Shown here piece by piece: positions 1-54,486 of a stretch of 54,486 nt of DNA; within the stretch, counting starts at the first letter, position 1; each line of letters begins with the position of its first letter. This DNA is from a virus. Lineage: Duplodnaviria > Caudoviricetes. The stretch lies in the IMG/VR virus record IMGVR_UViG_3300031957_002087, positions 1 through 54,486 of that record; one strand, given 5' to 3'. The position numbers were made by a program, and so were the translations under genes. The notes beneath the pieces were generated by a model. The model had not been told where the DNA came from. It worked only from the letters and a program-made list of their open reading frames with translations, and searched no databases.

Positions 1-21
1 GCAAGGCTCGAAGGCGGGAAC

Positions 22-318
22 ATGCAGATGGTCGCCGTCAAGCGGCTTGGCCTGACCGCTCTTCAGGCGCGGATATTCTGCCTTCTCGTCCAGCGCGGCG
101 AGGCCAGCCACGAAGTGCTGATCGACGCCAGCTATGACGTCCACTGGCAGGCCATGATGGGCGACACGATGTCGGGCCTGCGCACGGCGGTGAAGCACAT
201 GCGCAAGCGCATCAGGCCGCTCGGCATCGACGTGCAGACGATCTACGCGCTCGGCTACGCCATGTCCGACCAGAACCGCGCCCGCGCCCGGCAGATCATG
301 GAAGGCGCGGCATGCTGA
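22..318 (+). CDS. Winged-helix (Trans_reg_C-like) DNA-binding protein; true start may lie upstream of the window
   Basis: GLTALQARIFCLL...LRTAVKHMRKRIRPLGIDVQTIYALGY matches an OmpR-type wHTH pattern. Confidence 0.65.
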   Translation: MQMVAVKRLGLTALQARIFCLLVQRGEASHEVLIDASYDVHWQAMMGDTMSGLRTAVKHMRKRIRPLGIDVQTIYALGYAMSDQNRARARQIMEGAAC

Positions 319-923
319 TCCTTGGCCTCGATCCATCGCAGAAAACCGGCTGGGCTTTCTACGACACGCGCGCCTCGCTGTCGGCCATTCGCTGCGGCGT
401 CATCAAGGCGGTCGGTGAGAAAGGCCAGTTTGAGGAAATGGCCGGGACGCTCGGTCACGCCCTGATGAAGCTGATCAAGGAACACGGCAAGCCGGACTTC
501 GCGGTCGTAGAGAGGGCGCCGCGGCAATCCGCCGGAACCTACGGCGGGAAAAGGGGCGCGTCAGCCGTCAAGTTCATGGGTGAATCGATTCCCGCCCAAA
601 ATGGCGAAGCCGAAGAAGGCGGAGGCGGGCTCCAATCCACTCTGTCGACAAACCAGATGGCGGCTGCGCTCTGCAGCATCCTTGGCGCCTATCAAATCCC
701 CTACGAAACCATCGCCGCGCAGGGATGGCGCAAGCACGCCTACGGGTTCGGAACCCGGAAGGGATGGCAGCGCAAGGACTGGAAACGACATGCCCGCGAG
801 CAATGCGCCAAGCTGAAAATCACGGCGACCAATGATGACCAGGCGGAGGGATGCTGGATCGCATTCGCGGGTGCCTCCTGCCAGACGCTCAAGCTCATGG
901 AAGCCCGGAGGGCCGCAGCGTGA
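312..923 (+). CDS. RuvC-like Holliday junction resolvase
   Basis: N-terminal MLILGLDPS..TGWA, VVE motif, C-terminal NDDQAEG. Confidence 0.75.
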   Translation: MLILGLDPSQKTGWAFYDTRASLSAIRCGVIKAVGEKGQFEEMAGTLGHALMKLIKEHGKPDFAVVERAPRQSAGTYGGKRGASAVKFMGESIPAQNGEAEEGGGGLQSTLSTNQMAAALCSILGAYQIPYETIAAQGWRKHAYGFGTRKGWQRKDWKRHAREQCAKLKITATNDDQAEGCWIAFAGASCQTLKLMEARRAAA

Positions 924-1459
924 ACTACCCCACATCCGATCGCGCTCGAATACTCTTCGACTATGACCCGGACGTCGGCGTTTTCGTCTGGCGGTGGCGC
1001 CCAAGATTTGAGTTCCGGCACGAGAGAGACTGGAAGGCGTTCTTGAGCCGATATTCAGGGCGAATTGCTGGTCACCTGTGTACCGATGGCTATTGGTACA
1101 TCACCGTGGATCGATGCCGCATCGGCGCACATCGCGTTGCGTGGATGTACTGCTACGGCGAAGAGCCAAACCATGTCGATCACATCAATGGCGACACATC
1201 TGATAACCGCATTGCCAATTTGCGGTCCGTCACACCGATGGAAAACGCGAGGAATCAAGCACGGCGAGTAAACAACAAGACCGGGACGACAGGCGTCTGT
1301 TGGGCCAAAGATGAGGAAAAATGGTCGGCCTATATAAACACTGGCGGCCGACAAGTGCGAATTGGCTATTTCAGGGATTTTGAGGAAGCAGTCGAAGCCC
1401 GCAAGGCAGCGGAAGAAGAGCATGGCTACCACCCCAATCATGGGAGGTCGTCGCTTTGA
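920..1459 (+). CDS. HNH endonuclease with C-terminal AP2-like domain
   Basis: AHRVAW...VDHINGDTSDNRIANLR; NNKTGTTGVCW...W.AYI...IGYF. GTG start at 920 overlaps the upstream stop. Confidence 0.9.
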   Translation: MNYPTSDRARILFDYDPDVGVFVWRWRPRFEFRHERDWKAFLSRYSGRIAGHLCTDGYWYITVDRCRIGAHRVAWMYCYGEEPNHVDHINGDTSDNRIANLRSVTPMENARNQARRVNNKTGTTGVCWAKDEEKWSAYINTGGRQVRIGYFRDFEEAVEARKAAEEEHGYHPNHGRSSL

Positions 1460-2910
1460 ACTTTCACCCCCGCCAGTTCACCATGCCCGACGCCATCGAG
1501 GCGGAATGCGCCTTGCTCGGAGCCATCCTGAGCGACAACAGCCTGTATTGGCAGGTCGCTGGCTATCTGAAGCCGCATCACTTCATGGAGCAGCCTCACC
1601 CGAAGCTATTCGAGATCATCGGGGAGATGCTGGCCGAAAAGCGCGTGGTCAACTGCCTGTCGCTGAAACCATACCTGCCGGCAGACGTAAAGGTCGGGGA
1701 CTTCCCGACGCTCTTTGCCTACCTGGTGCATCTGGAAGCCTATCGGCCGGGCGACTTCGCGGTAGAGGCGACGGCCAGAGCCATACTCGACAACTGGGCG
1801 CAGGTCACGGGCATAGCCCGGATGCAGGACGGCATTTCGATGCTGGTCACGCTGCCGGCCAATACCTCGCCAAGACAGGTCATGGCCGATGTTCAGTCAG
1901 AACTCACCCTGATCGGCAACGAGATCGGGGAAGGCTCGACCGCAGTCACCATGGCGGATGCCATCGGGCAGGCCATGGCGTCGATCGATGATGCGTTCAA
2001 GTTCAAGAAGCGGGCGGGAATCTCCACGGGAATAGAGGCGGTAGACCAGCTAACAGGCCCGTGGGAGCCCGGACAGCAGATCATTATCGGAGGCGGAAGT
2101 AAGCAAGGGAAAAGCGCGTTGGCCATGCAATGCGCGATTGGGCTGGCCGCACACGGAACGGTGTGGGTCTATTCCGGTGAGATGTCGATCAAGCAGGTAG
2201 CCATGCGTGAGATCGCGCGACGGACTGGCATTCCGGTGTCGCGTCAGAAGGAGGGCCGTGTTTCGCAAACCGAGTGGGAGAAACTGCACCGGGTCCAAGA
2301 GGAAGTGCAGCGCCTCCCGATCCTGATCGAGAAGAAGCGGCTCACCCTCGACCAGATACACAGCCGCGCCCGCGAAATCAAAATGAAGCAGGGACTGGCC
2401 GCAATCGTCATCGACTATATCGGGCTATTGGCGTGGGGGAGACACTTCGAGCGGAAAGAAGATTGGGAGAAGTGCCAAATCGCGACGTTGGAATTGAAAC
2501 TGATCTACGAGGATTTGGGTGTCCCCGGCATATCCATCGCTCAGTTGAAGAAGAACACATTCGTTAGCTCTTACACCGGAAGTTTCTCGACCAAGATGCG
2601 CGAGGCGATCAACCGGCGCCCGAAATACACAGACCTCATGGGCGCGGTGGAGCGGGATGCGGATCATGTGCTGATCCCGTTCAATGCCCGGCCGATCATC
2701 GCCACGCTCGAGCCCGAGCAGGGCAGCGACGACTATCTCGTCTGGGAAGACCGGATGCGCGAGCATGAGAACCGCGCCGAGATCATCCTTGCCCTGTCGC
2801 GTGAGCAGCGGTTTCCAGAACGCCGTCAGGTCGAATGGCATGGCGAGACGACGAGCTTTGGCCCGGCCTTCGTAGGCAAGCAGGAATCGCTCCTGCCGGA
2901 GGGCATCTGA
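1456..2910 (+). CDS. dnaB: DnaB-like replicative helicase
   Basis: EAECALLGAIL N-domain, GISTGIEAVD, Walker A GGSKQGKS, SGEMS, Walker B IVIDYIGLL, ERDAD. Confidence 0.9.
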   Translation: MNFHPRQFTMPDAIEAECALLGAILSDNSLYWQVAGYLKPHHFMEQPHPKLFEIIGEMLAEKRVVNCLSLKPYLPADVKVGDFPTLFAYLVHLEAYRPGDFAVEATARAILDNWAQVTGIARMQDGISMLVTLPANTSPRQVMADVQSELTLIGNEIGEGSTAVTMADAIGQAMASIDDAFKFKKRAGISTGIEAVDQLTGPWEPGQQIIIGGGSKQGKSALAMQCAIGLAAHGTVWVYSGEMSIKQVAMREIARRTGIPVSRQKEGRVSQTEWEKLHRVQEEVQRLPILIEKKRLTLDQIHSRAREIKMKQGLAAIVIDYIGLLAWGRHFERKEDWEKCQIATLELKLIYEDLGVPGISIAQLKKNTFVSSYTGSFSTKMREAINRRPKYTDLMGAVERDADHVLIPFNARPIIATLEPEQGSDDYLVWEDRMREHENRAEIILALSREQRFPERRQVEWHGETTSFGPAFVGKQESLLPEGI

Positions 2911-3269
2911 TGGCCAAGAAGCCCAACGGCGAGCCCCACGTCAGCACGATCAACTTCGGAACCTACTACTGCGCCCTGTGGCGGTGGGACGATGAAGAGC
3001 CGTGGAAGTTCCTCAACAACAAGACCGGGGAGCGGCGGCAGTTTCCATCGGTTCGGGCAGCCATCAAGGAAACCATCCGCATCAAGTGCCGGGCGAAGAG
3101 CCAGCGGGTGACGGCGGATGACGACGAGTTCGGCATTCAAGCTTGGCGGGCAGAGAAGGACCGTGAGGCCAGGGAAGAGCGGGAACGGGTGTTTGGCGCG
3201 ATCGACCGTCCGACGCTGGTGTTCAGCAACGGGCGGGTCGTGCCGGTAGAGAGACGGAGGATCGCATGA
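2910..3269 (+). CDS. Hypothetical protein
   Basis: TGATG coupling to dnaB; GC3-biased codons. Confidence 0.7.
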   Translation: MAKKPNGEPHVSTINFGTYYCALWRWDDEEPWKFLNNKTGERRQFPSVRAAIKETIRIKCRAKSQRVTADDDEFGIQAWRAEKDREAREERERVFGAIDRPTLVFSNGRVVPVERRRIA

Positions 3270-3550
3270 GCTATGCAAGCTGGCATGTCGGGATGGAAGT
3301 CGTCTGCATAAAGCGCGAACCGTGGGTGCTTGTGGATGGCCCGCTTGAGGCGCGCCCCCTCCCGCAATATGGCGAAATTTGCACCATCGCGGGTCTGGAC
3401 GTCCATCAGGACCAGTTTTTCGTGGCCCTCACCGAGTATGGAGGCGGCTATTTCCTTGCTCAGTATTTCCGCCCCGTCCAGAAGCGCAAGGCCGACATCT
3501 CCATCTTCACCGCCCTCCTGAACACGACCAAGGAGCGCGAGCCGGCATGA
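3266..3550 (+). CDS. Hypothetical phage protein
   Basis: GGAGG RBS, ATGA overlap. Confidence 0.7.
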   Translation: MSYASWHVGMEVVCIKREPWVLVDGPLEARPLPQYGEICTIAGLDVHQDQFFVALTEYGGGYFLAQYFRPVQKRKADISIFTALLNTTKEREPA

Positions 3551-3735
3551 GCAACCAAGAGCAGATCGCGCGCGGCGCGGACTTGACTGAACAAGACATA
3601 GCCTTGATCGCCGAAGACGTCTGCGCAGTGACATGGTGGTGTATGCGCAACCGGATCAAGAGGCTGGATCAGTCGGAGCAGGTTAAGCGGGCCATCGAGG
3701 CGCGGCTGGGCCGCCGGCCGTTGGTGGTCGAATGA
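3547..3735 (+). CDS. Hypothetical protein
   Basis: ATGA overlap, AAGGAG upstream. Confidence 0.55.
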   Translation: MSNQEQIARGADLTEQDIALIAEDVCAVTWWCMRNRIKRLDQSEQVKRAIEARLGRRPLVVE

Positions 3736-4073
3736 TCACCTGCCCCTGCTGCCATCGCCCCATGGAGGGGCACACAGCGCCGTTGGAGGTCTTGTCCGAA
3801 GTTCCGGCCCGTGGACAGGTCCGCCGCGTCCTGACGGCCCTCTGTGAAGCCTACCCGCGCACCACGACATCGAAGGCGATAGCCGACGATCTGTTTGCCA
3901 GCGACCCGGACGGCGGCCCCATGGACCCGCTGGACGCGGTTCACACCATCATCCGCAAGCTGCGCAAGCGCCTGCCGGACTACGGCTGGACGATAAGCGA
4001 CGGGAAACAACAGGGAACCAAGGGCCGCTACCGGCTGGAGCCGGCCGGCGCCATGCGCAAGGAGATCAAGTGA
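3732..4073 (+). CDS. Winged-helix DNA-binding protein with N-terminal CPCC
   Basis: DPDGGP...VHTIIRKLRKRL...GRYRL wHTH pattern. Confidence 0.7.
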   Translation: MITCPCCHRPMEGHTAPLEVLSEVPARGQVRRVLTALCEAYPRTTTSKAIADDLFASDPDGGPMDPLDAVHTIIRKLRKRLPDYGWTISDGKQQGTKGRYRLEPAGAMRKEIK

Positions 4074-4285
4074 TGGACGACAAAAACGCGCTCGCAGAGA
4101 TTAGGCAGATGGTCCGCAGTTTGTCCGACGAACACAAGTCGCTTGGCATCCTGTCATTCCAAAGGAAGCGGGACATTCTCCTTGTCCAGAAAGCACTTGT
4201 AGAACTGCACTACAGGCTTTGCATGAAGGCCGTGGAATCCAACGTTGTCAGGGTCCGCATCCTCTCCAAAGCAGGAAACGACTGA
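4073..4285 (+). CDS. Hypothetical protein
   Basis: AAGGAG RBS, coupled to upstream stop. Confidence 0.55.
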   Translation: MDDKNALAEIRQMVRSLSDEHKSLGILSFQRKRDILLVQKALVELHYRLCMKAVESNVVRVRILSKAGND

Positions 4286-4876
4286 ATGGCTCGTCGCCGC
4301 AAGAAGGACACCAAGGGCCGGAAGGCCGCGCCGATCACGCTGGCGCCGGTCAACCTGTCCGCAAACATCAAGGCCGAGCTCGTCCCGGTCGAGGTGGAGA
4401 ATCCGCTGTGGTCCCGAGACCACGACGGCGACAAGACAAACCAGAGACGCATAGGGGCCATGGTCAACCTCAACGAGAGCGCCATCACCAGGCTTGCAGC
4501 CAAAGGAGCGATCGACAACGCCCAGGCGCGGGCTGCGATCCGCTTCAGGCAACTGTGGGAGAGGATGGGCGGGGCGGGCGCTGGAGCCATGGACTATTCC
4601 CGCACCTTCGTCGACGGCGGCAAGACGCCAGATCCGATCTCCGAACACCAGATGGAGGCCGGCCGGACACTGAAGGCCGCGGAACAGGCCCTGCGCAAGG
4701 AACACGGGCTCTACGCCTACAAGCTGGTCTGCTATATCTGCGGCGAGGGATACTCGATCTATGACCTCACCGAGACCCGCCGGCAGCGGGACACCATGAC
4801 CGACCTGCTGCGCATGTATCTGGACGTTCTGGCCGGTCTGTGGGGCATGGCGAAGCGAGAGAGGAAAAGGGTATAA
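4286..4876 (+). CDS. Putative late transcription regulator (Q/DUF6456-like HTH)
   Basis: GAIDNAQARAAIRFRQLWE...LVCYICGEGYSI..L pattern; last early gene before the packaging module. Confidence 0.55.
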   Translation: MARRRKKDTKGRKAAPITLAPVNLSANIKAELVPVEVENPLWSRDHDGDKTNQRRIGAMVNLNESAITRLAAKGAIDNAQARAAIRFRQLWERMGGAGAGAMDYSRTFVDGGKTPDPISEHQMEAGRTLKAAEQALRKEHGLYAYKLVCYICGEGYSIYDLTETRRQRDTMTDLLRMYLDVLAGLWGMAKRERKRV

Positions 4877-4880
4877 TCAC

Positions 4881-4897
4881 TGTTGCAATTTGCAACA
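4881..4897. promoter_or_regulatory. Palindromic operator overlapping a probable -35 (TTGCAA) of the Y RNA/rsr promoter
   Basis: TGTTGCA-ATT-TGCAACA, a perfect 7-bp inverted repeat about 20 nt upstream of the first Y RNA. Confidence 0.55.
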
Positions 4898-4917
4898 TGG
4901 TCTGCCATATGAGTTTC

Positions 4918-4989
4918 AGCCAATCGTGGTGAAGGTGACGGTTACTTCTTCTGGTGAAACGGACCGTTTCCGCTTGTTCCCGAATGGTT
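4918..4989 (+). ncRNA. Short Y RNA (YrlB-like)
   Basis: 5'/3' ends pair (AGCCA..TCG/CGA..TGGTT). Shares CGTGGTGAA, CGGTTACTYC, ACCG and GTTCCCG with the adjacent YrlA. Upstream of the Ro60 gene. Confidence 0.65.
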
Positions 4990-4992
4990 CAA

Positions 4993-5132
4993 AACCGCAG
5001 GCGTGGTGAAAGAAGTCGGTTACTCCTTGCTAAGGACGAGGTCGCGGGTTCGAGCCCCGTCATCGGGAAACCGATGTAGCTCAGTTGGTAGAGCGCGTAA
5101 AACACCGGGTTCGTCCGTTCCCGCCTGCGGTT
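4993..5132 (+). ncRNA. yrlA: YrlA-type Y RNA (permuted tRNA-like domain on a Ro60-binding stem)
   Basis: Closing stem AACCGCAGGCG/CGCCTGCGGTT. The T arm GCGGG-TTCGAGC-CCCGT precedes a GAAA-capped acceptor stem (CATCGG/CCGATG) and the D arm TAGCTCAGTTGGTAGAGC. Ends 28 nt upstream of the TROVE gene. Confidence 0.9.
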
Positions 5133-5160
5133 CTGACCTTTCGGCGCATAGGAGAAAGAC

Positions 5161-6462
5161 ATGCGCCTGAATATCGCAACTGCCCAGCCCAAGATCTACA
5201 CCGCCGAAGGTGGCCCGGCCAAGCGTATCTCGCCCGAGGCCGCGCTTCGCCGCTCCGTGCTGTCCTGCCTCCTATGGGAGAAGGAGTTCTACGAGGACGG
5301 CAAGGACATCGTTGCCCGCATTTCCGAGAACGCCGCGCAGGTCTCCAAGGAGACGGTCGCCGCGCTCGCGGTCGAGGCGCGCACCGTGCATGGCCTTCGC
5401 CACGCTCCCCTGATCCTGCTGCTCGACCTGATCCGCCGTGGCGGGCCGGGAGTGGCCGATGCCGTCGACGGCACGATCCGCCGCGCCGACGAGCTCGGCG
5501 AACTGGTCGCGCTCTACTGGCGTGATGGCCGCAAGATGCTGCCGCGCCAGATGAAGGCGGGACTGGCCAAGGCGTTCGGCCGCTTCAACGAGTATGCCCT
5601 TGCCAAGTATGACCGCGACGGGCCGGTGAAGCTGCGTGACGTGCTGTTCATGGCGCATCCGAAGCCGAAGGACGAGGACCAGGCCGCGCTGTTCAAGCGC
5701 ATCGCCGAGCGCCAGCTTGCCACCCCCGACACTTGGGAGGTGGCTCTGTCGGCCGGCGCCAGCAAGAAGGAGTCGTTCGAGCGGCTGATCCGTGACGGGA
5801 AGCTCGGCTATCTCGCCCTGCTGCGCAACCTGCGCAACATGGTCGAGGCTGACTGCGACCGCGATCTGATCGCGCAGGCCATCGTTGCCCGCAAGGGTGC
5901 TGATCTGGTCTGGCCTTTCCGCTACGTGGCGGCGGCGCGCGCGGTTCCGCAGTTGGAGCCGTTCATCGACCAGGCGCTTTGCGAGGCCGTAGCCTCCGGG
6001 CCCCGCCTGCAGGGTGTGACGGCCATCCTTGTAGACGTCTCCAGCTCGATGAACTCGCCCCTGTCGGCAAGGTCGGACATGACCCGCATGGACGCGGCTG
6101 CTGCCCTGGCATCGGTCGTGAACGGCGATGTCCGCGTGTTCACGTTCTCGCATCAGGTTGTCGAGGTTCCGCCTCGCCGTGGCATGTCAGGCGTCGACGC
6201 GGTGATCCGCTCGCAGCCGCACGGCTGGACGTATCTCGGCGCCGCCGTCGATGCGGTCAACCGTCAGGTCAAGCATGACCGCCTGATCGTCATCTCCGAT
6301 GAGCAGACGGCGGATCGCGTTCCTGATCCGGTTGCCCGACACGCCTACATGATCAACGTCGCTTCCAACAAGAACGGCGTCGGCTACGGAAGGTGGACCC
6401 ACATCGACGGCTTCTCCGAGGCTGTGATCCGGTTCATCGCGGAATCCGAGAATGACAGGTGA
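5161..6462 (+). CDS. rsr: Ro60/Rsr TROVE-domain RNA-binding protein with vWA domain
   Basis: LLWEKEFYEDG, FNEYALAKY, LRDVLFMAHPKP, TPDTWEVALS, LGYLALLRNLRN, MIDAS DVSSSM, GFSEAVIRFI; AGGAG RBS. Confidence 0.95.
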   Translation: MRLNIATAQPKIYTAEGGPAKRISPEAALRRSVLSCLLWEKEFYEDGKDIVARISENAAQVSKETVAALAVEARTVHGLRHAPLILLLDLIRRGGPGVADAVDGTIRRADELGELVALYWRDGRKMLPRQMKAGLAKAFGRFNEYALAKYDRDGPVKLRDVLFMAHPKPKDEDQAALFKRIAERQLATPDTWEVALSAGASKKESFERLIRDGKLGYLALLRNLRNMVEADCDRDLIAQAIVARKGADLVWPFRYVAAARAVPQLEPFIDQALCEAVASGPRLQGVTAILVDVSSSMNSPLSARSDMTRMDAAAALASVVNGDVRVFTFSHQVVEVPPRRGMSGVDAVIRSQPHGWTYLGAAVDAVNRQVKHDRLIVISDEQTADRVPDPVARHAYMINVASNKNGVGYGRWTHIDGFSEAVIRFIAESENDR

Positions 6463-6661
6463 GCAACTAAAGCAGGCCGGCATTCGGCTGTTTGGTGAGC
6501 GCGGGTGGCAATCCGCGCTCGCTCTGCATTTGGGGATCGATCGCACTCAGATATGGCGCTACGTGGCGAACAACAGTGTTCCCGGGCCGGTTGCCGCTGC
6601 CGTTGAGTGCTGGATAAGGAATGGCCCGCCTCCAATCAGTTCGGGGCCGAAACGATCTTGA
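6452..6661 (+). CDS. Small HTH (XRE-like) regulator
   Basis: WQSALALHLGIDRTQIWRYVANNSVPGPV helix-turn-helix; overlaps the rsr stop. Confidence 0.75.
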   Translation: MTGEQLKQAGIRLFGERGWQSALALHLGIDRTQIWRYVANNSVPGPVAAAVECWIRNGPPPISSGPKRS

Positions 6662-6676
6662 CTTCGCGCGCGTGAT

Positions 6677-6895
6677 ATGGCAGACATTCGCCACTTCCAA
6701 GAATTGCCAGCACGCACAGGCCGCACACAGCGGCCCTTTTCGCGTTCGGAGAGCCCCATGATCGGCCAGACCCTCCGTCACACCAAGTCCCGCATCAAGG
6801 GCGCGGTCGATATGGTCACGGTTCACCCCGACGGTCGGGCCCTGGCGCGCATCAAGGATCACTGGCTGTTCGTCGACGACCTCGAGGCGATCTGA
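6677..6895 (+). CDS. Hypothetical protein (start uncertain, possibly 6758)
   Basis: 3' part has typical codon bias (MIGQTLRHTKSRIKG...). Confidence 0.5.
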   Translation: MADIRHFQELPARTGRTQRPFSRSESPMIGQTLRHTKSRIKGAVDMVTVHPDGRALARIKDHWLFVDDLEAI

Positions 6896-7167
6896 GCCAC
6901 CCCCATTCCCGCTCCCCTAGTCTCCGCGGCTGCTGACGGCCAGCCGGGCACACCAAGTTCCGATGCCGGCGAGGGCAAAAATGGATCGGCCACCTCTCCG
7001 ATCCAGAGCGGGCCGCGAAAGCGGGGTCCATTGACGCTTAATCGGGACAAGCCGCAATTTCACAACCCATGAGTTGAACCCGCCGACATTCATGCTGGCG
7101 AAATGCCCTCTCACACGGGGGTTTTACCCACCAGCGGTTGAAATCGGCCCAAAAACCGAGACAAACG

Positions 7168-7272
7168 ATGTCAAAATTCGTGTGCTACACCAGTTGGTGC
7201 CGTTCAGGCCGCCGCTGCTGCCTCTGCGCGAACCGTAAGCGTATGGCCGGCGCCGCGCGCCGCGTCATCTGA
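7168..7272 (+). CDS. 34-aa Cys/Arg-rich small ORF coupled to terS
   Basis: MSKFVCYTSWCRSGRRCCLCANRKRMAGAARRVI; TGATG overlap with the terS start. Confidence 0.4.
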   Translation: MSKFVCYTSWCRSGRRCCLCANRKRMAGAARRVI

Positions 7273-7826
7273 TGCCAGTCCTTCCAAACCCCAAGCATGA
7301 GGCGTTCGCTCAGGGCCTCGCAAAGGGCCGGACGCAAGCCGAAGCCTATGCGGACGCCGGGTTCAAGCCCAATGACGGCCACGCCGCGCGGCTGGCAGGA
7401 AATGGTATGGTCTCGGCACGGGTCCGCGAGTTGCAGGAAAAGACCGCCGCCATGGCCGAGATCGACATCATGTCGACGCTGCGGGAGATGGTGAGGATCG
7501 GTCACTCCGACCTGCGTAGGGCCTTCGACAAGGACGGCCGGGTGAAGCCGCCGAAGGACTGGGACGACGACTTCGCGGCCGCCGTATCGTCTGTCGAGGC
7601 CACGACCACGGTGAAGGATGACAAGGCCGAGACGGTCTACAAGATCAAGCTGTGGGACAAGAACAGCGCGATCGAGAAGATCGCCAAGCACCTGGGCATG
7701 TTCATTGAGCGGTCCGAGGTGACGGTGACGCATGTCTACCATGAGATGAGCGACGACGAGCTCGACCGCGAATTGCAGAACCAGTTCCTGACCGACAAGA
7801 GCAACGCGGTCCAGACGTCGCACTGA
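7272..7826 (+). CDS. terS: Terminase small subunit
   Basis: LPNPKHEAFAQGLAKG..Q.EAY..AG HTH, KIKLWDKNSAIEKIAKHLGMF; directly upstream of TerL. Confidence 0.9.
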   Translation: MPVLPNPKHEAFAQGLAKGRTQAEAYADAGFKPNDGHAARLAGNGMVSARVRELQEKTAAMAEIDIMSTLREMVRIGHSDLRRAFDKDGRVKPPKDWDDDFAAAVSSVEATTTVKDDKAETVYKIKLWDKNSAIEKIAKHLGMFIERSEVTVTHVYHEMSDDELDRELQNQFLTDKSNAVQTSH

Positions 7827-9691
7827 TGCTCCACTACACGCTTGACGACCTGCGGGCCCTGCCCCGGGAGCGCAAGGAGATCGTCGCACAGATCCTCGCC
7901 GAGAAGGAGCGGCGCCGGGCGCAGCGGATGTTCTTCCGCCTGTTCCCCGACGAAGACACGCGCCAGCCCGACGGTTCGATCATCTATGCCCGGGAGAAAT
8001 ACCCGAAGCACCTCGAGTTCTTCAACGCGAGCGCGAAATACCGCGAGACCTGCTTTCTGGCTGCCAACCGTGTCGGAAAGGCGCTTCGCAACGGCACGCC
8101 GGTCGCAACGCCTGGCGGGTGGGCGTCGATAGAGACGCTGAAGGTCGGCGATGCGGTTGTAGCCGGCGACGGGACCATCACGACCGTGACGGGAGTCTAC
8201 CCCCAGGGCGTCAAGCCGCTCTATCGGCTGACGTTCGATGTGGGCGAAACGATCGACTGCTGCGGGGAGCATCTGTGGAAGTATCAGCATCCGCGGTCGC
8301 GCTATGCATATCGCCGCAGCCACGGTGTGACGGAGGCTAACCCATTCCACGGCGAATGGCGGGTTGCGGACACTGAAACGATCCTGAAGGAAGTCGGATC
8401 GAACCCCATCCCAAGAATGCGAGTGGTCATGCCGACGTCACGGCCTTGGCAGTTGGCAAAGCGACAAGTGCCGGTCGACCCGTATCTGCTTGGCGCTCTG
8501 CTTGGAGACGGAACGCTTAGGGGGGGGGTCAGTTTTGCCACGGTTGACCAAGAGATGGTTGAGACGGTTCGGGGAGCGTTGCCGGCAGGCCTTGCGATTA
8601 AGCACTCCGGCGGTTGTGACTACGGCCTCTGCAAGTCCGAAGGTCGAGTCCGTAACTCCAGGGGCCAGTTCTTTAGCGACCATTCGCTAATCAACGACCT
8701 TCGGCATCTGGGCGCCTTCGGTACACTGGCCTCCGAGAAACACGTGCCTCGGGACTATCTTCTGAACGATGTGCCAACCCGCCTTGGGGTCCTTCAGGGC
8801 CTGATGGATACCGATGGCAGCATCACCAAGACCGGTGCCATGGAGTTTTCTTCGGTATCCACCAGGCTTATCGAGGATGTCAAATTCCTCGTTCACTCCC
8901 TGGGTGGCAAGGCCACGGTCGAAGCCAGGCAGACATACTACACCCACAATGGTGAGCGCAGGGCAGGGCAGCCAAGCTACCGCCTGCACATCCGGCTTAA
9001 CATCTGCCCCTTCCGGCTCACGCGGAAGGCAGAGCGCTGGAACCCGAGACGCAACACGGCAGATCGGGTGCTCCACCGCATCGAGGACGCATCCTCCGGC
9101 GAAGCGACATGCATTTCCGTCGCACATCCCGATCGAACGTTCGTCACGGACCACGGAATCGTCACCCACAACACCTGGGCCGGCGCCTATTCGATGACCT
9201 GCCACCTGACCGGGCTTTATCCTGACTGGTGGACGGGAAGGCGGTTCGATCAGCCGATCAGGGCCTGGGCGGCCGGCAAGACCAACGAGACGACGCGCGA
9301 CATCGTGCAGGCGTCTCTGCTGGGGGAAATATCGTTCGAGGGTCCGCGCAAGATCGTCTCGGGCACTGGAATGGTGCCGGGCCATCTGCTCGGTCAGCCG
9401 ACATGGAAGAAGGGCGTCCCCGATCTCGCCGACACGATCAAGGTCCGGCATGTCTCGGGCAAATGGTCCCGCCTCGGGCTGAAGTCCTACGAGCAGGGTC
9501 GCGGATCGTTCGAAGGCACCGCGCAGCATGTGATCTGGGTCGACGAGGAATGCCCGCTCGACGTCTACGGCGAGTGCCTTATACGCACCGCGACCACCAA
9601 CGGGATCATCGTGCTGACGTTCACGCCGCTCGCCGGTCTCAGTGAGACGGTCATGCAGTTCATGCCGACCGAAGACCGCCCCGGAATCTGA
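7826..9691 (+). CDS. terL: Terminase large subunit, ATPase half (P22 gp2-like), intein-containing
   Basis: AANRVGK|T Walker A, HLTGLYPDWW.G.RF, KSYEQGR..FEG, Walker B IWVDEECP, coupling motif TFTP. Stops shortly after TFTP. Confidence 0.92.
   Translation: MLHYTLDDLRALPRERKEIVAQILAEKERRRAQRMFFRLFPDEDTRQPDGSIIYAREKYPKHLEFFNASAKYRETCFLAANRVGKALRNGTPVATPGGWASIETLKVGDAVVAGDGTITTVTGVYPQGVKPLYRLTFDVGETIDCCGEHLWKYQHPRSRYAYRRSHGVTEANPFHGEWRVADTETILKEVGSNPIPRMRVVMPTSRPWQLAKRQVPVDPYLLGALLGDGTLRGGVSFATVDQEMVETVRGALPAGLAIKHSGGCDYGLCKSEGRVRNSRGQFFSDHSLINDLRHLGAFGTLASEKHVPRDYLLNDVPTRLGVLQGLMDTDGSITKTGAMEFSSVSTRLIEDVKFLVHSLGGKATVEARQTYYTHNGERRAGQPSYRLHIRLNICPFRLTRKAERWNPRRNTADRVLHRIEDASSGEATCISVAHPDRTFVTDHGIVTHNTWAGAYSMTCHLTGLYPDWWTGRRFDQPIRAWAAGKTNETTRDIVQASLLGEISFEGPRKIVSGTGMVPGHLLGQPTWKKGVPDLADTIKVRHVSGKWSRLGLKSYEQGRGSFEGTAQHVIWVDEECPLDVYGECLIRTATTNGIIVLTFTPLAGLSETVMQFMPTEDRPGI
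8081..9172 (+). mobile_element. Class 3 intein with LAGLIDADG endonuclease (364 aa) in the TerL Walker A
   Basis: Ala1 (ALRNGTPV); block B EHLW; block F ATCISV; block G VTHN|T; LAGLIDADG motifs LLGALLGDG and LQGLMDTDGS. Confidence 0.9.
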
Positions 9692-9703
9692 GCGAGGCCA
9701 CGG

Positions 9704-9937
9704 ATGAGCGATCAGCGGGTCAGGGTGACCGGGATATCCGGCATTGTCGCGATGGTCGTGCATGAGGGCCGGCTGATCGTCGCCACCGACGACGGGCTCT
9801 ACCAGGTCATCGGCAGCCAGATGCACCGCATGGAATTGCTCGCCGAGCCGGTCGTGGTCGAGTCCGAGCGGTTCGCCGTTGCCGAGACAAGGCGCCGGGT
9901 TCCGCCCGATCCCCTGCTACCCGAAAGGAAAGCCTGA
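9704..9937 (+). CDS. Hypothetical protein
   Basis: GAGG RBS; TGATG coupling to the next gene. Confidence 0.6.
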   Translation: MSDQRVRVTGISGIVAMVVHEGRLIVATDDGLYQVIGSQMHRMELLAEPVVVESERFAVAETRRRVPPDPLLPERKA

Positions 9938-10236
9938 TGGCAAATCTGTATGTCACACAGTATTCTGGAATTGTCGGGATGCCTGGGGCTGGGCCGCAGT
10001 GTCCGGTTGAGCCGGCGCTGGCGAACGAAGTTGTTTCATTCACCACGTCTGCGGCCTCTGCGGCATTCTCTGACGCTTGCGGTCTGGTCCGGGTCGTGGC
10101 GGACGCCGATTGCCACATTCTCGTCTCCAGCGCCCCAACGGCTACGACAAGCCACATGAAGCTGGTCGCAACCGAGCCATATTTCTTCCAGCCCCGTTCG
10201 TCCGGACTAAAAGTCGCAGCTGTGGCCGCGGCCTGA
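9937..10236 (+). CDS. Small beta-rich phage protein, possible fibre base/adaptor
   Basis: AAGGAA RBS, coupled at both ends; Ala/Ser/Thr/Val-rich. Confidence 0.65.
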   Translation: MANLYVTQYSGIVGMPGAGPQCPVEPALANEVVSFTTSAASAAFSDACGLVRVVADADCHILVSSAPTATTSHMKLVATEPYFFQPRSSGLKVAAVAAA

Positions 10237-12074
10237 TGAACAGGGGTTTTCTCGGCCTCTACAGCCCGCTCGTCGGCAAGTGGGGCTTATTCGGCGCGGC
10301 CACGGCTGCGGGGTCTTATCTCGGCAATGAACCCTCGGGCCTCGCCATCGACTTTACCGAAAACAGCGCACTGGTGCGGGGGCACACGACGAACTTCTCC
10401 GGTCAACCCGTTGACCTCCTGACCTACACCGCGCCTAGCCCCAAGATGACCTACGGGTCCGATGGGGTGCTGAGGTATGCGCGGCATAATCTGCTGACGT
10501 ATTCGGAGGACTTTGCCAACGCAGCGTGGGGGAGCTACAACAACAACACTATTACAACAAACCAGATAGCAAGCCCGACAGGCGCTATTACAGCCGACAA
10601 GATCACAGAAAATTCTGCTACTTCGACGCATCATACTGCGCAAACAGCTGCAATTTTTGCAGTTGGCGCGAGAACTGTATGCTCAGTATACGCCAAGGCT
10701 GGAGAACGAAATTGGCTGTATTTCACTGGGTTTAATGACAGTAATCTTGGGGCATGGTTTAATCTATCGACAGGCTCTGTAGGCACTCGTCAATCGCTCA
10801 ACATTGCGGCATCAATAGAGGATGCTGGTGATGGCTGGTACAGGTGTTCTATCACGTTCGCACCGACGAAGGCTAACCCTTACATTGGTCTGGCTATCGC
10901 ACAGTCTGACAATACGTCTAGCTACCTTGGGGATGGATCGTCTGGGTTGTATATCTGGGGGGCACAAGTTCAGTTAGCTCCGACCAATTCCACCACCTAC
11001 CTCCCGACGACTTCCGCAGCCCGCTACGACCTCCCCTACGACTATGATCCGGTGACGCTTGCGGCCAAGGGTGTGCTGATCGAGGAACAGCGGACGAACC
11101 TGAGAACCTATTCGCAGCAGTTCGATAATGTGGCATGGACAAAGTCCAACACGACCGCGACCGCCGATCAGGCAACTGCACCGGATGGCACGCTCACCGC
11201 CGATCTGCTGGCCGAAAACAGCGCAACATCCGAGCACTATCTCCAAGGGACGGTGTTATCGCTCACGGGCTCTTATGTTGCCTCCGTATACGCGAAGCTC
11301 AAACCGGGGAGCACCCGGTATCTTTACATCGGCGAGCGCAGCACGACAGGTACTCAAGTCATCTTTGATCTTGTTAACGGGACAGCGGCGAGCGGTGGAA
11401 CCATCAGGAATGTCGGGAATGGGTGGTATCGATGCAGCCTCAATGGAATCACGCTGACAGCACAGAACTACGGCTTCAGGATTGGCTTGGATGATGATGG
11501 CAGCGCGGCGAGCTACAACTATTCCGGCGACGGCACGTCAGGGGTCTATATCTGGGGCGCTCAACTCGAAGCCGGTTCCTACGCGACCAGCTACATCCCA
11601 ACGGTTGCCTCACAGGTGACTAGGGCGGCGGATGCGATCAGCCTTGCCGGCTCCATGTTCCCGTGGAGTCAGACGGCAGGAATGTTCGCCGTAGAGACAT
11701 CAAGCATCTCCGCTACTGCGGGCACCAATCACGGTGTCGATCTATTAATTAACTCCAGCAACAAAGTTTCTATACGCAACGGCATGATGCTGATGACCTC
11801 TAGTGGGGCCACGCAGTTCTCGCTTTCGCCCGCGGGGATAGGAGCGTCAACCTCCGTTCAAAAGCGGATAGTTACGTGGGCCGAGAATGACGCGGCAGCG
11901 ACGGTAGATGGGAACAACGTCGCCACAGACACCTCAGTTACCTTGTTCGCGGGGACGCCAGAGCTAAGGCTGTCGGTGGATAACACTGGTTTCTACCCCA
12001 ATGGCCACATCGCCAAATTGAAATACCTCCCCCGCCGCGTCACCAACGCAGAACTACAGGCGATGGCAGCATGA
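10236..12074 (+). CDS. Head-spike/fibre-like protein with duplicated CBM/lectin-like domain (612 aa)
   Basis: Two copies of NL..YS..F.N.AW...D...ENSATS.H...SVYAK...GWYRCS...GDG.SG.YIWGAQ; GVLIEEQRTNL and ATSYIPT...VTRAAD motifs. Confidence 0.65.
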   Translation: MNRGFLGLYSPLVGKWGLFGAATAAGSYLGNEPSGLAIDFTENSALVRGHTTNFSGQPVDLLTYTAPSPKMTYGSDGVLRYARHNLLTYSEDFANAAWGSYNNNTITTNQIASPTGAITADKITENSATSTHHTAQTAAIFAVGARTVCSVYAKAGERNWLYFTGFNDSNLGAWFNLSTGSVGTRQSLNIAASIEDAGDGWYRCSITFAPTKANPYIGLAIAQSDNTSSYLGDGSSGLYIWGAQVQLAPTNSTTYLPTTSAARYDLPYDYDPVTLAAKGVLIEEQRTNLRTYSQQFDNVAWTKSNTTATADQATAPDGTLTADLLAENSATSEHYLQGTVLSLTGSYVASVYAKLKPGSTRYLYIGERSTTGTQVIFDLVNGTAASGGTIRNVGNGWYRCSLNGITLTAQNYGFRIGLDDDGSAASYNYSGDGTSGVYIWGAQLEAGSYATSYIPTVASQVTRAADAISLAGSMFPWSQTAGMFAVETSSISATAGTNHGVDLLINSSNKVSIRNGMMLMTSSGATQFSLSPAGIGASTSVQKRIVTWAENDAAATVDGNNVATDTSVTLFAGTPELRLSVDNTGFYPNGHIAKLKYLPRRVTNAELQAMAA

Positions 12075-12514
12075 TCGAGTATCTGATCTGGTCCCCTGAC
12101 CGTGCAACGTTCATCGCCACGATGGAAGCATTGACCAACCCTGTAACCGGCACTCCGCTGGCTGAAATGGTGGAGGGAGTTCTGACCCCCTCTGCTGGCG
12201 TCATGATTGACGAGATAGGTACAGTCACCAAGACCCCCGCAGTCCTCAACGAAAACGGCGAGGAAGTCACCCCGGCAGTCATCGTAGACGGCCACCATGT
12301 CAACATGGGTGCCTATGGCGAGCTTGCCGCCTTGCTCACGTTTGAAATGCCAACCGAGGGTGACGTATTCGAGCGCACCCGCATCCTTGAACTTCTTGGG
12401 GCCATGGCCTCTCAAGTATCGAAAAAGGGTGAGCCCACTGGTCTTGTGGGCACCAGTGGTGTCAAACTCTACGACCCCTCCGCAGTCACCGTCAGAACGA
12501 GGGTTTGGGCTTAA
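12071..12514 (+). CDS. Hypothetical protein, likely partner/chaperone of the fibre protein
   Basis: ATGA overlap; GEEVTPAVIVDGHHVN motif, ends RVWA. Confidence 0.7.
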   Translation: MIEYLIWSPDRATFIATMEALTNPVTGTPLAEMVEGVLTPSAGVMIDEIGTVTKTPAVLNENGEEVTPAVIVDGHHVNMGAYGELAALLTFEMPTEGDVFERTRILELLGAMASQVSKKGEPTGLVGTSGVKLYDPSAVTVRTRVWA

Positions 12515-12526
12515 CCTAAGGCCGGA

Positions 12527-12772
12527 TCAGACGCCAATATAATCGACCTCGGCGCCTTGGTATTTCTCTTCCATCTTGGTGATCGCCAGTTCGAGTTCCT
12601 CGGCGTTCAGGTTTTCGATCTCGTCGAGGGGATCATCGCCGTCGTAACGGACGAGGACGTCATAGAAATCGGGCTCGGCCGGGCGCTCACGGCTGCTGAG
12701 ATCAACAGCCTCTACAATACGTGGAGGGTAGGTGTCAGCCTGGGGGAATAGTATTCTCCAGCACCGTTTCGG
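12527..12772 (-). pseudogene. Start-less acidic reading frame (gene remnant)
   Basis: Open frame ...RPAEPDFYDVLVRYDGDDPLDEIENLNAEELELAITKMEEKYQGAEVDYIGV* with coding-like codons but no standard start after the upstream TAA. Confidence 0.4.
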
Positions 12773-12946
12773 TTAAGCCGGACGGTTCTGGGGACTACAC
12801 CACACTCAAGGCGGCGGTGCCGCTGCTTAGGAGCGTTGCGACGAGTGTCTTCGAGCTTATCGCATGACGCGCCAGCCGAACTCCTGTCTGAATGTCCACC
12901 GTCCCGCATTTGAGCCGATCTGAACCAACCCTAACGGAGCCTGACA

Positions 12947-13012
12947 ATGGGAGAACGCCGCGTTTACCGTGCGATCTGCGACGTTTGCGGCTCGGGTCTC
13001 GCTGATGGGTGA
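12947..13012 (+). CDS. 21-aa CxxC leader ORF overlapping the start of TerL-C
   Basis: GGAG RBS; MGERRVYRAICDVCGSGLADG*; overlaps ATG 13005. Confidence 0.4.
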   Translation: MGERRVYRAICDVCGSGLADG

Positions 13013-13748
13013 GATAAGCTCGTCCAAATACGTTGTTAGGGCGGGCTGGCGGGATGTGCCGCACATCGACGAAAAGACACAGCGCGAACTCCTGGAGGCA
13101 ACTCCTCCTCACCTTCGTGAAGCACGATCCGAAGGCATCCCGTCGATGGGCGCCGGCGCCATCTACCCGGTGCCGCTATCGGAGATCGAGGTCCAGCCCT
13201 TCGCCATCCCGGCCTATTGGCCGAAGGCTTATGCGCTCGACGTCGGCTGGAACCGCACGGCCTGCATCTGGGGAGCCAAGGAGCCGTCGACCGGCGTGCT
13301 CTACCTCTACGCCGAACACTATCGCGGCGAGGCGGTGCCCGAGGTCCATGCCGCGGCGATCAAGGCGCGTGGTGAGTGGATCCGGGGAGCGATCGATCCG
13401 GCGGCGCGCGGGCGCCAGCAGAAGGACGGCGAGCAGCTTCTGGCGACCTATCAGGGGCAGGGGCTGAAGCTTGTTCCCGCCGCCAACGCGGTCGACGCCG
13501 GGCTCTACGCGGTGTGGAGTCTGCTTGAGATCGGGCGGCTGAAGATTTTCTCGACACTGCAGAACTTCAAGAACGAATACCGGGTCTACCGGCGCGACGA
13601 GAAGGGCAAGGTCGTCAAGGTGAACGATCACCTGATGGACGCCGGCCGCTACCTCGTCATGACCTGGGACAAGATCGCGACGATCCAGAGGCCGGCGAGC
13701 ACGATCCGTTCGGGCCCGGCCATCGCTGACGAAGTGGCAGGGTATTGA
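13005..13748 (+). CDS. terL: Terminase large subunit, lid + RNase H-like nuclease half
   Basis: KYVVRAGWRDVPHI...REARSEGIPSMGAGAIYP, ALDVGWN, IDPA, NDHLMDAGRY; coupled to portal. Confidence 0.9.
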   Translation: MGEISSSKYVVRAGWRDVPHIDEKTQRELLEATPPHLREARSEGIPSMGAGAIYPVPLSEIEVQPFAIPAYWPKAYALDVGWNRTACIWGAKEPSTGVLYLYAEHYRGEAVPEVHAAAIKARGEWIRGAIDPAARGRQQKDGEQLLATYQGQGLKLVPAANAVDAGLYAVWSLLEIGRLKIFSTLQNFKNEYRVYRRDEKGKVVKVNDHLMDAGRYLVMTWDKIATIQRPASTIRSGPAIADEVAGY

Positions 13749-16135
13749 TGGCTGAAAACTTCCCGACCGACATGCCCGACGCCAGCCAGCCCGGCAGGAG
13801 CGATCCGAAGGCGCTCGGCACCAAGCTCGAAGCCATCGTCGGACGGCTCGCGGCCATCGCCAACAAGCGCGTCGGCGAGCGCCAGTCGCTCGAGGAAGCG
13901 TGGATACTCGACGCCAGCCAGTACCATGGCCGCTACGACACCAAGACCGAACGCGCCTTGAGGGAGGCCGAGAAGTCGCAGCTCTACATCAACCTGACCC
14001 GGCCGAAGACGGACGCGATGTCGGCCCGGTTGATGGACCTGCTGTTCCCGACCGACGACAAGAACTGGGGCATCCAGCCGACACCGGTTCCCCGGCTCAC
14101 CAAGCAGGCGCAGGAGGCCGAGAAGGCTGCAAACGACCTCGCGGCCCGTCTTGCTGAAGCAACGGCCAAGGCGGGGCTGCCAGAGGGGCAGGAACCCGAT
14201 CCGCAACTGAAGGCGCTGCAGGACAAGGCCAACGAAGCCCGCACCAAGGCCGAGCAGTTGCAGATGGTCATTCAGGAAGGCCAGCGGCGCTGCGACCTGA
14301 TGGCGGCCGAGATCGACGACCAGTTGAAGGAGTCGAGCTACCACGCGGTCAAGCGCGACCAGATCGAGGATGCCTGCAAGTTCGGTACCGGCGTCACCAA
14401 GGGCCCGGTTACCGGCGACAAGATGCGCAAGGGCTGGCAGATCGAGAAGGTCCCGGTCACGAACCCGGATGGAACTCCGAAGATCGGGCCCGACGGCCAG
14501 CAGGAAACGCAGGACGGCGGCTACAAGCTGCAGATGACCAACGGCGATCGGCCGGCAATGCGCCATGTCGATCTCTGGTCCTTCTTCCCCGACATGAACG
14601 TCAAGAACATCCAGGACGGCGAGGGCAACTTCGAGCGCCACCTGATGAACGAGAAGAAGATGAAGGGGCTGGCCCGGCTGCCGGGCTTCGACAAGGAGAA
14701 GATCAAGAAGCTGCTCAGGCAGAAGCCGCGGCAGTCAGCACCCTCCTACATGGCCTCGCTGCGCAACATCACGGGCGACAAGCAGGAGATCACCGGAGAC
14801 CTCTACCATGTGTGGGAGTATTCCGGGCCCCTCAGCACCGACGACATGCGCGATCTTGCCCAGGCGGTCGGCGACGATGCGACATTCCAGGAGATGCAGG
14901 AAGTCGACCCGCTGGCCGAGATCAACGCCGTGGTCTGGTTCTGCGACAACGAACTGCTGAAATTCTCTATCTATCCCTACGACTCCGGCGAGTGCATGTA
15001 TTCGGTGTTCAACCTGGTCAAGGACGACAGTTCGGTCTTTGGCTACGGCATCCCGGCCGTCATCCGCGATCCGCAGAAGTCGCTCAATGCCTCATGGCGG
15101 GCGATGATGGACAATGCCGGACTGGCTTCGGGGCCGCAGATCGTCATCGCGACGGAACTGATCGAGCCCGCCGACGGCAACTGGACGATGGCGCCGCGCA
15201 AGATCTGGAAGGCGCTGGCCGGCCTGCCGAAGGAGCATCGCGCATTCGAGACCTTCGATGTGCCGATGCACCAGGTCGAGCTCGCCAATATCATTACGCT
15301 GTCGAAACAATTCATCGACGACATGAGCTCGATGCCGCAGATCGCGCAGGGCGAGCAGGGCGCGGGCACGACCAAGACGGCGCAGGGCATGGCGATCCTG
15401 ATGAACGCCACGAACGTGGTGTTCCGCCGCATCGTGAAGAACTTCGACGACGACGTGACGACGCCCGACATTCGCCGGCTCTACGACTGGAACATGCAGT
15501 TCAACGAGAAGGACGAGATCAAGGGCGACTACGACGTCGATGCCCGTGGCTCTTCGGTGCTGCTGGTTCGCGAGATGCAGGCGCAGACCCTGATGGCGAT
15601 TGCCACCAACCTGGGCGGTCATCCGGTCTATGGCCCGATGCTGAAGAACCGCGACATCCTGCGCAAACTGTTCCAGTCGCTGATGATCCCGTCGGCCGAC
15701 GTGGTCCTGACCGACAACGAGATCGACGCGGTGCTTGCCGCGGCTGCCAACGACAATGCGGTCGCCGAGGCGGAAAAGCGCAAGATGGAACTGGAGAACC
15801 GCAAGCTCGACATCGAGGAAGACCGCATCGGTGCAGAGGTTGCCCGGGCCAACATGGACAACAAGGCCAAGCGCGAGATCGAGATCATCAAGCGGGAGAC
15901 CGAACTGATCAAGCTCGCGGCCACCGGCAACATGAACCTCGACCAGTTGGAGGCGAGGCTGCAGATGCACCGGGAGAAGCTGGACTCCGACGAGCGCAGG
16001 ATGGCTGCCGAGATCGCGGTCGAGCGGCAGAATGCGGAAGAGGCCCGCCAGCGCGGCGAGCAGCCGACCGGCTCGGGCGGGTTCATCTCTGCCGGCGGCA
16101 AGAACGGCAAGACGATCGAAGGGACGCGGGCGTGA
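13748..16135 (+). CDS. Portal protein
   Basis: Follows TerL; INLTRPKT..., FGTGVTKGP, FGYGIP..IRDPQ..LN, long C-terminal coiled coil. Confidence 0.85.
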   Translation: MAENFPTDMPDASQPGRSDPKALGTKLEAIVGRLAAIANKRVGERQSLEEAWILDASQYHGRYDTKTERALREAEKSQLYINLTRPKTDAMSARLMDLLFPTDDKNWGIQPTPVPRLTKQAQEAEKAANDLAARLAEATAKAGLPEGQEPDPQLKALQDKANEARTKAEQLQMVIQEGQRRCDLMAAEIDDQLKESSYHAVKRDQIEDACKFGTGVTKGPVTGDKMRKGWQIEKVPVTNPDGTPKIGPDGQQETQDGGYKLQMTNGDRPAMRHVDLWSFFPDMNVKNIQDGEGNFERHLMNEKKMKGLARLPGFDKEKIKKLLRQKPRQSAPSYMASLRNITGDKQEITGDLYHVWEYSGPLSTDDMRDLAQAVGDDATFQEMQEVDPLAEINAVVWFCDNELLKFSIYPYDSGECMYSVFNLVKDDSSVFGYGIPAVIRDPQKSLNASWRAMMDNAGLASGPQIVIATELIEPADGNWTMAPRKIWKALAGLPKEHRAFETFDVPMHQVELANIITLSKQFIDDMSSMPQIAQGEQGAGTTKTAQGMAILMNATNVVFRRIVKNFDDDVTTPDIRRLYDWNMQFNEKDEIKGDYDVDARGSSVLLVREMQAQTLMAIATNLGGHPVYGPMLKNRDILRKLFQSLMIPSADVVLTDNEIDAVLAAAANDNAVAEAEKRKMELENRKLDIEEDRIGAEVARANMDNKAKREIEIIKRETELIKLAATGNMNLDQLEARLQMHREKLDSDERRMAAEIAVERQNAEEARQRGEQPTGSGGFISAGGKNGKTIEGTRA

Positions 16136-16308
16136 CCCAGACCGAGATGGCCCTGCTGGTCGAGGCGCTGAAGCGGCGTGACCGCGCATCGCTCGCGCGC
16201 CGGGTCGGGCTGATCTGCAAGTTCCTCCCGGCTTCGTGGCTCTCGCTTCGTTACGAGAACTTCGTCAAGCCGGCCAAGATCGTGGCGACGGCGCCGGACC
16301 TGTCATGA
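16132..16308 (+). CDS. Hypothetical protein
   Basis: GTGA/ATGA overlaps at both ends. Confidence 0.5.
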   Translation: MTQTEMALLVEALKRRDRASLARRVGLICKFLPASWLSLRYENFVKPAKIVATAPDLS

Positions 16309-16529
16309 AGATCGAGCCGCACAGCAACACATGGGAAGTGGTGCGCAAGCACGCCCGGGACGGGATCGCGGCGGCCACCAAGCGGCTGGAAACGAACCTC
16401 GACCTGGCCGAGACCAATATCGAGCGCGGCAAGATCATGGCGCTGCGCGACGTCCTTAAACTCGCGGAGCCGACCGATCGCATCCGCGACGAGCAATTGC
16501 GCGCCAGCTTCGACCCGGCGGGCTACTGA
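16305..16529 (+). CDS. Small head-associated hypothetical protein
   Basis: MKIEPHSNTW...ERGKIMALRDVLKL; position between portal and scaffold. Confidence 0.7.
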   Translation: MKIEPHSNTWEVVRKHARDGIAAATKRLETNLDLAETNIERGKIMALRDVLKLAEPTDRIRDEQLRASFDPAGY

Positions 16530-16552
16530 CCTTTCCAACTGGAGGCTGAATA

Positions 16553-17530
16553 GTGACTGAAGAGAACAAGGCCGCTGCATCCGCAGCCGCTGACGAACCC
16601 GCCGTGCCTGCAGCACAGCAGGTCGTACCTGAAGCCAAGGACGATTCCGAAATCTGGTCAGAGTTCCAGAGCGAGGAAGCCAAGGGCGATAAATCCGACA
16701 CTGAGCCGCCTACGGAGGCCGCCAGCGACGATGACGACGCCAATGGGTCCGACGACGCCACCAGCGAGAAGACCGCCCCAGCGACGGCCGACGAAGCCGC
16801 AGATGCCGCTTTGTCAGAGGCCCGCAAACTGGAACAGCGGATCAAGGACGAAGTATCCAGCCTAGACTCGACCAAGCCGCTCGGAAAATCGAGGGATCGA
16901 ATCCGTTCGGACCTGGGCCGTCTCGAAGCCCTACAGCGTAAGATCGCCGCCGCTGCTCAGAGCAAGTCGGACAGCGATGCGTCTAATGCCCGCGACGAGA
17001 TCGCCGGCATCAAGGACGATTACCCGGAGATCGCAGCCCCTCTCACCAAGGCGCTGGAGAAGATCGACGGGACACTCGACCGTCTGACCAAGGCCGAGCG
17101 GGCCAGCCTAGAGGCTGACCAGGCCGAACTGAAGCAGATCGTCGAGGTGCAGACCCAGACTCTCATCGAGAAGCATCCCGATTACGTCGATGTCCTCAAA
17201 GCGAACGGCCCCGCCTTCAGGGCATGGGTCGACGACCAGCCGCTGCGCATCCGCCAGGCCGCTGCTCGCAACGCCAACGACATCTACGACGGGCAGGGCG
17301 CCATCGAAGTGGTCGAGGGTTTCAAGAAACATCTCGGGCTGATCAAGGCACCGGAACCGGCGCCGCAGCCTCAAACCCCACCCAAGCTCGACGACAGGCG
17401 CAAACGCCAGCTCGACAGTTCCGCATCCCCCCAGCGGTCCGGCTCACGCCCGACCGTCTCCGGCATCCCTGAAGAGGGCGACCCGGAAGAGATATGGAAC
17501 GCTATCGCAGCAATGGAAGCACGCACCTGA
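16553..17530 (+). CDS. Capsid scaffolding protein
   Basis: GGAGG RBS; acidic disordered N-terminus, helical body, KHPDY motif; precedes MCP. Confidence 0.75.
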   Translation: MTEENKAAASAAADEPAVPAAQQVVPEAKDDSEIWSEFQSEEAKGDKSDTEPPTEAASDDDDANGSDDATSEKTAPATADEAADAALSEARKLEQRIKDEVSSLDSTKPLGKSRDRIRSDLGRLEALQRKIAAAAQSKSDSDASNARDEIAGIKDDYPEIAAPLTKALEKIDGTLDRLTKAERASLEADQAELKQIVEVQTQTLIEKHPDYVDVLKANGPAFRAWVDDQPLRIRQAAARNANDIYDGQGAIEVVEGFKKHLGLIKAPEPAPQPQTPPKLDDRRKRQLDSSASPQRSGSRPTVSGIPEEGDPEEIWNAIAAMEART

Positions 17531-17562
17531 CCGTCTGAGCGTCCAACGCAAGGACAACCACC

Positions 17563-18564
17563 ATGTCTGCCAACCTCTCGACCAGCCCTGGGATTTCCCA
17601 GCGCACCACCGTCTATGCCGAGCGCCAGATGCTCAAGCATGCCGGTCCGAGCCTGGTCCTCGAAAAGACCGGGCCACTGATCAAGCCGATGCCGAAGAAC
17701 AAGGGCGTGAACATCAAGTTCCGCCGCCCTGTCCCGTTCGCGGCCTCGACGATCCCGCTGCAGGAAGGCGTCACGCCGTCCTCGACCTCGTTCCGCTACG
17801 AAGACGTCAGCGGTGCGCTCTCCCAGTACGGCATGGTTGCCGAAGTCACCGACGTCATCGAGGATACCCACGAAGACCCGGTGCTCAACGACATCACCAT
17901 GATGCTCGGCGAGAACATCGGCCGCACCCAGGAGGCGCTGAACTACGCTGTCCTCAAGGGTGGCACCAATGCGTTTTTTGCCAACGGTTCGCAGCGCACC
18001 GACGTCAACACCCCCATCTCCCTGAGCAAGCAGCGCGCGGTCGTCCGTGCCCTCGAGGCGCAGAAGGCGATGAAGGTGACGAATGTGCTCGGCGGCTCGC
18101 CGGACTACGCCACCCGTCCCGTGGAAGCCGGCTACATCGCCGTCGGCCACACCGATCTGGACTCCGACATCCGCAACATGCCGGGCTTCGTGCCCTGCGC
18201 GGAATACGGCCAGCGGTCGGTGATCTCGCCCCATGAGATCGGCTCCGTCGAAACCGTCCGCTACATGCTGTCTGCCGATCTGGCAGCGATCGCGGATGCC
18301 GGTGGCGCCAAGGGTTCGATGGTCTCGACCTCGGGCACTTCGGCCGACGTCTACCCGGTCCTGTTCTTCGGCAAGGAAGCCTGGGGCATCGTGCCGCTGC
18401 GCGGTCAGGGCTCGGTTGCGCCCTCGATCATCCCGGTCGGACAGAAGACCAAGGACGATCCGCTCGGCCAGCGTGGCTACGCCGGTTACAAGTTCTGGCA
18501 TCTCGCCCTGATCTTGAACCAGCTTTGGATGGCCCGCTTGGAGTGTGCTTCGACCTCCCTGTAA
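17563..18564 (+). CDS. Major capsid protein (N4-gp56 family)
   Basis: PMPKNKG..IKFRR, PLQEGVTP, L.QYG, HEIGSV..VR, DVYPVL.FG..AWG, DPLGQRGY.G.K. Confidence 0.92.
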   Translation: MSANLSTSPGISQRTTVYAERQMLKHAGPSLVLEKTGPLIKPMPKNKGVNIKFRRPVPFAASTIPLQEGVTPSSTSFRYEDVSGALSQYGMVAEVTDVIEDTHEDPVLNDITMMLGENIGRTQEALNYAVLKGGTNAFFANGSQRTDVNTPISLSKQRAVVRALEAQKAMKVTNVLGGSPDYATRPVEAGYIAVGHTDLDSDIRNMPGFVPCAEYGQRSVISPHEIGSVETVRYMLSADLAAIADAGGAKGSMVSTSGTSADVYPVLFFGKEAWGIVPLRGQGSVAPSIIPVGQKTKDDPLGQRGYAGYKFWHLALILNQLWMARLECASTSL

Positions 18565-18643
18565 ACCAAGGCGCGCGACTGAATTAGCTGTGGTTTAGGA
18601 ACGTATTCCAGTGTAGGCTTCGGCTCAAACTGGAGGTCCCTTC

Positions 18644-19252
18644 ATGGCAAAATTCAGGGGTGCAGTGGTTTCCTGCAAGATATGCGGATCGGCATTCAAG
18701 GTTCCGCCGAGCCGCGCCCAAACCGCCGAGTTCTGTTCGATCAAGTGTGCGTCAGTTGGGCGGGGTGAGCGCATCCGAAAAAGGGTGACGCTTTCCTGCG
18801 CCAACTGCGGCACACCATTCGAGGTGCCGGTAAGCCACGCGGATCGTCGGGTCTATTGCAGCAGCAAGTGCAAACACGAGTCAGCCGACTATCTGTCCGC
18901 TCTCTCGGACCGCACGCGCGGCGACAATAACCCGATGTGGTCCGGCGGCTTTGTGGATCACTCTGAAGGCTACATTTATGCGTCGGCCCCAGATCATCCC
19001 TTTGCCTCGAATGGATACGTCCTGGCTCATCGCCTCGTCATGGAGCGATGGCTTCGTAGGACCGACCCGTCTTCCCCATTCCTGATCAGGTTGGGCGGCG
19101 GGCTGTATCTGTCCCCGGAGTTCGTCGTCCATCACAAGGACGAGACCAAGCGAAACAACGAGATCGGCAACTTGGAATGCCTAACCCCGGCCGAGCACAC
19201 CAGGCTGCATAGCCTCGCTCGGCACAATCAAGCGAAAGGAATGTTCCCATGA
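18644..19252 (+). CDS. HNH endonuclease with N-terminal Cys zinc-finger repeats
   Basis: CKICG..F...FCS.KC twice; HP.A..GYVLAHRLVME; VVHHKDE.KRNN...NLE. Confidence 0.88.
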   Translation: MAKFRGAVVSCKICGSAFKVPPSRAQTAEFCSIKCASVGRGERIRKRVTLSCANCGTPFEVPVSHADRRVYCSSKCKHESADYLSALSDRTRGDNNPMWSGGFVDHSEGYIYASAPDHPFASNGYVLAHRLVMERWLRRTDPSSPFLIRLGGGLYLSPEFVVHHKDETKRNNEIGNLECLTPAEHTRLHSLARHNQAKGMFP

Positions 19253-19803
19253 AGGGATCTCCAGTAATCGGGTCGCACGTCGGTAACGGCGCGGCCATCA
19301 ACGTCGAACTCGGCTTCGTGCCCGAGATGGTGGAGTTCTACAACGCCACCGACGGCACGCCCTATGTCGTCGCCTTCCTCGGTTGGGTTGTCCCGTTCTC
19401 TTCGGGCGGCACCACCGAGATCACGGCCGGGGCGAAGATCAAGGGCGCCACGTCCGGCGCCTATGCCATCGTGAAGGAAGTGCTGGTCTCTTCCGGCACC
19501 TGGGCAGGCGGCGATGCTGCCGGCTTCTTCACGCTGGTCGAAGGCTCGCTCGTCGGCACGTTCCAGTCGGAAAACGTCTACATCGACAACGATGCGACGT
19601 CCGGCACCAACGACGCAACCGTGACCGCCAACGTGGTGCATAACTGCGCCATCACGACGGCTGCGGCTTCGGCAACCGGCACTTCGGCCATCTCGCGCTA
19701 TGAAGGCGTGGCTGGCTCCAACAAGGCCGGCTTCACCATCGGGTCGGCACTCGCCGTCGAGGCCAAACTGCTGCGGTATCGAGCTCACCGCGGCGACGCA
19801 TAA
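19249..19803 (+). CDS. Virion structural/decoration protein
   Basis: GNGAAINVELGFVP; follows MCP; strongly biased codons. Confidence 0.65.
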   Translation: MKGSPVIGSHVGNGAAINVELGFVPEMVEFYNATDGTPYVVAFLGWVVPFSSGGTTEITAGAKIKGATSGAYAIVKEVLVSSGTWAGGDAAGFFTLVEGSLVGTFQSENVYIDNDATSGTNDATVTANVVHNCAITTAAASATGTSAISRYEGVAGSNKAGFTIGSALAVEAKLLRYRAHRGDA

Positions 19804-19818
19804 AGGAGGGTCTGACCA

Positions 19819-20622
19819 ATGACCATCCTGCGCACACAGGCCAAGCAGGCCATTCAGCGAGTTCGCAACGGGTCCCTCAAGGACCTGGGCGAAGTGCTGA
19901 CGGCCATCGTCGATGGTGACATGCTCGCGGAACTCGATCTGATCGACATCCGCGCGCGCAGCACCATGTTCGACGACTTCCTTGCCGCCGGTATCGATGG
20001 CCGTTGGTCGTCGACTGCCGGTTCCGGCACGTCCAACGCGGCGGCGACTACGGTTGCCGGCGCGCTCAATGGCGCCATTACGCTGAAGTCGGCTTCCGAC
20101 GATGGCACCCATGCCGCCAACTTCTCCACGCTCACGACCGATCAGCTCAACTACCTTGCTTCGCAGGGCGGGCTGACGATCGAGGCGCGGTGCAAGATCA
20201 GTGACGTGTCTGAAGCCTACTTCTTCGTTGGCTTCACCGACACGATCTCGACCACCGTTGAGGGCCCGATCTTCATGAACGCCGCCGCCATCGACAGCGA
20301 TGCGACGGACGCATGTGGCGTGGTCTACGACATCGATGCCACGACCGACGTGTTCACGGTTGGCGGCGTCAAGAATGGCACGGACACCGATCCGCAACTG
20401 TCCTCGATCACTCCGGTCGACGATACGTGGTTCACGGTCCGCGTCGAAGTCTCGGCCGCCGGCGCGGTGCAGGGCTTCATCAACAATGCGCCCATCGGCG
20501 ATCCTGTCGCCAATGCCGTGACCACCTCGGTTGCGCTGACCCCGGCTGTCTTCATCGGCAACCGCTCGGCCAACCAGGTCACGCTGACCGTCGACTACAT
20601 CATGGTCAAGGGCAACCGCTAA
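19819..20622 (+). CDS. Virion structural protein, beta-sandwich/lectin-like
   Basis: AAGGAGG RBS; FDDF...; ends VDYIMV...R. Confidence 0.65.
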   Translation: MTILRTQAKQAIQRVRNGSLKDLGEVLTAIVDGDMLAELDLIDIRARSTMFDDFLAAGIDGRWSSTAGSGTSNAAATTVAGALNGAITLKSASDDGTHAANFSTLTTDQLNYLASQGGLTIEARCKISDVSEAYFFVGFTDTISTTVEGPIFMNAAAIDSDATDACGVVYDIDATTDVFTVGGVKNGTDTDPQLSSITPVDDTWFTVRVEVSAAGAVQGFINNAPIGDPVANAVTTSVALTPAVFIGNRSANQVTLTVDYIMVKGNR

Positions 20623-20629
20623 GACCTGA

Positions 20630-20658
20630 CCGGGCGGGGGAAACCTCGCCCGGCTTTC
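20630..20658 (+). terminator. Hairpin terminator after head genes
   Basis: CCGGGCGGGG-GAAA-CCTCGCCCGG followed by CTTTCC. Confidence 0.5.
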
Positions 20659-20680
20659 CTCGTTCCGAAAGGACACCACC

Positions 20681-20839
20681 ATGGCAAAGCCGATCAAGAT
20701 CAAGATCAAAGGCAAGGGCCTCCTGACCATCTGCGTCGAGGGCGCTATTCGCCGGCTGGAAATGGGCAAGGCCATCACGGTCACGAAGGCCGAGAAGGCA
20801 TTCCTCGACTATTCCGGCGTGGCCTACTCCAAAGCCTGA
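20681..20839 (+). CDS. 52-aa basic hypothetical protein
   Basis: AAAGGA RBS; MAKPIKIKIKGKGLLTICVEGAIRRLEMGKAITV... Confidence 0.65.
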   Translation: MAKPIKIKIKGKGLLTICVEGAIRRLEMGKAITVTKAEKAFLDYSGVAYSKA

Positions 20840-20862
20840 CCACAACCCACCAAGGACAATTC

Positions 20863-21096
20863 ATGACGATCGACCGTTCGTTCATCGAGAGCGAGCTTGC
20901 CTCCGTGCGCGCACAGCAGCAGCAGGCAGCCGCGATCATCCAGCAGATGCTCGGCGCCGAGAAGACGCTGATGGGCCTGCTCGACCAGCTAGACCGCGAG
21001 ATCGACGAGGCCAAGCAAGCCGACGACCATCTGCAGGCGCTCGCCCAGGCGAACCTCAGCCGCAAACCCAAACCCTCCAAGGGAGAACCCAAGTGA
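20863..21096 (+). CDS. Coiled-coil hypothetical protein
   Basis: AAGGA RBS, biased codons. Confidence 0.7.
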   Translation: MTIDRSFIESELASVRAQQQQAAAIIQQMLGAEKTLMGLLDQLDREIDEAKQADDHLQALAQANLSRKPKPSKGEPK

Positions 21097-21554
21097 AGCA
21101 GATCAACATCCTCGACGCGACGGCAACCCAGCTTGCCGAGTTCGCCAACAAGAACCTCGGCATCGAGGTCCGTCACACCATGGGCAAGGCGCACATCATG
21201 GCCGCCATGCAAACGACCGGCTACGACAAGACCTACATCCTGGTCGACGACGATGAGCCGACGGTCGATCCCAATGCCCGCGTTGCCGCGCCGGAGCCGG
21301 TTGCAGAGCGCAAGATGGTGACGATCCGCATTCCCTCGCAGCCCAACACCCCGGGCGGCAAGGAGCCGGTTCCCGTCGGCGTCAACGGCAAGGTCTACCT
21401 GATCCAGCGCAACATGGACGTGCCCGTGCCGATCGAGGTGCTGAAGGTTCTGGAGAACGCCAAGCAGACGGAATACGACCAGGGCCCGAACGGCGAGCCG
21501 ATCAACCCGCGTGAGGTGTCGGCCTTCCCGTTCTCCGTCATGGGCCACGCCTGA
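21093..21554 (+). CDS. Conserved phage protein (head completion region)
   Basis: PVPVGVNGKVYLIQR...V.VP.EVL.VLENA motif. Confidence 0.75.
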   Translation: MKQINILDATATQLAEFANKNLGIEVRHTMGKAHIMAAMQTTGYDKTYILVDDDEPTVDPNARVAAPEPVAERKMVTIRIPSQPNTPGGKEPVPVGVNGKVYLIQRNMDVPVPIEVLKVLENAKQTEYDQGPNGEPINPREVSAFPFSVMGHA

Positions 21555-21557
21555 TCC

Positions 21558-22277
21558 ATGGCGACCTTCCTCGCCCTGGTGCAGAAGGTGGCCCGTGAAG
21601 CGGGCACACTGGACAGCGCCTCCATCACGACCGTTGCCGGCCAGACCGGCATGAAGGGCAAGATGGTCGGCTGGGTGCAGGATGCGTGGCGATCCATCCA
21701 GAACGCGCACAGTTCATGGCTCTGGCAGCAGGCCGAGTTCTACGGCAACACGGTCGCCTCGACCCAGCGATATGCCTACACGTCGTTCAACGACTTTGCG
21801 ACGTCGGCGACCATCACCCGCTTTGCAGACTGGATCGTCGACCGGGAAGGCCCCGACAGCGGCATCTCGCTCCATGATCCTGCAGTCGGTGTCGCCGACG
21901 AGGGGCCGCTTCGCTATGTCGGGTGGGACCTGTTCTACAAGACGCAGTTGCGCGGCACGCAGACCGAGGACAAGCCCTCGATGTTCACCATCGCGCCGGA
22001 CAGCAAGCTTGTTTTCTCCCGCACCCCGGATGCGGTCTATACGATCCGCGGCCGCTACCGGAAGGACGAGCAGACCCTATCGGCCGACGGCGATATTCCC
22101 GAATGTCCGGCCCGCTTCCACGATGCCATTGTCGATGCGGCCCTGATGCTGCTCGGCACCCATGACGAGGCGGCACCTCAGATCCCGCTCTGGCAGATGC
22201 GCAAGTCGCGCAACTTCTGCGATCTGGAACGGGACCAGTTGCCGCGCGTGTCCTTCTCCGCATCCCCATTGGCCTGA
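21558..22277 (+). CDS. Head-tail adaptor protein
   Basis: MATFLALVQ...W.W...PDAVYTI...L..DGD.P..P.RFHDAIV. Confidence 0.75.
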   Translation: MATFLALVQKVAREAGTLDSASITTVAGQTGMKGKMVGWVQDAWRSIQNAHSSWLWQQAEFYGNTVASTQRYAYTSFNDFATSATITRFADWIVDREGPDSGISLHDPAVGVADEGPLRYVGWDLFYKTQLRGTQTEDKPSMFTIAPDSKLVFSRTPDAVYTIRGRYRKDEQTLSADGDIPECPARFHDAIVDAALMLLGTHDEAAPQIPLWQMRKSRNFCDLERDQLPRVSFSASPLA

Positions 22278-22280
22278 CCG

Positions 22281-24149
22281 ATGTCGCAGTCGACCTCGAC
22301 ATTCCTGCTTCGCGGCGGGCTCAATCTCGTCACGCCGCCGCTCGCCATCCCGCCCGGCATGGCCATTGCGTCGATCAATTATTCGCCCGATGTAGCAGGC
22401 TATACCCGTCTTGGTGGCTACGAGCGGTTCGATGGCCTGCCGCGTCCGTCCGACAGCGACGTCACCGCGACCATAGCAAGCCGCAGGGCGGCGATCTCGA
22501 CTGTTCCTGGCACCGGCCCGGTGCGCGGCGTCACGGTCTTTGACGGCTATGTCTACGCCTTCCGCGACCACGCAGACGGCGACAGCCGTATGTACCGGAG
22601 CTCGGCCACCGGGTGGGAGAGGATGACCTTCGGGTCGGAAATCACGTTCACCGCCGGAACCGCGGAATTTGTCGAGGGCGAGATTCTGGTTGGCGGCACC
22701 TCGGGCGCGACCGCCACCATCAAGCGCGTGGTCTTGAGGACCGGGGCGTGGTCGGGAACGGCGACCGGCTATCTCGTCCTTTCGGGCGTGGTTGGCACGT
22801 TTCAGGCGGAAACCGTCACCAGTTCGTCGGGATCGGCAACCATCGCGGGCGATGCCACCGCCATCACGCTTGCGACCGGCGGCGTCTACGACTTCACGAC
22901 CCACAATTTCTACGGCGCGGGCAAGCGGCCCCGCCTCTACGGCAGCAACGGTCAGGGCTTCGCCTTTGAATGGGACGGAGAGGTTCTGGCGCCGATCCGC
23001 ACCGGCACGGCTGCCGGCGTGCTGGAAGGGGAATCCTTCCTGCTTGCCGCCAATGGCGACTTCCTGCTTGCCGCCAATGGCGACTCCATCATCCTGCGCT
23101 TCGACTTCGACCGGCCGCAATTCGTCAGCCATTACAAGAACCATCTGTTTCTCGCCTATTCGTCCGGCTCCATAATCTTCTCCAGTATCGGCGAGCCGCT
23201 GGAATACATCACCACGACCGGGGCAGGCGAAGTCTCCTTCGGCGAGGCGGTTACGGGTCTTTTGACCGCGGCCTCCACCTCGATCGTGATCTTCGGCCAG
23301 AACCGCATCGAATATGTGACGGGCAACGATTCATCCGATTTCGTGATGAGTCCCATATCGGACGGTTCTGGCGCGGTGGCCTACAGCGCGCAGATGCTGA
23401 ACCGGCCCATTTTCCTCGACGATGGCGGCTTGCGGGATCTGGGAACGACCGCGGCCTTCGGCGACTGGCGGGCGGGCTCGTTAAGCCAGGCTATCGAGCC
23501 GCTGATGCGCGCCAAGCGCGATGCTGGCGCGACTGTGGCGGCTTCGGTGCTTATCCGCGCCAAGGATCAATATCGGCTGTTCTGGAACGATGGCACGGGC
23601 ATCACGCTCTACGTCGGCCGCAAGCAGCCGGAGAGCATGCCATTCAATTTGCCCATCGTCCCGTTCTGCGCCTGTTACGGCGAGGTCACGCAGGGCGCGG
23701 GAGACCGCCTGTTTGTGGGCGCAGAGGATGGCTACGTCTATGAGCTGGAACGCGGGCTGTCCTTCGACGGGGAAGCCATCGAAGCCTATGTGCGGCTGCC
23801 GTTCAACTCGATCGGTTCGCCGACGCAGCGCAAGCGGTTTTCCAAGTTCACGGCAGGCGTCGACAGCGAGGACGCCATCACCCTCGGCGTCAAGTTCGAC
23901 ATCGACTATGCGGTCGGAACGGGCGGTGCCCAAGTCGACAAGTCGGTCGCGGCAGGCACGGCAACGGTCAGTACCGGAAACTATGACGAGATCACCTGGT
24001 CAAGCCCAGTGCAGGGCACGCTCGAGGAACACATCGCGGGCATCGGACGGAACTGCGCCGTGACGCTGATTTCCGATGCCGCCGACAAGCGCGTCCACAC
24101 GCTGCAGTCGGCGTCGTTCAACTTCTCCCCGCGAAACCTCATTCGGTAG
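22281..24149 (+). CDS. Tail nozzle / DNA stabilisation protein
   Basis: GGLNLVTP N-terminus, GY.R..GYERFDG, beta-propeller-like repeats; follows adaptor. Confidence 0.75.
   Translation: MSQSTSTFLLRGGLNLVTPPLAIPPGMAIASINYSPDVAGYTRLGGYERFDGLPRPSDSDVTATIASRRAAISTVPGTGPVRGVTVFDGYVYAFRDHADGDSRMYRSSATGWERMTFGSEITFTAGTAEFVEGEILVGGTSGATATIKRVVLRTGAWSGTATGYLVLSGVVGTFQAETVTSSSGSATIAGDATAITLATGGVYDFTTHNFYGAGKRPRLYGSNGQGFAFEWDGEVLAPIRTGTAAGVLEGESFLLAANGDFLLAANGDSIILRFDFDRPQFVSHYKNHLFLAYSSGSIIFSSIGEPLEYITTTGAGEVSFGEAVTGLLTAASTSIVIFGQNRIEYVTGNDSSDFVMSPISDGSGAVAYSAQMLNRPIFLDDGGLRDLGTTAAFGDWRAGSLSQAIEPLMRAKRDAGATVAASVLIRAKDQYRLFWNDGTGITLYVGRKQPESMPFNLPIVPFCACYGEVTQGAGDRLFVGAEDGYVYELERGLSFDGEAIEAYVRLPFNSIGSPTQRKRFSKFTAGVDSEDAITLGVKFDIDYAVGTGGAQVDKSVAAGTATVSTGNYDEITWSSPVQGTLEEHIAGIGRNCAVTLISDAADKRVHTLQSASFNFSPRNLIR
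23037..23084 (+). repeat. Perfect 24-nt tandem duplication (FLLAANGD x2)
   Basis: TTCCTGCTTGCCGCCAATGGCGAC twice. Confidence 0.9.
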
Positions 24150-24158
24150 GGATCCCAC

Positions 24159-25526
24159 ATGGCCAACCAGTACATCAACGCGATAACGGACCTGTGGAAC
24201 AACGCAGGCACGACGTTCTACGGCATCAAGCTCAACGTCACCAACACGGCTTCGGCGGCAGCCTCGCGGCTCCTTGCGCTGCAGGTCGCCGGCTCGAACA
24301 AGTTCACGGTGGACAAGGATGGCAATGTCGTCGCAGCCGGGTCGCTTACGCTTACTGGCGCCTTCGTTCTGGGATCGAACGATGCTGGTGCGCTCGGCGC
24401 ATCCGGCACGGCATGGTCGGACCTGTTCCTCGCGTCCGGCGGCGTCATCAACTGGGCTGCCGGCGACGTCACCATCACGCATTCGACCAACGCATTGGCC
24501 TTTGCCGGGGCCGCCAGCGGCTATTCCTTCGATGCCGTGGTGCAACCCGCCGCCAATGACGGCGCGGCGCTTGGCGCGGCTGCTACGTCGTGGAGCGACT
24601 TGTTCCTTGCCTCCGGGGGCGTGATCAACTTTGCCAACGGCAACTGGGTAGCCACCCACACCAGCGGCATCCTGACGGTCGGAACCGGAGATCTGCGCGT
24701 CACGACGGCAGGAACCGACGCGACAAGCGTGGCCACGGTCGGCGGAACACAGACGCTCACCAACAAGACGCTGACCAGCCCGACGATTACCGCGCCGACG
24801 CTCTCGACCTCGGTTCTGCTGACCGGCGTCATTACCCCGGCACAGATCACGGCTGACCAGAACGACTATGCCCCGACCGGATTTGCGACCGCTTCGGTGC
24901 TGCGGCTCGATACCGATGCCTTCAGGAACATCACGGGCATTGCGGGCGGCGCAGCCGGGCGAATTATCATCATCCAGAACATTGGTTCAAATATTCTCGC
25001 CTTCTCTAACGACGATTCTGGATCAACCGCAGCCAATCGGTTCTATGTCCCGAGTGGTACCGGCTTCCACCTTGAGCAGTACGGGACAGCGATGTTCTAC
25101 TATGACGGGACGTTTTCCCGGTGGGTGCTGGTCAGCATCTCGCGGTCATTGGCTTCGCAATCGGTCATGGAAGCCGCAACCAGCTACTATAATTTCGTCA
25201 CGCCGCAGAACCAGCACTATCACCCCGGCCATCCTAAATGCTGGGGGCAGACGACCGGCGCGGGAACACCCACCCTTCAGACTTCCTACAACGTGACATC
25301 GATCACCGACACGGCAACCGGGCGCCTGACCGTGACGATTGCGACGGACTTCTCGTCGGCCCATTGGGCAGGCGTGGCGTCGGCCAATTGCGCCACCAAT
25401 GCAAACCGGATGTGTTCGCTCGTCTCCAAGGCTGCGGGCACGGTCATCCTCGAATCCTCATCCGCCGCAACCACCCTCTCTGATCCCGGTGTCGGCTGGG
25501 ATTGGGCATTCTTCGGAGATCAATAA
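24159..25526 (+). CDS. Tail fibre protein
   Basis: Thr/Ala/Gly-rich; duplicated ND..ALG.....WSDLFLASGGVIN; TQTLTNKTLTSP; SYNVTSITD..TG C-terminus. Confidence 0.8.
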   Translation: MANQYINAITDLWNNAGTTFYGIKLNVTNTASAAASRLLALQVAGSNKFTVDKDGNVVAAGSLTLTGAFVLGSNDAGALGASGTAWSDLFLASGGVINWAAGDVTITHSTNALAFAGAASGYSFDAVVQPAANDGAALGAAATSWSDLFLASGGVINFANGNWVATHTSGILTVGTGDLRVTTAGTDATSVATVGGTQTLTNKTLTSPTITAPTLSTSVLLTGVITPAQITADQNDYAPTGFATASVLRLDTDAFRNITGIAGGAAGRIIIIQNIGSNILAFSNDDSGSTAANRFYVPSGTGFHLEQYGTAMFYYDGTFSRWVLVSISRSLASQSVMEAATSYYNFVTPQNQHYHPGHPKCWGQTTGAGTPTLQTSYNVTSITDTATGRLTVTIATDFSSAHWAGVASANCATNANRMCSLVSKAAGTVILESSSAATTLSDPGVGWDWAFFGDQ

Positions 25527-26083
25527 TGGACAAGCGCATGACCAAGCAGGAAGAACGCGCACTCTACGCGGGAACCATCAAGGGCAAGCCGGAAACGGTC
25601 TTCGTCGCCATCACCTGCCAGGATGGCTCGGTTGCCATCATGCAGTTCGTCACCAAGCAGCAGCGAACGCTTGTCAAAGACGATGCGGGCAACTTCATCG
25701 ATCCGGGCTGGACCCGCGAGGCATCGGCGGAAAACATCAACGCCGAAATCGCCAAGTCGAACATCAATGCAGTGTCGTGGGAGATCATCAATCCCGCAGA
25801 CGTGCCGACTGATCGGACATTCCGCAACGCATGGAAACTGGCGGGCAAGAAGCTCGACGTTGACATGGACAAGGCGCGGGAGATGACGAAGGAACGGCTC
25901 AGGGCCGAACGGGCACCGCTCCTTGCGGCTCAGGATGCCGAGTTCATGAAGGCGGTGGAAGCCGGCGACAAGACCCGCATGGACAGGATCGCGGCTGAAA
26001 AGCAGAAGTTGCGCGACATTACCGCTTCGCCTGCACTGGCTGCGGCGAAGACGCCGGATGATCTGAAGGCAATTACCGTCTGA
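25526..26083 (+). CDS. Tail fibre assembly chaperone-like protein
   Basis: DVPTDRTFRNAW...DMDKAR...LRAERAPLL...D...KQKLRDIT. Confidence 0.75.
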   Translation: MDKRMTKQEERALYAGTIKGKPETVFVAITCQDGSVAIMQFVTKQQRTLVKDDAGNFIDPGWTREASAENINAEIAKSNINAVSWEIINPADVPTDRTFRNAWKLAGKKLDVDMDKAREMTKERLRAERAPLLAAQDAEFMKAVEAGDKTRMDRIAAEKQKLRDITASPALAAAKTPDDLKAITV

Positions 26084-26666
26084 TGCAGAACTGGTTGTCG
26101 GGGCCCGCCGCGACGAACTGAAACTCCGTTTTCTTGACGAACTCGTTCACCGCCCGAAAGACACCATGATGCGGGTGTGCGGGGTCAGCTTCCCAATCAT
26201 CTCCACATATCAGGCCATCGGGCGCGAGGATCGATGCGATCAGGTCGAGTTGCAGCACCGTGTCGTCATAGGTGTGCGACGTGTCGAGATAGGCCATGTC
26301 GAGTGGCTTCCCGGTGTAGCCCCGGCAGAAGTCTTCTAGCGTCTGCTCTACGAGTTTGACGGCAGGATAGCGGGCAACTCTGGCGCGCGTTTCCTCCATC
26401 GCCTCCTTGGTCGTCAGCGTGTTGTTGCGGGTCAGTTTCATGGAGTGAGGATGGTCGCCCCACTCGAACACCGTCGCGCCGGTCGTCCACGGATCGACAA
26501 GATAGAGGGTTTCGGGGGCAAGCACGCGGGCGATGACTTCGGAGAAGTGGCCCCGGAAAACACCGAACTCCGCGCAGGTTCCGCCGACCTTGGCGTGTTC
26601 AAGTATCCACGCACGGCGGAACGTCTTCTGGACCTCGTATAGCGGGTAGTCGTCAAGCATCGTCAT
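26073..26666 (-). CDS. Class I SAM-dependent methyltransferase (Methyltransf_24-like)
   Basis: AEFGVFRG.FS, LYLVDPW, LDMAYLDTSHTY, GLICGDDW; GGAGG RBS. Confidence 0.85.
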   Translation of the reverse strand: MTMLDDYPLYEVQKTFRRAWILEHAKVGGTCAEFGVFRGHFSEVIARVLAPETLYLVDPWTTGATVFEWGDHPHSMKLTRNNTLTTKEAMEETRARVARYPAVKLVEQTLEDFCRGYTGKPLDMAYLDTSHTYDDTVLQLDLIASILAPDGLICGDDWEADPAHPHHGVFRAVNEFVKKTEFQFVAAGPDNQFCIRR

Positions 26667-26832
26667 CGGCCTCCATCGGTTCAGTTTCGCGCGCCGCAAG
26701 TTCGCGCTCGGCGGCGGCGAGAAGGAAGTCGGAACGGGACTCGCCCTGTCGCAAGGCAGCGTCGATCCGCGCCAGCGTTCCCTCGGGAAAGCGGGCAGGC
26801 GTTTGTTCGTGGTTCTTCTTCGGTCGCCCCAT
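26653..26832 (-). CDS. Ribbon-helix-helix regulator
   Basis: MGRPK...TPARFPEGTLARIDAAL..GESRSDFLLAAAEREL. Confidence 0.8.
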   Translation of the reverse strand: MGRPKKNHEQTPARFPEGTLARIDAALRQGESRSDFLLAAAERELAARETEPMEADDDA

Positions 26833-26880
26833 TCGCGCAGGGTGCATAGGGAAATCTCCGGGTCAAAGCGATTTTTTTCT

Positions 26881-26939
26881 GATATCGGATATTGCCAGTA
26901 AGTGATATCGGTTATACCTTGGGTATATGATATCACTTA
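26881..26939. promoter_or_regulatory. Divergent promoter/operator with GATATC boxes
   Basis: TAAGTGATATC (26899)...GATATCACTTA (26929-26939) inverted repeat with inner TATACC/GGTATA; third GATATC at 26881; AT-rich. Confidence 0.6.
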
Positions 26940-27205
26940 TCCTCCTTGCAAGCCTGTCGGGTGTTCAACTCCCGCCGGCGAAGTTCGACCATCCGCCACG
27001 GCAGAAGATGCACGTCCTGGAAGGGACGCACTCGGAAATTCAACGGACGTGCCGGGTGGCTTCAAAGTATCGCGGGGAGCGTGAAATCCTCGCCTGCGCC
27101 ATACCGAGCAAGAAGTTCTGCATCATCATCTGGCCGAAGGGAAAGCCGCGTTCCGGCGACCTTTGGCGGCATGAGCGGGCGCACTGCAACGGGTGGAAGC
27201 ACTAG
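26927..27205 (+). CDS. Small exported protein with HExxH motif
   Basis: Hydrophobic N-terminus MISLILLASL; four Cys; LWRHERAHCNGW. Confidence 0.65.
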   Translation: MISLILLASLSGVQLPPAKFDHPPRQKMHVLEGTHSEIQRTCRVASKYRGEREILACAIPSKKFCIIIWPKGKPRSGDLWRHERAHCNGWKH

Positions 27206-27248
27206 ACCGGCGTCCTTGTGGCGCCATGTCGCGACAAGGACAAAACTC

Positions 27249-28154
27249 ATGCTCGATCCCACGAAGCCGATCAAGTCGCCCGGTCTGTTTGATGCCGCGG
27301 CAGCCGGTGGCCAGTCCTATGATGGCTGGAACGCAGCCAACGGCGCCGACAAGCCGATGCCGTCGATCGCGCCCGCGCAGATCAACGACAGCATGGCCGA
27401 CAAGGTGACGAAGCTGACCAGCGAGGACAGCAAGCTCAACCAGATGGCCCGCACCGAGGGCCTGAAGTCTGCCAACCGTCGCGGGCTGCTCAATTCCTCC
27501 ATGGCAGTCGGCGCGGCTCAGGATGCCGTCCTCAAGAACGTACTGCCCATCGCCTCGCAGGATGCTGCTCAGGACTTCGCCCGCAACCAGGATGCCCGCT
27601 CATTCGAGTATTCCATGGCCGGCCAGAACGACGCGCAGGCATTCCAGCGCGATCAGGCCAACCTCGACCGGGCACTCGAGCTACAGGTGCAGCAGAACTC
27701 GATCTCTGCCGCGGAAGCCTTGCAGATCAGGGACATCGCCTCCCGCGAGGGCATGGCGGCGGCCGACCGCGCGCTTACCCAGTCCATGCAGGGTGCCGAC
27801 CGTGACCTGCAGAAGCTGATCTCAAGCTGGAACCTCGCATCGTCGGACCGCAATGCGGCGGCGCAGTTCATCTCGAACACGCAGTCGCTCTACAACTCTC
27901 AGGTACAGGCGATCGAGGCCAATACCAACCTCAGCAAGACCGACCGCGAGGCCCGCCTGCTTTCGGCCAAGAACCTGCACAACCTGCAAATGAGCCTCGT
28001 CGAGCAGATGTACGACATCGACATTACGTGGAACCCACCGGCTTCGCCGCCACCCGCGTCGGGCGGTTCGGGTAGCGGCTCGGGCTCTGGTTCGGGTAGC
28101 GGTTCGGGTTCGCAAGGCGGGGGTCGGCGCGGCCTATTCGACCGGTTTAGATAA
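27249..28154 (+). CDS. Ejection/DNA pilot-like internal virion protein
   Basis: AAGGA RBS; ANRRGLLNSSMAVGA, PIASQDA, Gln-rich coils, GS-rich tail. Confidence 0.7.
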   Translation: MLDPTKPIKSPGLFDAAAAGGQSYDGWNAANGADKPMPSIAPAQINDSMADKVTKLTSEDSKLNQMARTEGLKSANRRGLLNSSMAVGAAQDAVLKNVLPIASQDAAQDFARNQDARSFEYSMAGQNDAQAFQRDQANLDRALELQVQQNSISAAEALQIRDIASREGMAAADRALTQSMQGADRDLQKLISSWNLASSDRNAAAQFISNTQSLYNSQVQAIEANTNLSKTDREARLLSAKNLHNLQMSLVEQMYDIDITWNPPASPPPASGGSGSGSGSGSGSGSGSQGGGRRGLFDRFR

Positions 28155-28642
28155 TGATCCGTAACGCGACCTTCTCCGACATTCCGGCGATCGTCAGTTT
28201 CCTCCAACTCACCTACCTGCGCACGCACTATGCCATGTCCGGTCTGGCCGAGATCGACGTGCCGGAAACCAAGCGATTGCTGATGAACGGTATCCAGCGG
28301 CATGGTGGCAAGCATGGCGGGGCTTGCTGGGTTCAGGTTTCCGACAATGGCGCGGCGATCGACGGGCTGATGCTCGGAACTCTCGCAAGGGTCTATTCGA
28401 TCTTCAACCGGCTGATGGTGACGGACCTGTTCTGGGTGACATCGGAAGAGGCAGATGCAAGGGCTGCGATCGGGCTGATGCGGGGCATGCTTGACTGGGC
28501 CAAGACCTGCCCGCTGGTCATCGAGGCGCATTGCGGGACCACGGCCATCATCAACGGCGACCCGGGCAAGGCCGGCAAGATACTGGAGCACCTGGGCATG
28601 AAAACCTACGGCAATATCTATCGCATGGAGTTCGCACCATGA
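28154..28642 (+). CDS. GNAT-fold virion-region protein
   Basis: MIRNATFSDIPAIV...LM..MLDWAK...ILEHLGM. Confidence 0.7.
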   Translation: MIRNATFSDIPAIVSFLQLTYLRTHYAMSGLAEIDVPETKRLLMNGIQRHGGKHGGACWVQVSDNGAAIDGLMLGTLARVYSIFNRLMVTDLFWVTSEEADARAAIGLMRGMLDWAKTCPLVIEAHCGTTAIINGDPGKAGKILEHLGMKTYGNIYRMEFAP

Positions 28643-29397
28643 GCGGCATAGTCAGCGGCATCACGAAGGTCTTCACGTCGGTGGCATCCGGCGTTGCCAG
28701 CGTTGGCAAGAGCATCCTGGGCGTCGGCGCGACCCTGTTCACGGGCGGCGCGGCAAGTGGTGGCGCTCTTGGCAATGTGGTCAACAGCGTGTCGGGCGGC
28801 GGCGTGCTCGGCAACATCCTAACCGGGGCGATCAAGCAGGCTGGCATCGGGGCGCTCATTGGCGGGGCCGTGGGAGCCATGACAGGGGCGGGCTTCGGCA
28901 AGGGGGCAATGTATGGCGCGCTGGGTGGCGCGGTCACTGGTGGCCTGTCCGGGGCGGCAGGAAGCGGTCTATTCTCGGCAGCAGGGGTAACGCCGGCCGA
29001 TACCGCGACCGGGATGGCCGCAACGGGCTCGACCGCAGGCTCGGCCGCGCCATCGTCAATTGCGCAGGCGCCGGGCGTCACCACGGGCGGCGGCGGCTTT
29101 GGCCAGTTCCTCAACAGCGAGGCGGGCGGCGCGATGCTCGGCGGGCTTGGCGAGGGCATCATGGGCTATACCAAGATGAAGGCCGAAGAGAAGGAGCGCC
29201 AGCGCGACCGCGACTATCTGCTCGACAAGGAAATGCGGGTGCGCGACTCCTACGATGTTTCGCCCGAGGCATTGCCTGGCGGCGGCACGATGGCAGCCTT
29301 GCCGGAGACGCAGCGGCCTTCGCCGGCCCAGAAGTACCAGCGCACGCGCTACGACTACGACGAGGCCAGCGGCCGCGTGATCCGGGTGCCTGCCTGA
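28639..29397 (+). CDS. Gly-rich membrane-inserting ejection protein
   Basis: GGAG RBS; GxxxG hydrophobic repeats. Confidence 0.7.
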   Translation: MSGIVSGITKVFTSVASGVASVGKSILGVGATLFTGGAASGGALGNVVNSVSGGGVLGNILTGAIKQAGIGALIGGAVGAMTGAGFGKGAMYGALGGAVTGGLSGAAGSGLFSAAGVTPADTATGMAATGSTAGSAAPSSIAQAPGVTTGGGGFGQFLNSEAGGAMLGGLGEGIMGYTKMKAEEKERQRDRDYLLDKEMRVRDSYDVSPEALPGGGTMAALPETQRPSPAQKYQRTRYDYDEASGRVIRVPA

Positions 29398-29398
29398 C

Positions 29399-31852
29399 AT
29401 GGCGACCGATGACGGCCGCGGCTCGCAGCGCGACTATGGCGGCTCGCCGGGTTCCGGTGGGGCTGGCGCCGGTCGAGGCAGTTCGCCGGGTGGACCGACG
29501 GGCGGATCTTCGTCTTCCTCGTCGGGGTCCAGCGGATCGCGCGAAGCAGGCAACGCTTCCGACCGCGGCTCTGTCAGCGGCTATTCCGGCTCTTCGGGCT
29601 CGTCCGGCGGGCGCGATACGGGCGGGGCAGGTCCTGGCCGTGGTTCTTCCATGGGCGGCCCGTCGATCAGCGGCGGCGGCTCGATCGGCAGCAGCGGGTC
29701 TCGCGAGGCAGGTATCGCCGCGGATCGCAATTCCGTGTCGGGATATTCCGGTAGTGGCGGCTCGATCACCGCTGCGGGAAGCCGCGCGGCTGGTGTAGCG
29801 GCAGACCGCAACTCCGTCTCCGGCTATTCGGGTAGCGGGCTTTATTCCTCTGCCGGCCAGACGCCATCGTTCCGCGAGGCCGAGATCGCCTCCATGGCGG
29901 CCTATGACCGCTATCGCACGACCGATCTCGCAGCGCAGCACCGCGCCAGCGAAAACAAGAGCATGTCCGACTATGCTCTGGAGAAGACGCTATCGACCAT
30001 CCGATCGGCGGAAGCCGGCGTAACGAACCCCTACGACCGGCTGGTCGGCGGCGGGCCCGTGGACTATGCCGACCTGCGCAACATGACCGTCGCCGAGGTC
30101 ATGGAATATCAGAAGTCCATGCTCGCCAACGGGCACAAGTCCACAGCCATCGGCGCCTACCAGACCACCAAGACGACGCTCGGCGAGATGGTCGCGGAGC
30201 TCGGCATTCCGCTCGACGCGAAGTTCGACGAAGCAACCCAGGACCAGATTGCCAAGGGCCTTCTTGATCGGCGAGCATCGCAGTCGATCGTGGATGGCGC
30301 GCTCGATGTGGACCGGCTGGCAAACTCGCTGGCAAAGGAATGGGCCTCGTTCCAGACCAGCGACGGCAGGGGCTACTACGACGGCGACGGTCTCAACCAT
30401 GCATCGGTCTCCCACGATGTTGTCCGCGACCTCGCCGACGGTCTTGCCGCCTATGGCATCGTCGGGCCGGGCGAGCGCACCTCAACCCCTCCCTCGCAAG
30501 TCGCCAACAATGGCGCCTTCCCCAATACGACGACGGCCGTCCCAACGACCCGCGCATCGTTCGGCTCAAAATATCTCGGCGACGGGCTGGTCGAGAAGGC
30601 AGGGTTCTTCCCCAATGACATCGGCGCCGTGCCGACCTCGCGGCCGTCGCCTGTCGCATCCGCCTTCACGGGCAGGCCCGATGTTCCGGTAGGATCGCTG
30701 CCTGCCGCCCGCATGGGCACAACCGTTGCAGGCCGGCCAGACGTTCCCGTTGGCTCTCTCCCGGCGGCCCGAGCAGCAACGACCATTGCCGGGCGTCCTG
30801 ACGTGCCTGTAGGCGCGCTGCCGGCCGCGAGGGACATTCCGGCCTCCAACTTCCCCGCGCGCCCTGCCGGGCCTGCCACGGGGCTTCCTGCCGCTCGCTT
30901 CGAGGACAAGTACCTGGCGCCGCAGCGGCCCGACAACATGGCCTTTGGTGGACCGCAGGGCAATTTCAGTGTGGATCGTCCCGCGCCGCTTGATGCCGCA
31001 CCCGTCGGCGCCGTGGAGCGTGGCCCGTCGCTTGCCGCACCTTCGCCGTCCCGGCCCGACAATTTCGCGGCATCCGGGCCGAAAGGCGGCTTCTCCGTTC
31101 CGGCAATGGATCGCTCTGTCTCTCCCGCCACCCCGGGCGAGCTCGGCGGCATCGCCATGTCGAACCCGACCGGGCTTGGCGGACCTGGTGGCCTCTATGT
31201 TGGCGGCCAGCCGGCGCCGCAGGATGATCGCATCGCCAAGGGCAGGGCCGACGAAACCGCCTATTCGGCGTTCGAGGCGAACCGGGCGGCCGGCTTCTCG
31301 CAGATCGCGGATCGTCCGAAGTCCACCTCGCAGCAGATCGGCGAGGGCCTGTTCGGCGACGAAGACACCTATGTCGACGACGAGACGGTGCCGATCGCGG
31401 ACCTGCCGGAGCATCCGTCCGCACCGCGTCCGTCCGCACCTGTCGGCCCTGCCGCCACCCCGGCCAAGAAGGAAGACGACGACTCCATCGCCGAAGTCGT
31501 GGTTGCCGGCGGGCTGGACATTCTGGGCGGCATGGTCCCGGTGTTCGGAACAGGTCTCAGCGTGGTCAATGCGGGCCTTGCCATCACCGGCAACAAGACC
31601 GTTGGCCAGAGGATCGCGGACTACATTTTCGACGGCGACAACCAGTACCAGCCGGGGCAGGGCACACAGCGCACCGAGCGCGGCGACGGCACAGCGTCCG
31701 AATGGTTCAAGAGCGAGAGGTTCGCCAAGAAATACCTGCGCGCCGAGCCGGAAGAGCCGGAGACGCAGGTCGGATCAGGCTGGGTGGAAACGACCGGGCG
31801 GCCGACGCCGAAGCAACGCTACATCGACAACCGGGACAACTACGCCGGCTAG
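29399..31852 (+). CDS. Ejection protein with lysozyme-like/lytic transglycosylase domain
   Basis: IRSAEAG..Y...MTVAEV...AIGAYQ...KFDEATQD...LAKEWAS; low-complexity repeats on both sides. Confidence 0.75.
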   Translation: MATDDGRGSQRDYGGSPGSGGAGAGRGSSPGGPTGGSSSSSSGSSGSREAGNASDRGSVSGYSGSSGSSGGRDTGGAGPGRGSSMGGPSISGGGSIGSSGSREAGIAADRNSVSGYSGSGGSITAAGSRAAGVAADRNSVSGYSGSGLYSSAGQTPSFREAEIASMAAYDRYRTTDLAAQHRASENKSMSDYALEKTLSTIRSAEAGVTNPYDRLVGGGPVDYADLRNMTVAEVMEYQKSMLANGHKSTAIGAYQTTKTTLGEMVAELGIPLDAKFDEATQDQIAKGLLDRRASQSIVDGALDVDRLANSLAKEWASFQTSDGRGYYDGDGLNHASVSHDVVRDLADGLAAYGIVGPGERTSTPPSQVANNGAFPNTTTAVPTTRASFGSKYLGDGLVEKAGFFPNDIGAVPTSRPSPVASAFTGRPDVPVGSLPAARMGTTVAGRPDVPVGSLPAARAATTIAGRPDVPVGALPAARDIPASNFPARPAGPATGLPAARFEDKYLAPQRPDNMAFGGPQGNFSVDRPAPLDAAPVGAVERGPSLAAPSPSRPDNFAASGPKGGFSVPAMDRSVSPATPGELGGIAMSNPTGLGGPGGLYVGGQPAPQDDRIAKGRADETAYSAFEANRAAGFSQIADRPKSTSQQIGEGLFGDEDTYVDDETVPIADLPEHPSAPRPSAPVGPAATPAKKEDDDSIAEVVVAGGLDILGGMVPVFGTGLSVVNAGLAITGNKTVGQRIADYIFDGDNQYQPGQGTQRTERGDGTASEWFKSERFAKKYLRAEPEEPETQVGSGWVETTGRPTPKQRYIDNRDNYAG

Positions 31853-32169
31853 TTCTTGGTGGGGAAGCAGGCGCCTTCGTCGATGTCGCGGCATGTGATC
31901 TTCGCGTAGTCGACGGGAACCTTGTTCATGGAAGCACTGACCGCATCGCCTTCACCGAACGAGACCCGAAGGCCGTTGGCGTAGCCGTACTGCGCGCCGG
32001 ATGCATTGCCACACTGGAAGTCGGCCGCGGTGCTTTCGCAGGCATCCCCGATGCAGATTTCAGCGCGCGGCGCTGCGGTCTTCAGGGAGCCGTCGGTGAA
32101 ATTGGAGCACCCCGCCCAGGCGGGCGCGGTCATCAAGGCAAAAGCGGCGGCGGCAATAAGCCTGAACAT
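31849..32169 (-). CDS. Secreted Cys-containing protein (moron)
   Basis: GGAGG RBS; signal peptide MFRLIAAAAFALMTAPAWA; 6 Cys. Confidence 0.75.
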   Translation of the reverse strand: MFRLIAAAAFALMTAPAWAGCSNFTDGSLKTAAPRAEICIGDACESTAADFQCGNASGAQYGYANGLRVSFGEGDAVSASMNKVPVDYAKITCRDIDEGACFPTKN

Positions 32170-32241
32170 CGAAACCTCCATCGATCCCAACAGAGATCGT
32201 GCTGAATTTTGGCCGCGTCAAGGCAGATGAAGGAATATCCC

Positions 32242-32871
32242 ATGGAAGAACCATCCGCTCCGATGCCAGAAGGCAAGCCGATGCCGGCCGAAGCCGGGCC
32301 CGAAAAGGCCCCTGCAATGGGCGAGGAACAGCAGGCCAGCCCCGAGGAACAGGCTCAGTACGAGCACTTCATCGCCAAGGGCTACGAGATCATCTACGAC
32401 CAGAAGATGCTGCCCAAGATCATCGCCATGCTCGAGGGCGGCGGCGATCCGGTGGAAGGACTGGCCCGGGCGGCTTCGCTGGTCGTTGGCCGGCTGATCG
32501 ATCTGGCAACCAAGGCCGGCGACAAACTGCCGGGCGATGTCCTGCTGCACGCCGGAACCGCGGTGTTCGAGGATCTGGCGAACCTCTCCCGGGTCGCCAA
32601 GATCAAGGACTTCTCCACCGACCAGGATGCGTTCGAGGCGGCCTATTTCAAGGCGCTCGACATGCTTCGCCAGCGGTTGCAGGAGAGCGGCGGGATCGAC
32701 CAGGCGGCGGCGGCGGCCGATCTCGACAAGCTGCAGCAGATGGATCAGGCCGGCGAACTCGAAGCCATGTTCCGCAACCTTGCTCAGAAGGACGAGCAGG
32801 AGAGCGCCCCTCAGGACATGGGCGCGGAGCAGGCCGAGGCCCCGCGCGGTCTCATGCAGGAGGCGAACTGA
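32242..32871 (+). CDS. Conserved podophage protein (ejection module)
   Basis: AAGGA RBS; QASPEEQAQYE motif. Confidence 0.7.
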   Translation: MEEPSAPMPEGKPMPAEAGPEKAPAMGEEQQASPEEQAQYEHFIAKGYEIIYDQKMLPKIIAMLEGGGDPVEGLARAASLVVGRLIDLATKAGDKLPGDVLLHAGTAVFEDLANLSRVAKIKDFSTDQDAFEAAYFKALDMLRQRLQESGGIDQAAAAADLDKLQQMDQAGELEAMFRNLAQKDEQESAPQDMGAEQAEAPRGLMQEAN

Positions 32872-32872
32872 C

Positions 32873-33643
32873 ATGGCTGGTTTCGGGATGATCCTTGGCG
32901 GCGCGGTCAAGGGGTATGGCGAGGGCGTGCTTGCCGAGGCGCAGGCCAAGCGCAAGGCGGCGCTCGATGCCATCGAAGCGGAGCGGCAGGATCGCCGCAT
33001 TGCCGAGGATCGCGAGTTCCGCAGCCGCGAGGCCGAGATCGGCCGCACCGCGCAGTCCGAGGAAAACGAGAAGCAGCGCCAGTTCTCTGCCGGCGAGAAC
33101 GAGAAGAACCGCTCCACGCAGGGCACCTACAGCACGACGGATGATGGATCGTCGGTCTTCGTGCAGGGTGACAAGGCCAAGCCTGTGACCGGCGAGGATG
33201 GCAAGCCGGTGAAGATGGCGACGTCGAAGGATGCCAAGCCAGCCGAGATCGCGACCGCCGAATGGCTGGTGCAGCAGGGCGTGGCCGGCGATGTCAAGGA
33301 AGCCTGGGCGATGGTCCGGTCTTCCCGCACCGACCCGGAGAAGTCGCGCGCCGGCATTTACAAGGAATGGCTCCGAACGCTGAAGCCCGAGTTCGGCAAC
33401 GTCAAGGACCCTGCCAAGTTGCAGGAAGAGGCAACGCGGATGACCGAACAGACGATGCGGATGCTGGAGCAGGCGGATGCGCCGGCCGGCGACAAGCCCG
33501 CTCCCGGCAAGCGCCCCGCTGGTGTATCCGACGATGCGGTCATCAAGCAGGCGCAGGACGCTATCGCTGCCGGCGCCGACAAGGCCGCAGTGCGTACCCG
33601 GCTCATGGAAATGGGCATCGATCCCGCGGCGGCCGGCCTGTAG
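32873..33643 (+). CDS. Ejection protein
   Basis: AGGAGG RBS; MAGFGMILGGAVKGYG, coiled coil, C-terminal A.DAIAAGAD..AV..RL..MGI. Confidence 0.7.
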   Translation: MAGFGMILGGAVKGYGEGVLAEAQAKRKAALDAIEAERQDRRIAEDREFRSREAEIGRTAQSEENEKQRQFSAGENEKNRSTQGTYSTTDDGSSVFVQGDKAKPVTGEDGKPVKMATSKDAKPAEIATAEWLVQQGVAGDVKEAWAMVRSSRTDPEKSRAGIYKEWLRTLKPEFGNVKDPAKLQEEATRMTEQTMRMLEQADAPAGDKPAPGKRPAGVSDDAVIKQAQDAIAAGADKAAVRTRLMEMGIDPAAAGL

Positions 33644-36600
33644 ATGGACAACCTCTTTGGCGACCTGATCCCTGCTGCCCCGGCGGGCGGCGGGCTTTTT
33701 GACGACCTCGTTCCGAAGGCCAAGGAGCGCGCCACGGCGGGCCAGGCGTTTGGTCGCGGCGTCGATCAGGCCCAGGGCATGCTCTATGGCGGTGTGGAAG
33801 CCATCGGCGAGGCCGTTGGTTCAGAGACCATCACCGACTTCGGCCGTGAAGGGCGCGAGCGCAATGCCGAGGAAGCCGCTGCCTATCCAGAGCAGCAGTC
33901 AGCATTCGGCATTCGCAGCGCAGGCGATGCCGGCCAGTGGGCGAAGGAGACCTTTGCCGGCCAGGCCCCGATGCTGGCCGCACCTCTTGCCGGTGCCGTG
34001 GCCGGTGGCGCGATCGGTTCGGTCGTCCCTGTCGTCGGCACGACCATCGGCGCGCTGATCGGCGCGGCCATCCCGTCGTTCCTCATGGGTTCAGGCGAAA
34101 TTCAGGGGGCGATCAAGGAAAAGGACCCGGATGCGTCCGCTCCCGGCTATGCGCTGGGCGGTGGTGCTGCGGTTGCTGCCCTCGATACCGTTCTCCCCGG
34201 CAAGATCGGCACGCGGCTTCTGAAGGCTGCTGGCCTCGATATTGCAGAGCAGGTCGCCAAGAAAGTGCTGCTGACCCGTGTCGGAACGGAGATCGGCAAG
34301 GGTGCAGCGACGGAAGGCGTGACGGAAGCCATCCAGTCGGTCATTACCGAGGCGACGGCAGCACAGGCTACCGGGCAGGAACTATCGCCCGACTGGTGGC
34401 AGCAGGCAATCGAGGAAGGTCTGGCCGGCGCATTGATCGGCGGATCGGTGCAGGGCGCGACCGGCATCCCGACGCCGAAGGAAAAGGCGCTTGGTGTAGA
34501 TGCCGAGACTGGCCTTCCCGAGGGTGCTGCCCCGGCAGACACTCTATTCGGCGCAGAGCCGGGCACAGAGGCGGCGCCAGCGCGCGAAACGCCGTCGCCC
34601 CTTGATCGTGTCGTCCCCGAGCTAAAAGACGCTCCACGGCCCGCCAATGAGCCGATGCCGGTGGCTCCCGATCTCGACCGGGCAGACAGCCCGCGCCTGA
34701 CCGAAGCGGATCGCGCCTCCCCCTTGCCAAACGACCTGATCGACGATGGCAAGAGGATCATGGCCGAGGCGACCGGAGAGCCTTCGGTCGACGATGGTTC
34801 GATGCTGCGGGCCGCGCAGGAAGCCTATCCGGCACAGGAGATGCCGACGGCTCCCGATCTGGACCGCCGCGCGCCGGCCGGTGCGGAACTCTCCATTGCG
34901 CCCGATCTGGATACCGGCGTCTTTGCCGACCTGGTTCCGGCTTCCAAGGGTGAATGGCAGCAGTTCGGCCCGGAGACCGGTACGCTCAACATTCCCCGTT
35001 CCGAAATGCCACAGATCAAGGCCGAGCATCGCGGCGCCATGGTCAACTTCCTCGAAGCCAAGGGCATCGGCCATCGCGAAGAGACTGTTGCAGCCGGTGA
35101 CCTGAAGCCGACGCAGGCCGAGTTTTCGCGGTCCAAAGTCAACAAGGCCAAGGGTTTCGAGGGTGGTGACCGCTCCATCCTGGTATCCAGCGACGGCCAT
35201 GTTCTCGACGGGCATCACCAGTGGCTTGCCGCGCGCGAAGCCGGAGAGCCGGTCAAGATCATGCGGCTCGATGCTCCCATTGCGGACCTCCTGCCGCTGG
35301 CGCATGAGTTCCCGAGCTCGAAACTGTCCGTCGGCAAGACCAAGCGCGACACCGCGCCCCGCGACATCGTGCAATTCCTCGCCGCACAGGGCGGCATCCG
35401 CGACCATCGCGGCGAACTGAAGTCCGCAGGGGCCGCCAAGCATTTCGTGCCGGGTGTTGGCCGTCTGGTCCGCGACATCGGCATGGATCTGGACAAGGCC
35501 CGAGAAGCAGCGGAAGAGGCCGGCTATCTCGGACAGGCGGGCGAGTACCAGACCTCGACCGTTGCCGACCTGCTCAATGCCATCGACAGCACCTTGCGGG
35601 GCGAGCGGGTCTATTCCCGTGCGGATGCCGGCAGGGCAGAGGATCGACGGGCCTTGAACCAGCTTCAGGGCGGCGACAGCCGGCAGGTGGCCGTTCGCGA
35701 AGAACTCGAGGCCATCCTGAAGGAAGTCGGCGGCCGGCTGCTGCCCGGCGAGATCGACGAGGCTATGATCCTGATCACGCAGGAAGGGGCATGGCCCGAG
35801 GAAGCAATTGCCGAGGTGATGGAGCGCGGCGCTCTTGCCTTTGAGGCGGAAACCCACGACAATGCAGGCCAAGGAGAAGCCCGTTATGACGTCCCGTTTG
35901 ACACCGGAGCAGAGGACCGCGCTGGCGCACAAGCTGCTTATCCGGTCGGCAACCGGGAAGGGCCTGAGCAAAGAGCAGAAGCAGGAAGCCCGTCGCCACG
36001 CCGGGAACCTGGAGGCGGCGAACAAGCTCGAGCAGCGGATGCAAAACCGCAAGAAGCTGAACTAGCTACCGAGCGCGGTGCCGAAGGCAAGCCGCAGGCC
36101 GTCATCCCCGGGGCAGAGCGCGCGTCTGACGCCACCATGGCGCAGCGCAAGGCTGATGCCCCTCTCAAGGCCAAGGTAGAGCAGAAGGACGTCGGCGGGC
36201 TGTTTGGGGACGACTCCAAGCAGACCGACCTGATGGACCTGCCGGGCGCGAGGGGCGAGCCGAAATTCTCCCGCCGCGCGATCACGGACACCGACGCCTT
36301 CAAGCGTTGGTTCGGATCGTCAAAGGTCGTCGACGAGAACGGCGAGCCGATGGTCGTGTACCATGGGACGCAAGAGAAGATCAAAGCATTCACTGGCAAG
36401 CGCGAAGTCTGGCTTGGCGGCTCGGATGACAATGTGGTGGATGCAGAGGTCGCCTTCTTCACAGATAACCGATCAACAGCCCGCTCTTACGGGAAGAACA
36501 CGACGCCATCATACCTCTCGCTCCAGAACCCGCTGATCGTCGATGCGGGCGGGGCCAACTACTCAGGGTTTGTGCCAGCCGCTTATATCGGAGAGGCGCT

Positions 36601-39600
36601 AGCGGGCGGCTATGACGGCGTCATCGTCGAGAACATGCGCGACGACGCGTCGTCAGGCGGTGAGCAGGCGACTGTCTACATCACCGCGAAGGCCACGCAG
36701 ATCAAGTCCGCCACCGGCAACCGTGGCACGTTCGATCCGGCTGACCCGAGGATCAATTTCGCACGCCGCCAAGGCGCTGCCATTGACGAGCAGATCGTCG
36801 GCGGCACGGTCCAGTACCGTCTAAGCCCGGAGTTCGTCGACAAGGCGGAAAGCGTTCGCAAGGCGCTGCGCCAGAAGCTCGACGCCATGGGCCTGCCGGG
36901 GATCGGTCTTCGCGTCTGGGAATCGATGCGCGCCGCCATGGACGGGCAGACCTTCATCGTCGACGGCCAGTATCTGCGCGGGATGATCGACGTGGCGTTC
37001 GACTATTCCGACCCGGAGTCCACGGTCGACCACGAAGCGATCCACGCCATGAGCGCGCTCGGACTGTTCTCGGACAATGAATGGGCGATCCTGTCGCGCA
37101 AGTCCAAGAAGGAATGGATCGGCAAATACGACATCGCCCGGAATTATGGCATGTTCCCCGAGGACGTGCAGATCGAGGAAGGCATCGCTCACGCCTATGC
37201 CGACTGGGCCACAGGTGGCCGGATGGATGGCGTCATTGCCGCCTCTTTCAAGAAGATCAAGGCGCTGCTGAAGGGACTTTACCAGGCGCTCACCGGGGCC
37301 GGGTTCTCGACGGTCGAGGACATCTTTGCCGAGGTGGCATCGGGCAAGATAGGTAACCGCACGGTAGACTCGCAGGGGCGCGGCAAGCCGAAGTTCTCGT
37401 CGCGGCCAGAGACCGAAGTGGTCGATACCGTCGACGGTCCGCGCGAGCAGTTGGTCATCCCCGGCGCCGAACGCATCCGCGACAAGGACCTCGCCGAGCG
37501 CAAGATGGAAGGCCGCAAGGGTTCTGACAAGGCGCAGAAGTCCGTCGGCGACCTGCCGCTGTTCTCCGACGAGAAGGACCAGTTGTCGCTGTTCCAGTCC
37601 GTCTGGCACGGTACGCCACATGAGTTCGACAAGTTCATGCTGGACAAGATCGGCACGGGCGAGGGCAATCAGTCGTTCGGCTGGGGACTGTACTTCGCAT
37701 CGAAGAAGGAGATCGCGGAGCATTATCGCAAGACACTCTCCAACTCCAGTGTGGTCTATCCAGACGGCACACAGCAGAAGGTCGAGACCGTCGGCGAGAT
37801 AGATGCACTCGTCGAGAAGTTCCCGGCAGAGGCCGAGCGCCTTGGCCTAGACAGCGGCATCGAGAACCGCGACGTGCGCAAGCTCATGTTTTCGAGCACC
37901 ATTGCTGATGTCGCCACGTCAGGCTTTGTCGAGACCGATTGGAGCGAGGGCGCGGACATCATCGAGGCTGCTCGCCGCTATCTTGAAAAGAAGCGCCACG
38001 AAGCCCCCGATCACCTTGAGGCCACCTATGTTCCCCGCGCCACGGCGATCGAAGTTGGCAAGGTCTACCAGCGGGCGATTGACCTCATTGACAAGATGAA
38101 GGACGCGGGCCTGAGTTCGGTCAAGGGCAAGCTCTACCAGGCCGACATCCCCAACGACAGCGAACTACTGGTCTGGGATAAGGAACTCGCTGACCACCCT
38201 GCGGACATGCAAGAAAAGGTTGTCGAGGCGTTCCAGAGCTTTATCCCTGGCTTCCGCCCTGATCGCGAACGGTCCGTCATGTCAATTATCACAGACCTGA
38301 CACTAGCGGCCGGCCAAGCTGGCTTTTCCGGGGATAGCGCAAGGCGGGCCGCCTCAGAAGCCCTGCGCGCGGCCGGCATCCCAGGCCACAGGTATCTGGA
38401 CAACACGTCCCGCGCGGCTGGTGACGGCTCCTACAACTACGTCATCTACGACGAGAACGCGATCAGGATCGAAGCCCGCTTCAAGATCACGTCACAGTCG
38501 GTCGCCAAGGTTCGCAAGGCTGCGTCTGGCGCGCTCGGTCGCCGCATCATGTCGGCCATCAAGCGCGGCAAGCCTGACCCGGAGACGGTCGGTGAATACT
38601 CGCACCGCAAGATGATCGACTATCTGCACCCGCTGCGCGTGATGACGGAGAGCGTCGGCGCCAACCTGCACGATGCGATGAACGCCTATCTGCAGGCACG
38701 CCTCGCAGACGACGCCACGGTATCCCGCATCCAGCAGATGCACGACACATTCGTCACGCCCATGGTGGATGCGCTGGCGCGGTCAGGCGCCTCGCTGGAA
38801 GACCTGCACGACTATCTCTATGCCCGCCATGCCCCGGAGCGGAATCGCGTCGTCGGGCTGCGCAATGAGCCTGGCAGCGATCTCCACAACGCGGTGACTG
38901 ATCATGACGTGAAGGGCGCTTCCGGCTGGTCGACGAACGAGGCCAAGAAGGTCCTTGCCCGTCTGCGCACAGATCCAGAGAAGTTTGCCGGCATTCAGGA
39001 AGCTGCTCGGCATATGCGGGCCATGCTCGACGCCAACCTTTTGGAGCAGAAGCAGGCCGGGCTCATCTCCGACGAAAGCTATGATCTGCTCACGAAGCAG
39101 TGGCTGAACTACGTGCCCCTTCGCAGCAACGATGCCGTAGACGACAATGGCGATTTCTCGCCCGGCCGTGGACGCGGGTTCGATGTCCGAGGCGACGAGT
39201 TCCAGGCTGCCACGGGACGTTTCTCTGAAGCCGAGAATATCCCCGCATGGGGCATCACCCTTGGCGAGCGGACGCACTTGCGGTCCGAGCACAACAACGT
39301 CGGCAAGGCAGTCCTGCGCTTCCTCTCGCGATACGATCCAAAGGGCGAGAAGATCGCCCGCGTCTATTGGTCCGGCGAGGTGCCGTTCGGGAACATCGAG
39401 AAAGCGCCGGAAGTAAAGCGCCGGGTCATCAATGCCGAGGGCGTGGCAGTCGACAAGGTTGTGCCGCCGTCGACGATCTCGCCCACCATGTTCGCCGTCA
39501 AGGATGGCGGGCGCGTCTACTATGTGGAGTTTGCCGACGAGAAAGTCGGGGCCGCGCTCAAGAACATGGGCGTCATGCACCTTGACGTCGTGTCGAGGCT

Positions 39601-41269
39601 GGCCCGCAAGTGGACGGGCTTCCAATCCCTGATCAACACCAGGGCGAACCCGGCGTTCGTGCCGATCAATATCATTCGTGACGCGGCAACCGGCGGCATC
39701 CATCTTCTCGACGAGGGGTTCACTGCCGCCGAAGCAACCAAGATCGTGGCGTCCATCCCGAAGGCGTGGGGCGCGCTGTGGCGCAATGCGCGCGGCCGAC
39801 CGGGATCAGGCAAGGTCGACGCGGCCCTGAAGGAATACATCGCTGCCGGCGGCAAAATATCATTCGAGCCGCACAAGACGCTCGAGGATACGGTCAACGA
39901 ACTGCGCGGGCATATGCGCGATGCGATGAACGGAAAGTCGAAGCCGAAGGCGGCATGGCAGGCTTTCGTCAAGTTCGTCGGGGATCTGAACGACGCTGGC
40001 GAAAACGGCATGCGCCTGGCGGCCTATATGGCAGCGCGCTCAAAAGGGCGTAGCGTCAAGCAGGCAGCGTTCCTTGGCCGTGATCTGACGGTCGACTTCA
40101 AGAAGCACGGCGAAGTCGGCCCCTTCATGAACTCTTGGTTCGTGTTCTTCAACGCGAGCATCCAGGGCAACTACAATATCGGTGCGCGCCTGCTGAAGTC
40201 CAAGAAGGTGCGCCGTGCCGCGTTCATGATCGCAGCCAGTGGCGTTCTCCTTGACCTCTGGAATCGCACCGTTGCGGGTGGCGACGATGACGATGACGAG
40301 AACTACTATGTGAAGATGCTGCGCAACGAGCCTTGGAAGTTCGAGCGCCAGATGGTCATCTTCTACGGGAGCGGCGAGGGCGACTATTTCTCGATCCCGC
40401 TGCCCTATGGCTACAACGCCATGCACCATATGGGCTTGCAGGCGAGCGCCGCGGCGTTTGGCGATGTCGACCCGCTAGAGGCCATCATAAAGACCGTTCG
40501 GGTGACTTTCGATGCCTTCAACCCTATCGGGTCAGGAGGTCATTGGCTCAATATCTTCCTGCCGACAGTCTTTGACCCTGCGATCGAGATCGCAACCAAC
40601 CAATCGTTTACCGGCGCGCCTATCAGCCCGACCCGCTATCCTGGGGACCACTCGCCCGACTCGCAGAAGCATTTCGCGGCAACGCCCGATGCGTTCCAGA
40701 AGACGGCCGAGTTCTTCAATTGGGCGACGGGCGGCAATGAGATTGAGCCCGGCGCCGTCGACGTTTCGCCGGACACCATCGAGCATCTTTGGGGATACGT
40801 GGTCGGCGGCATTGGCCGGTTCTTTGGCCAGACTGTAGACGTGGCCGGGAAGGTTGCGACGGGCAGGACCGACGAGCTCGAGTGGGAGCACATTCCGATC
40901 GTCAAGTCGTTCCGTGGCAAATACGACGACGACGCTCGCCGTGCAGAATACTACCGCCTACGCGAAGAAGTGCAGACGGCAAGGGAATATTACGTCGACT
41001 ATCTGGAGTCTGGAAACGAGGAAGCCGCGGAGGACTTCAAGTCGCGATACCCGATAGAGGTCGAGGCGATTGGTGTGTTCGACGGTGCGGAGAAGCAACT
41101 GCGCCGCGCACGAAAGGCGAAGCGCGCCATTGAACTGGATAAGAGCCTGTCTCGCGCCGAGAAGGACGAGAAGCTGAAGCCCATTCAGGAGATCGAGATG
41201 GAGATCATGAACTCTGCGCGGGCGCTGTACGCGGGGATCAGGAGGGAGCAGTCGGGGCGGAACGACTAG
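33644..41269 (+). CDS. Giant polyvalent internal virion protein (TM region, ParB-like, ART-PolyVal-like, HExxH peptidase-like, LPD23-like, LPD38-like)
   Basis: LKPTQ..DGHHQW; FKRWFG.SKVVDENGEP.VVYHGT...QIKSATGNRGTFD; HEAIH..EE; WHGTPH.FDKF...IGTGEG.Q.FGWGLYF; TVDF.K.G...FFNASIQG...IPLPYG. Confidence 0.85.
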   Translation: MDNLFGDLIPAAPAGGGLFDDLVPKAKERATAGQAFGRGVDQAQGMLYGGVEAIGEAVGSETITDFGREGRERNAEEAAAYPEQQSAFGIRSAGDAGQWAKETFAGQAPMLAAPLAGAVAGGAIGSVVPVVGTTIGALIGAAIPSFLMGSGEIQGAIKEKDPDASAPGYALGGGAAVAALDTVLPGKIGTRLLKAAGLDIAEQVAKKVLLTRVGTEIGKGAATEGVTEAIQSVITEATAAQATGQELSPDWWQQAIEEGLAGALIGGSVQGATGIPTPKEKALGVDAETGLPEGAAPADTLFGAEPGTEAAPARETPSPLDRVVPELKDAPRPANEPMPVAPDLDRADSPRLTEADRASPLPNDLIDDGKRIMAEATGEPSVDDGSMLRAAQEAYPAQEMPTAPDLDRRAPAGAELSIAPDLDTGVFADLVPASKGEWQQFGPETGTLNIPRSEMPQIKAEHRGAMVNFLEAKGIGHREETVAAGDLKPTQAEFSRSKVNKAKGFEGGDRSILVSSDGHVLDGHHQWLAAREAGEPVKIMRLDAPIADLLPLAHEFPSSKLSVGKTKRDTAPRDIVQFLAAQGGIRDHRGELKSAGAAKHFVPGVGRLVRDIGMDLDKAREAAEEAGYLGQAGEYQTSTVADLLNAIDSTLRGERVYSRADAGRAEDRRALNQLQGGDSRQVAVREELEAILKEVGGRLLPGEIDEAMILITQEGAWPEEAIAEVMERGALAFEAETHDNAGQGEARYDVPFDTGAEDRAGAQAAYPVGNREGPEQRAEAGSPSPRREPGGGEQARAADAKPQEAELATERGAEGKPQAVIPGAERASDATMAQRKADAPLKAKVEQKDVGGLFGDDSKQTDLMDLPGARGEPKFSRRAITDTDAFKRWFGSSKVVDENGEPMVVYHGTQEKIKAFTGKREVWLGGSDDNVVDAEVAFFTDNRSTARSYGKNTTPSYLSLQNPLIVDAGGANYSGFVPAAYIGEALAGGYDGVIVENMRDDASSGGEQATVYITAKATQIKSATGNRGTFDPADPRINFARRQGAAIDEQIVGGTVQYRLSPEFVDKAESVRKALRQKLDAMGLPGIGLRVWESMRAAMDGQTFIVDGQYLRGMIDVAFDYSDPESTVDHEAIHAMSALGLFSDNEWAILSRKSKKEWIGKYDIARNYGMFPEDVQIEEGIAHAYADWATGGRMDGVIAASFKKIKALLKGLYQALTGAGFSTVEDIFAEVASGKIGNRTVDSQGRGKPKFSSRPETEVVDTVDGPREQLVIPGAERIRDKDLAERKMEGRKGSDKAQKSVGDLPLFSDEKDQLSLFQSVWHGTPHEFDKFMLDKIGTGEGNQSFGWGLYFASKKEIAEHYRKTLSNSSVVYPDGTQQKVETVGEIDALVEKFPAEAERLGLDSGIENRDVRKLMFSSTIADVATSGFVETDWSEGADIIEAARRYLEKKRHEAPDHLEATYVPRATAIEVGKVYQRAIDLIDKMKDAGLSSVKGKLYQADIPNDSELLVWDKELADHPADMQEKVVEAFQSFIPGFRPDRERSVMSIITDLTLAAGQAGFSGDSARRAASEALRAAGIPGHRYLDNTSRAAGDGSYNYVIYDENAIRIEARFKITSQSVAKVRKAASGALGRRIMSAIKRGKPDPETVGEYSHRKMIDYLHPLRVMTESVGANLHDAMNAYLQARLADDATVSRIQQMHDTFVTPMVDALARSGASLEDLHDYLYARHAPERNRVVGLRNEPGSDLHNAVTDHDVKGASGWSTNEAKKVLARLRTDPEKFAGIQEAARHMRAMLDANLLEQKQAGLISDESYDLLTKQWLNYVPLRSNDAVDDNGDFSPGRGRGFDVRGDEFQAATGRFSEAENIPAWGITLGERTHLRSEHNNVGKAVLRFLSRYDPKGEKIARVYWSGEVPFGNIEKAPEVKRRVINAEGVAVDKVVPPSTISPTMFAVKDGGRVYYVEFADEKVGAALKNMGVMHLDVVSRLARKWTGFQSLINTRANPAFVPINIIRDAATGGIHLLDEGFTAAEATKIVASIPKAWGALWRNARGRPGSGKVDAALKEYIAAGGKISFEPHKTLEDTVNELRGHMRDAMNGKSKPKAAWQAFVKFVGDLNDAGENGMRLAAYMAARSKGRSVKQAAFLGRDLTVDFKKHGEVGPFMNSWFVFFNASIQGNYNIGARLLKSKKVRRAAFMIAASGVLLDLWNRTVAGGDDDDDENYYVKMLRNEPWKFERQMVIFYGSGEGDYFSIPLPYGYNAMHHMGLQASAAAFGDVDPLEAIIKTVRVTFDAFNPIGSGGHWLNIFLPTVFDPAIEIATNQSFTGAPISPTRYPGDHSPDSQKHFAATPDAFQKTAEFFNWATGGNEIEPGAVDVSPDTIEHLWGYVVGGIGRFFGQTVDVAGKVATGRTDELEWEHIPIVKSFRGKYDDDARRAEYYRLREEVQTAREYYVDYLESGNEEAAEDFKSRYPIEVEAIGVFDGAEKQLRRARKAKRAIELDKSLSRAEKDEKLKPIQEIEMEIMNSARALYAGIRREQSGRND
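35886..36065 (+). CDS. Nested out-of-frame 59-aa basic helical protein
   Basis: AAGGAG RBS; 51/59 codons end in G/C (hand count) while the main frame is locally A/T-ending and low complexity. Confidence 0.6.
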   Translation: MTSRLTPEQRTALAHKLLIRSATGKGLSKEQKQEARRHAGNLEAANKLEQRMQNRKKLN

Positions 41270-41854
41270 CTATTCCAACCAACCCCATTTCACACGATCC
41301 CGAATGCTTCGGATGGTCCGCCGGCTTACCCCGAACTGCGCAGCGATCATTGTTTGAGTTGTCGTTCCGAGCAGGGTTCTGATCATCCTGACGTCTGCTT
41401 CTGATAGCTTTGCACCACCGTTGCGAGTCCCGCGATTGACGGTCCCATGATCGTTTTTGTCCGCCATGTTTTCTGCACGGGTAGCCCATCTAACGTGCGA
41501 CCTAGCCACGCAACCATGCTGACCTCCATTGCAGCGGTGTGCAGTATCGTAGTCCGGCGCGGGCGGTGGCCCGTGCTGTTCCTCGCAGGCCAATCGAGCA
41601 ACGAGTTGGTTGCGGCCGTCTAGCAACAGGTGGGCGTAACCGGCACTGTTCCTGGCATACGGCCAGATCAGGCATTCATCGCCTTGGTAGGCGAGCACGA
41701 CGTCTTTCAAATATCGCTGAGGTTCGCCGTTGAAGGTCCCACCGCCGAGCGGGTCCCCATAGAACTGCCATCGCTGATAGTGGGCTGAACACCAGCCGCG
41801 CTTGATTGCCAACTTGCTGCAATTCGGAATCGAGCATATTCGGGGAGTAGCCAT
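41270..41854 (-). CDS. HNH endonuclease (N-terminal Zn finger, C-terminal HTH)
   Basis: CSIPNC...RGWCSAHYQRW; CLIWP; AHRCNGG..GCV..H.RWATRAENMAD..HGT; GAKLSEADV. Confidence 0.88.
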   Translation of the reverse strand: MATPRICSIPNCSKLAIKRGWCSAHYQRWQFYGDPLGGGTFNGEPQRYLKDVVLAYQGDECLIWPYARNSAGYAHLLLDGRNQLVARLACEEQHGPPPAPDYDTAHRCNGGQHGCVARSHVRWATRAENMADKNDHGTVNRGTRNGGAKLSEADVRMIRTLLGTTTQTMIAAQFGVSRRTIRSIRDRVKWGWLE

Positions 41855-42052
41855 TTCAGCCTCTCGACAGGTTGTTTTGGTCAGAGCCCGTCGCGGTGGT
41901 GAGACACCCGGCGGGTTCGCTGTTTCTAGCACATCTGTTGCGAGAAAAGAAGCAGTGCGGCGCCGACCGCGAGTAGCCACAAGGGCAGCCCGAGCAAGGG
42001 CAGGAAGCTCATCGGCAGAGAACTATTCCATCAACATCGGAAGGACAAGACC

Positions 42053-42805
42053 ATGATCCCAGCGGACTGGATGCCGCAGGCAAAGATTTCGCGCGTCGTC
42101 CTGCATTGGACGGCAGGTAGCCACAAGGCTTCGGACTTCGACCGCCAGCACTATCATGTCCTGATCGAGGGCGACGGCAAGGTTGTGAAGGGTTTCCCGT
42201 CGATCGCAGCCAACAGCCTTCCGCGCGTTCGGCCGGGCTATGCGGCCCATACCAGGTCGTGCAATTCCGGTTCGATCGGCGTGTCGCTGTGCTGCATGGC
42301 GAACGCGGTGGAGCGGCCCTTCAATGCCGGCAAGTACCCGCTCACCAAGTCGCAGTGGGCGGAAGCCTCAAGCGTGGTCGCCGCGCTGTGCAAGCACTAT
42401 GGCATCAAGGTCACGCCCGAGACGGTGCTGTCTCATGCCGAGGTGCAGGGCAACCTTGGGATAGCCCAAAAAGGCAAGTGGGATATAGCTGTCCTGCCGT
42501 TCGATCCGATGACCTACAACACGGCCGGGAAGGTCGGTGACAGGTTCCGGGCAGAGGTGGCAGCCAAGATGGCCGGCAAACCCGCCCAGGCTGCAAAGCC
42601 CGCGCCCGCGCCCGTAGCGCCGCCGCCAGCGCCCGATCCGGCTCCTGCCCCTGTTCCGCAGCCTCCGGCACAGAAACCCGCGCCTACGCCCGCCCCTGTG
42701 GCGAAGAAGAAGCCTGCGCTTCTGGTGACAATCGGCGGGGCCATCGCGGCCGTCGCGATCTACTGGTGGCAGAGCATCACCGAATGGGTATCGAGCATTT
42801 TCTAA
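42053..42805 (+). CDS. Endolysin, N-acetylmuramoyl-L-alanine amidase with Pro/Ala linker and C-terminal hydrophobic helix
   Basis: VLHWTAG, YHVLI..DG, AHT..CNSGSIGVSL, LSHAEV, GKWDI. Confidence 0.88.
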   Translation: MIPADWMPQAKISRVVLHWTAGSHKASDFDRQHYHVLIEGDGKVVKGFPSIAANSLPRVRPGYAAHTRSCNSGSIGVSLCCMANAVERPFNAGKYPLTKSQWAEASSVVAALCKHYGIKVTPETVLSHAEVQGNLGIAQKGKWDIAVLPFDPMTYNTAGKVGDRFRAEVAAKMAGKPAQAAKPAPAPVAPPPAPDPAPAPVPQPPAQKPAPTPAPVAKKKPALLVTIGGAIAAVAIYWWQSITEWVSSIF

Positions 42806-42817
42806 GGAGCAACGACC

Positions 42818-43030
42818 ATGTGGAAGCGCATCAAGAAATTCTTCGCCGACAGTGAGACGATCTTCTGGGCCCGCGCTCAGGCGGCACTCGGCATCATTGC
42901 CGGCATCGTGACCTACGTCGACCCGCAGGTTCTGGCGCCGATCATTCCCGGCGACTGGTTCCCGGCGTTCCTCGTCGTCAACGGTGTGCTGACTGAGTAC
43001 CTGCGCCGCCGCCGAGAGGATGACCTGTGA
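42818..43030 (+). CDS. Holin-like membrane protein
   Basis: AAGGAG RBS; two hydrophobic segments, charged C-terminus. Confidence 0.65.
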   Translation: MWKRIKKFFADSETIFWARAQAALGIIAGIVTYVDPQVLAPIIPGDWFPAFLVVNGVLTEYLRRRREDDL

Positions 43031-43323
43031 TGGCCGATGTTAAGACGGAACCGGTCGTGGCAACGCTTTGCGAAGACATTGATGAAGTGCGAGGCAAAGC
43101 CGGTGCGTTCGAGTTCTACCAGGAAGGCGAACGCTATCCAGCCGGGATGATCTACTGCTGCCCATGCGGCTGCGGCGCTACCGGGAGCTTATCATTCCGC
43201 CCACACGCTTCCCCGGCGTGGGAATGGAATGGTGACCGCGAGAAGCCGACGCTCAAACCTTCTGTCCACCATGTCGGCCACTGGCACGGCTGGCTCACGG
43301 ACGGCGTCTGGAGGTCCTGCTGA
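43030..43323 (+). CDS. DUF6527-like Cys/His protein
   Basis: CPCGCG...W.WNGDREKPTL.PSV...HWHGWLTDG.W. Confidence 0.7.
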   Translation: MADVKTEPVVATLCEDIDEVRGKAGAFEFYQEGERYPAGMIYCCPCGCGATGSLSFRPHASPAWEWNGDREKPTLKPSVHHVGHWHGWLTDGVWRSC

Positions 43324-43550
43324 TGGAGTTCCTTCTCGGCAAGACAGGGCTGCTCGCCGCCGCGGCGACGGCCATCATCACCGGCCTGATCTGGCTCACT
43401 CACACGATGAAGAAGGCCGGCCGCGACGCATACAAGGCAAAGGAGCTCGATGCCTATGAAAAGCACATCAACGATATTGCTCGTTCTGCTGCCGCTCGCC
43501 CTCGCGGCGGGGTGTCAGACGATCCCTACAACCGCGACAACCGGAAGTAA
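43323..43550 (+). CDS. i-spanin (Rz-like)
   Basis: N-terminal TM, ends DDPYNRDN; overlaps a lipoprotein ORF. Confidence 0.7.
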   Translation: MEFLLGKTGLLAAAATAIITGLIWLTHTMKKAGRDAYKAKELDAYEKHINDIARSAAARPRGGVSDDPYNRDNRK

Positions 43551-43671
43551 GCCGGAATGCCTGATCTGGCTGCCGCAGGACTTTTCGGCGTCGGAAGACA
43601 GCAAGGAAACCGTCGACGGCATTCGCGCGAAAAACGCGGTGCGTGACGCATACTGCAGGAGCGCAAAATGA
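43456..43671 (+). CDS. o-spanin (Rz1-like lipoprotein)
   Basis: AAGGAG RBS; lipobox LAAGC; C..W...S..DS.ET...I...NA...AYC. Confidence 0.75.
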   Translation: MKSTSTILLVLLPLALAAGCQTIPTTATTGSKPECLIWLPQDFSASEDSKETVDGIRAKNAVRDAYCRSAK

Positions 43672-43775
43672 ACGTTGTCGCATTCCCCTTCGACGCCGCC
43701 ATGCTGATCGGCGCGATACTGATTTTCTTCGCTGGCGCGGTCGTCGGCGGGCTGTTCGTCAAGGCAATGAAGTAA
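43668..43775 (+). CDS. 35-aa single-TM protein
   Basis: AGGAG RBS; MNVVAFPFDAAMLIGAILIFFAGAVVGGLFVKAMK. Confidence 0.5.
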   Translation: MNVVAFPFDAAMLIGAILIFFAGAVVGGLFVKAMK

Positions 43776-43907
43776 GCGGGCCGGACGGTTGTTGACGCAG
43801 CCGCCCGACCCTGACCACGGACGATCGACGGGATCGCCTACGGCTGCGCAGTGCATAGCCCGCCAATGGTTCCCTAATTCTTACACGACAGGAAGAGGCA
43901 GGGCGCC

Positions 43908-44216
43908 ATGATATTCGGACATGACCTGGGGTTCTGGATCGCGGTCGGTGCCGCGGTCATCCTGAAACTCTTCACGTCTCCCTACCACTCGTTCTTCCGC
44001 GCGCTGATGACCATCTTCTCCGCGCTGTTCTTCGCGGTGTTATTCACAGGGCCTGTGGTCGACTGGCTCGGCCTTGACGCACACACCTATGAACGGGCGA
44101 TTGCCGGATTGCTGGCTCTGACCGGCGAGGGGTTCATGCGCATGGTGATCAACCTGACGTCCGACAGCGGGAAGCTGGCCGACTTCATCAACCGGATATG
44201 GAGGGGCAGCAAGTGA
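43908..44216 (+). CDS. Membrane protein, holin-like (3 TM)
   Basis: Three hydrophobic segments; lysis region. Confidence 0.65.
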   Translation: MIFGHDLGFWIAVGAAVILKLFTSPYHSFFRALMTIFSALFFAVLFTGPVVDWLGLDAHTYERAIAGLLALTGEGFMRMVINLTSDSGKLADFINRIWRGSK

Positions 44217-44674
44217 CGTGGTGGCGGCAAACGTTCTCGAGCAAGGATCGCGGCTGGTTCTGGCTGGTGTTTCTCGGCTGGACGAGTATGGCGGCGCTGG
44301 CATTCTTCCCGGCCTCGTTCTGGTTCGAGGTCGAGCGGGTGCATGTGTTCGACACGCGCGACGGCAGATCCCCGGCCATGTATGTCGATCGCACCATCCG
44401 CCGGCCCTTCGTGGCCCGCTGGCTGGTCACGGTCATGCGCGAGGGGAGGGACGGTTTCTTCTCGACTTACTGCCCGCCGGCGCCGGGCCGCAACGATTAC
44501 CGGCCGGGCAGCGGCCTTCCCGATGAACTCGATCTCGAATGGTGGATTGCACCTGCGAAGTGCGCTCTTATCCCCGGCCGCTACCAGGTGCGAACCGTCT
44601 GGACGATGGAGTTCCCCGGCATCATGCCTGAAAAGCAGGTCCGCGCCACATCGAACATCTTCACCGTGAACTGA
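44213..44674 (+). CDS. Membrane-anchored periplasmic hypothetical protein
   Basis: GGAGG RBS, GTGA overlap; N-terminal TM; C.L.PGRY...SNIFTV. Confidence 0.65.
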   Translation: MTWWRQTFSSKDRGWFWLVFLGWTSMAALAFFPASFWFEVERVHVFDTRDGRSPAMYVDRTIRRPFVARWLVTVMREGRDGFFSTYCPPAPGRNDYRPGSGLPDELDLEWWIAPAKCALIPGRYQVRTVWTMEFPGIMPEKQVRATSNIFTVN

Positions 44675-44696
44675 TCATCCCCACCGATTCCAGTCA

Positions 44697-44728
44697 GCCC
44701 CGTGGCCTTCGGGCTGCGGGGTCTTTTT
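44697..44728 (+). terminator. Rho-independent terminator ending the late operon
   Basis: GCCCCGTGGCC-TTCG-GGCTGCGGGGT followed by CTTTTT. Confidence 0.85.
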
Positions 44729-44939
44729 GCGTTTCGAGCGGGATTCTGGTATGTAAATGGTTCGCGTCGGGTAGCGCCCGGCAACCCACCGGAAGAACGG
44801 TGGACGCCCACAGTCGGCAAAGGGGCGGGCCAGTAATCGCGGATCAGAATGTCGCGGTGAATGCCCGCCCAAGCCACTTCCACCCCTCCACAGCCCCTAC
44901 TACGACAGACAGCGCACCGGAGGATGAAGCGGGAGCGGG

Positions 44940-45131
44940 TCATTTCAGAAGAACGGTCTTTTCGCAACTGGGGCACTTGATGGCGGCGTGCGGTTCCGGT
45001 GTATCGCCACCATAGTTCGCGCCGCGATATACCGTTATCACCTCGTTGGGCATATAGCGCAGAACGCTGCCACACTCGCCGCATGTGACCTTCTTGCCCT
45101 TGCCCTGTTCGACAATCTCAACCATCTTCAC
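44940..45131 (-). CDS. Zinc-ribbon hypothetical protein
   Basis: CGECGS...CPSCE; GAGGAG RBS. Confidence 0.7.
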   Translation of the reverse strand: MKMVEIVEQGKGKKVTCGECGSVLRYMPNEVITVYRGANYGGDTPEPHAAIKCPSCEKTVLLK

Positions 45132-45146
45132 TCCTCTTGCGGATAG

Positions 45147-45395
45147 CTATGTACTGAGAGCGGCGGGATCGAGGGTCCAATACTTGATAAGGTCGTCAAC
45201 AAGAACCCAGCCGCCGCCAGCGAAATATGCTGTTGGCATGTTCGGGAAAGCCCCGCCGCCTACGCCTAGCGGGTCATTATCACTAAAGCCCTCGATTGAG
45301 GCGATTCTCCCGTCTGCTTTGGACACAACGTTGAACGGCGCGGCTAGTCCAGCCTTCAACGCTGCTGCAAGGTTCAGTTCTGGTGTCTCGCTCAT
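45147..45395 (-). CDS. Hypothetical protein
   Basis: GAGGA RBS. Confidence 0.6.
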   Translation of the reverse strand: MSETPELNLAAALKAGLAAPFNVVSKADGRIASIEGFSDNDPLGVGGGAFPNMPTAYFAGGGWVLVDDLIKYWTLDPAALST

Positions 45396-45396
45396 T

Positions 45397-45630
45397 TCAA
45401 AGTCCTCTCTGGTTTAACGGGGAGGGGAGAATGCCCTGCTCCGTCATCCTGCGGAAAATGACCTCCAGAGCCAACAGGATATCGGCGGGCTGGTCGAACT
45501 GATCGCTCACGACCTGGCGGTCTATGCCGTCCAGTTTAAGGCGAGCCATATCGTGGTCGCTAAGCACTATGGTGACGGTCAGGTTCTCGCCGTAATCGGA
45601 TCTACAGAGTCTGATAGAGGTCTCGCTCAT
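45397..45630 (-). CDS. Hypothetical protein
   Basis: AGGAG RBS. Confidence 0.6.
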   Translation of the reverse strand: MSETSIRLCRSDYGENLTVTIVLSDHDMARLKLDGIDRQVVSDQFDQPADILLALEVIFRRMTEQGILPSPLNQRGL

Positions 45631-45661
45631 TCACCGTCTCCTAGAACATGCCGGGAAGGGA

Positions 45662-45856
45662 TTACGAATCCGCCAGCAAGATATACCCGCATTGAAGGGT
45701 GTGCTTTCCGGTCGGCGGCGTGAACTCCATACGGTAGAGTTCTTCCGCTAGGTCCATCTGCCCGATGGAGTGGGCGCGTCGTCTTGCCTCTGGCACATCG
45801 TTGGCGATTATCCAGCCGGCAGGTTCGCCTCCCGATAGTTTCAAGATGCAGATCAT
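45662..45856 (-). CDS. Hypothetical protein
   Basis: AAAGGAG RBS before MICILKLSGG. Confidence 0.55.
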   Translation of the reverse strand: MICILKLSGGEPAGWIIANDVPEARRRAHSIGQMDLAEELYRMEFTPPTGKHTLQCGYILLADS

Positions 45857-45890
45857 TGTGGTTCTCCTTTGGAACGCTCGGTGAACAGAC

Positions 45891-46126
<236 letters not shown>

Positions 46127-46889
46127 GTCAGGCGATTTGTGATGGTCCGGTCCCGCATGGCGTGGCCATAGGTGTCCACCACCAACTGCGCACTCTCCCA
46201 ACCTCCCAACCATGCGACCGTTACAGGGTCGATCCCTGCCCGCAGCAGCCCGGTCGCAAAGCCGTGGCGCAGGCAGTGCGGTGTCAGCTTGCGGATGCCC
46301 GCGCGCTTGATCGATGCGCTCCAGGCTGACTTGACGCCGTGGCGGCTGCTGTAGCCGAACACCGGCCCGCTGCGGTCGGTCGCTAGGTTCGCCAGCGCGA
46401 CAATGAGGGACGGCGGCAGGTTCGACACATGGTCGTTGCCGTTCTTGCCCTTGCGCAGCAGTGCCTCGGCGCGGTTGAAATCGACATCATCCCAAAGCAA
46501 GCTTGTGATCTGGGAAATGCGGGCGCCCGTCAGATAGCCGAACATGACCAGTGCCGCGAGGTTGGCGGGTGCGTGTTCCATGAAGCTCTGCACCCACGGC
46601 CAGTCTGCCTCGTCGCGCGCCTTCTTGGGGACGGAGAAGCGGTCAACCTTCGTCAGCGGCGGGCATAGGTCGAGGCTGGCGGCGTGGTTGATGACTGCCA
46701 CGGTCGGCGTGATGAACTGCCGATTCCGAGTGGCCGGTCCTGCCTTCGGATAGCACCTGATCGCAGCCATGCGGATTGCGCCTGCCGTGATGTCCCGCAC
46801 GATAGTGTTCCTCCAATGCTTCAGAGGGATTTCCAGGAAGCGGCTTGACTTGTCTGCATCCATGTAGAGCAGGGCCGCGTCTCCGAAGC

Positions 46890-47267
46890 TCAGGACGGCT
46901 TCCGGGCCATCAAGGTGACGTTTGAACTCGCGGGCCTCCGCGCGGTTTGCGATGCGCTCTGCGGTTTGTTTGTCAGCCGTGCGAGTGCTTTCGTGAAGCC
47001 GTCTGCCGGCAACCGTACCGCGATACCACCAGACCTCTCCGCGCTGATAGAGTTTGAGCGGCATGGTTCGGGTTCCTCCAGCAGGATTTCCAGATGCTCT
47101 GGCAGTAACAGCATAGCTTTGCCGAAAACGCGACACGCGCCAAGTTCTCGCGCTCTCCTGCGCAGCGCACGTTCGGAGATACGCACACCCTTATCCGCAA
47201 GCTTTTCCACAGCCTGGGCCGGTGACATGGCTCGGTCAATCACGGTTGGATCTGCGAGCGCCCGCAT
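46890..47267 (-). CDS. Excisionase-like HTH protein overlapping int
   Basis: AAGGAG RBS; SPAQAVEKL..KGVRISERALRRRARELG. Confidence 0.65.
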   Translation of the reverse strand: MRALADPTVIDRAMSPAQAVEKLADKGVRISERALRRRARELGACRVFGKAMLLLPEHLEILLEEPEPCRSNSISAERSGGIAVRLPADGFTKALARLTNKPQSASQTARRPASSNVTLMARKPS

Positions 47268-47268
47268 C

Positions 47269-47829
47269 TTACGGCTCCTTTGCGCGGAGGGCGGCGGCGC
47301 TCTCGGGGAACCAGTTCTGCTCAAGGAACCAGTGCGGGCCAAGACGGTCCATGAATTGCTGCACGTCCTCTCGTAGCGTCCTGACTTCTGCCTCGGCGGC
47401 TTCGGCGCGGTTCGACGCCATCCGGTAGTTGTGTTCCGACAACTCGGTCAAGGCTTTGTAGAGCAGGTCCAGCTCGGCTATTCGCTCGGCCTGTGCGGTG
47501 AACGCTTCGAGGATCGGGCGAAGGTTCTCGGGCGAGCAGCGGGCAATATGAGCGGCGTCTGGGTGGAGCGTCAGATCAGGTTCTCGTGGCCCGATGCCCG
47601 TGTAACGGTAATAGCCGTCGCCGATTGGCTCTTTGTGAATGTGGTCGTAGTTCTGATGGCGGGTAAAGGCGATATGGACCACATGCGTTCCGATTGAAAC
47701 AGAATGGGCGTAACCGCTTTTCTCAAGACCAACTGATGATCTGGAAACGCTCGTTTGCCATGGCCCCGGCGTCACGCCTTCCATGCCGTCGAGCAGTTCC
47801 TTCGCCTTCGCGTCGAGCGGGCTAACCAT
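47269..47829 (-). CDS. Ead/Ea22-like hypothetical protein
   Basis: VTPGPW...DAAHIARCSP followed by coiled coil. Confidence 0.65.
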   Translation of the reverse strand: MVSPLDAKAKELLDGMEGVTPGPWQTSVSRSSVGLEKSGYAHSVSIGTHVVHIAFTRHQNYDHIHKEPIGDGYYRYTGIGPREPDLTLHPDAAHIARCSPENLRPILEAFTAQAERIAELDLLYKALTELSEHNYRMASNRAEAAEAEVRTLREDVQQFMDRLGPHWFLEQNWFPESAAALRAKEP

Positions 47830-48193
47830 TTGCAGGCTCCGAGGCGAGGGCGGCGTGTTCTTTCAGCCGTGTTGAAATAGCGGCAAGTCCGACAGCGATT
47901 GCCGATACAGTCGCCATTGCTGTGCTGTCCTGCTGATTATGTGCTTCGCCTATTCCAGCATTCCAGAAGCAGTCGAGAGCATCGGCTATCTCATCGGCAT
48001 TCAGCGCCCGTACCGCCACCGGCTCGCTCTTGGCTGAGAGGTAGGCGGCGGCAACGGTGCGGATGTCGTCGGCCTTAACGGGGACGCCATCTGGCGCACG
48101 CCCCCTGTAGCGTTCGTATGCCATGAAACCGTCCGCTTCACACAGCAAGCGTGTGGCCGCATCGCGCGCCTTCTCGTCCAGTTCATGCGTCAT
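47822..48193 (-). CDS. Hypothetical protein
   Basis: GGAG RBS before MTHELDEK. Confidence 0.6.
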   Translation of the reverse strand: MTHELDEKARDAATRLLCEADGFMAYERYRGRAPDGVPVKADDIRTVAAAYLSAKSEPVAVRALNADEIADALDCFWNAGIGEAHNQQDSTAMATVSAIAVGLAAISTRLKEHAALASEPANG

Positions 48194-48590
48194 GTTCTTC
48201 TCCATAATTGGCGAACATTCGCCGGGGTGGCAGGGGAGGCTTGCCGGGAAGCTTCGGGGCCTTCGGGCGGCTGGCGATGCTGCCCTTCGGCTTGACGACG
48301 CCCAGATGCTTCTTGCGGACCTTCGCGACCTTCTTCTTGCTCGCGATGTCCTCGCCTGTCTTTTCGACGTGGCAGTGACCGTGGATCGGCGCGAGGTTCG
48401 TCTCGCGGTTCTCCCCGCCGTTGATGATGGCAATGACGTGATCGGCCTGCCAGGATTCCACCGGGGCCTTGATCTGCGTCTTGCACCAGTGGCAGACACC
48501 CTTGTCGCGGTCGAACACGCGGAGCCGGACGCGGGGCGGGGCCTGCGTGTCGTCATTGCGGCCGCGCCATTCCTTCGTGGAGCGGGCCAT
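48183..48590 (-). CDS. Small HNH endonuclease
   Basis: RVRLRVF.R..GVCHWC...DHVIA..NGGENRETNL...CH..KT. Confidence 0.85.
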   Translation of the reverse strand: MARSTKEWRGRNDDTQAPPRVRLRVFDRDKGVCHWCKTQIKAPVESWQADHVIAIINGGENRETNLAPIHGHCHVEKTGEDIASKKKVAKVRKKHLGVVKPKGSIASRPKAPKLPGKPPLPPRRMFANYGEEHDA

Positions 48591-49240
48591 TAGACAAGCC
48601 CGCCGTGCAGCATGAACTCGGGCGACAGTGCAGGCTCGGCGTCGATGTTGCGCCGATCGACGGTGAAGGACACGGCGACCACCCACGGGTTGCTGTCCCA
48701 TGGCGCGCGCGGCTTTGGCGGCTTGGCGTTGAGGCTGTCCCAAAGCGTGATGTATGCGCCGATCTGGCCGGGGCCATTATCGCTAGAGACACCCTCGGCA
48801 ACGGCATCGTCGTGGCCGATCTCCTGCAACCTCTGGACGCGAACCTCGCTCACGGTCAGCGTCAGCCGGGATGCCCAGCGCGGCATGTGCATGCCGGCGC
48901 GGAGTCTACCGGGGCTCGCGGTCATTGGATCATGGTCCGACCATTCTCCATCGGCCTCATAGCGCCACTGCACTTCATCGAAGGACAGGTCGCGCGGCGG
49001 CGTGTCATCGTAGTTGCACTCAGTTCTCCATGCCTCGCGCACCCATAGACGGTCGCCGGCGGCGAAGCCGATGCGCTTCCACCCTCTCTCCGTCGAGTAT
49101 GATCCGCGTCCGTTGTTCATCGGACGGCCGCCGTTCAGCATGTTCGGCTGTGGCTTCATCAGCCGGCGCGTCTGCGTCTTCCGGCCGGCGAGCAGCGCGC
49201 GCACCATCGGGCCGCTGAAAAGAATTGGACGGTCTGCCAT
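48590..49240 (-). CDS. Conserved phage protein (ASCH/PUA-like)
   Basis: RPILFSGPMVRALLAGRKTQTRR, GDRLWVRE, HMPRWASRLTL, NPWV. Confidence 0.8.
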   Translation of the reverse strand: MADRPILFSGPMVRALLAGRKTQTRRLMKPQPNMLNGGRPMNNGRGSYSTERGWKRIGFAAGDRLWVREAWRTECNYDDTPPRDLSFDEVQWRYEADGEWSDHDPMTASPGRLRAGMHMPRWASRLTLTVSEVRVQRLQEIGHDDAVAEGVSSDNGPGQIGAYITLWDSLNAKPPKPRAPWDSNPWVVAVSFTVDRRNIDAEPALSPEFMLHGGLV

Positions 49241-49446
49241 CACCCTCTCCCTGCCCGCAGCGCGGCGCACACAGCCGCTTTCTTGGCTCGGGCTATCTTC
49301 GCGGCCCCGCGGCGATGATCGCGCCTGTACGTGGCCTCCAGGCGGTCAAGCTGGCGCAGTTCCGGTATCGCCCGGCACATGGCAGCGTGAGCCATGCGGT
49401 TCGCCCACCAGAGCGAGACGCGGCGGATAAGACGGGCGGGGATCAT
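49240..49446 (-). CDS. Hypothetical protein
   Basis: TGATG coupling at both ends. Confidence 0.55.
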   Translation of the reverse strand: MIPARLIRRVSLWWANRMAHAAMCRAIPELRQLDRLEATYRRDHRRGAAKIARAKKAAVCAALRAGRG

Positions 49447-49640
49447 CAAACCAGTCCCTTCTCGGTCGCAAGCCATTCAGGCATCGTCACCACGGCAATG
49501 CCATTCGGCCGCTTCTCGACCTCGCACTGCGCGAGCGGTATCCAGACTGCCTTGCCGCGGTCGCCATCGTCGGAAACCAGCACGGCCCGGTCGGTCGCGT
49601 GGTGGAGTTGCACGGTCAGGTCAACGAGGTCCGATCTCAT
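49446..49640 (-). CDS. Conserved small phage protein
   Basis: TDRAVLVSD...VWIPL.Q...MPEWLA.EKGL. Confidence 0.75.
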   Translation of the reverse strand: MRSDLVDLTVQLHHATDRAVLVSDDGDRGKAVWIPLAQCEVEKRPNGIAVVTMPEWLATEKGLV

Positions 49641-49642
49641 GG

Positions 49643-50047
49643 TCAGTCCCCGCTATCGACGGTCATGTCGAGACCGCACTTGCCGCAATGACCGGGGTGC
49701 CAGCCGCGCGATGGATTAGCATCGCTACCGCCGACCTTCTCGTGCTTGCATATCGCGAAGCGCATGACGCGCGGCACCGGCTTCGGCCATGAGTTGCCGT
49801 AGCGGACTGCGTAGCCCTCGCCGGTCAGCCCGCCGCCTTGTCCGCTGGACAAGAAGAACTGCGTCCACTGCCTATGAGTGTCGATGCTGGAGTAACCCCA
49901 TTTCGGTAGCCAACTATGCCCGCCCGATGCGAGATTGTTCAGGAAGCCGAGCGGGTCGACATCCTCGATATTCGGGAGCGGAACCTTCCCCTCGATGATT
50001 GGCTTCAGGTCTTCCTCGAACGAATAGCCCTTGCGCTTGTCGGTCAT
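49643..50047 (-). CDS. Hypothetical protein with C-terminal Zn motif
   Basis: CKH...RGWHPGHCGKCG; coupled to upstream stop. Confidence 0.65.
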   Translation of the reverse strand: MTDKRKGYSFEEDLKPIIEGKVPLPNIEDVDPLGFLNNLASGGHSWLPKWGYSSIDTHRQWTQFFLSSGQGGGLTGEGYAVRYGNSWPKPVPRVMRFAICKHEKVGGSDANPSRGWHPGHCGKCGLDMTVDSGD

Positions 50048-50808
50048 CACAGCGTCTCCAGATATTGCTTCGCCTTGTCCTTCGTCAGCTCGCCCTTCAC
50101 CACCTTGTCCGCGGTCTGCAGGCACGACTTCACGAAGGGCAGATCGTTCGACATGGCTTCCTTCCACCAGCCGACCATTTCGGCCAGCAGGTCCCGGCGC
50201 TCGCCGATCGTCAGCGCGTCGTCGGTCGCGGTCGTCAGGAAAGCCTTGATGCAGTCGGCCTTGGACGGGCCAGCAGCCGGGGATGACGCTATCGACGGTT
50301 CTTCCGCGACTTCCACTGCGCCATCCCCGGTTCCGCCGCTCGCCTCGTCGGGCGATTGGTCAGCGCCGGGTTCGGGGGACACTTCCCCGGCGCCTGCCGC
50401 ATCGTCGCCGGGGGACTGGCTGGATGCGGGTTCCTTGAACACGACGCCATTGCGCGCGCCGTACTCGTAAATGAGTTCGATCAGGTCGGACATTTCCGCC
50501 TTCGACAGATCGGAGGATGACCGGCCGAGGCTGACCATGCCGTTGCCATCGAGGTTCGGCACAAGCCGGTTTTCCCGCTTGAGCGCATCGAGGAAGATCA
50601 GTTTCCAGTCTTCCGATGACAGGCGCAGTTCGTGATGCCGGACCTGCATCGACACTTCGGTCAACATGGCCCACATCTTTGCGTTCTGGTCGTCGCTGCG
50701 CTTCGGCGCCTTGAACTCGACGCGGGTTCCCGGCTTCAACTTCCGGCACCACTCGACGGCTTGCTGCCGCGTGGCCTCAGTATCCAGGATCAGGAGGGCT
50801 CTCGACAT
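50047..50808 (-). CDS. ninB: NinB/Orf-family recombination protein with acidic C-terminal extension
   Basis: KRSDDQNAKMWAML.EVS.Q...EDWK..F...VP.LDG...LG.SSS.L...EMSDLIELI..YGA..GV.F. Confidence 0.85.
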   Translation of the reverse strand: MSRALLILDTEATRQQAVEWCRKLKPGTRVEFKAPKRSDDQNAKMWAMLTEVSMQVRHHELRLSSEDWKLIFLDALKRENRLVPNLDGNGMVSLGRSSSDLSKAEMSDLIELIYEYGARNGVVFKEPASSQSPGDDAAGAGEVSPEPGADQSPDEASGGTGDGAVEVAEEPSIASSPAAGPSKADCIKAFLTTATDDALTIGERRDLLAEMVGWWKEAMSNDLPFVKSCLQTADKVVKGELTKDKAKQYLETL

Positions 50809-50811
50809 GGC

Positions 50812-51468
50812 TCACCCCGCCATCTGCAGCTTGACGGCATCATCGATCGGCTCGGGATCGTACTTCGCGCGAAGCCGGGCGACCGTTGTCCGCAGCTCGG
50901 AAAGGAACTCGATCACGTCCGCCTCGAGCAACTTGATCAGGTCGTTGTCGCGAGGAACGCGCTTGATGAACAGGCTCATGGTCGCCGGCATCCTCGGGTC
51001 GAACGAAACGAAGTCGCACCACTGCCGCCCGGTGCAGGCAAGCTGCCACTGGATCTGGGTGACGTACTTGCCCGCCACAGAGCCGCCCAGAAGCGTTTCG
51101 ATGTGAGTTGCCGTGTTGGGGCACTTGATCTCGACAAGGCCGTCAGCGCCCACGTATCCGTCCGGGCTGGCCCCTGTCTCGCCGATGGTCGGGTGAAGAA
51201 CAAAACTGGCTTCATCGACCGTGGCATTGGTCATGAACTCGTAGTTGCGGCGGGCTTCCGGCTCCATGTCCGTGCCCCACTGCATCGCGGCGTTGGAATA
51301 GGACTCGGCCACCGCGCCCGTCAGCCGCTCGGCGACAAGCTGCGCCATGTAGTTTGCGCGCGATGCGGCCGGCCCGCTCTTGGTCTTGGCGATCAAGTCC
51401 GCGATGCGCGATGCCGTAACCTTGCCGCACCGCTCGGCGAACCATTCCTGGCTTCCTTGCTCGATCAC
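50812..51468 (-). CDS. Lambda-exonuclease/YqaJ family nuclease
   Basis: EQGSQEW..R.GKVTAS, MQWG...EPEAR, GASPDG, EIKCP, QIQWQL..T.R.WCDFVSFDP. Confidence 0.92.
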   Translation of the reverse strand: MIEQGSQEWFAERCGKVTASRIADLIAKTKSGPAASRANYMAQLVAERLTGAVAESYSNAAMQWGTDMEPEARRNYEFMTNATVDEASFVLHPTIGETGASPDGYVGADGLVEIKCPNTATHIETLLGGSVAGKYVTQIQWQLACTGRQWCDFVSFDPRMPATMSLFIKRVPRDNDLIKLLEADVIEFLSELRTTVARLRAKYDPEPIDDAVKLQMAG

Positions 51469-52289
51469 GACGCAACCCTCCGCTTCTTGGCTTCGAGCGA
51501 GTCGACCACGCGCTTGAACTGCGACGATGGAAGATCGGCGATGGCGTCGACCTGCATGAGTTCGCAGAACTTCTCGATGTCGGTCCCGGTCTCGGTGATC
51601 AGACCCAAAATGACGGTGATCTGCTCCTTGCTGATCGAGGTGTTGTCCTCGTTGCTCTGGCCGCTGGCCTTGCCGTCGTCATCATCCGCCGCAGACAGGC
51701 CAAGCGAAGCCTTGAGCGTCATCCGCTGGAGATAGGTCAAAGTCGATCCGATCGCCTGAATGCTGTTCTTGTTGCCGCTCTCGTCACGGCCGGCCGTCAG
51801 TGTGTTCTCTTCCGAATAGCCGAGCCGGTGCGACACGACGCACGTCACGCTGATCGGTTCGTTCGCGGCCGACGAAGTGCGGAAGCGATAGGACAGACCG
51901 TGCTTGCTCAGGATCGGGTTGACCGTGCGGGCGACCTCGGCAAGATCCTCGTGCCGATAGTGGGTCCTGCCCTTCGATGACGTGAAGTCCACGACCCGGT
52001 TCTTGATGATGACGGGAATTTCCGCCTTCGCCGCGGCCATCGCTTCGTCAAAAGCCTTGCGGGCCTGGTTGGCTTCCCACCGCTCTTGCAGTGCGAGCAG
52101 CCTTTCCAGCGTCTCAGGGGCCGCGCCAGACGACAGGGCGCGGTCGATCATGTCCATAGGCGTCACGGCGCCGGACGACGCCTGGCGGGCTTCCATGGCC
52201 TTCTCTGCGGACTTAGTGACGGCGGTCGATGCCTGACCGATGGTCTGCATTCCGTCCACGTCGTTGTCGATGGTGAGGGGATCGTTCAT
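51465..52289 (-). CDS. erf: ERF-family single-strand annealing protein
   Basis: P.L..HGLSYRF, H..G.SE, QAIGSTLTYLQR..L...LGL...DDDG. Confidence 0.9.
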   Translation of the reverse strand: MNDPLTIDNDVDGMQTIGQASTAVTKSAEKAMEARQASSGAVTPMDMIDRALSSGAAPETLERLLALQERWEANQARKAFDEAMAAAKAEIPVIIKNRVVDFTSSKGRTHYRHEDLAEVARTVNPILSKHGLSYRFRTSSAANEPISVTCVVSHRLGYSEENTLTAGRDESGNKNSIQAIGSTLTYLQRMTLKASLGLSAADDDDGKASGQSNEDNTSISKEQITVILGLITETGTDIEKFCELMQVDAIADLPSSQFKRVVDSLEAKKRRVAS

Positions 52290-52630
52290 GCTGCACTCCT
52301 GTTTTCGGCCCAGACGCGCCTTCCGAAGCGTCGGAAGTACCTGGCCGCGATGCGGTTCAGCTTCGCCATTTCCAACTCTTTCAGCCGGGCCGGGTTCTGC
52401 TGCTTCCAGGTTGCGAGATTGCGAAACCGGAAGATGATCCGGGTGGATTCCTCAATCGCTTCCTGCGTCGTCAGTGACGGGCGGATGGCGTGCCAGAACA
52501 TCGAGGGTTCGGCCTTGAACTGGTCGATCCTGCGCTTGCGGTTCATGTGCATCAGGCGGGCGGATTCGCGGGCGATGCGGTCAAGTTCCGACTGACAGAA
52601 GTCGAGGAAGCTGGTCGGGCGGGCGTTCAT
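52286..52630 (-). CDS. Hypothetical protein
   Basis: ATGA overlaps at both ends. Confidence 0.6.
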   Translation of the reverse strand: MNARPTSFLDFCQSELDRIARESARLMHMNRKRRIDQFKAEPSMFWHAIRPSLTTQEAIEESTRIIFRFRNLATWKQQNPARLKELEMAKLNRIAARYFRRFGRRVWAENRSAA

Positions 52631-53229
52631 GGCTTCACCACGCGGTAGGCCACGATGTCGCCTCCGTGGGCACACGCGCCCCAATTCCAATCGGGGGTGT
52701 CGTTGAAACATTCTTGACCGGAACGCAGACGCACATCCACACGCTGATCCGGCCTTACCGGACACTCCCCGCCCCTCCACTCGATCCAGCCATCGTCCTT
52801 CGGCGCGATAGGAATGGTCTGCCGAACGGTTCCAGAGCCGCGTATGGCTTGGGAGAACGTGTCCTGTTCCTCAAGCGTCAGGTGGCGTTCGTCCTTCGGC
52901 GCGTCCTTCTCGCCTTCTGCCGAGAGAGCGGCGCGGGCAATGTCGTCAGCTTTATGAACGCGGTCAGCGAGCAACAGATGGTCGCGGGTTCCTGCGCCAA
53001 GAAGGGCGGTCATCACCTCTTTGGTGTTTTCTCGGCTGGCCCGCAGAGCCGCGACCAGTGCTGTGTGTGAGTTGACGGCCTTGAGGAGGAAGGCAGCGTC
53101 ATCGTCATGCTCCACGCGGTCATCGATGCGACAGATGCGTTTCGCGGTGGACAAATCCCCCGGCCCATAAATGCCGCAGGGTTTCCAACCTATCCTCTGC
53201 CAAGGCGTCGGTGTGTGCTTCTCGGTCAT
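52627..53229 (-). CDS. Mosaic hypothetical protein
   Basis: KHTPTPW...DAAF..KAVNSH N-module and WIEW.GGECPV...DIVAYRV C-module. Confidence 0.7.
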   Translation of the reverse strand: MTEKHTPTPWQRIGWKPCGIYGPGDLSTAKRICRIDDRVEHDDDAAFLLKAVNSHTALVAALRASRENTKEVMTALLGAGTRDHLLLADRVHKADDIARAALSAEGEKDAPKDERHLTLEEQDTFSQAIRGSGTVRQTIPIAPKDDGWIEWRGGECPVRPDQRVDVRLRSGQECFNDTPDWNWGACAHGGDIVAYRVVKP

Positions 53230-53234
53230 ATCGT

Positions 53235-53471
53235 TTACTCCGATGCTTGGGAGAGGGCGGCGGCTGCGATCGACACAAACCGCTGACCGCCAGAAACATC
53301 ATCCGAGGCGTTCGCAATCTTCATCAGCGCGTCCAGAAGGGCGGCGATGTCACCGATCAGGCCATCAAGGTTCACTGTGGCGGTGCCGTCCTCGTTGTCG
53401 TGGAGGACGTTGGGGTCGACCAATTGCTGCGCGGCTTTCACTGCGACGGGCGAGGGGCGGGGAGTGGTCAT
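53235..53471 (-). CDS. Hypothetical protein
   Basis: GAGGA RBS. Confidence 0.55.
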   Translation of the reverse strand: MTTPRPSPVAVKAAQQLVDPNVLHDNEDGTATVNLDGLIGDIAALLDALMKIANASDDVSGGQRFVSIAAAALSQASE

Positions 53472-53690
53472 GGTCAGGCGTCCTCGTCCCGAAGGTCACG
53501 CAGATAGTCAGGGTCTGGCTCGCTCATTTCCCAAGGGCAGTTTCCCTCGGTTTCTTCCTCAAGCTCGCACTGGCGCGGCGAGTAGGCCCCGCAAAACGGG
53601 CAGAGTTGACCGCTTCTGGACGCGCGGTCCTCTTCCGGGGTCATTAACTTCCAAGCGTCGTATCCAGGGATGGTCATGGTCAGGCGTCCT
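53465..53690. repeat. 20-bp direct repeat flanking the 53474-53677 gene
   Basis: TGGTCATGGTCAGGCGTCCT at 53465 and 53671. Confidence 0.85.
53474..53677 (-). CDS. Hypothetical protein
   Basis: IPGYDAWKL..P, CPFC, EPDPD..RD motifs. Confidence 0.7.
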   Translation of the reverse strand: MTIPGYDAWKLMTPEEDRASRSGQLCPFCGAYSPRQCELEEETEGNCPWEMSEPDPDYLRDLRDEDA

Positions 53691-53703
53691 GTGCGGGGAG
53701 GGG

Positions 53704-53928
53704 TCAGGCGGGGTCAGTCTTGTTCACATGCTCATCGAGCCATGCCTGAACTTCCTCGCCGCTCCACATCTTGCGGAGCATGGTCGGAAACATCACTCGG
53801 GGCTTTGCGAGCGGCAGCGGTGGCTTAGGGCAAGGTCCGCTGTAGCCGTGATATTTGAACATCGTCTCGCCTTCCGGCATTGGTTCGCCGCAAAGTTCGC
53901 AGGTGGCTTTGTCGGTCATCGGGTCCAA
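53704..53928 (-). CDS. Hypothetical protein
   Basis: AGGAG RBS; CELCGEPMP.GE.MFK.HGYSGPCPKPP, FPTMLRKMWSG.EVQ.W. Confidence 0.7.
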   Translation of the reverse strand: MDPMTDKATCELCGEPMPEGETMFKYHGYSGPCPKPPLPLAKPRVMFPTMLRKMWSGEEVQAWLDEHVNKTDPA

Positions 53929-54445
53929 CTCCTGTTTCGTTAGGGTTCAGGCGGGGAGTGCGGCAAGCACAGCCGCCCGCGCTTCGGCTTCCGTCGGGAA
54001 GGTTCCGAGGAAGACGGACTTGTTGTGGATTGAGATTTGCGCTCGGTAACGACCGCTTTTGGACGGGTAGACGCCACCGTTCCGTCGCGTGATTTTTCTG
54101 CCCATATTGCGACAGTTCTCTCGGCGCGTTGCTTCTCGCAGGTTCTCGGGTCGGTTGTTGCCGTGGTTGCGGTCGATATGGTCAACCTCGGGGATCGGGT
54201 CGCGACCGTTCACCATTTTCCAGATGATGCGATGCGCAGCGAAGAAGACCTGCCCGCCGTTGAGCCAAAGGCGGACGCGGAACCGACCGGAGGAGTAGAT
54301 GTGGTCCGCTCGGCGTCCACGGAATGGGCCGCGTTTCCAGAACAGAAAACCGGTGCTTTCATCCAGCACCAAGAGGCTGTTCAAGGTTTCCAATGATGGC
54401 AATGGCTTGGCCGGCGTCGGCATAGTCCGCTCCTGTTTCGTTAGG
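53929..54445. repeat. 16-bp direct repeat flanking the HNH-AP2 gene
   Basis: CTCCTGTTTCGTTAGG at 53929 and 54430. Confidence 0.85.
53947..54423 (-). CDS. HNH endonuclease with AP2-like domain
   Basis: AHRIIW...VDHIDRN..NNR.ENLR.AT..EN..N; GVY...Y.AQI...LGTF.T..EA. Confidence 0.9.
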   Translation of the reverse strand: MPTPAKPLPSLETLNSLLVLDESTGFLFWKRGPFRGRRADHIYSSGRFRVRLWLNGGQVFFAAHRIIWKMVNGRDPIPEVDHIDRNHGNNRPENLREATRRENCRNMGRKITRRNGGVYPSKSGRYRAQISIHNKSVFLGTFPTEAEARAAVLAALPA

Positions 54446-54486
54446 AGCAGTGATAGGCTTGCGCTGCTCCGGGGTGTTGGGAGCGA

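Follow-up and report, generated by a model that had tools for sequence, protein, structure and literature searches.

A phage Ro60–Y RNA unit linked to a small HTH gene and a palindrome: a candidate self-regulated mobile cassette

The phage DNA analysed here (the window, 54,486 bases of a record estimated to be about 60% complete) carries a compact unit, spanning positions 4881 to 6661, in which a palindrome is followed by two tandem Y RNAs, a TROVE/Ro60 gene and a small helix-turn-helix (HTH) gene. The HTH gene, the TROVE gene and the palindrome are linked across differing phage backbones, and the Ro60–Y RNA–HTH unit is best read as a mobile phage cassette. In the favoured explanation, to which a probability of roughly 65% is assigned, this is an autonomous Ro60–Y RNA cassette that has its own Cro-like HTH autorepressor and acts on host RNA metabolism. 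The Ro60–Y RNA part is a known type of phage cargo; the built-in HTH/operator switch appears to be the new element. The original prediction, made from the letters of the DNA, had listed the palindrome, two tandem Y RNAs, the Ro60 gene and an overlapping HTH gene, and each of these parts was recovered (Table 1).

Table 1. Features of the cassette and its flanks, with two palindrome sites of other classes
Feature	Position	Strand	Remarks
Upstream gene, predicted as a late regulator	4286–4876		no Pfam match; a lead to DUF6456/GafA-like proteins
17-bp perfect palindrome TGTTGCAATTTGCAACA	4881–4897	.	proposed operator of the cassette HTH; predicted HTH binding
Putative promoter	4883–4914	+	TTGCAA −35-like hexamers within the palindrome; CATATGAG as −10-like stretch
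Y RNA 1, hairpin type (YrlB-like)	4917–4991	+	model R1, 74.2 bits (unit within the training set); covariation in alignment A2
Y RNA 2, YrlA type	4994–5132	+	Rfam YrlA, 40.7 bits; model R1, 30.4 bits (unit outside the training set); covariation in alignment A3
TROVE/Ro60 (Rsr-like) gene, 433 aa	5161–6462	+	C-terminal vWA with MIDAS DVSSS; AGGAG ribosome-binding site 5ʹ
Cro/YdaS-like HTH gene, 69 aa	6452–6661	+	11-nt overlap with the 3ʹ end of the TROVE gene (ATGACAGGTGA); candidate dimeric autorepressor
terS	7272–7826		PF03592 match, E 1.5e-15
Class II palindrome site CGTGCAAAATGCACG
Class III palindrome site CGCGCAAAATGCGCG

The Ro60 protein and its Y RNAs

That the unit encodes a full Rsr protein is evident by both family searches and fold. 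The Pfam TROVE model (PF05731) reaches 47.7 bits, its cut-off being 23, and aligns residues 186–232 only, while phrog_850 covers residues 11–430 (E 6.4e-50) and the Ro60 of phage phiLo (PDB 9KOP/9L5Y) matches residues 14–388 (E 4.6e-25); no NCBIfam model matches the protein. Its AlphaFold model (pLDDT 85.8, pTM 0.78) shows the Ro60 fold, a HEAT-repeat ring closed by the vWA domain. Foldseek ranks 1 to 13 are all Ro60 proteins (TM 0.64–0.72), and the Ro60 matches include 9KOP (E 1e-18), 9L5Y, 9NEP, 1YVP, 2NVO, 2I91 and 1YVR. The MIDAS residues D292, S294 and S296 are invariant across 25 homologues. The protein is approximately 70–100 residues shorter than solved Ro60s, and its partner binding may therefore differ.

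Both predicted Y RNAs are supported by strong covariation in relatives. Y RNA 1 consists of a basal stem (4920–4926/4981–4987), an internal loop containing GUGGUGAAGG and CCGCUUGUUCCC, an inner stem (ACGG/CCGU) and a conserved CGGUUACUUC. Y RNA 2 ends 29 nt 5ʹ of the TROVE start codon, both being on the same strand. It shares the Ro-binding module (outer stem 4993–5003/5122–5132) and carries, inserted into it, a permuted tRNA-like domain made up of a V hairpin (about 5024–5036), a T arm (5044–5060), an acceptor-like stem-loop (5061–5076) and a D arm (5078–5095), the last three thus standing in the order of the tRNA-like module. The loop of the V hairpin in YrlA-type units is 7 nt long. An interpretation of this hairpin, 5ʹ of the T arm, as a new "permuted anticodon arm" was dropped because a V stem-loop had already been described there (Chen et al. 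2014, PMC4201824). Because of its overlap with the covarying YrlA-type RNA, a minus-strand open reading frame at 4989–5192 (67 aa) was also not accepted as a gene. By ARAGORN, the window has neither tRNA nor tmRNA genes.

Covariance analysis was based on two alignments, A2 with 27 hairpin-type units (16 pairs) and A3 with 24 YrlA-type units (32 pairs). Pairing in A2 reaches 91.7%, against 67.6% in shuffles and 36–50% in slid controls, with compensatory change in 15 of 16 pairs, a value exceeded by none of 500 shuffles. The corresponding figures for A3 are 93.8% against 68.3%, with 26 of 32 pairs compensatory (0/500 shuffles). Within A3, the five pairs of the T arm are paired in 100% of cases, all six pairs of the acceptor-like stem are compensatory, the D arm contributes four pairs, and the closing helices that form the stem to the Ro-binding site account for 17 pairs, 15 of them compensatory. 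Moreover, R1, a covariance model of the hairpin-type unit trained on the window and its relatives, picks out two units in the window, the second at E 1e-5 with a 68-nt insertion; a third match (E 0.48) was taken as noise.

A search with the Rfam YrlA model, which had been proposed as a check, gave a mixed answer: RF02553 does match 5016–5127 (E 1.9e-7 in an 801-nt search), but its score falls short of the gathering threshold, which is 69. In 16 relatives searched, no YrlA match attains that threshold either, and the whole window has no Rfam match at gathering level. The Y RNAs of this phage clade are missed by Rfam YrlA at its gathering score and are therefore absent from routine annotation; the alignments and covariance model of the present analysis would recover such missed phage Y RNAs. 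At the place of the published Ro-binding motif GNCGAA, the window RNAs read GGUGAAAG and GGUGAAGG, with U replacing C, so that both contain GGUGAA. The same aligned position holds GGCGAAGG in two relatives (L014, L036) and GCCGAAG in another (L008).

Linkage of the HTH gene, the Ro60 gene and the palindrome

The small protein encoded at the 3ʹ end of the unit starts, as predicted, from an ATG inside the TROVE gene. Its family hints are of the Cro/YdaS type (Pfam PF15943 and PF14549), and no curated family cut-off is reached: YdaS_toxin scores a sub-threshold 22.5 bits against 30, although it matches 9 of 11 HTH members at E ≤ 0.1 (best E 4.7e-5), and P22_Cro matches 2 of the 11. The structural model (pLDDT 87.9) has four helices and no Foldseek match at E ≤ 0.001 (best E 0.4); at the head of its weak matches stand HipB, 434 Cro, N15 Cro, C proteins and Aca1 (TM 0.5–0.6), Aca1 (7C0G) and C.Esp1396I being among these neighbours. 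Modelled as a homodimer, the protein has a median score of 0.44 against 0.00 for the best control, a score that may mirror its likeness to the Cro-type dimers already solved. Among proteins of known structure, 20 of 30 one-chain pairs and 1 of 23 single chains attain the mark for a dimer. At least 96% of contacts are common to the dimer runs, with partner pLDDT at least 74, and the predicted interface is formed by helix 4, leaving the recognition helix free.

Linkage of the HTH gene to Ro60 was surveyed from both sides. Among 43 related virus loci selected by TROVE, tblastn places the HTH directly 3ʹ of TROVE in 11, and a profile search adds divergent HTHs in L031, L037 and L039, bringing the count to 14 of 43; none of the window's seven other neighbouring proteins is common to any of these loci. 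Searched from the HTH side by profile, TROVE is directly upstream in 18 of 20 loci, linkage being unjudgeable in the other two (in L060 the contig begins at the HTH, and the L063 hit is marginal). In most of the HTH-profile loci the HTH start codon overlaps the TROVE stop.

This arrangement bears on whether the HTH protein could be a general phage regulator, such as a lysis/lysogeny switch of the Cro type, or an antitoxin-like protein lying beside Ro60 by chance. Its best family hint is indeed YdaS/Cro-like, and the only match among deposited phages, a weak one in Mesorhizobium phage Cp1R7A-A1 (42% identity, E 4e-4), does not adjoin a TROVE gene. However, the adjacency in 18 of 20 loci, the overlapping start codon, the recurrence of the pair at unrelated genome positions and a palindrome found singly in the window, at the cassette, all speak against chance, and this explanation is considered very improbable.

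The palindrome is the third linked element. It has no other occurrence in the 54,486-base window at three or fewer mismatches (0.13 expected), and in HTH-bearing relatives a GTTGCA-N3-TGCAAC element stands 53–59 nt 5ʹ of the first Y-RNA core motif. At up to two mismatches, 8 of 14 HTH-positive loci have this element 5ʹ of the Y RNAs, against 0 of the 28 HTH-negative loci of a first scan. Perfect inverted repeats centred on GCA-N3-TGC occur in 16 of 23 HTH-positive rows and 0 of 25 HTH-negative rows, a tally in which L020/L021, L037/L039 and L056/L058 are near-duplicates. A prophage in a Mesorhizobium MAG has three such palindromes, each standing before a Y unit. No convincing operator was seen in L025, and the repeat is imperfect in L004, L048, L050 and L059.

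Furthermore, the palindrome changes together with the protein. The recognition helix DRTQ[IV]WRY is paired with GTTGCA..TGCAAC, DTSTIRRW with CGYGCA..TGCACG and NISTVRRW with CGCGCA..TGCGCG, so that three operator classes match three recognition-helix classes. In the seemingly HTH-less L031 and L037/L039, the palindromes were spotted first and the divergent HTH genes were found there afterwards; L016 has a class III palindrome, and its contig stops 9 nt past the TROVE match. HTH-bearing TROVE genes group together on a quick tree, which carries L031 and L037 as HTH-negative, and the co-occurrence of HTH and palindrome therefore partly reflects shared ancestry. The palindrome was also considered as a site of the DUF6456-like protein encoded upstream, but that protein is missing from all 43 related loci, whereas the palindrome recurs among them, and this candidate was rejected. 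Collectively, TROVE linkage, palindrome co-occurrence and the parallel change of palindrome and recognition helix give comparative support to the earlier suggestion that the module has its own regulator. From sequence comparison, the HTH protein probably binds the palindrome and probably represses.

Of the operator/promoter originally proposed, the palindrome is present, whereas the promoter is assigned by position: a scan of 4200–7400 with an E. coli-type consensus returned 0 sites, and the promoter call follows a position conserved across 17 aligned upstream regions, the −10-like stretch ending about 5 nt upstream of the first Y RNA. Two terminator-like sites in the same interval are both on the minus strand and do not exceed expectation. 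The 10 sequencing runs listed for 4850–6700 are all of DNA or of unknown type. The placement of the palindrome differs between classes. In the window class it overlaps the −35 region (TTGCAA), while in the L020/L059 class a promoter of the form TTGACA-17 nt-GATAAG/GATATA flanks it on both sides.

The window-class placement would also fit an HTH protein that acts as an activator, or as a dual switch of the C-protein kind that activates at low level and represses at high level, instead of as a simple autorepressor. In keeping with this, a strong consensus promoter was not detected, and the nearest structural neighbours include the controller proteins of restriction-modification systems (TM about 0.5). 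In L020/L021/L059 and L016/L037, however, the palindrome lies between good −35 (TTGACA/CTTGCA) and GATA-type −10 elements, a position that would block RNA polymerase. Activation is regarded as unlikely, and autorepression is preferred.

Genomic settings and likely function

The window phage is temperate (integrase at 46063–47136), and its cassette sits within the packaging/late region. Of the two flanking genes named in the original prediction, terS was confirmed; the "late regulator" has no Pfam match and yields a lead to DUF6456/GafA-like proteins, no firmer identity. The setting varies elsewhere: an integrase adjoins the cassette in L008 and L009, terL and portal flank it in L011, and it lies close to an endolysin in L002 and to head genes in L015 and L020. 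The TROVE gene stands within tRNA gene arrays in L032 and L012. Relatives are also present in the Mesorhizobium MAG and a Rhodospirillales chromosome, and three related records are classed as proviruses.

No match to RtcB (PF01139), RtcA (PF01137), RtcR (PF06956) or RNA_ligase families was found in the window, in agreement with the predicted absence of a ligase and of RtcR. That absence does not set the module apart, as had been supposed, but is the rule for phage copies: a single one of the 43 related virus records encodes RtcB, and among the 14 that are at least 90% complete the count is also one. The earlier statement that a few phages encode such particles proved too low, with a relative encoded in 93 of 50,697 deposited phage records and 22 phages with YrlA-like RNAs already listed in 2014 (PMC4201824). 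Phage Ro60 with upstream Y RNAs and without RtcB has accordingly been published, for those 22 phages and for Thermus phage phiLo in 2025 (PMC12135203).

The settings described above invite a reading of the cassette as lysogenic-conversion cargo, expressed in the prophage from its own promoter for the benefit of the host cell and not of the lytic cycle. Under UV, oxidative or starvation stress the host could gain RNA quality control of the Ro60 type; alternatively, other phages could be excluded. The autorepressor would set a steady low level. A putative promoter and an autorepressor of its own would make expression independent of the phage cascade; the integrase of the window phage, the proviruses and chromosomal relatives, and the two cassettes adjoining an integrase, a typical place for cargo, point the same way, as do the stress roles of bacterial Rsr given in the introduction of the phiLo paper (PMC12135203). 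Against it, the cassettes of the window and L011 lie within the packaging/late region, HTH-less relatives occur in lytic Xanthomonas and in jumbo Caulobacter/Brevundimonas phages, and both experimental reports on phage Ro60 point towards action during infection (PMC12135203, PMC11482910). Cargo for the lysogen is possible, though the less probable account.

In the preferred explanation, a cassette acting on host RNA metabolism, one promoter under the 17-bp palindromic operator would drive, from a predicted start, a presumably processed transcript that opens with both Y RNAs and runs through the hairpin-type unit, the YrlA-type unit, the Ro60 (TROVE+vWA) gene and the translationally coupled 69-aa HTH gene. 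Ro60 would bind the module common to both RNAs (5ʹ GUGGUGAAGG...CGGUUACUUC, 3ʹ CCG...CCGCUUGUUCCC) and form Ro60–Y ribonucleoproteins (RNPs). An HTH dimer on the palindrome would restrain transcription of the cassette. Aca proteins limit the transcription of anti-CRISPR operons in this manner, and C proteins likewise that of restriction-modification operons. The RNP would then act for the phage on host RNA metabolism without a phage-encoded ligase, the tRNA-like Y RNA most likely tethering Ro60 to the host 3ʹ to 5ʹ exoribonuclease PNPase or to another tRNA-binding factor. The presumed role, whether hijack of host RNA decay or counter-defence, is drawn by analogy from phiLo Ro60 (26% identity in structural alignment) and from Bas63 gp130. 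Literature analogy likewise underlies the original suggestion that the particle may recruit host repair or decay enzymes or shield against tRNA-cleaving defences.

A more specific role in counter-defence can be envisaged, in which a Ro60-protected, tRNA-like Y RNA serves as bait for, or inhibitor of, host anticodon nucleases or other tRNA-sensing immune proteins; this corresponds to the second function offered by the original prediction. The YrlA-type RNA retains covarying T, D and acceptor-like arms and the 7-nt-loop V hairpin, the operator/small-HTH layout resembles that of anti-CRISPR operons, Aca1 is a weak structural neighbour (TM 0.58), and the TROVE genes in tRNA gene arrays would fit as well. 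Additionally, the Ro60-like protein gp130 of Escherichia phage Bas63 counters the Ppl defence (PhageMaP preprint, PMC11482910). Ppl, however, is proposed to degrade DNA rather than tRNA (PMC11482910). Moreover, no tRNA-like domain is present in the first Y RNA, and some relatives, among them L020/L021 and L036, have hairpin-type units alone, so that a decoy cannot be the general function. This role is judged quite unlikely.

Conservation of Ro60–Y RNA particles extends from bacteria to humans. The cassette described here is small, self-contained and present in many phage backbones, with a predicted control circuit of one protein and one site, and it should therefore be easily rebuilt and tested.

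Comparison with known systems

The closest described relative is the phiLo system, in which phiRo60 and two upstream Yrl RNAs bind and attenuate host PNPase (PMC12135203). As in the window, a phage Ro60 is preceded directly, on the same strand, by two Y-RNA-like genes (Yrl1, Yrl2), and a phage PNPase is absent. The phiLo protein is the best match of the window protein in both sequence and structure (TM 0.68 for the latter), yet it is 500 aa long against 433 aa, and identity is low. The available part of the phiLo paper describes neither a linked HTH gene nor an operator (PMC12135203); the window has both, the operator being putative. The same paper names Caulobacter phage CcrColossus (PMC12135203), whose TROVE protein is 55% identical to that of the window.

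Published YrlA and YrlB RNAs are encoded no more than 4 kb from Ro60 and on its strand (Chen et al. 2014, PMC4201824), and YrlA combines T and D arms with an acceptor-like stem-loop and a V hairpin (PMC4201824). The window has all of these elements plus a second, shorter hairpin Y RNA. In M. smegmatis, a single precursor yields two Y RNAs, both 5ʹ of rsr (PMC4201824). Differences lie in the low Rfam score, in the 5ʹ motif, GGUGAA(A/G)G in the window and GNCGAAN0-1G in published Y RNAs (Chen 2014, PMC4201824), and in the invariant CGGUUACUUC that the clade adds.

The Salmonella rsr-yrlBA-rtcBA operon, under RtcR and sigma-54 (PMC7790460), likewise unites Ro60, two Y RNAs and a dedicated regulator in one transcription unit. 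The window differs in that linked RtcB, RtcA and RtcR genes, the hallmarks of RtcR-controlled RNA repair operons, are absent from it, its Y RNAs are 5ʹ of the Ro60 gene, its proposed regulator is a 69-aa HTH protein encoded at the 3ʹ end, and its palindrome lies in a putative sigma-70-type promoter region. Bas63 gp130 is a phage Ro60-like protein adjoining tRNA-like genes, and the available part of the preprint mentions no HTH partner (PMC11482910). Its phenotype is the only genetic one found in the literature for a phage Ro60 (PMC11482910).

In regulatory design, the unit resembles operons of the Aca and C-protein kind. A bolder interpretation, regarded as doubtful, would make the cassette an anti-defence island of Acr/Aca design and Ro60–Y RNPs a widespread, horizontally traded weapon against RNA- or tRNA-directed immunity. 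Aca genes have served as a handle for finding anti-CRISPRs; if this interpretation held, co-varying HTH/operator pairs would offer a similar handle on further RNA-based counter-defence cargo in alphaproteobacterial phages. The cassette HTH has no significant sequence or Foldseek similarity to Aca or C proteins, and the cargo here is an RNP, not an inhibitor protein as in Aca operons. Anti-CRISPR/Aca operons consist of a promoter inverted repeat, a cargo gene and a terminal gene for a small dimeric HTH protein, and move as a unit among phages. The cassette has this layout in common with Aca and C-protein operons, a likeness of design and not of membership: the inverted repeat in its putative promoter occurs together, and varies together, with the HTH gene at the end of the unit.

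The phage genome and the setting of the cassette

The record is a linear sequence of 54,486 bases, estimated by CheckV to be about 60% complete, and judged by its PHROG and Pfam matches the phage is temperate and tailed (see table). The Ro60–Y RNA cassette lies after the replication block and before terS. Every element listed in the original prediction (palindrome, two Y RNAs, Rsr gene and overlapping HTH gene) is present at 4881-6661, and the placement upstream of terS was confirmed. The neighbor on the other side, ORF 4286-4876, had been called a late regulator. This ORF belongs to phrog_21451, a family of unknown function, and a Pfam scan of it gave no match; it shows similarity to DUF6456 clusters in the ESM Atlas (feature scores 0.94-0.95, structural TM 0.59). 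Homologues of GafA, described as the protein that activates the Rhodobacter gene transfer agent, are annotated DUF6456. The resemblance makes a function of ORF 4286-4876 as the phage's late-gene activator a reasonable lead, not a result.

Features of the phage genome and the cassette
Feature	Position	Strand	Basis or remark
RuvC-like resolvase	312-923		PHROG/Pfam scans
DnaB-like helicase	1456-2910		PHROG/Pfam scans
17-bp perfect palindrome	4881-4897		TGTTGCAATTTGCAACA
Y RNA 1, hairpin type	4917-4991		74.2 bits; member of covariance-model training set
Y RNA 2, tRNA-like	4994-5132		30.4 bits, E 1e-5; outside training set
TROVE+vWA protein, 433 aa	5161-6462		Pfam, phrog and PDB profile matches
HTH protein, 69 aa	6452-6661		start 11 nt inside TROVE gene (ATGACAGGTGA)
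terS	7272-7826		PHROG/Pfam scans
terL, intein-bearing	from 7826		PHROG/Pfam scans
Portal	13745-16135		PHROG/Pfam scans
Major head protein	17563-18564		PHROG/Pfam scans
Endolysin	42053-42805		PHROG/Pfam scans
Integrase	46063-47136	minus	PHROG/Pfam scans
Erf, exonuclease and NinB genes	50047-52289	minus	PHROG/Pfam scans

Elsewhere in the genome, terL is split. Its ATPase half (7826-9691) bears a Hint and LAGLIDADG intein, and an ORF of its own (12969-13748), about 3.3 kb further downstream, encodes the nuclease half (Terminase_6C). Between the halves lie a 665-aa ORF (10077-12074), with only a sub-threshold TraH match, and a 147-aa ORF; Rfam intron models had no match at 9600-13000. Two HNH endonuclease genes are present (18644-19252 and 53947-54423), the former directly 3ʹ of the major head protein gene. 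A 2541-aa ORF (33644-41269) matches phrog_14770 (4.5e-132; giant phage proteins of unknown function) as well as a family of virion structural proteins.

Ro60 protein and the two Y RNAs

The 433-aa protein matches Pfam TROVE at 47.7 bits (cut-off 23), VWA_2 above its cut-off and vWA_Ro60 below it, as well as phrog_850 ("RNA-binding protein", 6.4e-50) and, over residues 14-388, the Ro60 structures of Thermus phage phiLo (PDB 9KOP/9L5Y, 4.6e-25). A structure model built from 25 homologues (pLDDT 85.8) has Ro60 structures as all 13 of its best PDB matches (TM 0.64-0.72), and the MIDAS residues D292, S294 and S296 are invariant among these homologues. Relatives are encoded in 93 of 50,697 deposited phage records, including phages of Xanthomonas, Brevundimonas, Caulobacter, Rhizobium, Streptomyces and Gordonia and crAss-like phages; the protein of Caulobacter phage CcrColossus is 55% identical to that of the window.

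Routine annotation of the window yields no Rfam match at gathering level and, by ARAGORN, no tRNA. In the search with the YrlA model (RF02553) proposed with the original prediction, the model matches 5016-5127 in E-value mode at 40.7 bits (E 1.9e-7), below the gathering score of 69. Alignment to the model is good over the T arm, the middle stem-loop and the D arm but not in the outer stems. An early reading of the hairpin before the T arm as a permuted anticodon arm was dropped; it corresponds to the "V" stem-loop described by Chen et al. 2014 (PMC4201824). The YrlA gathering score was reached by none of 16 relatives, which hides this clade from routine annotation.

Comparison of the regions upstream of 43 TROVE relatives fetched from IMG/VR revealed two common kinds of unit, hairpin and tRNA-like. 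Both share a module with the 5ʹ strand G(U/C)GG(U/C)G(A/U)AGG...CGG(U/C)UACUUC and the 3ʹ strand CCG...CCGCUUGUUCCC. Among 27 hairpin-type units, picked by eye from 101 motif hits for having both module strands visible, RNAalifold gives 16 pairs, 15 with compensatory changes; the share of paired cells is 91.7%, versus 67.6% in shuffles (0/500 as high) and 36-50% with the partner slid by 1-3 columns. The 24 tRNA-like units, selected by eye in the same way, have 32 pairs (26 compensatory), with 93.8% versus 68.3% in shuffles (0/500 as high) and 37-50% when slid. Scanned with a covariance model of the hairpin units, the window yields exactly two units, at 4917-4991 and 4994-5132, and Y RNA 2 aligns with a 68-nt insertion at the place of the tRNA-like domain. 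A third match (14764-14847, minus strand; E 0.48) was taken as noise. The number of units per relative, by motif count, ranges from one to five or six. In four distant relatives (L034, L035, L036 and L041, at about 5360-5600), core motifs also occur just 3ʹ of the TROVE gene, as judged by motif only (GGYUACUUC, one mismatch allowed). In two loci the TROVE gene sits within a tRNA array: L032 has 14 tRNA matches in 9.3 kb, and L012 has one tRNA and one tmRNA-model match.

RtcB, RtcR, RtcA and the RNA_ligase family are absent from the window (record about 60% complete), as the original prediction had said of ligase and RtcR in the module. This lack does not set the cassette apart. RtcB was found in 1 of 43 related virus records, the 185-kb record of L012; among the 14 records with a completeness of 90% or more, the count is likewise 1. 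Chen et al. 2014 (PMC4201824) report that in 254 bacterial species and 22 phages YrlA-like RNAs lie no more than 4 kb from Ro60 and on its strand, and that in M. smegmatis two Y RNAs upstream of rsr derive from one precursor. In phiLo, as reported, Ro60 has two Y-like RNAs directly upstream (PMC12135203), and that paper cites earlier phage cases including CcrColossus. Given these reports and the rarity of RtcB, Ro60 and Y RNAs without RtcB or RtcR are the normal phage state and not news.

HTH gene and its putative operator

With the window's HTH as tblastn query, a homologue was found directly 3ʹ of the TROVE gene in 11 of 43 loci, usually overlapping its stop codon (in L004 the gene lies 500 nt downstream); the seven other neighboring proteins, including terS and terL, had a match in 0/43. 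A profile of 11 HTH sequences adds L031, L037 and L039, bringing HTH-positive loci to 14/43. From the HTH side, an alignment scan of IMG/VR gave 20 loci, 11 on contigs new to the survey, and 18 of these 20 have a TROVE gene directly upstream; the exceptions are L060 (HTH at contig start) and L063 (marginal match). In a quick maximum-likelihood tree (on which L031 and L037 are still labelled HTH-negative), the TROVE genes that bear the HTH group together, so such co-occurrence counts are not independent events.

The synteny survey bears out the rsr–HTH pair, and its position in phages varies: it adjoins the integrase in L008 and L009, occupies the terL/portal gap in L011, and lies close to the endolysin in L002 and to head genes in L015 and L020. 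Three HTH-bearing virus genomes (G001, G007, G008) are complete and lack RtcB. Among GTDB genomes, a Mesorhizobium MAG has the HTH together with a TROVE gene, and a Rhodospirillales chromosome has it with a TROVE remnant. The latter (L065:3598-4180) retains only the last ~130 TROVE residues, followed by an HTH homologue of 57% identity, and is probably a decayed cassette.

Against curated families the HTH reached no cut-off; YdaS_toxin scored 22.5 bits (cut-off 30) and matches 9 of 11 members below threshold. Weak PDB profile matches are Cro-like XPH1 and Pfl6 Cro. The protein is modelled as four helices (pLDDT 87.9); Foldseek returned no match at E <= 0.001, and its weak neighbors are HipB, 434 Cro, N15 Cro, controller proteins and Aca1. 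A homodimer model, with the conserved fourth helix (residues 44-60) as interface, passes its controls (median 0.44 versus best control 0.00; contact agreement at least 96%, partner pLDDT at least 74) at a mark that 20 of 30 proteins with structures solved as one-chain pairs attain, against 1 of 23 solved as single chains, a pass that may reflect likeness to Cro-type dimers because such dimers are solved.

Allowing up to 3 mismatches, the palindrome TGTTGCAATTTGCAACA has no second match in the window (0.13 expected). In a first scan, 8 of 14 HTH-positive loci had GTTGCA-N3-TGCAAC (up to 2 mismatches) ahead of the Y RNAs, versus 0 of 28 HTH-negative ones within 700 nt upstream (L016 was not judgeable); the element lies 53-59 nt from the first Y-RNA core in all loci with enough upstream sequence. 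When no motif was prescribed and any perfect inverted repeat counted (arms of 6 or more, gap of 1-5, located 30-80 nt ahead of a Y core), 20/23 HTH-positive rows had a repeat versus 3/25 HTH-negative, and GCA-N3-TGC-centred repeats alone separate 16/23 from 0/25, in rows that include near-duplicates (L020/L021, L037/L039, L056/L058, L017/L018, L022/L023, L026/L027, L043/L044).

Moreover, the palindrome varies with the recognition helix. Helix DRTQ[IV]WRY pairs with GTTGCA-N3-TGCAAC, DTSTIRRW (L020, L021, L059) with CG(T/C)GCA-N3-TGCACG, NISTVRRW (L037/L039) with CGCGCA-AAA-TGCGCG and DGSSVRRW (L031) with GTGCA-TAT-TGCAC. The L031 and L037/L039 palindromes were noticed while these loci still counted as HTH-negative; divergent HTH genes were later found there directly 3ʹ of TROVE by profile search (E 1.4e-13 and 1.5e-10). 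In L020, L021 and L059 the palindrome sits between TTGACA and GATAAG/GATATA. L064, a Mesorhizobium MAG prophage (600-4200), has GTTGCA-N3-TGCAAC three times (628, 1809, 2209). Each copy precedes a Y-RNA core by about 57 nt, an arrangement suggestive of several Y RNA transcription units under operator control before a single TROVE–HTH pair. Two HTH-negative loci nested in the main HTH clade, L005 and L006, have no intact palindrome and fit joint loss of HTH and palindrome, in two cases only; L025 has no convincing operator. The proposal that the module carries its own regulator thereby gains comparative support at the level of sequence, through the linkage to TROVE and a palindrome that co-occurs and co-varies with the HTH.

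Predicted control and role of the cassette

A sigma-70-type promoter overlapped by the palindrome would start transcription a few bases before 4920, a position drawn from the conserved geometry because a scan with the E. coli-type consensus found no site at the cassette. The transcript would carry, in order, Y RNA 1, Y RNA 2, the Ro60 gene with its ribosome-binding site AGGAG, and an HTH gene translationally coupled to it. Ro60 would bind the module common to both RNAs, and an HTH dimer would bind the operator and cap cassette expression.

The RNP module itself belongs to a well-known kind. Both phiLo RNAs and its Ro60 are reported to bind host PNPase and attenuate it (PMC12135203), and by analogy with this in vitro case the best-supported role would be capture of host PNPase through Y RNA. 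A counter-defence role is plausible by analogy with the Ro60-like gp130 of phage Bas63, which in a genetic report counters the Ppl defence (PMC11482910). In a Listeria phage study, RNAs lying 5ʹ of a gene for an Rsr-like protein are reported to be highly abundant.

Full-text literature searches turned up no paper in which a Ro60–Y RNA locus of a phage or bacterium has an HTH or operator attached to it. What appears to be new is the dedicated autoregulator, predicted to be Cro-like, with its co-varying operators; it makes the locus a self-contained mobile cassette. Of the parts, the HTH most deserves attention and is worth a simple bench test. In anti-CRISPR/Aca operons and with restriction-modification controllers, a very small repressor, encoded at the end, keeps in check the strong promoter that the mobile cargo brings along. 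The control proposed for this cassette would be of the same design as in anti-CRISPR/Aca operons and with restriction-modification controller proteins.

Follow-up and report, generated by a model that had tools for sequence, protein, structure and literature searches.

A circularly permuted, tRNA-like YrlA RNA of a temperate phage probably carries an anticodon-like arm with counterparts in the YrlA family

In YrlA RNAs a handle is bound by Ro60 and a tRNA-like domain serves as an effector-binding module; this domain imitates the acceptor stem together with the D and T arms, and TruB and DusA modify it in Salmonella (Chen et al. 2014, PMC4201824). In section 6 of the same paper the stem-loop upstream of the T arm is drawn as a 'V' (variable) arm, and GNCGAAN0-1G is given as the 5' motif thought to contact Ro60. 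Wang et al. 2018 (bioRxiv 10.1101/312249) likened YrlAs to circularly permuted tRNAs; in their crystal structure the tRNA-like domain of S. Typhimurium YrlA is L-shaped like a tRNA but permuted, its acceptor stem of 6 bp is closed, and the 5' and 3' ends make a stem under the D stem. By their account this RNA 'lacks the anticodon loop' and its anticodon-stem equivalent kinks straight into the handle. Since 2014 YrlAs have been described as imitating no parts of a tRNA other than its D, T and acceptor arms, and the one solved structure, from Salmonella, is without an anticodon loop. An 'anticodon arm' with a 5-bp stem was proposed by Chen et al. 2014 (PMC4201824, section 6) for D. radiodurans Yrn1, which has a 6-nt loop, a different order of arms and a doubtful D arm.

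The RNA analyzed here is a YrlA-class Y RNA encoded at positions 4993-5134 (plus strand) of a 54,486-base virus record (the window, that is, the whole stretch of DNA analyzed) which represents a temperate phage; these ends are the limits of the match to our own model R1 and not mapped RNA ends. The Ro60/TROVE gene starts 27 nt further on, at 5161 on the same strand. Genes for a DnaB-type helicase and a resolvase lie 5' of the Ro60 gene; 3' of it come the genes for both terminase subunits, small and large, and for structural proteins. A promoter and terminator scan of 4600-5400 found neither.

The preliminary description had assigned the element to the YrlA-type Y RNAs, and this was supported by Rfam and by the adjoining Ro60 gene. 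Run in E-value mode over 601 nt, the Rfam YrlA model (RF02553) matched 5016-5127 with 40.7 bits and an E value of 1.4e-7, which became 1.3e-5 when the whole window was taken as search space. At gathering thresholds Rfam found nothing in the window, the gathering cut-off for RF02553 being 69 bits, a curated score and no biological trait. The Rfam YrlA consensus has no hairpin at the site of the arm described below, and the outer stem of the window RNA aligns poorly to it. Chen et al. 2014 (PMC4201824) used an E cut-off of 5e-5 in their second YrlA search, and the Rfam E value of the window RNA falls below that figure, their model and search space being different ones. They also looked for YrlAs no more than 4 kb from a Ro60/TROVE gene and on the same strand (section 5); here the RNA ends at 5134 and the Ro60 reading frame starts at 5161, both on the plus strand. 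The order of domains, from T arm through closed acceptor stem-loop to D arm, and the conservation of the T and D sequences are those of YrlAs. Model R1 scored 123.9 bits over 4993-5134 of the window and matched 520-665, 818-994 and 1016-1166 of the locus of Caulobacter phage CcrColossus at 111.9, 113.7 and 85.8 bits. Since these are the three CcrColossus YrlA positions listed in Table S2 of Chen et al. 2014 (PMC4201824), R1 ties the window RNA to the published YrlAs. The window RNA is an ordinary, sub-threshold member of the known YrlA family.

The features of the locus are collected in Table 1. The second Y RNA of the locus has the same handle as the YrlA and about 9 nt instead of the tRNA-like domain, 79 positions of the model being replaced. 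Among the homologues described below, the outer handle helix was 96.5% paired, with changes on both sides in 8/8 pairs; the corresponding figures were 91.2% and 7/7 for the inner handle helix and 96.3% and 6/6 for the acceptor-like stem. The candidate Ro60-contact motif GGUGAAAG resembles GNCGAAN0-1G but has U in place of C, and the block at this site in relatives is of the GGUGUAG-, GGCGUAG- or GGUGAAG- type.

Table 1. Positions of the Y RNA parts and of associated features in the window
Feature	Position	Strand	Remarks
YrlB-like second, small Y RNA, directly upstream of YrlA	4916-4992	+	R1 with filters off: 33.8 bits, E 7.7e-9
Outer handle stem, 5' strand	4993-5003	+	Pairs with 5122-5132; MFE fold
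GGUGAAAG, candidate Ro60-contact motif	5005-5012	+	Read from the sequence; block conserved in the alignment
Inner handle stem, 5' strand UCGGU	5016-5020	+	Pairs with 5104-5108; MFE fold and alignment
Linker UUAC(U), handle to hairpin	5021-5024	+	Alignment columns near-invariant
Distal part of anticodon-like arm	5025-5035	+	CC 5025-5026, loop UUGCUAA 5027-5033, then GG
ACG, 3' strand of proximal anticodon-stem pairs (positions 41-43)	5036-5038	+	Pairs with CGU 5096-5098
Variable loop AGGUC	5039-5043	+	5 nt, class-I type
T arm	5044-5060	+	99.7% paired in homologues
Acceptor-like stem, 6 bp	5061-5066, 5067-5070, 5071-5076	+	CATCGG, GAAA, CCGATG; no free 3' end
Positions 8-9 (TA), D arm (5079-5094), position 26 (G 5095)	5077-5095	+	99.2% paired in homologues
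CGU, 5' strand of proximal anticodon-stem pairs (positions 27-29)	5096-5098	+	
3' strands of inner (5104-5108) and outer (5122-5132) handle stems	5104-5132	+	Conserved block between the two
Ro60 (TROVE + vWA) gene, 433 aa	5161-6462	+	Pfam TROVE 1.7e-12, VWA_2 2.9e-6; phrog_850 RNA-binding protein 6.4e-50
Integrase gene	46066-47136	-	

Along the window RNA the parts of a tRNA follow in the order anticodon-stem 3' strand, 5-nt variable loop, T arm, sealed acceptor stem, D arm and position 26. The hairpin 5025-5035 and three pairs between 5036-5038 and 5096-5098 make up a 5-bp stem with a 7-nt loop, and because hairpin and proximal pairs share an unbroken 3' strand they are treated here as one composite arm, which occupies the anticodon-arm place of a circularly permuted tRNA. 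All five composite pairs are present in the window, and the 3' strand then leads directly into the variable loop and the T stem, as in the anticodon arm of a tRNA. The loop UUGCUAA has the 7 nt, the U33 and the purine 37 of an anticodon loop. The 5' strand (positions 27-31) is broken into two segments, 5096-5098 and 5025-5026 (or 5024-5026), with the handle between them. The preliminary description had proposed that 5071-5098 joined to 5025-5066 gives a full cloverleaf, and every one of its coordinates proved right on reading the sequence. It had also described a near-complete permutation of a tRNA, an acceptor end sealed by GAAA (5067-5070), a Ro-binding stem leaving from the 5' strand of the anticodon stem and a retained 7-nt anticodon-like loop (TTGCTAA, 5027-5033), all of which was borne out.

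The same organization is found in published hairpin-bearing YrlAs, namely those of M. smegmatis, Gordonia, Streptosporangium, R. etli, mycobacteriophage ET08 and CcrColossus. These share with the window RNA a neighbouring Ro60 gene of the same orientation, the succession of T arm, closed acceptor and D arm, the near-invariant D and T sequences, a candidate 5' handle motif, a 7-nt-loop hairpin that precedes the T arm, and pairing of the post-D nucleotides with those 3' of that hairpin; the window RNA differs in its 40.7 bits against the 69-bit Rfam cut-off and in the U for C of the handle motif. Like S. Typhimurium YrlA (Wang et al. 2018), it has a closed 6-bp acceptor stem and ends that make a stem under the D stem, but at the kink point an additional hairpin with a 7-nt loop branches off, which that RNA does not have. 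With a 7-nt loop and all the other parts of a tRNA, it also differs from Yrn1.

To follow the arm through the family, homologues were collected with the Ro60 protein as query, which yielded 43 viral loci and 27 loci on bacterial genome contigs, the latter mostly of Alphaproteobacteria, with some of Acidobacteriota, Chloroflexota and others. Among annotated phages, BLAST detected a Ro60 gene in those of Xanthomonas, Caulobacter and Brevundimonas, and the RNA in those of Gordonia, Microbacterium and Mycobacterium. From the raw MAFFT alignment, in which gaps were misplaced at this site, RNAalifold predicted neither the hairpin nor the proximal pairs, and R1 was therefore built from an alignment of the window and 24 relatives with the proposed structure supplied by hand. 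Searching 74 sources with R1 gave 70 matches at E <= 1e-12, of which 67 were distinct.

Over these 67 rows the whole structure was 95.4% paired, compared with 65.4% in column shuffles (0/500 reached the observed value) and 41-49% when the partners were slid. The proximal pairs, which join the nucleotides after position 26 to those 3' of the hairpin, were 97.8% standard, and the cis pairs of the hairpin 84.3% standard, in an alignment that, as for the 95.4%, was fitted to the model. One proximal pair was GC in 28 rows, AU in 19, CG in 13 and UA in 4, and the other GC in 54, UA in 8 and AU in 2. Because the alignment had been fitted in this way, the arm was recounted by a script anchored only on the T and D stems, in which a composite arm was defined as one to three pairs with the post-D strand and at least two cis pairs closing a 7-nt loop. 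By this count all five pairs were present in 52 of the 67 distinct homologues, a proportion biased upward since R1 contains the hairpin and only matches at E <= 1e-12 were counted; the arm was found in 31/37 viral or phage rows and in 21/30 rows from genome contigs. Both proximal pairs were Watson-Crick with the post-D strand in 52/52 arm-bearing rows, although the 97.8% over all 67 rows is the fairer figure, because choosing the 52 partly required proximal pairs. The alternative cis partner, the invariant upstream UU of the linker, would be Watson-Crick in only 4/52 of them, and a full 5-bp stem could alternatively form in cis in 26/52. The variable loop of the arm-bearing rows had 4-5 nt in every case (52/52) and read AGGTC in 27/52. 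The two short helices are kept by compensatory changes in phages of Actinobacteria and Alphaproteobacteria and in contigs of Acidobacteriota, Chloroflexota and others.

The 15 homologues without a composite arm include about nine with four or five post-D-strand pairs and no closed loop, and a few that keep the hairpin with a shorter loop. One of the latter, with 81% Ro60 identity, is the closest relative on a bacterial contig (L048). In Supplementary text 1 of Chen et al. 2014, the composite arm is present in five of the seven seed YrlAs (R. etli, phage ET08, S. roseum, G. polyisoprenivorans and M. smegmatis), those of Salmonella and P. fulva being the two without it, and the arm-bearing seeds add the proximal pair types AA/TT and CC/GG. 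The arm had at first been taken as unusual for a YrlA, on the understanding that a loop standard in the family would speak against the proposal. That part did not hold: the hairpin turned out to be standard, being present in these homologues and seeds and also in the published CcrColossus YrlAs, and having been drawn in 2014 under the label 'V'.

In the loop of the arm-bearing rows, a pyrimidine at position 32 was found in 46/52, U33 in 49/52, a purine at 37 in 52/52 and A38 in 46/52, and positions 34 and 35 took all four bases. There were 22 different triplets in the 52 rows (TGT in 11, GCT in 8, TGG in 4, and the others in one to three each), and the triplet itself appears free to vary. The fixation of U33, R37 and A38 while 34 and 35 drift is the pattern of selection on loop shape. 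Positions 36-37 read UA in 29/52 rows and GG in 13/52. In bacterial tRNAs the modification t6A37 occurs in the context U36-A37, and m1G37 in the context G36-G37. The coupling of G36 with G37 gave counts of 13, 1, 2 and 36 (Fisher p 2e-9, on raw counts); a tree-aware test found two supported independent pairs and a median p of 0.5, and had no power. Inspection of the alignment by eye disclosed no covarying nucleotides with which the loop ending, UAA or GGA, might pair.

The label used in 2014 implies another reading, in which the hairpin is a variable arm, the handle helix is the true equivalent of the anticodon stem, and the fold of the single sequence is correct. Nearest-neighbour folding of the window sequence alone agrees with it: the hairpin 5025-5029/5037-5041, together with 5021-5023/5097-5099, is present in the MFE and centroid structures at -53.9 kcal/mol compared with -48.6 for the model with the anticodon-like arm, that is, 5.3 kcal/mol better, and in the partition function of the window alone the pairs 5036-5038/5096-5098 have a probability of about 0.002. 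The homologues point the other way. Among the 54 that have a 5-nt variable loop, this register is fully paired in only 4 and has at most three of its five pairs in 38. The nucleotides that covary with the post-D strand are 3' of the hairpin, which places it on the anticodon side and not between positions 44 and 48; it sits at tRNA positions 29/30-40/41, away from the place of a class-II variable arm. Its loop also has 7 nt with U33 and R37, a signature that variable-arm loops are not known to have. We consider a variable arm quite improbable.

The element could also be a genuine tRNA gene, or encode a permuted precursor from which a decoding tRNA is made. When the window RNA was de-permuted by cutting at the acceptor loop and removing the handle, ARAGORN called a 73-nt tRNA with the triplet gct, and it called none of 335 mononucleotide shuffles of de-permuted constructs; together with the compensatory changes in the arm, this confirmed that the cloverleaf proposed in the preliminary description is beyond chance. 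ARAGORN likewise called a tRNA in 64/67 de-permuted homologue constructs, including all 52 arm-bearing rows, calls that mean little for rows with four or five post-D pairs because there the join itself closes the loop. In native order 11/67 homologues were called, as against 58/670 constructs with only the 5' part shuffled, a weak excess which indicates that an intact anticodon-like arm and a T arm are nearly enough for a call. That would account for the tRNA features found over the element in four of the five annotated phage records examined (Arg-tct in Magritte, Asp in Myrna, Gln in CcrColossus and Thr in 10KY502B; Trax has a hypothetical CDS there). YrlA elements mis-annotated in this way inflate phage tRNA counts.

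Besides these annotations, a processed tRNA finds some support in Wang et al. 2018 (bioRxiv 10.1101/312249), who consider that some YrlAs may be processed. Permuted tRNA genes of algae and of an archaeon, cited there, resemble the window RNA in having the closed acceptor hairpin first and their ends in the anticodon-stem region; they are processed to decoding tRNAs, whereas nothing suggests this for the window RNA, and bacteria are not known, according to the same text, to have a splicing endonuclease. ARAGORN found no tRNA gene in the window in native order, and the Rfam tRNA model reached only 14.3 bits there (E 6.1), its cut-off being 29. In the window RNA a tetraloop closes the acceptor stem of 6 bp, the Y RNA handle is present and the Ro60 gene adjoins, and a decoding tRNA is hardly credible here.

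A specific likeness to tRNA-Thr had been claimed for the element, and this did not survive comparison with 32 distinct tRNAs of one Mesorhizobium genome (30 of 44 matched places used): the best matches were Asp (60 identities), Ala (56) and Thr-cgt (55). Asp and Ala of Mesorhizobium thus score above Thr-cgt, and the label tRNA-Thr-like was dropped as a specific one. The related observation, that a tRNA-Thr loop TTGGTAA occurs in an attP of the phage, was correct as an observation, in that 40 nt at 46011-46050, next to the integrase gene, look like the first half of a tRNA, including this loop.

Taken as a whole, the element is probably best explained as a complete permuted class-I tRNA with an anticodon-like arm, displayed by Ro60. 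Re-reading the published hairpin family-wide as an anticodon arm fits the comparative pattern and would be a modest new point. No publication with this reading was found in the YrlA literature covered; the supplementary figure of Chen et al. and the journal version of Wang et al., both of which could bear on it, lie outside that coverage. The published M. smegmatis YrlA, the expression of which was demonstrated by Chen et al. 2014, has the same arm, with CUUCUAA as its loop. The Ro60-binding handle exits through the break in the 5' strand of the anticodon-like stem, and in the structure that we envisage the two short helices would stack coaxially into one arm, an arrangement favoured by the unbroken run of the hairpin 3' strand into the proximal pairs. 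With U33, purine 37 and A38 the loop may keep the U-turn shape of tRNA. Ro60 would thereby carry a look-alike of the whole tRNA body that can neither be charged nor decode, and might present it to some factor, of the host or of the phage, by which the shape of a tRNA is read between elbow and anticodon loop, candidates being modification enzymes, repair enzymes and nucleases. If most non-enterobacterial YrlAs carry an arm selected for U33 and R37, the partner of the tRNA-like domain may measure or read the anticodon end, and the search for it narrows.

What the arm does can be viewed in several ways. It may be a leftover of an ancestral tRNA or tRNA dimer that is harmless or helps folding and that no partner reads. 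The free triplet (22 types in 52) agrees with this, as do the 15/67 homologues that manage without a composite arm, the absence of the arm from enterobacterial and Pseudomonas YrlAs, the weak excess of native-order ARAGORN calls and the dimeric-tRNA origin discussed by Wang et al. 2018 (bioRxiv 10.1101/312249); the 5' handle might conceivably be the decayed acceptor and D arm of the first tRNA. It is at odds with the compensatory changes that maintain both short helices across diverse phages and contigs, and with the constancy of U33, R37 and A38 while 34 and 35 drift, and we regard a mere leftover as unlikely. Also doubtful is the fullest functional version, that the arm is a working recognition element throughout the family, its loop, which keeps to tRNA rules, read by anticodon-loop enzymes such as modification enzymes, repair ligases or anticodon nucleases, with phage Ro60-YrlA particles as bait or sensors in conflicts about the integrity of tRNAs and with differing triplets that reflect different targets.

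A narrower form of this idea would make the displayed loop a putative bait or sensor that serves against anticodon nucleases or in other defence and counter-defence systems directed at tRNA. What speaks for it is circumstantial: the element is phage-borne, the RNA is uncharged and otherwise tRNA-shaped, loci with two or three copies carry differing triplets, and in Salmonella rsr-yrlBA belongs to an RNA-repair operon responding to damaged tRNAs, according to the abstract of PMC7790460. On the other hand, a scan of 38 proteins of the window recognised none as an RNA-repair protein or a nuclease, and the triplets have no common target, the 22 found among 52 relatives giving no hint of a single fixed one. 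A bait or sensor of this kind is rather improbable as the role of the permuted tRNA displayed by Ro60.

Sequencing runs were searched for the RNA. No RNA run contained more than 0.04 of the sampled words, and the sequence recovered from four RNA runs was mostly ordinary tRNA. Two short contigs about 90% alike, from two soil metatranscriptome runs of two studies, span 4929-5108 and 4939-5107 and hint weakly at expression, as the libraries may contain DNA.

In many of the Ro60-linked loci a single Ro60 gene is accompanied by two or three YrlA copies in tandem; examples are L105 (CcrColossus), L106 (Xanthomonas phage 10KY502B), L010, L012, L018, L058, L064 and L073. Within one locus the triplet at the anticodon place of the loop differs from copy to copy, and some of the tandem copies lack the hairpin. 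At the 3' end of the loop, positions 36-38 (tRNA numbering) in alignment A3 read UAA or GGA in nearly every case. Of the 52 homologues with an anticodon-like arm, 29 had UA and 13 had GG at positions 36-37; a tree-aware test on these two positions was underpowered, and inspection of the homologue alignment by eye revealed no covarying partner of the UAA/GGA ends.

In four public phage records a tRNA is annotated over a YrlA-type Y RNA (table). These annotations are probably false calls set off by the anticodon-like arm together with the T arm. The attP-like site of the virus, adjoining the tyrosine-integrase gene, resembles the 5' half of a tRNA, with acceptor strand, D arm, anticodon stem and the loop TTGGTAA; neither ARAGORN nor Rfam called a tRNA there.

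Coordinates of features in the window and of tRNA annotations in related phage loci
Feature	Location	Strand	Remark
Perfect 7-bp hairpin, 3-nt loop	4881-4897	+	
Second, small Y RNA (YrlB-like)	4916-4992	+	directly 5' of YrlA
69-aa ORF	6452-6661	+	overlaps 3' end of Ro60 gene
Large terminase, first ORF	7826-9691	+	
Large terminase, second ORF	12969-13745	+	
2541-aa ORF	33644-41266	+	matches phrog_14770, phrog_616
attP-like site, 40 nt	46011-46050	+	adjoins tyrosine-integrase gene 46066-47136 (-)
Annotated tRNA (Arg-tct)	L001 1479-1555		Magritte
Annotated tRNA (Asp)	L002 1485-1556		Myrna
Annotated tRNA (Gln)	L105 918-985		CcrColossus
Annotated tRNA (Thr)	L106 1061-1128		Xanthomonas phage 10KY502B

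The YrlB-like RNA has the same handle sequences as YrlA, with about 9 nt replacing the tRNA-like domain, and matches of about 80 nt resembling it were found close to Ro60 in many related loci. Further upstream, the 7-bp hairpin directly follows the stop codon of an ORF (4286-4876), with no T run 3' of it. On the other side of the module, the 69-aa ORF was found by tblastn immediately 3' of Ro60 in 22 of 70 related loci. It contains a helix-turn-helix-like segment with a sub-threshold match to Pfam YdaS_toxin (22.5 bits; cut-off 30) and matches phrog_3626; its product may work with the Ro60-Y RNA module or regulate it.

Elsewhere in the window, the matches of the 2541-aa ORF are large virion-associated proteins of unknown function. 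In the first terminase ORF, Hint and LAGLIDADG (intein-type) matches precede a Terminase_6N part, and the second, about 3.3 kb further downstream with other ORFs in between, resembles the C-terminal part of large terminases. The large terminase gene appears to be interrupted.

Follow-up and report, generated by a model that had tools for sequence, protein, structure and literature searches.

The window, by which we mean the complete 54,486-nt stretch of phage DNA analyzed here, encodes the large terminase (TerL) as two separate genes, an ATPase piece at positions 7826–9691 (the N piece) and a lid and nuclease piece at positions 13005–13748 (the C piece), with 3,313 nt and four co-directional genes between them. 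A preliminary description of this DNA had proposed both the division of TerL into two genes about 3.3 kb apart and the four genes in the gap; the former is borne out by the ORF list and the Pfam matches, and the latter at the coordinates given below.

7272–7826, + strand: TerS, small terminase subunit (Pfam Terminase_2, 1.5e-15; phrog_51, 1.4e-21)
7826–8080, + strand: TerL ATPase piece, N-extein, residues 1–85, ending in the first part of Walker A, AANRVGK (conserved-column alignment)
8081–9172, + strand: intein, 364 residues, with LAGLIDADG homing endonuclease (Pfam Hint_2, below cut-off, and LAGLIDADG_3)
9173–9691, + strand: TerL ATPase piece, C-extein, residues 450–621 (Pfam Terminase_6N, 5.7e-10; phrog_31467, 1.4e-80)
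9704–9937, + strand: cargo ORF 1, 77 aa, its stop overlapping the start of ORF 2 (ORF call)
9937–10236, + strand: cargo ORF 2, 99 aa ("family A"), small all-beta phage protein (homologues in the slot; AlphaFold)
10239–12074, + strand: cargo ORF 3, 611 aa, tail-fibre-like (phrog_5939 "tail protein", 2e-89)
12071–12514, + strand: cargo ORF 4, 147 aa (weak phrog_18574 match at 5e-4 only)
12515–13004, no strand: spacer before the C piece, without a convincing gene (ORF inspection)
13005–13748, + strand: TerL lid and RNase H-like nuclease piece, 247 aa (Pfam Terminase_6C, 8.5e-09; phrog_5653)
13745–16135, + strand: portal protein (phrog_332, 4.5e-44; phrog_1216, 2e-13; weak Pfam SU10_portal)

The N piece terminates in TFTPLAGLSETVMQFMPTEDRPGI, closed by a stop codon at 9689–9691, and the next homologous codons are found from 13005 onward. 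The TerS stop overlaps the start of the N piece, and the portal start at 13745 overlaps the C-piece stop, in agreement with the earlier statement that the second half restarts at 13005 and is coupled to the portal gene. The window shares with P22/Sf6-type TerL the ATPase motifs, the RNase H-like nuclease and the TerS-TerL-portal order, but its chain is broken after the TFTP motif, within the ATPase fold, and the cistrons lie 3.3 kb apart. P22-like members of Terminase_6 carry ATPase and nuclease on one polypeptide, whereas the window combines homology to that family with a two-gene architecture. Each TerL half is present in a single copy in the record, which is linear and carries a full set of head and tail genes; because CheckV judges it only 60% complete, a second TerL could lie outside the window.

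Results

The ATPase piece and its intein

The N piece had been taken for a plain ATPase half, a view that overlooked the 364-residue LAGLIDADG intein detected by Pfam and by alignment. The intein occupies residues 86–449, splitting Walker A between K and T, and is the sole window-specific insertion in the alignment of TerL relatives; in one relative (L069), this site holds an insert of 148 residues. Since Walker A is interrupted, protein splicing is needed. The terminal residues of the intein (Ala first, HN last, then Thr) and both LAGLIDADG motifs are intact. Class 3 inteins lack an N-terminal Cys, Ser or Thr nucleophile and instead have a triad of Trp (block B), Cys (block F) and Thr (block G), a C-terminal HN and a nucleophile at +1. 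The candidate class 3 letters in the window are Ala at position 1, ...GEHLW..., ...ATCISV... and ...VTHN followed by Thr, and the intein may be of this class, judged by the block definitions rather than by a profile. Class 3 LAGLIDADG inteins in the nucleotide-binding site of TerL are described for actinobacteriophages in the accessible text of bioRxiv 10.1101/2025.01.02.630785. The position in the nucleotide-binding site is the same in both cases, whereas the window represents a proteobacterial-type marine phage whose TerL is additionally split in two genes.

The motifs of the ASCE ATPase are present on both sides of the intein. All conserved positions of the N-extein are found (P41, R56, Y59, H62, N81, G84 and K85, the last three belonging to the ATPase motifs). 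In the C-extein, T450, D573, E574, T598, T600 and P601 match conserved columns; Walker B (DE) and the TFTP coupling motif lie here, followed by a short tail before the stop codon. With conservation in at least 90% of 28 relatives as the threshold, 39 of 39 conserved columns are kept in the N piece and 46 of 47 in the C piece, the exception being L to I. The claim that both halves retain their catalytic motifs therefore stands, with the addition that Walker A is interrupted by the intein.

The C piece and its start

The C piece completes the ATPase core with its last strand or strands and also carries the lid and the Asp residues of the nuclease, of which D79, D131, D208 and D212 match invariant columns in the relatives. 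The P22 nuclease domain (4DKW) aligns with a relative from the LGSGAIYP motif onward. The open frame extends from 12945 to 13748, and sequence comparison supports ATG 13005 as the start: a start codon occupies the equivalent position in the window and in L003, L004, L005, L007 and L012 (ATG also in L003 and L004, GTG in L007), preceding a conserved SSSKY/SSRY. The Shine-Dalgarno sequence ahead of ATG 13005 is weak. A 21-codon upstream ORF (12947–13012), which has GGAG before it and a stop that overlaps ATG 13005, may couple translation of the C piece. The remainder of the approximately 490 nt of apparently non-coding DNA ahead of this start contains a doubtful 64-aa ORF on the + strand (12557–12751) and an 81-codon open frame on the minus strand (12527–12772) without a canonical start. 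In the region 7000–14000, we found one weak promoter-like site and no terminator-like site on the + strand.

Genes between the two pieces

The gap had been described as a structural cassette, which holds for the 611-aa ORF and not for the other three, none of which matched a named family. The 611-aa protein consists in part of two tandem repeats of ~200 aa each, seen as a direct repeat with 597-nt spacing, and its tblastn matches include annotated tail-fibre or minor-tail genes of RcapMu, RcWaterboi, P106B and others. The 99-aa protein has homologues between the TerL pieces of four related prophages (L117, L118, L120 and L121). Its AlphaFold model has pLDDT 95 with strands throughout and no significant match in the PDB, and the protein matches uncharacterised viral proteins only. 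ORF 1 has no Pfam or PHROG match and no homologue among the fetched loci; for ORF 4, no phage match was found by tblastn, and its Atlas neighbours are viral hypothetical proteins with scores below 0.9. Pfam and PHROG revealed no recognisable homing endonuclease in the cargo of the window.

The window is a metagenomic contig, and GC content drops to 0.49–0.59 inside 10400–12800, as might be seen if the assembler had misplaced foreign DNA inside TerL. Such an assembly artefact, which the preliminary description had itself raised, is extremely unlikely. In Logan's assemblies of individual runs, contigs X1 and X2, of 5.1 kb and 46 kb, reproduce the layout, covering 9300–13400 with 0 differences, although the runs behind them may be the source sample, and X3 and X4, from two more runs in the same study, extend across the 5' junction. 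Moreover, the break falls exactly at the split point of 21 viral and 43 prophage relatives (see below), the 99-aa gene occupies the same slot in the four prophages, which belong to sequenced bacteria, and an identical 99-aa protein is recorded from 4 contigs.

Distribution of the split among relatives

Some relatives, such as EBPR podovirus 1 and Chlorobiaceae phage CV-1-33, encode the same protein as one ORF. A search of relatives, as the preliminary description had advised, found TerL broken at the same linker in 21 of the 75 related viral contigs in which both halves are present, including all of the 10 nearest by C-piece identity, and in 43 of 78 related loci from prophages of bacterial genomes, a set that is enriched for the split because it comprises the best 80 of 213 loci by likeness to a split relative. 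The concern that no relatives might share the split is thereby removed, the split being spread over many divergent lineages. Among the best 150 representatives of protein clusters at 50% identity, 86 are full-length and 38 begin at most 16 residues from the junction, while only 12 start 60–200 residues upstream, where random fragments would start.

The distance between the pieces varies: at one extreme the ORFs overlap and are translationally coupled, and at the other they enclose 6.1 kb of variable cargo. The GTG start of L005 and the ATG start of L012 overlap the N-piece stop, and the gap in L058 is 4 nt. Because relatives have the split without any cargo, the split is older than the cargo, which contradicts the notion of a singular event caused by the 3.3-kb insert. 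The gap itself behaves as a cargo site: L066 and L069 are 87–91% identical at the nucleotide level in both pieces, yet their cargo (2.46 kb and 2.70 kb) has no detectable similarity, homology ending at the N stop codon and returning 27 nt ahead of the C open frame.

Conservation and selection

Purifying selection acts on both pieces where TerL is split, with dN/dS of 0.00–0.14 in four viral split pairs and 0.10–0.42 in four prophage split pairs (a fifth pair was saturated). These values bear on whether the locus belongs to a defective or decaying element, in which TerL was broken by an insertion and is unused, or is a non-functional variant copy. In favor of decay, the record is linear and 60% complete, the GC content of the cargo (0.576) is below that of its flanks (0.632), as for a recent insertion, and two prophage loci with the split (L148 and L164) appear further disrupted, so that some split copies are decaying. 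Against these points stand the conserved catalytic and structural positions kept in both pieces, the retained intein termini and LAGLIDADG motifs, dN/dS well below 1 for both pieces in all eight pairs, the occurrence of the split across many divergent lineages, and the full head and tail gene set, with sequence present at depth 8–27 in two runs. We consider decay quite unlikely, and the relaxed selection that would mark a defective prophage, another concern raised earlier, is not what the split pairs display.

Possible rejoining of the pieces

Alternatively, the pieces could be rejoined before or during translation by a self-splicing intron of unrecognised type spanning the 3.3 kb, by trans-splicing, by frameshifting or bypassing, or by excision of the cargo from the DNA in the lytic cycle. 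Precedents exist, as far as the accessible parts of the sources describe them: the TerL genes of Jug phages are split by group I introns with confirmed splicing (PMC12880540), the Twort terminase lies in three coding sequences (PMC13729910), and phD2B and K1E are interpreted as carrying an intron plus a homing endonuclease (PMC4246154). In these phages, TerL is annotated as two or three ORFs, which a homing endonuclease gene separates in some cases, and an HNH endonuclease gene is likewise found between the pieces in three relatives of the window (L050, L121 and L154). However, their pieces are rejoined by RNA splicing, whereas the window has no detectable ribozyme and its insert consists of intact, co-directional, ordinary phage genes, one of them conserved in the slot. 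Rfam, which covers known families and would miss a novel ribozyme class, gave no family at the gathering score across the window, no match at E <= 1 within 9400–13300, and a single tRNA as the only match over 13 split loci. In some relatives, the ORFs overlap or the gaps are 4–110 nt, too small for a ribozyme, and the start codons at the head of the C piece are conserved. A ribosomal frameshift could in principle fuse the frames where the ORFs are adjacent or overlap; an informal look at these relatives revealed no slippery site that was conserved, and the frame offset varies from lineage to lineage. The cargo is not bordered by repeats, contigs from four runs include no joined DNA form of TerL, and no RNA run was found to contain this stretch.

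Another way of rejoining is known from "fractured genes", in which a split intein is combined with a free-standing homing endonuclease, including a gp17-type terminase locus; the split-intein halves of 88–105 and 33–54 residues ligate the pieces by trans-splicing, according to the accessible text (Dassa et al. 2009, PMC2677866). The resemblance lies in an essential phage gene in two pieces with foreign genes between them, and in the HNH genes of the three relatives. In contrast, the N piece of the window stops 9 residues past a conserved FMP and the C piece begins 6 residues before a conserved SKY, leaving a tail and a head of under ~10 residues each, and the only intein is the contiguous one in Walker A: the Pfam Hint/intein match is confined to N-piece residues 87–123, with no split-intein halves at the junction. 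The repeat, Pfam and Rfam searches thus agree with the preliminary description in finding no boundary repeats, split-intein fragments or intron core at the junctions, while its suggestion of an RNA- or DNA-level event is not borne out. We regard rejoining as very unlikely.

Model of the proposed two-chain complex

The structure prediction proposed earlier was carried out with the pieces of L003, the nearest intein-free relative, using alignments A2 and A3. The resulting confident model has an ipSAE of 0.86, compared with 0.01 in the best of 3 controls (the mark applied is attained in 58 of 80 solved complexes and in 2 of 110 mismatched pairs), a result that known single-chain TerL structures may explain, in which case it shows likeness rather than binding. 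Agreement between the runs is 85% of contacts or more, with a partner pLDDT of 81 or above. Residues 1–49 of the C piece are predicted to contact N-piece residues 47–80 and 233–250, with C residues 7–14 parallel and in register with N residues 67–75, the strand entering the P-loop. Because the C piece opens, in the model, with a strand that lies next to the P-loop strand, the break would lie inside the ATPase fold. Within the limit just given, the model supports binding of the two pieces.

Discussion

Models of viral DNA packaging assume a single TerL chain, with covalent linkers providing the communication between the ATPase and the nuclease/translocating domain. The locus is best explained, with a probability of roughly 0.78, by a heritable TerL of two chains, held together non-covalently, with the gap between their genes serving as a slot for cargo. 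An assembly of TerS, ATPase and lid/nuclease without covalent linkage had been one of two options offered in the preliminary description, and it is favored by the wide sharing of the split, the overlapping ORFs, the selection on both pieces and the heterodimer model. We infer independent translation of the pieces, formation of a heterodimer and function in packaging. According to this explanation, two cistrons would yield two polypeptides. The first would be a precursor of the ASCE ATPase core through the TFTP motif, which would first excise its intein by protein splicing and so restore Walker A; the second, translated from ATG 13005, would contribute the lid and the RNase H-like nuclease as well as the beta-strand that comes next in the ATPase sheet. 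The chains would reassemble non-covalently by strand complementation beside the P-loop strand and, together with TerS and portal, form the packaging motor. The inherited split would predate the cargo, and the gap would tolerate insertions and so become a variable slot, which in this phage holds the conserved small beta-protein, the tail-fibre-like protein and two further ORFs, all read in one direction and probably on one shared late transcript.

Division of phage enzymes without introns reportedly occurs in T4-like phages, where nrdA of Aeh1 is split by mobE and the T4 topoisomerase genes 39 and 60 are separate. In such cases, the enzyme consists of two independently translated chains that reassemble non-covalently, and a free-standing homing endonuclease is the suspected cause. 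The window differs in the enzyme concerned, in the age and wide distribution of its split, and in that the gap is a multi-kilobase variable cargo slot rather than a single endonuclease gene. The ATPase/nuclease of the herpesvirus terminase, UL15, has two exons that flank other genes and are joined in one mRNA by spliceosomal splicing. The comparison with UL15 made earlier holds for the layout but not for the mechanism, since bacteria lack spliceosomal machinery.

It is a doubtful further step, and in our view an unlikely one, that the split is adaptive rather than merely tolerated and that the seam has been recruited to act as a protected landing pad where host-range cassettes are exchanged. 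If so, the ratio or timing of ATPase core and lid/nuclease could be set independently, host sensors of TerL might perceive the motor differently, and its force transmission would cross a non-covalent beta-sheet seam. The cassettes would consist of the fibre-like proteins and the conserved 100-residue beta-protein, which may be a fourth terminase- or head-associated component.

A widespread, apparently functional natural cut inside the ATPase fold provides a ready system to probe what the covalent link contributes, as separate chains allow each half to be labelled or mutated alone, and several cultured hosts, for example Aminobacter or Metarhizobium strains, carry prophages with a split TerL. 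The gap is also a recurrent site of exchange of fibre-like genes and other cargo between otherwise close phages. Gene callers, TerL-based phylogenies and completeness tools will mis-score phages with a split TerL; stand-alone TerL pieces, wherever they are named, are called "hypothetical protein".

Organization of the terminase region

The window is the entire IMG/VR record, a linear sequence of 54,486 bp with a CheckV completeness of 60%, and contains a late region of the usual phage type, including TerS, TerL, portal, major head protein, tail and lysis genes. The preliminary description placed TerL in two genes with four co-directional ORFs between them, and this is correct according to the ORF layout and to the Terminase_6N and Terminase_6C matches, each half of TerL being found once in the record. 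We refer to the ATPase part as the N piece, to the lid and nuclease part as the C piece, and to the intervening genes as the cargo.

Features of the terminase region
7272–7826, + strand: TerS
7826–9691, + strand: N piece of TerL, ORF of 621 aa with Terminase_6N match; the stop lies 9 residues past the conserved FMP after the TFTP coupling motif
9704–9937, + strand: cargo ORF 1, co-directional
9937–10236, + strand: cargo ORF 2, 99 aa, co-directional
10239–12074, + strand: cargo ORF 3, 611 aa, co-directional
12071–12514, + strand: cargo ORF 4, co-directional
Between cargo ORF 4 and the C piece: spacer of ~490 nt with no convincing gene
Open from 12945, + strand: C piece of TerL; Terminase_6C homology restarts only in this frame
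13745, + strand: start of the portal gene

An assembly chimera could in principle have put the cargo inside TerL, which we consider very unlikely because independent contigs span the cargo and an identical 99-aa protein is recorded from four contigs. Logan per-run contigs of 5.1 kb and 46 kb, from two runs that may be the source of the record, cover positions 9300–13400 with 0 differences, while two other runs of that study provide contigs that cross the 5' junction and do not reach over the 3' one. A direct join of the two pieces is absent from the Logan per-run contigs of the four runs. No RNA run is listed as containing the stretch.

Distribution of the split among relatives

Mapping of the split among relatives had been proposed in the preliminary description, and the split recurs at the same linker in three independent surveys. 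Searching viral contigs with the C piece yielded 80 loci (identity up to 63%), 5 of which lack one half. The halves occupy separate ORFs in 21 of the remaining 75, with the break at the same linker, and a single ORF in 54; all of the 10 loci whose C pieces are most identical to that of the window are split. In bacterial genomes the C piece alone found no close relatives, and a query with an alignment (A3) was required, which detected 213 loci. Among the best 80 of these, 78 have both halves, 43 being split and 35 single ORFs, a set enriched in splits because the ranking was by similarity to a relative with the split. The hosts include cultured strains of Fulvimarina, Aureimonas, Aminobacter, Metarhizobium, Azospirillum, Novosphingobium and Sphingopyxis, and the bacterial-genome locus nearest the window is prophage L120 (77% in the N part, 69% in the C piece). 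For the third survey, 1.84 billion protein cluster representatives were searched exhaustively with HMMER and the best 150 were examined: 38 start within 16 residues of the junction, 86 are full-length, and just 12 start 60–200 residues upstream of the junction, the pattern of random truncation. Most of the junction-starting representatives (31/38) are at most 300 aa long, and the remaining 7 have Intein_splicing or LAGLIDADG_3 matches further along. The only names recorded for the stand-alone pieces are "hypothetical protein". TerL is one ORF in the cross-checked cultured-phage records, namely EBPR podovirus 1, two Manatee Spring contigs, Vibrio phage IME271 and Chlorobiaceae phage CV-1-33.

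On the unconstrained tree, 9 changes between the two states are required. Multiple independent origins are not forced by it, since its well-supported branches require only 1 change and a single split clade is not rejected by the AU test (p = 0.265). An indel in the linker or the insertion of a homing endonuclease would both fit as the way in which the gene was split.

Conservation of the two pieces

If the split copy were decaying, relaxed selection would be expected on either piece. Prophage copies L148 and L164 do appear broken, but in the pairs of split loci compared both pieces show purifying selection.

dN/dS of the TerL pieces in pairs of viral loci
L003/L004: N piece 0.04; C piece, dS saturated
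L066/L069: N piece 0.10; C piece 0.14
L005/L006: N piece 0.05; C piece 0.05
L007/L010: N piece 0.00; C piece 0.03

Four prophage pairs give dN/dS of 0.10–0.42 and a fifth is saturated. The window, which is without a close relative, retains 39/39 N-piece and 46/47 C-piece columns that at least 90% of relatives conserve; a Leu-to-Ile change accounts for the one lost. Judged by these substitution patterns, both pieces of TerL are maintained by selection, and because both are conserved, decay is unlikely. Of the doubts that the preliminary description raised about its own claim, absence of the split from relatives is contradicted by the surveys, an assembly artefact is very unlikely and decay is unlikely.

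The junction and comparison with known split terminases

The size of the gap varies from overlapping ORFs to 2.7 kb in the split viral loci and from −34 to +6,121 nt in the 43 split prophages (≤34 nt in 17, 75–724 nt in 14, ≥1 kb in 12). The start codon of the C piece overlaps the N-piece stop in L005 (GTG) and L012 (ATG), and 4 nt separate the pieces in L058, so that these relatives cannot house a ribozyme between them. A start codon is found 6–7 codons ahead of the conserved S-K/R-Y in the window and in L003, L004, L005, L007 and L012. Rfam found nothing over the window, nothing over the gap at E ≤ 1 and, over 13 split loci, nothing other than one tRNA; no intron, Y RNA or tRNA was detected in the window by Rfam or ARAGORN, and no direct or inverted repeats border the cargo. 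The ends of the pieces at the junction are far shorter than split-intein halves, for which the published range is 88–105 and 33–54 residues (PMC2677866). The preliminary description, which had noted no boundary repeats, split-intein fragments or intron core at the junctions, agrees with these searches. On comparison of the loci, the split predates the cargo and very probably does not involve an intron.

The split terminase of herpesviruses is joined by spliceosomal splicing, and non-covalent gene fission is known in other phage enzymes, namely Aeh1 NrdA and T4 topoisomerase; the window would resemble the latter in that its gene fission is proposed to be non-covalent. Phage TerL genes have been described that are split and rejoined via group I introns (PMC12880540, PMC13729910, PMC4246154) or via split inteins (PMC2677866). 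In contrast to TerL rejoined by an intron, a split intein or the spliceosome, the window has no detectable rejoining element. We found no description of a two-chain TerL lacking both intron and intein, nor any account of a cargo slot between such chains, the literature searched on two-gene TerL giving only intron, intein or split-intein cases; this absence is provisional because the search covered main texts and a minority of subscription journals, and further cases may exist in supplementary material such as that of PMC2677866 or S14 of PMC12880540.

The gap as a variable cargo slot

The preliminary description also called for mapping of the cargo, and in split relatives the gap proves to be a variable slot with HNH endonuclease genes (L050, L121, L154), fibre-like genes, with tail-fibre PHROG matches in the window, L120, L121 and L159, and members of the 99-aa family. 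The variability is clearest in L066 and L069, where the TerL pieces are 87–91% identical in DNA and the cargo (2.46 kb vs 2.70 kb) is without similarity; the similarity ends at the N-piece stop codon and restarts 27 nt ahead of the open frame of the C piece. Among the window, L050, L056, L066 and L069, no two share similar cargo, and at the 29 loci that encode relatives of the 611-aa protein neither TerL pieces nor the other cargo ORFs adjoin it. GC content of the cargo is lower than that of the flanks in the window (0.576 vs 0.632), L066 and L069, which does not hold for every prophage.

The family of the 99-aa ORF occupies the same slot in L117, L118, L120 and L121 and is found elsewhere in L138; in L118 its member fills the entire gap, with a stop overlapping the start of the C piece. 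The protein is predicted to be a small all-beta domain (pLDDT 95), with no PDB match at E ≤ 0.001, a best VIA Z of 5.0 that is within background, and BFVD matches only to uncharacterised phage proteins. A ~184-aa gene behind the 99–102-aa family is common to the prophages L117, L120 and L121, and a gene of 138–141 aa is next in line in L120 and L121; because these genes recur, the slot can be divided into a conserved proximal and a variable distal part. The fibre-like cargo gene of the window includes two diverged tandem copies of a ~600-nt unit (10929–11564), with direct repeats 597 nt apart. In the spacer, a minus-strand frame open for 81 codons (12527–12772) has a protein-like acidic sequence and no ATG, GTG or TTG start yielding at least 40 aa; the 64-aa + strand ORF overlying it may be its shadow.

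Position of the cut in the fold and proposed working

Alignment of the P22 nuclease domain (4DKW) to a relative begins only at the LGSGAIYP motif, so the C piece includes ~47 residues belonging upstream of the nuclease. Following the suggestion of the preliminary description that the heterodimer be predicted, we modeled the complex from the pieces of L003, which is intein-free and nearest to the window on the tree among viral contigs, using alignments A2 and A3. The model has an ipSAE of 0.86, the highest value among three controls being 0.01, and the ipSAE mark applied is passed by 58/80 solved complexes and 2/110 mismatched pairs; contact agreement between runs is at least 85% and partner pLDDT at least 81. 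This pass may reflect single-chain TerL structures already known to the predictor and establishes likeness, not binding. The modeled interface lies between C-piece residues 1–49 and N-piece residues 47–80 and 233–250, with C residues 7–14 running in rising register beside N residues 67–75, the strand leading into the P-loop. Such pairing is expected if the C piece contributes the lid and the parallel strand that comes next in the ASCE sheet; the cut would then fall within the ATPase domain, and neither chain should work without the other.

We propose that one late transcript would extend from TerS to portal, taking in both TerL pieces and the cargo; a scan of 7000–14000 gave one weak promoter-like site and no terminator-like site on the + strand, with no excess over shuffles. 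The N-piece precursor would remove its own intein by splicing. The C piece would be translated from the ATG at 13005, perhaps aided by an upstream ORF, and the two chains would reconstitute the ATPase by complementation, which would act with TerS and dock on the portal. The upstream ORF has 21 codons (12947–13012, + strand), with GGAG ahead of it and a stop overlapping the C-piece ATG, and may serve as a translational coupler, given the 3.3 kb that separate the C piece from the N piece.

An intein within Walker A

The preliminary description treated the N half as a plain ATPase half, which is right as to the Terminase_6N match and overlooked a LAGLIDADG intein within Walker A. The intein comprises 364 residues (N-piece residues 86–449, 8081–9172, + strand), matches Pfam Hint_2 and LAGLIDADG_3, and is the sole window-specific insertion in an alignment with 28 relatives, placed exactly between the Walker A K and T. 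Because it interrupts Walker A, the N piece must undergo protein splicing before nucleotide binding. It begins with Ala and ends with HN, with Thr next, and it has a putative Trp/Cys/Thr triad like that which defines class 3 inteins. From its sequence it looks like a class 3 intein. Class 3 LAGLIDADG inteins are already known in TerL of actinobacteriophages (10.1101/2025.01.02.630785). At the identical Walker A site L069 has a 148-residue insert resembling a mini-intein (1256–1699; Cys first, HN last, then Thr), which is missing from its close relative L066.

A further intein or LAGLIDADG insertion lies near the C-terminal nuclease motif in eight stand-alone lid and nuclease pieces among the protein cluster representatives (P0001, P0005, P0007, P0009, P0013, P0059, P0080 and P0103); therefore a split gene and an intein in the other piece co-occur in some phages.

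Other features of the window

A 433-aa protein encoded upstream of the terminase genes (5161–6462, + strand) has TROVE (1.7e-12) and vWA domains and is a phage-encoded Ro60-like protein. Neither ARAGORN nor Rfam detects a tRNA or Y RNA adjoining its gene, and the 200 nt upstream look non-coding. Late within the structural region is a single ORF of 2,541 aa (33644–41269, + strand).
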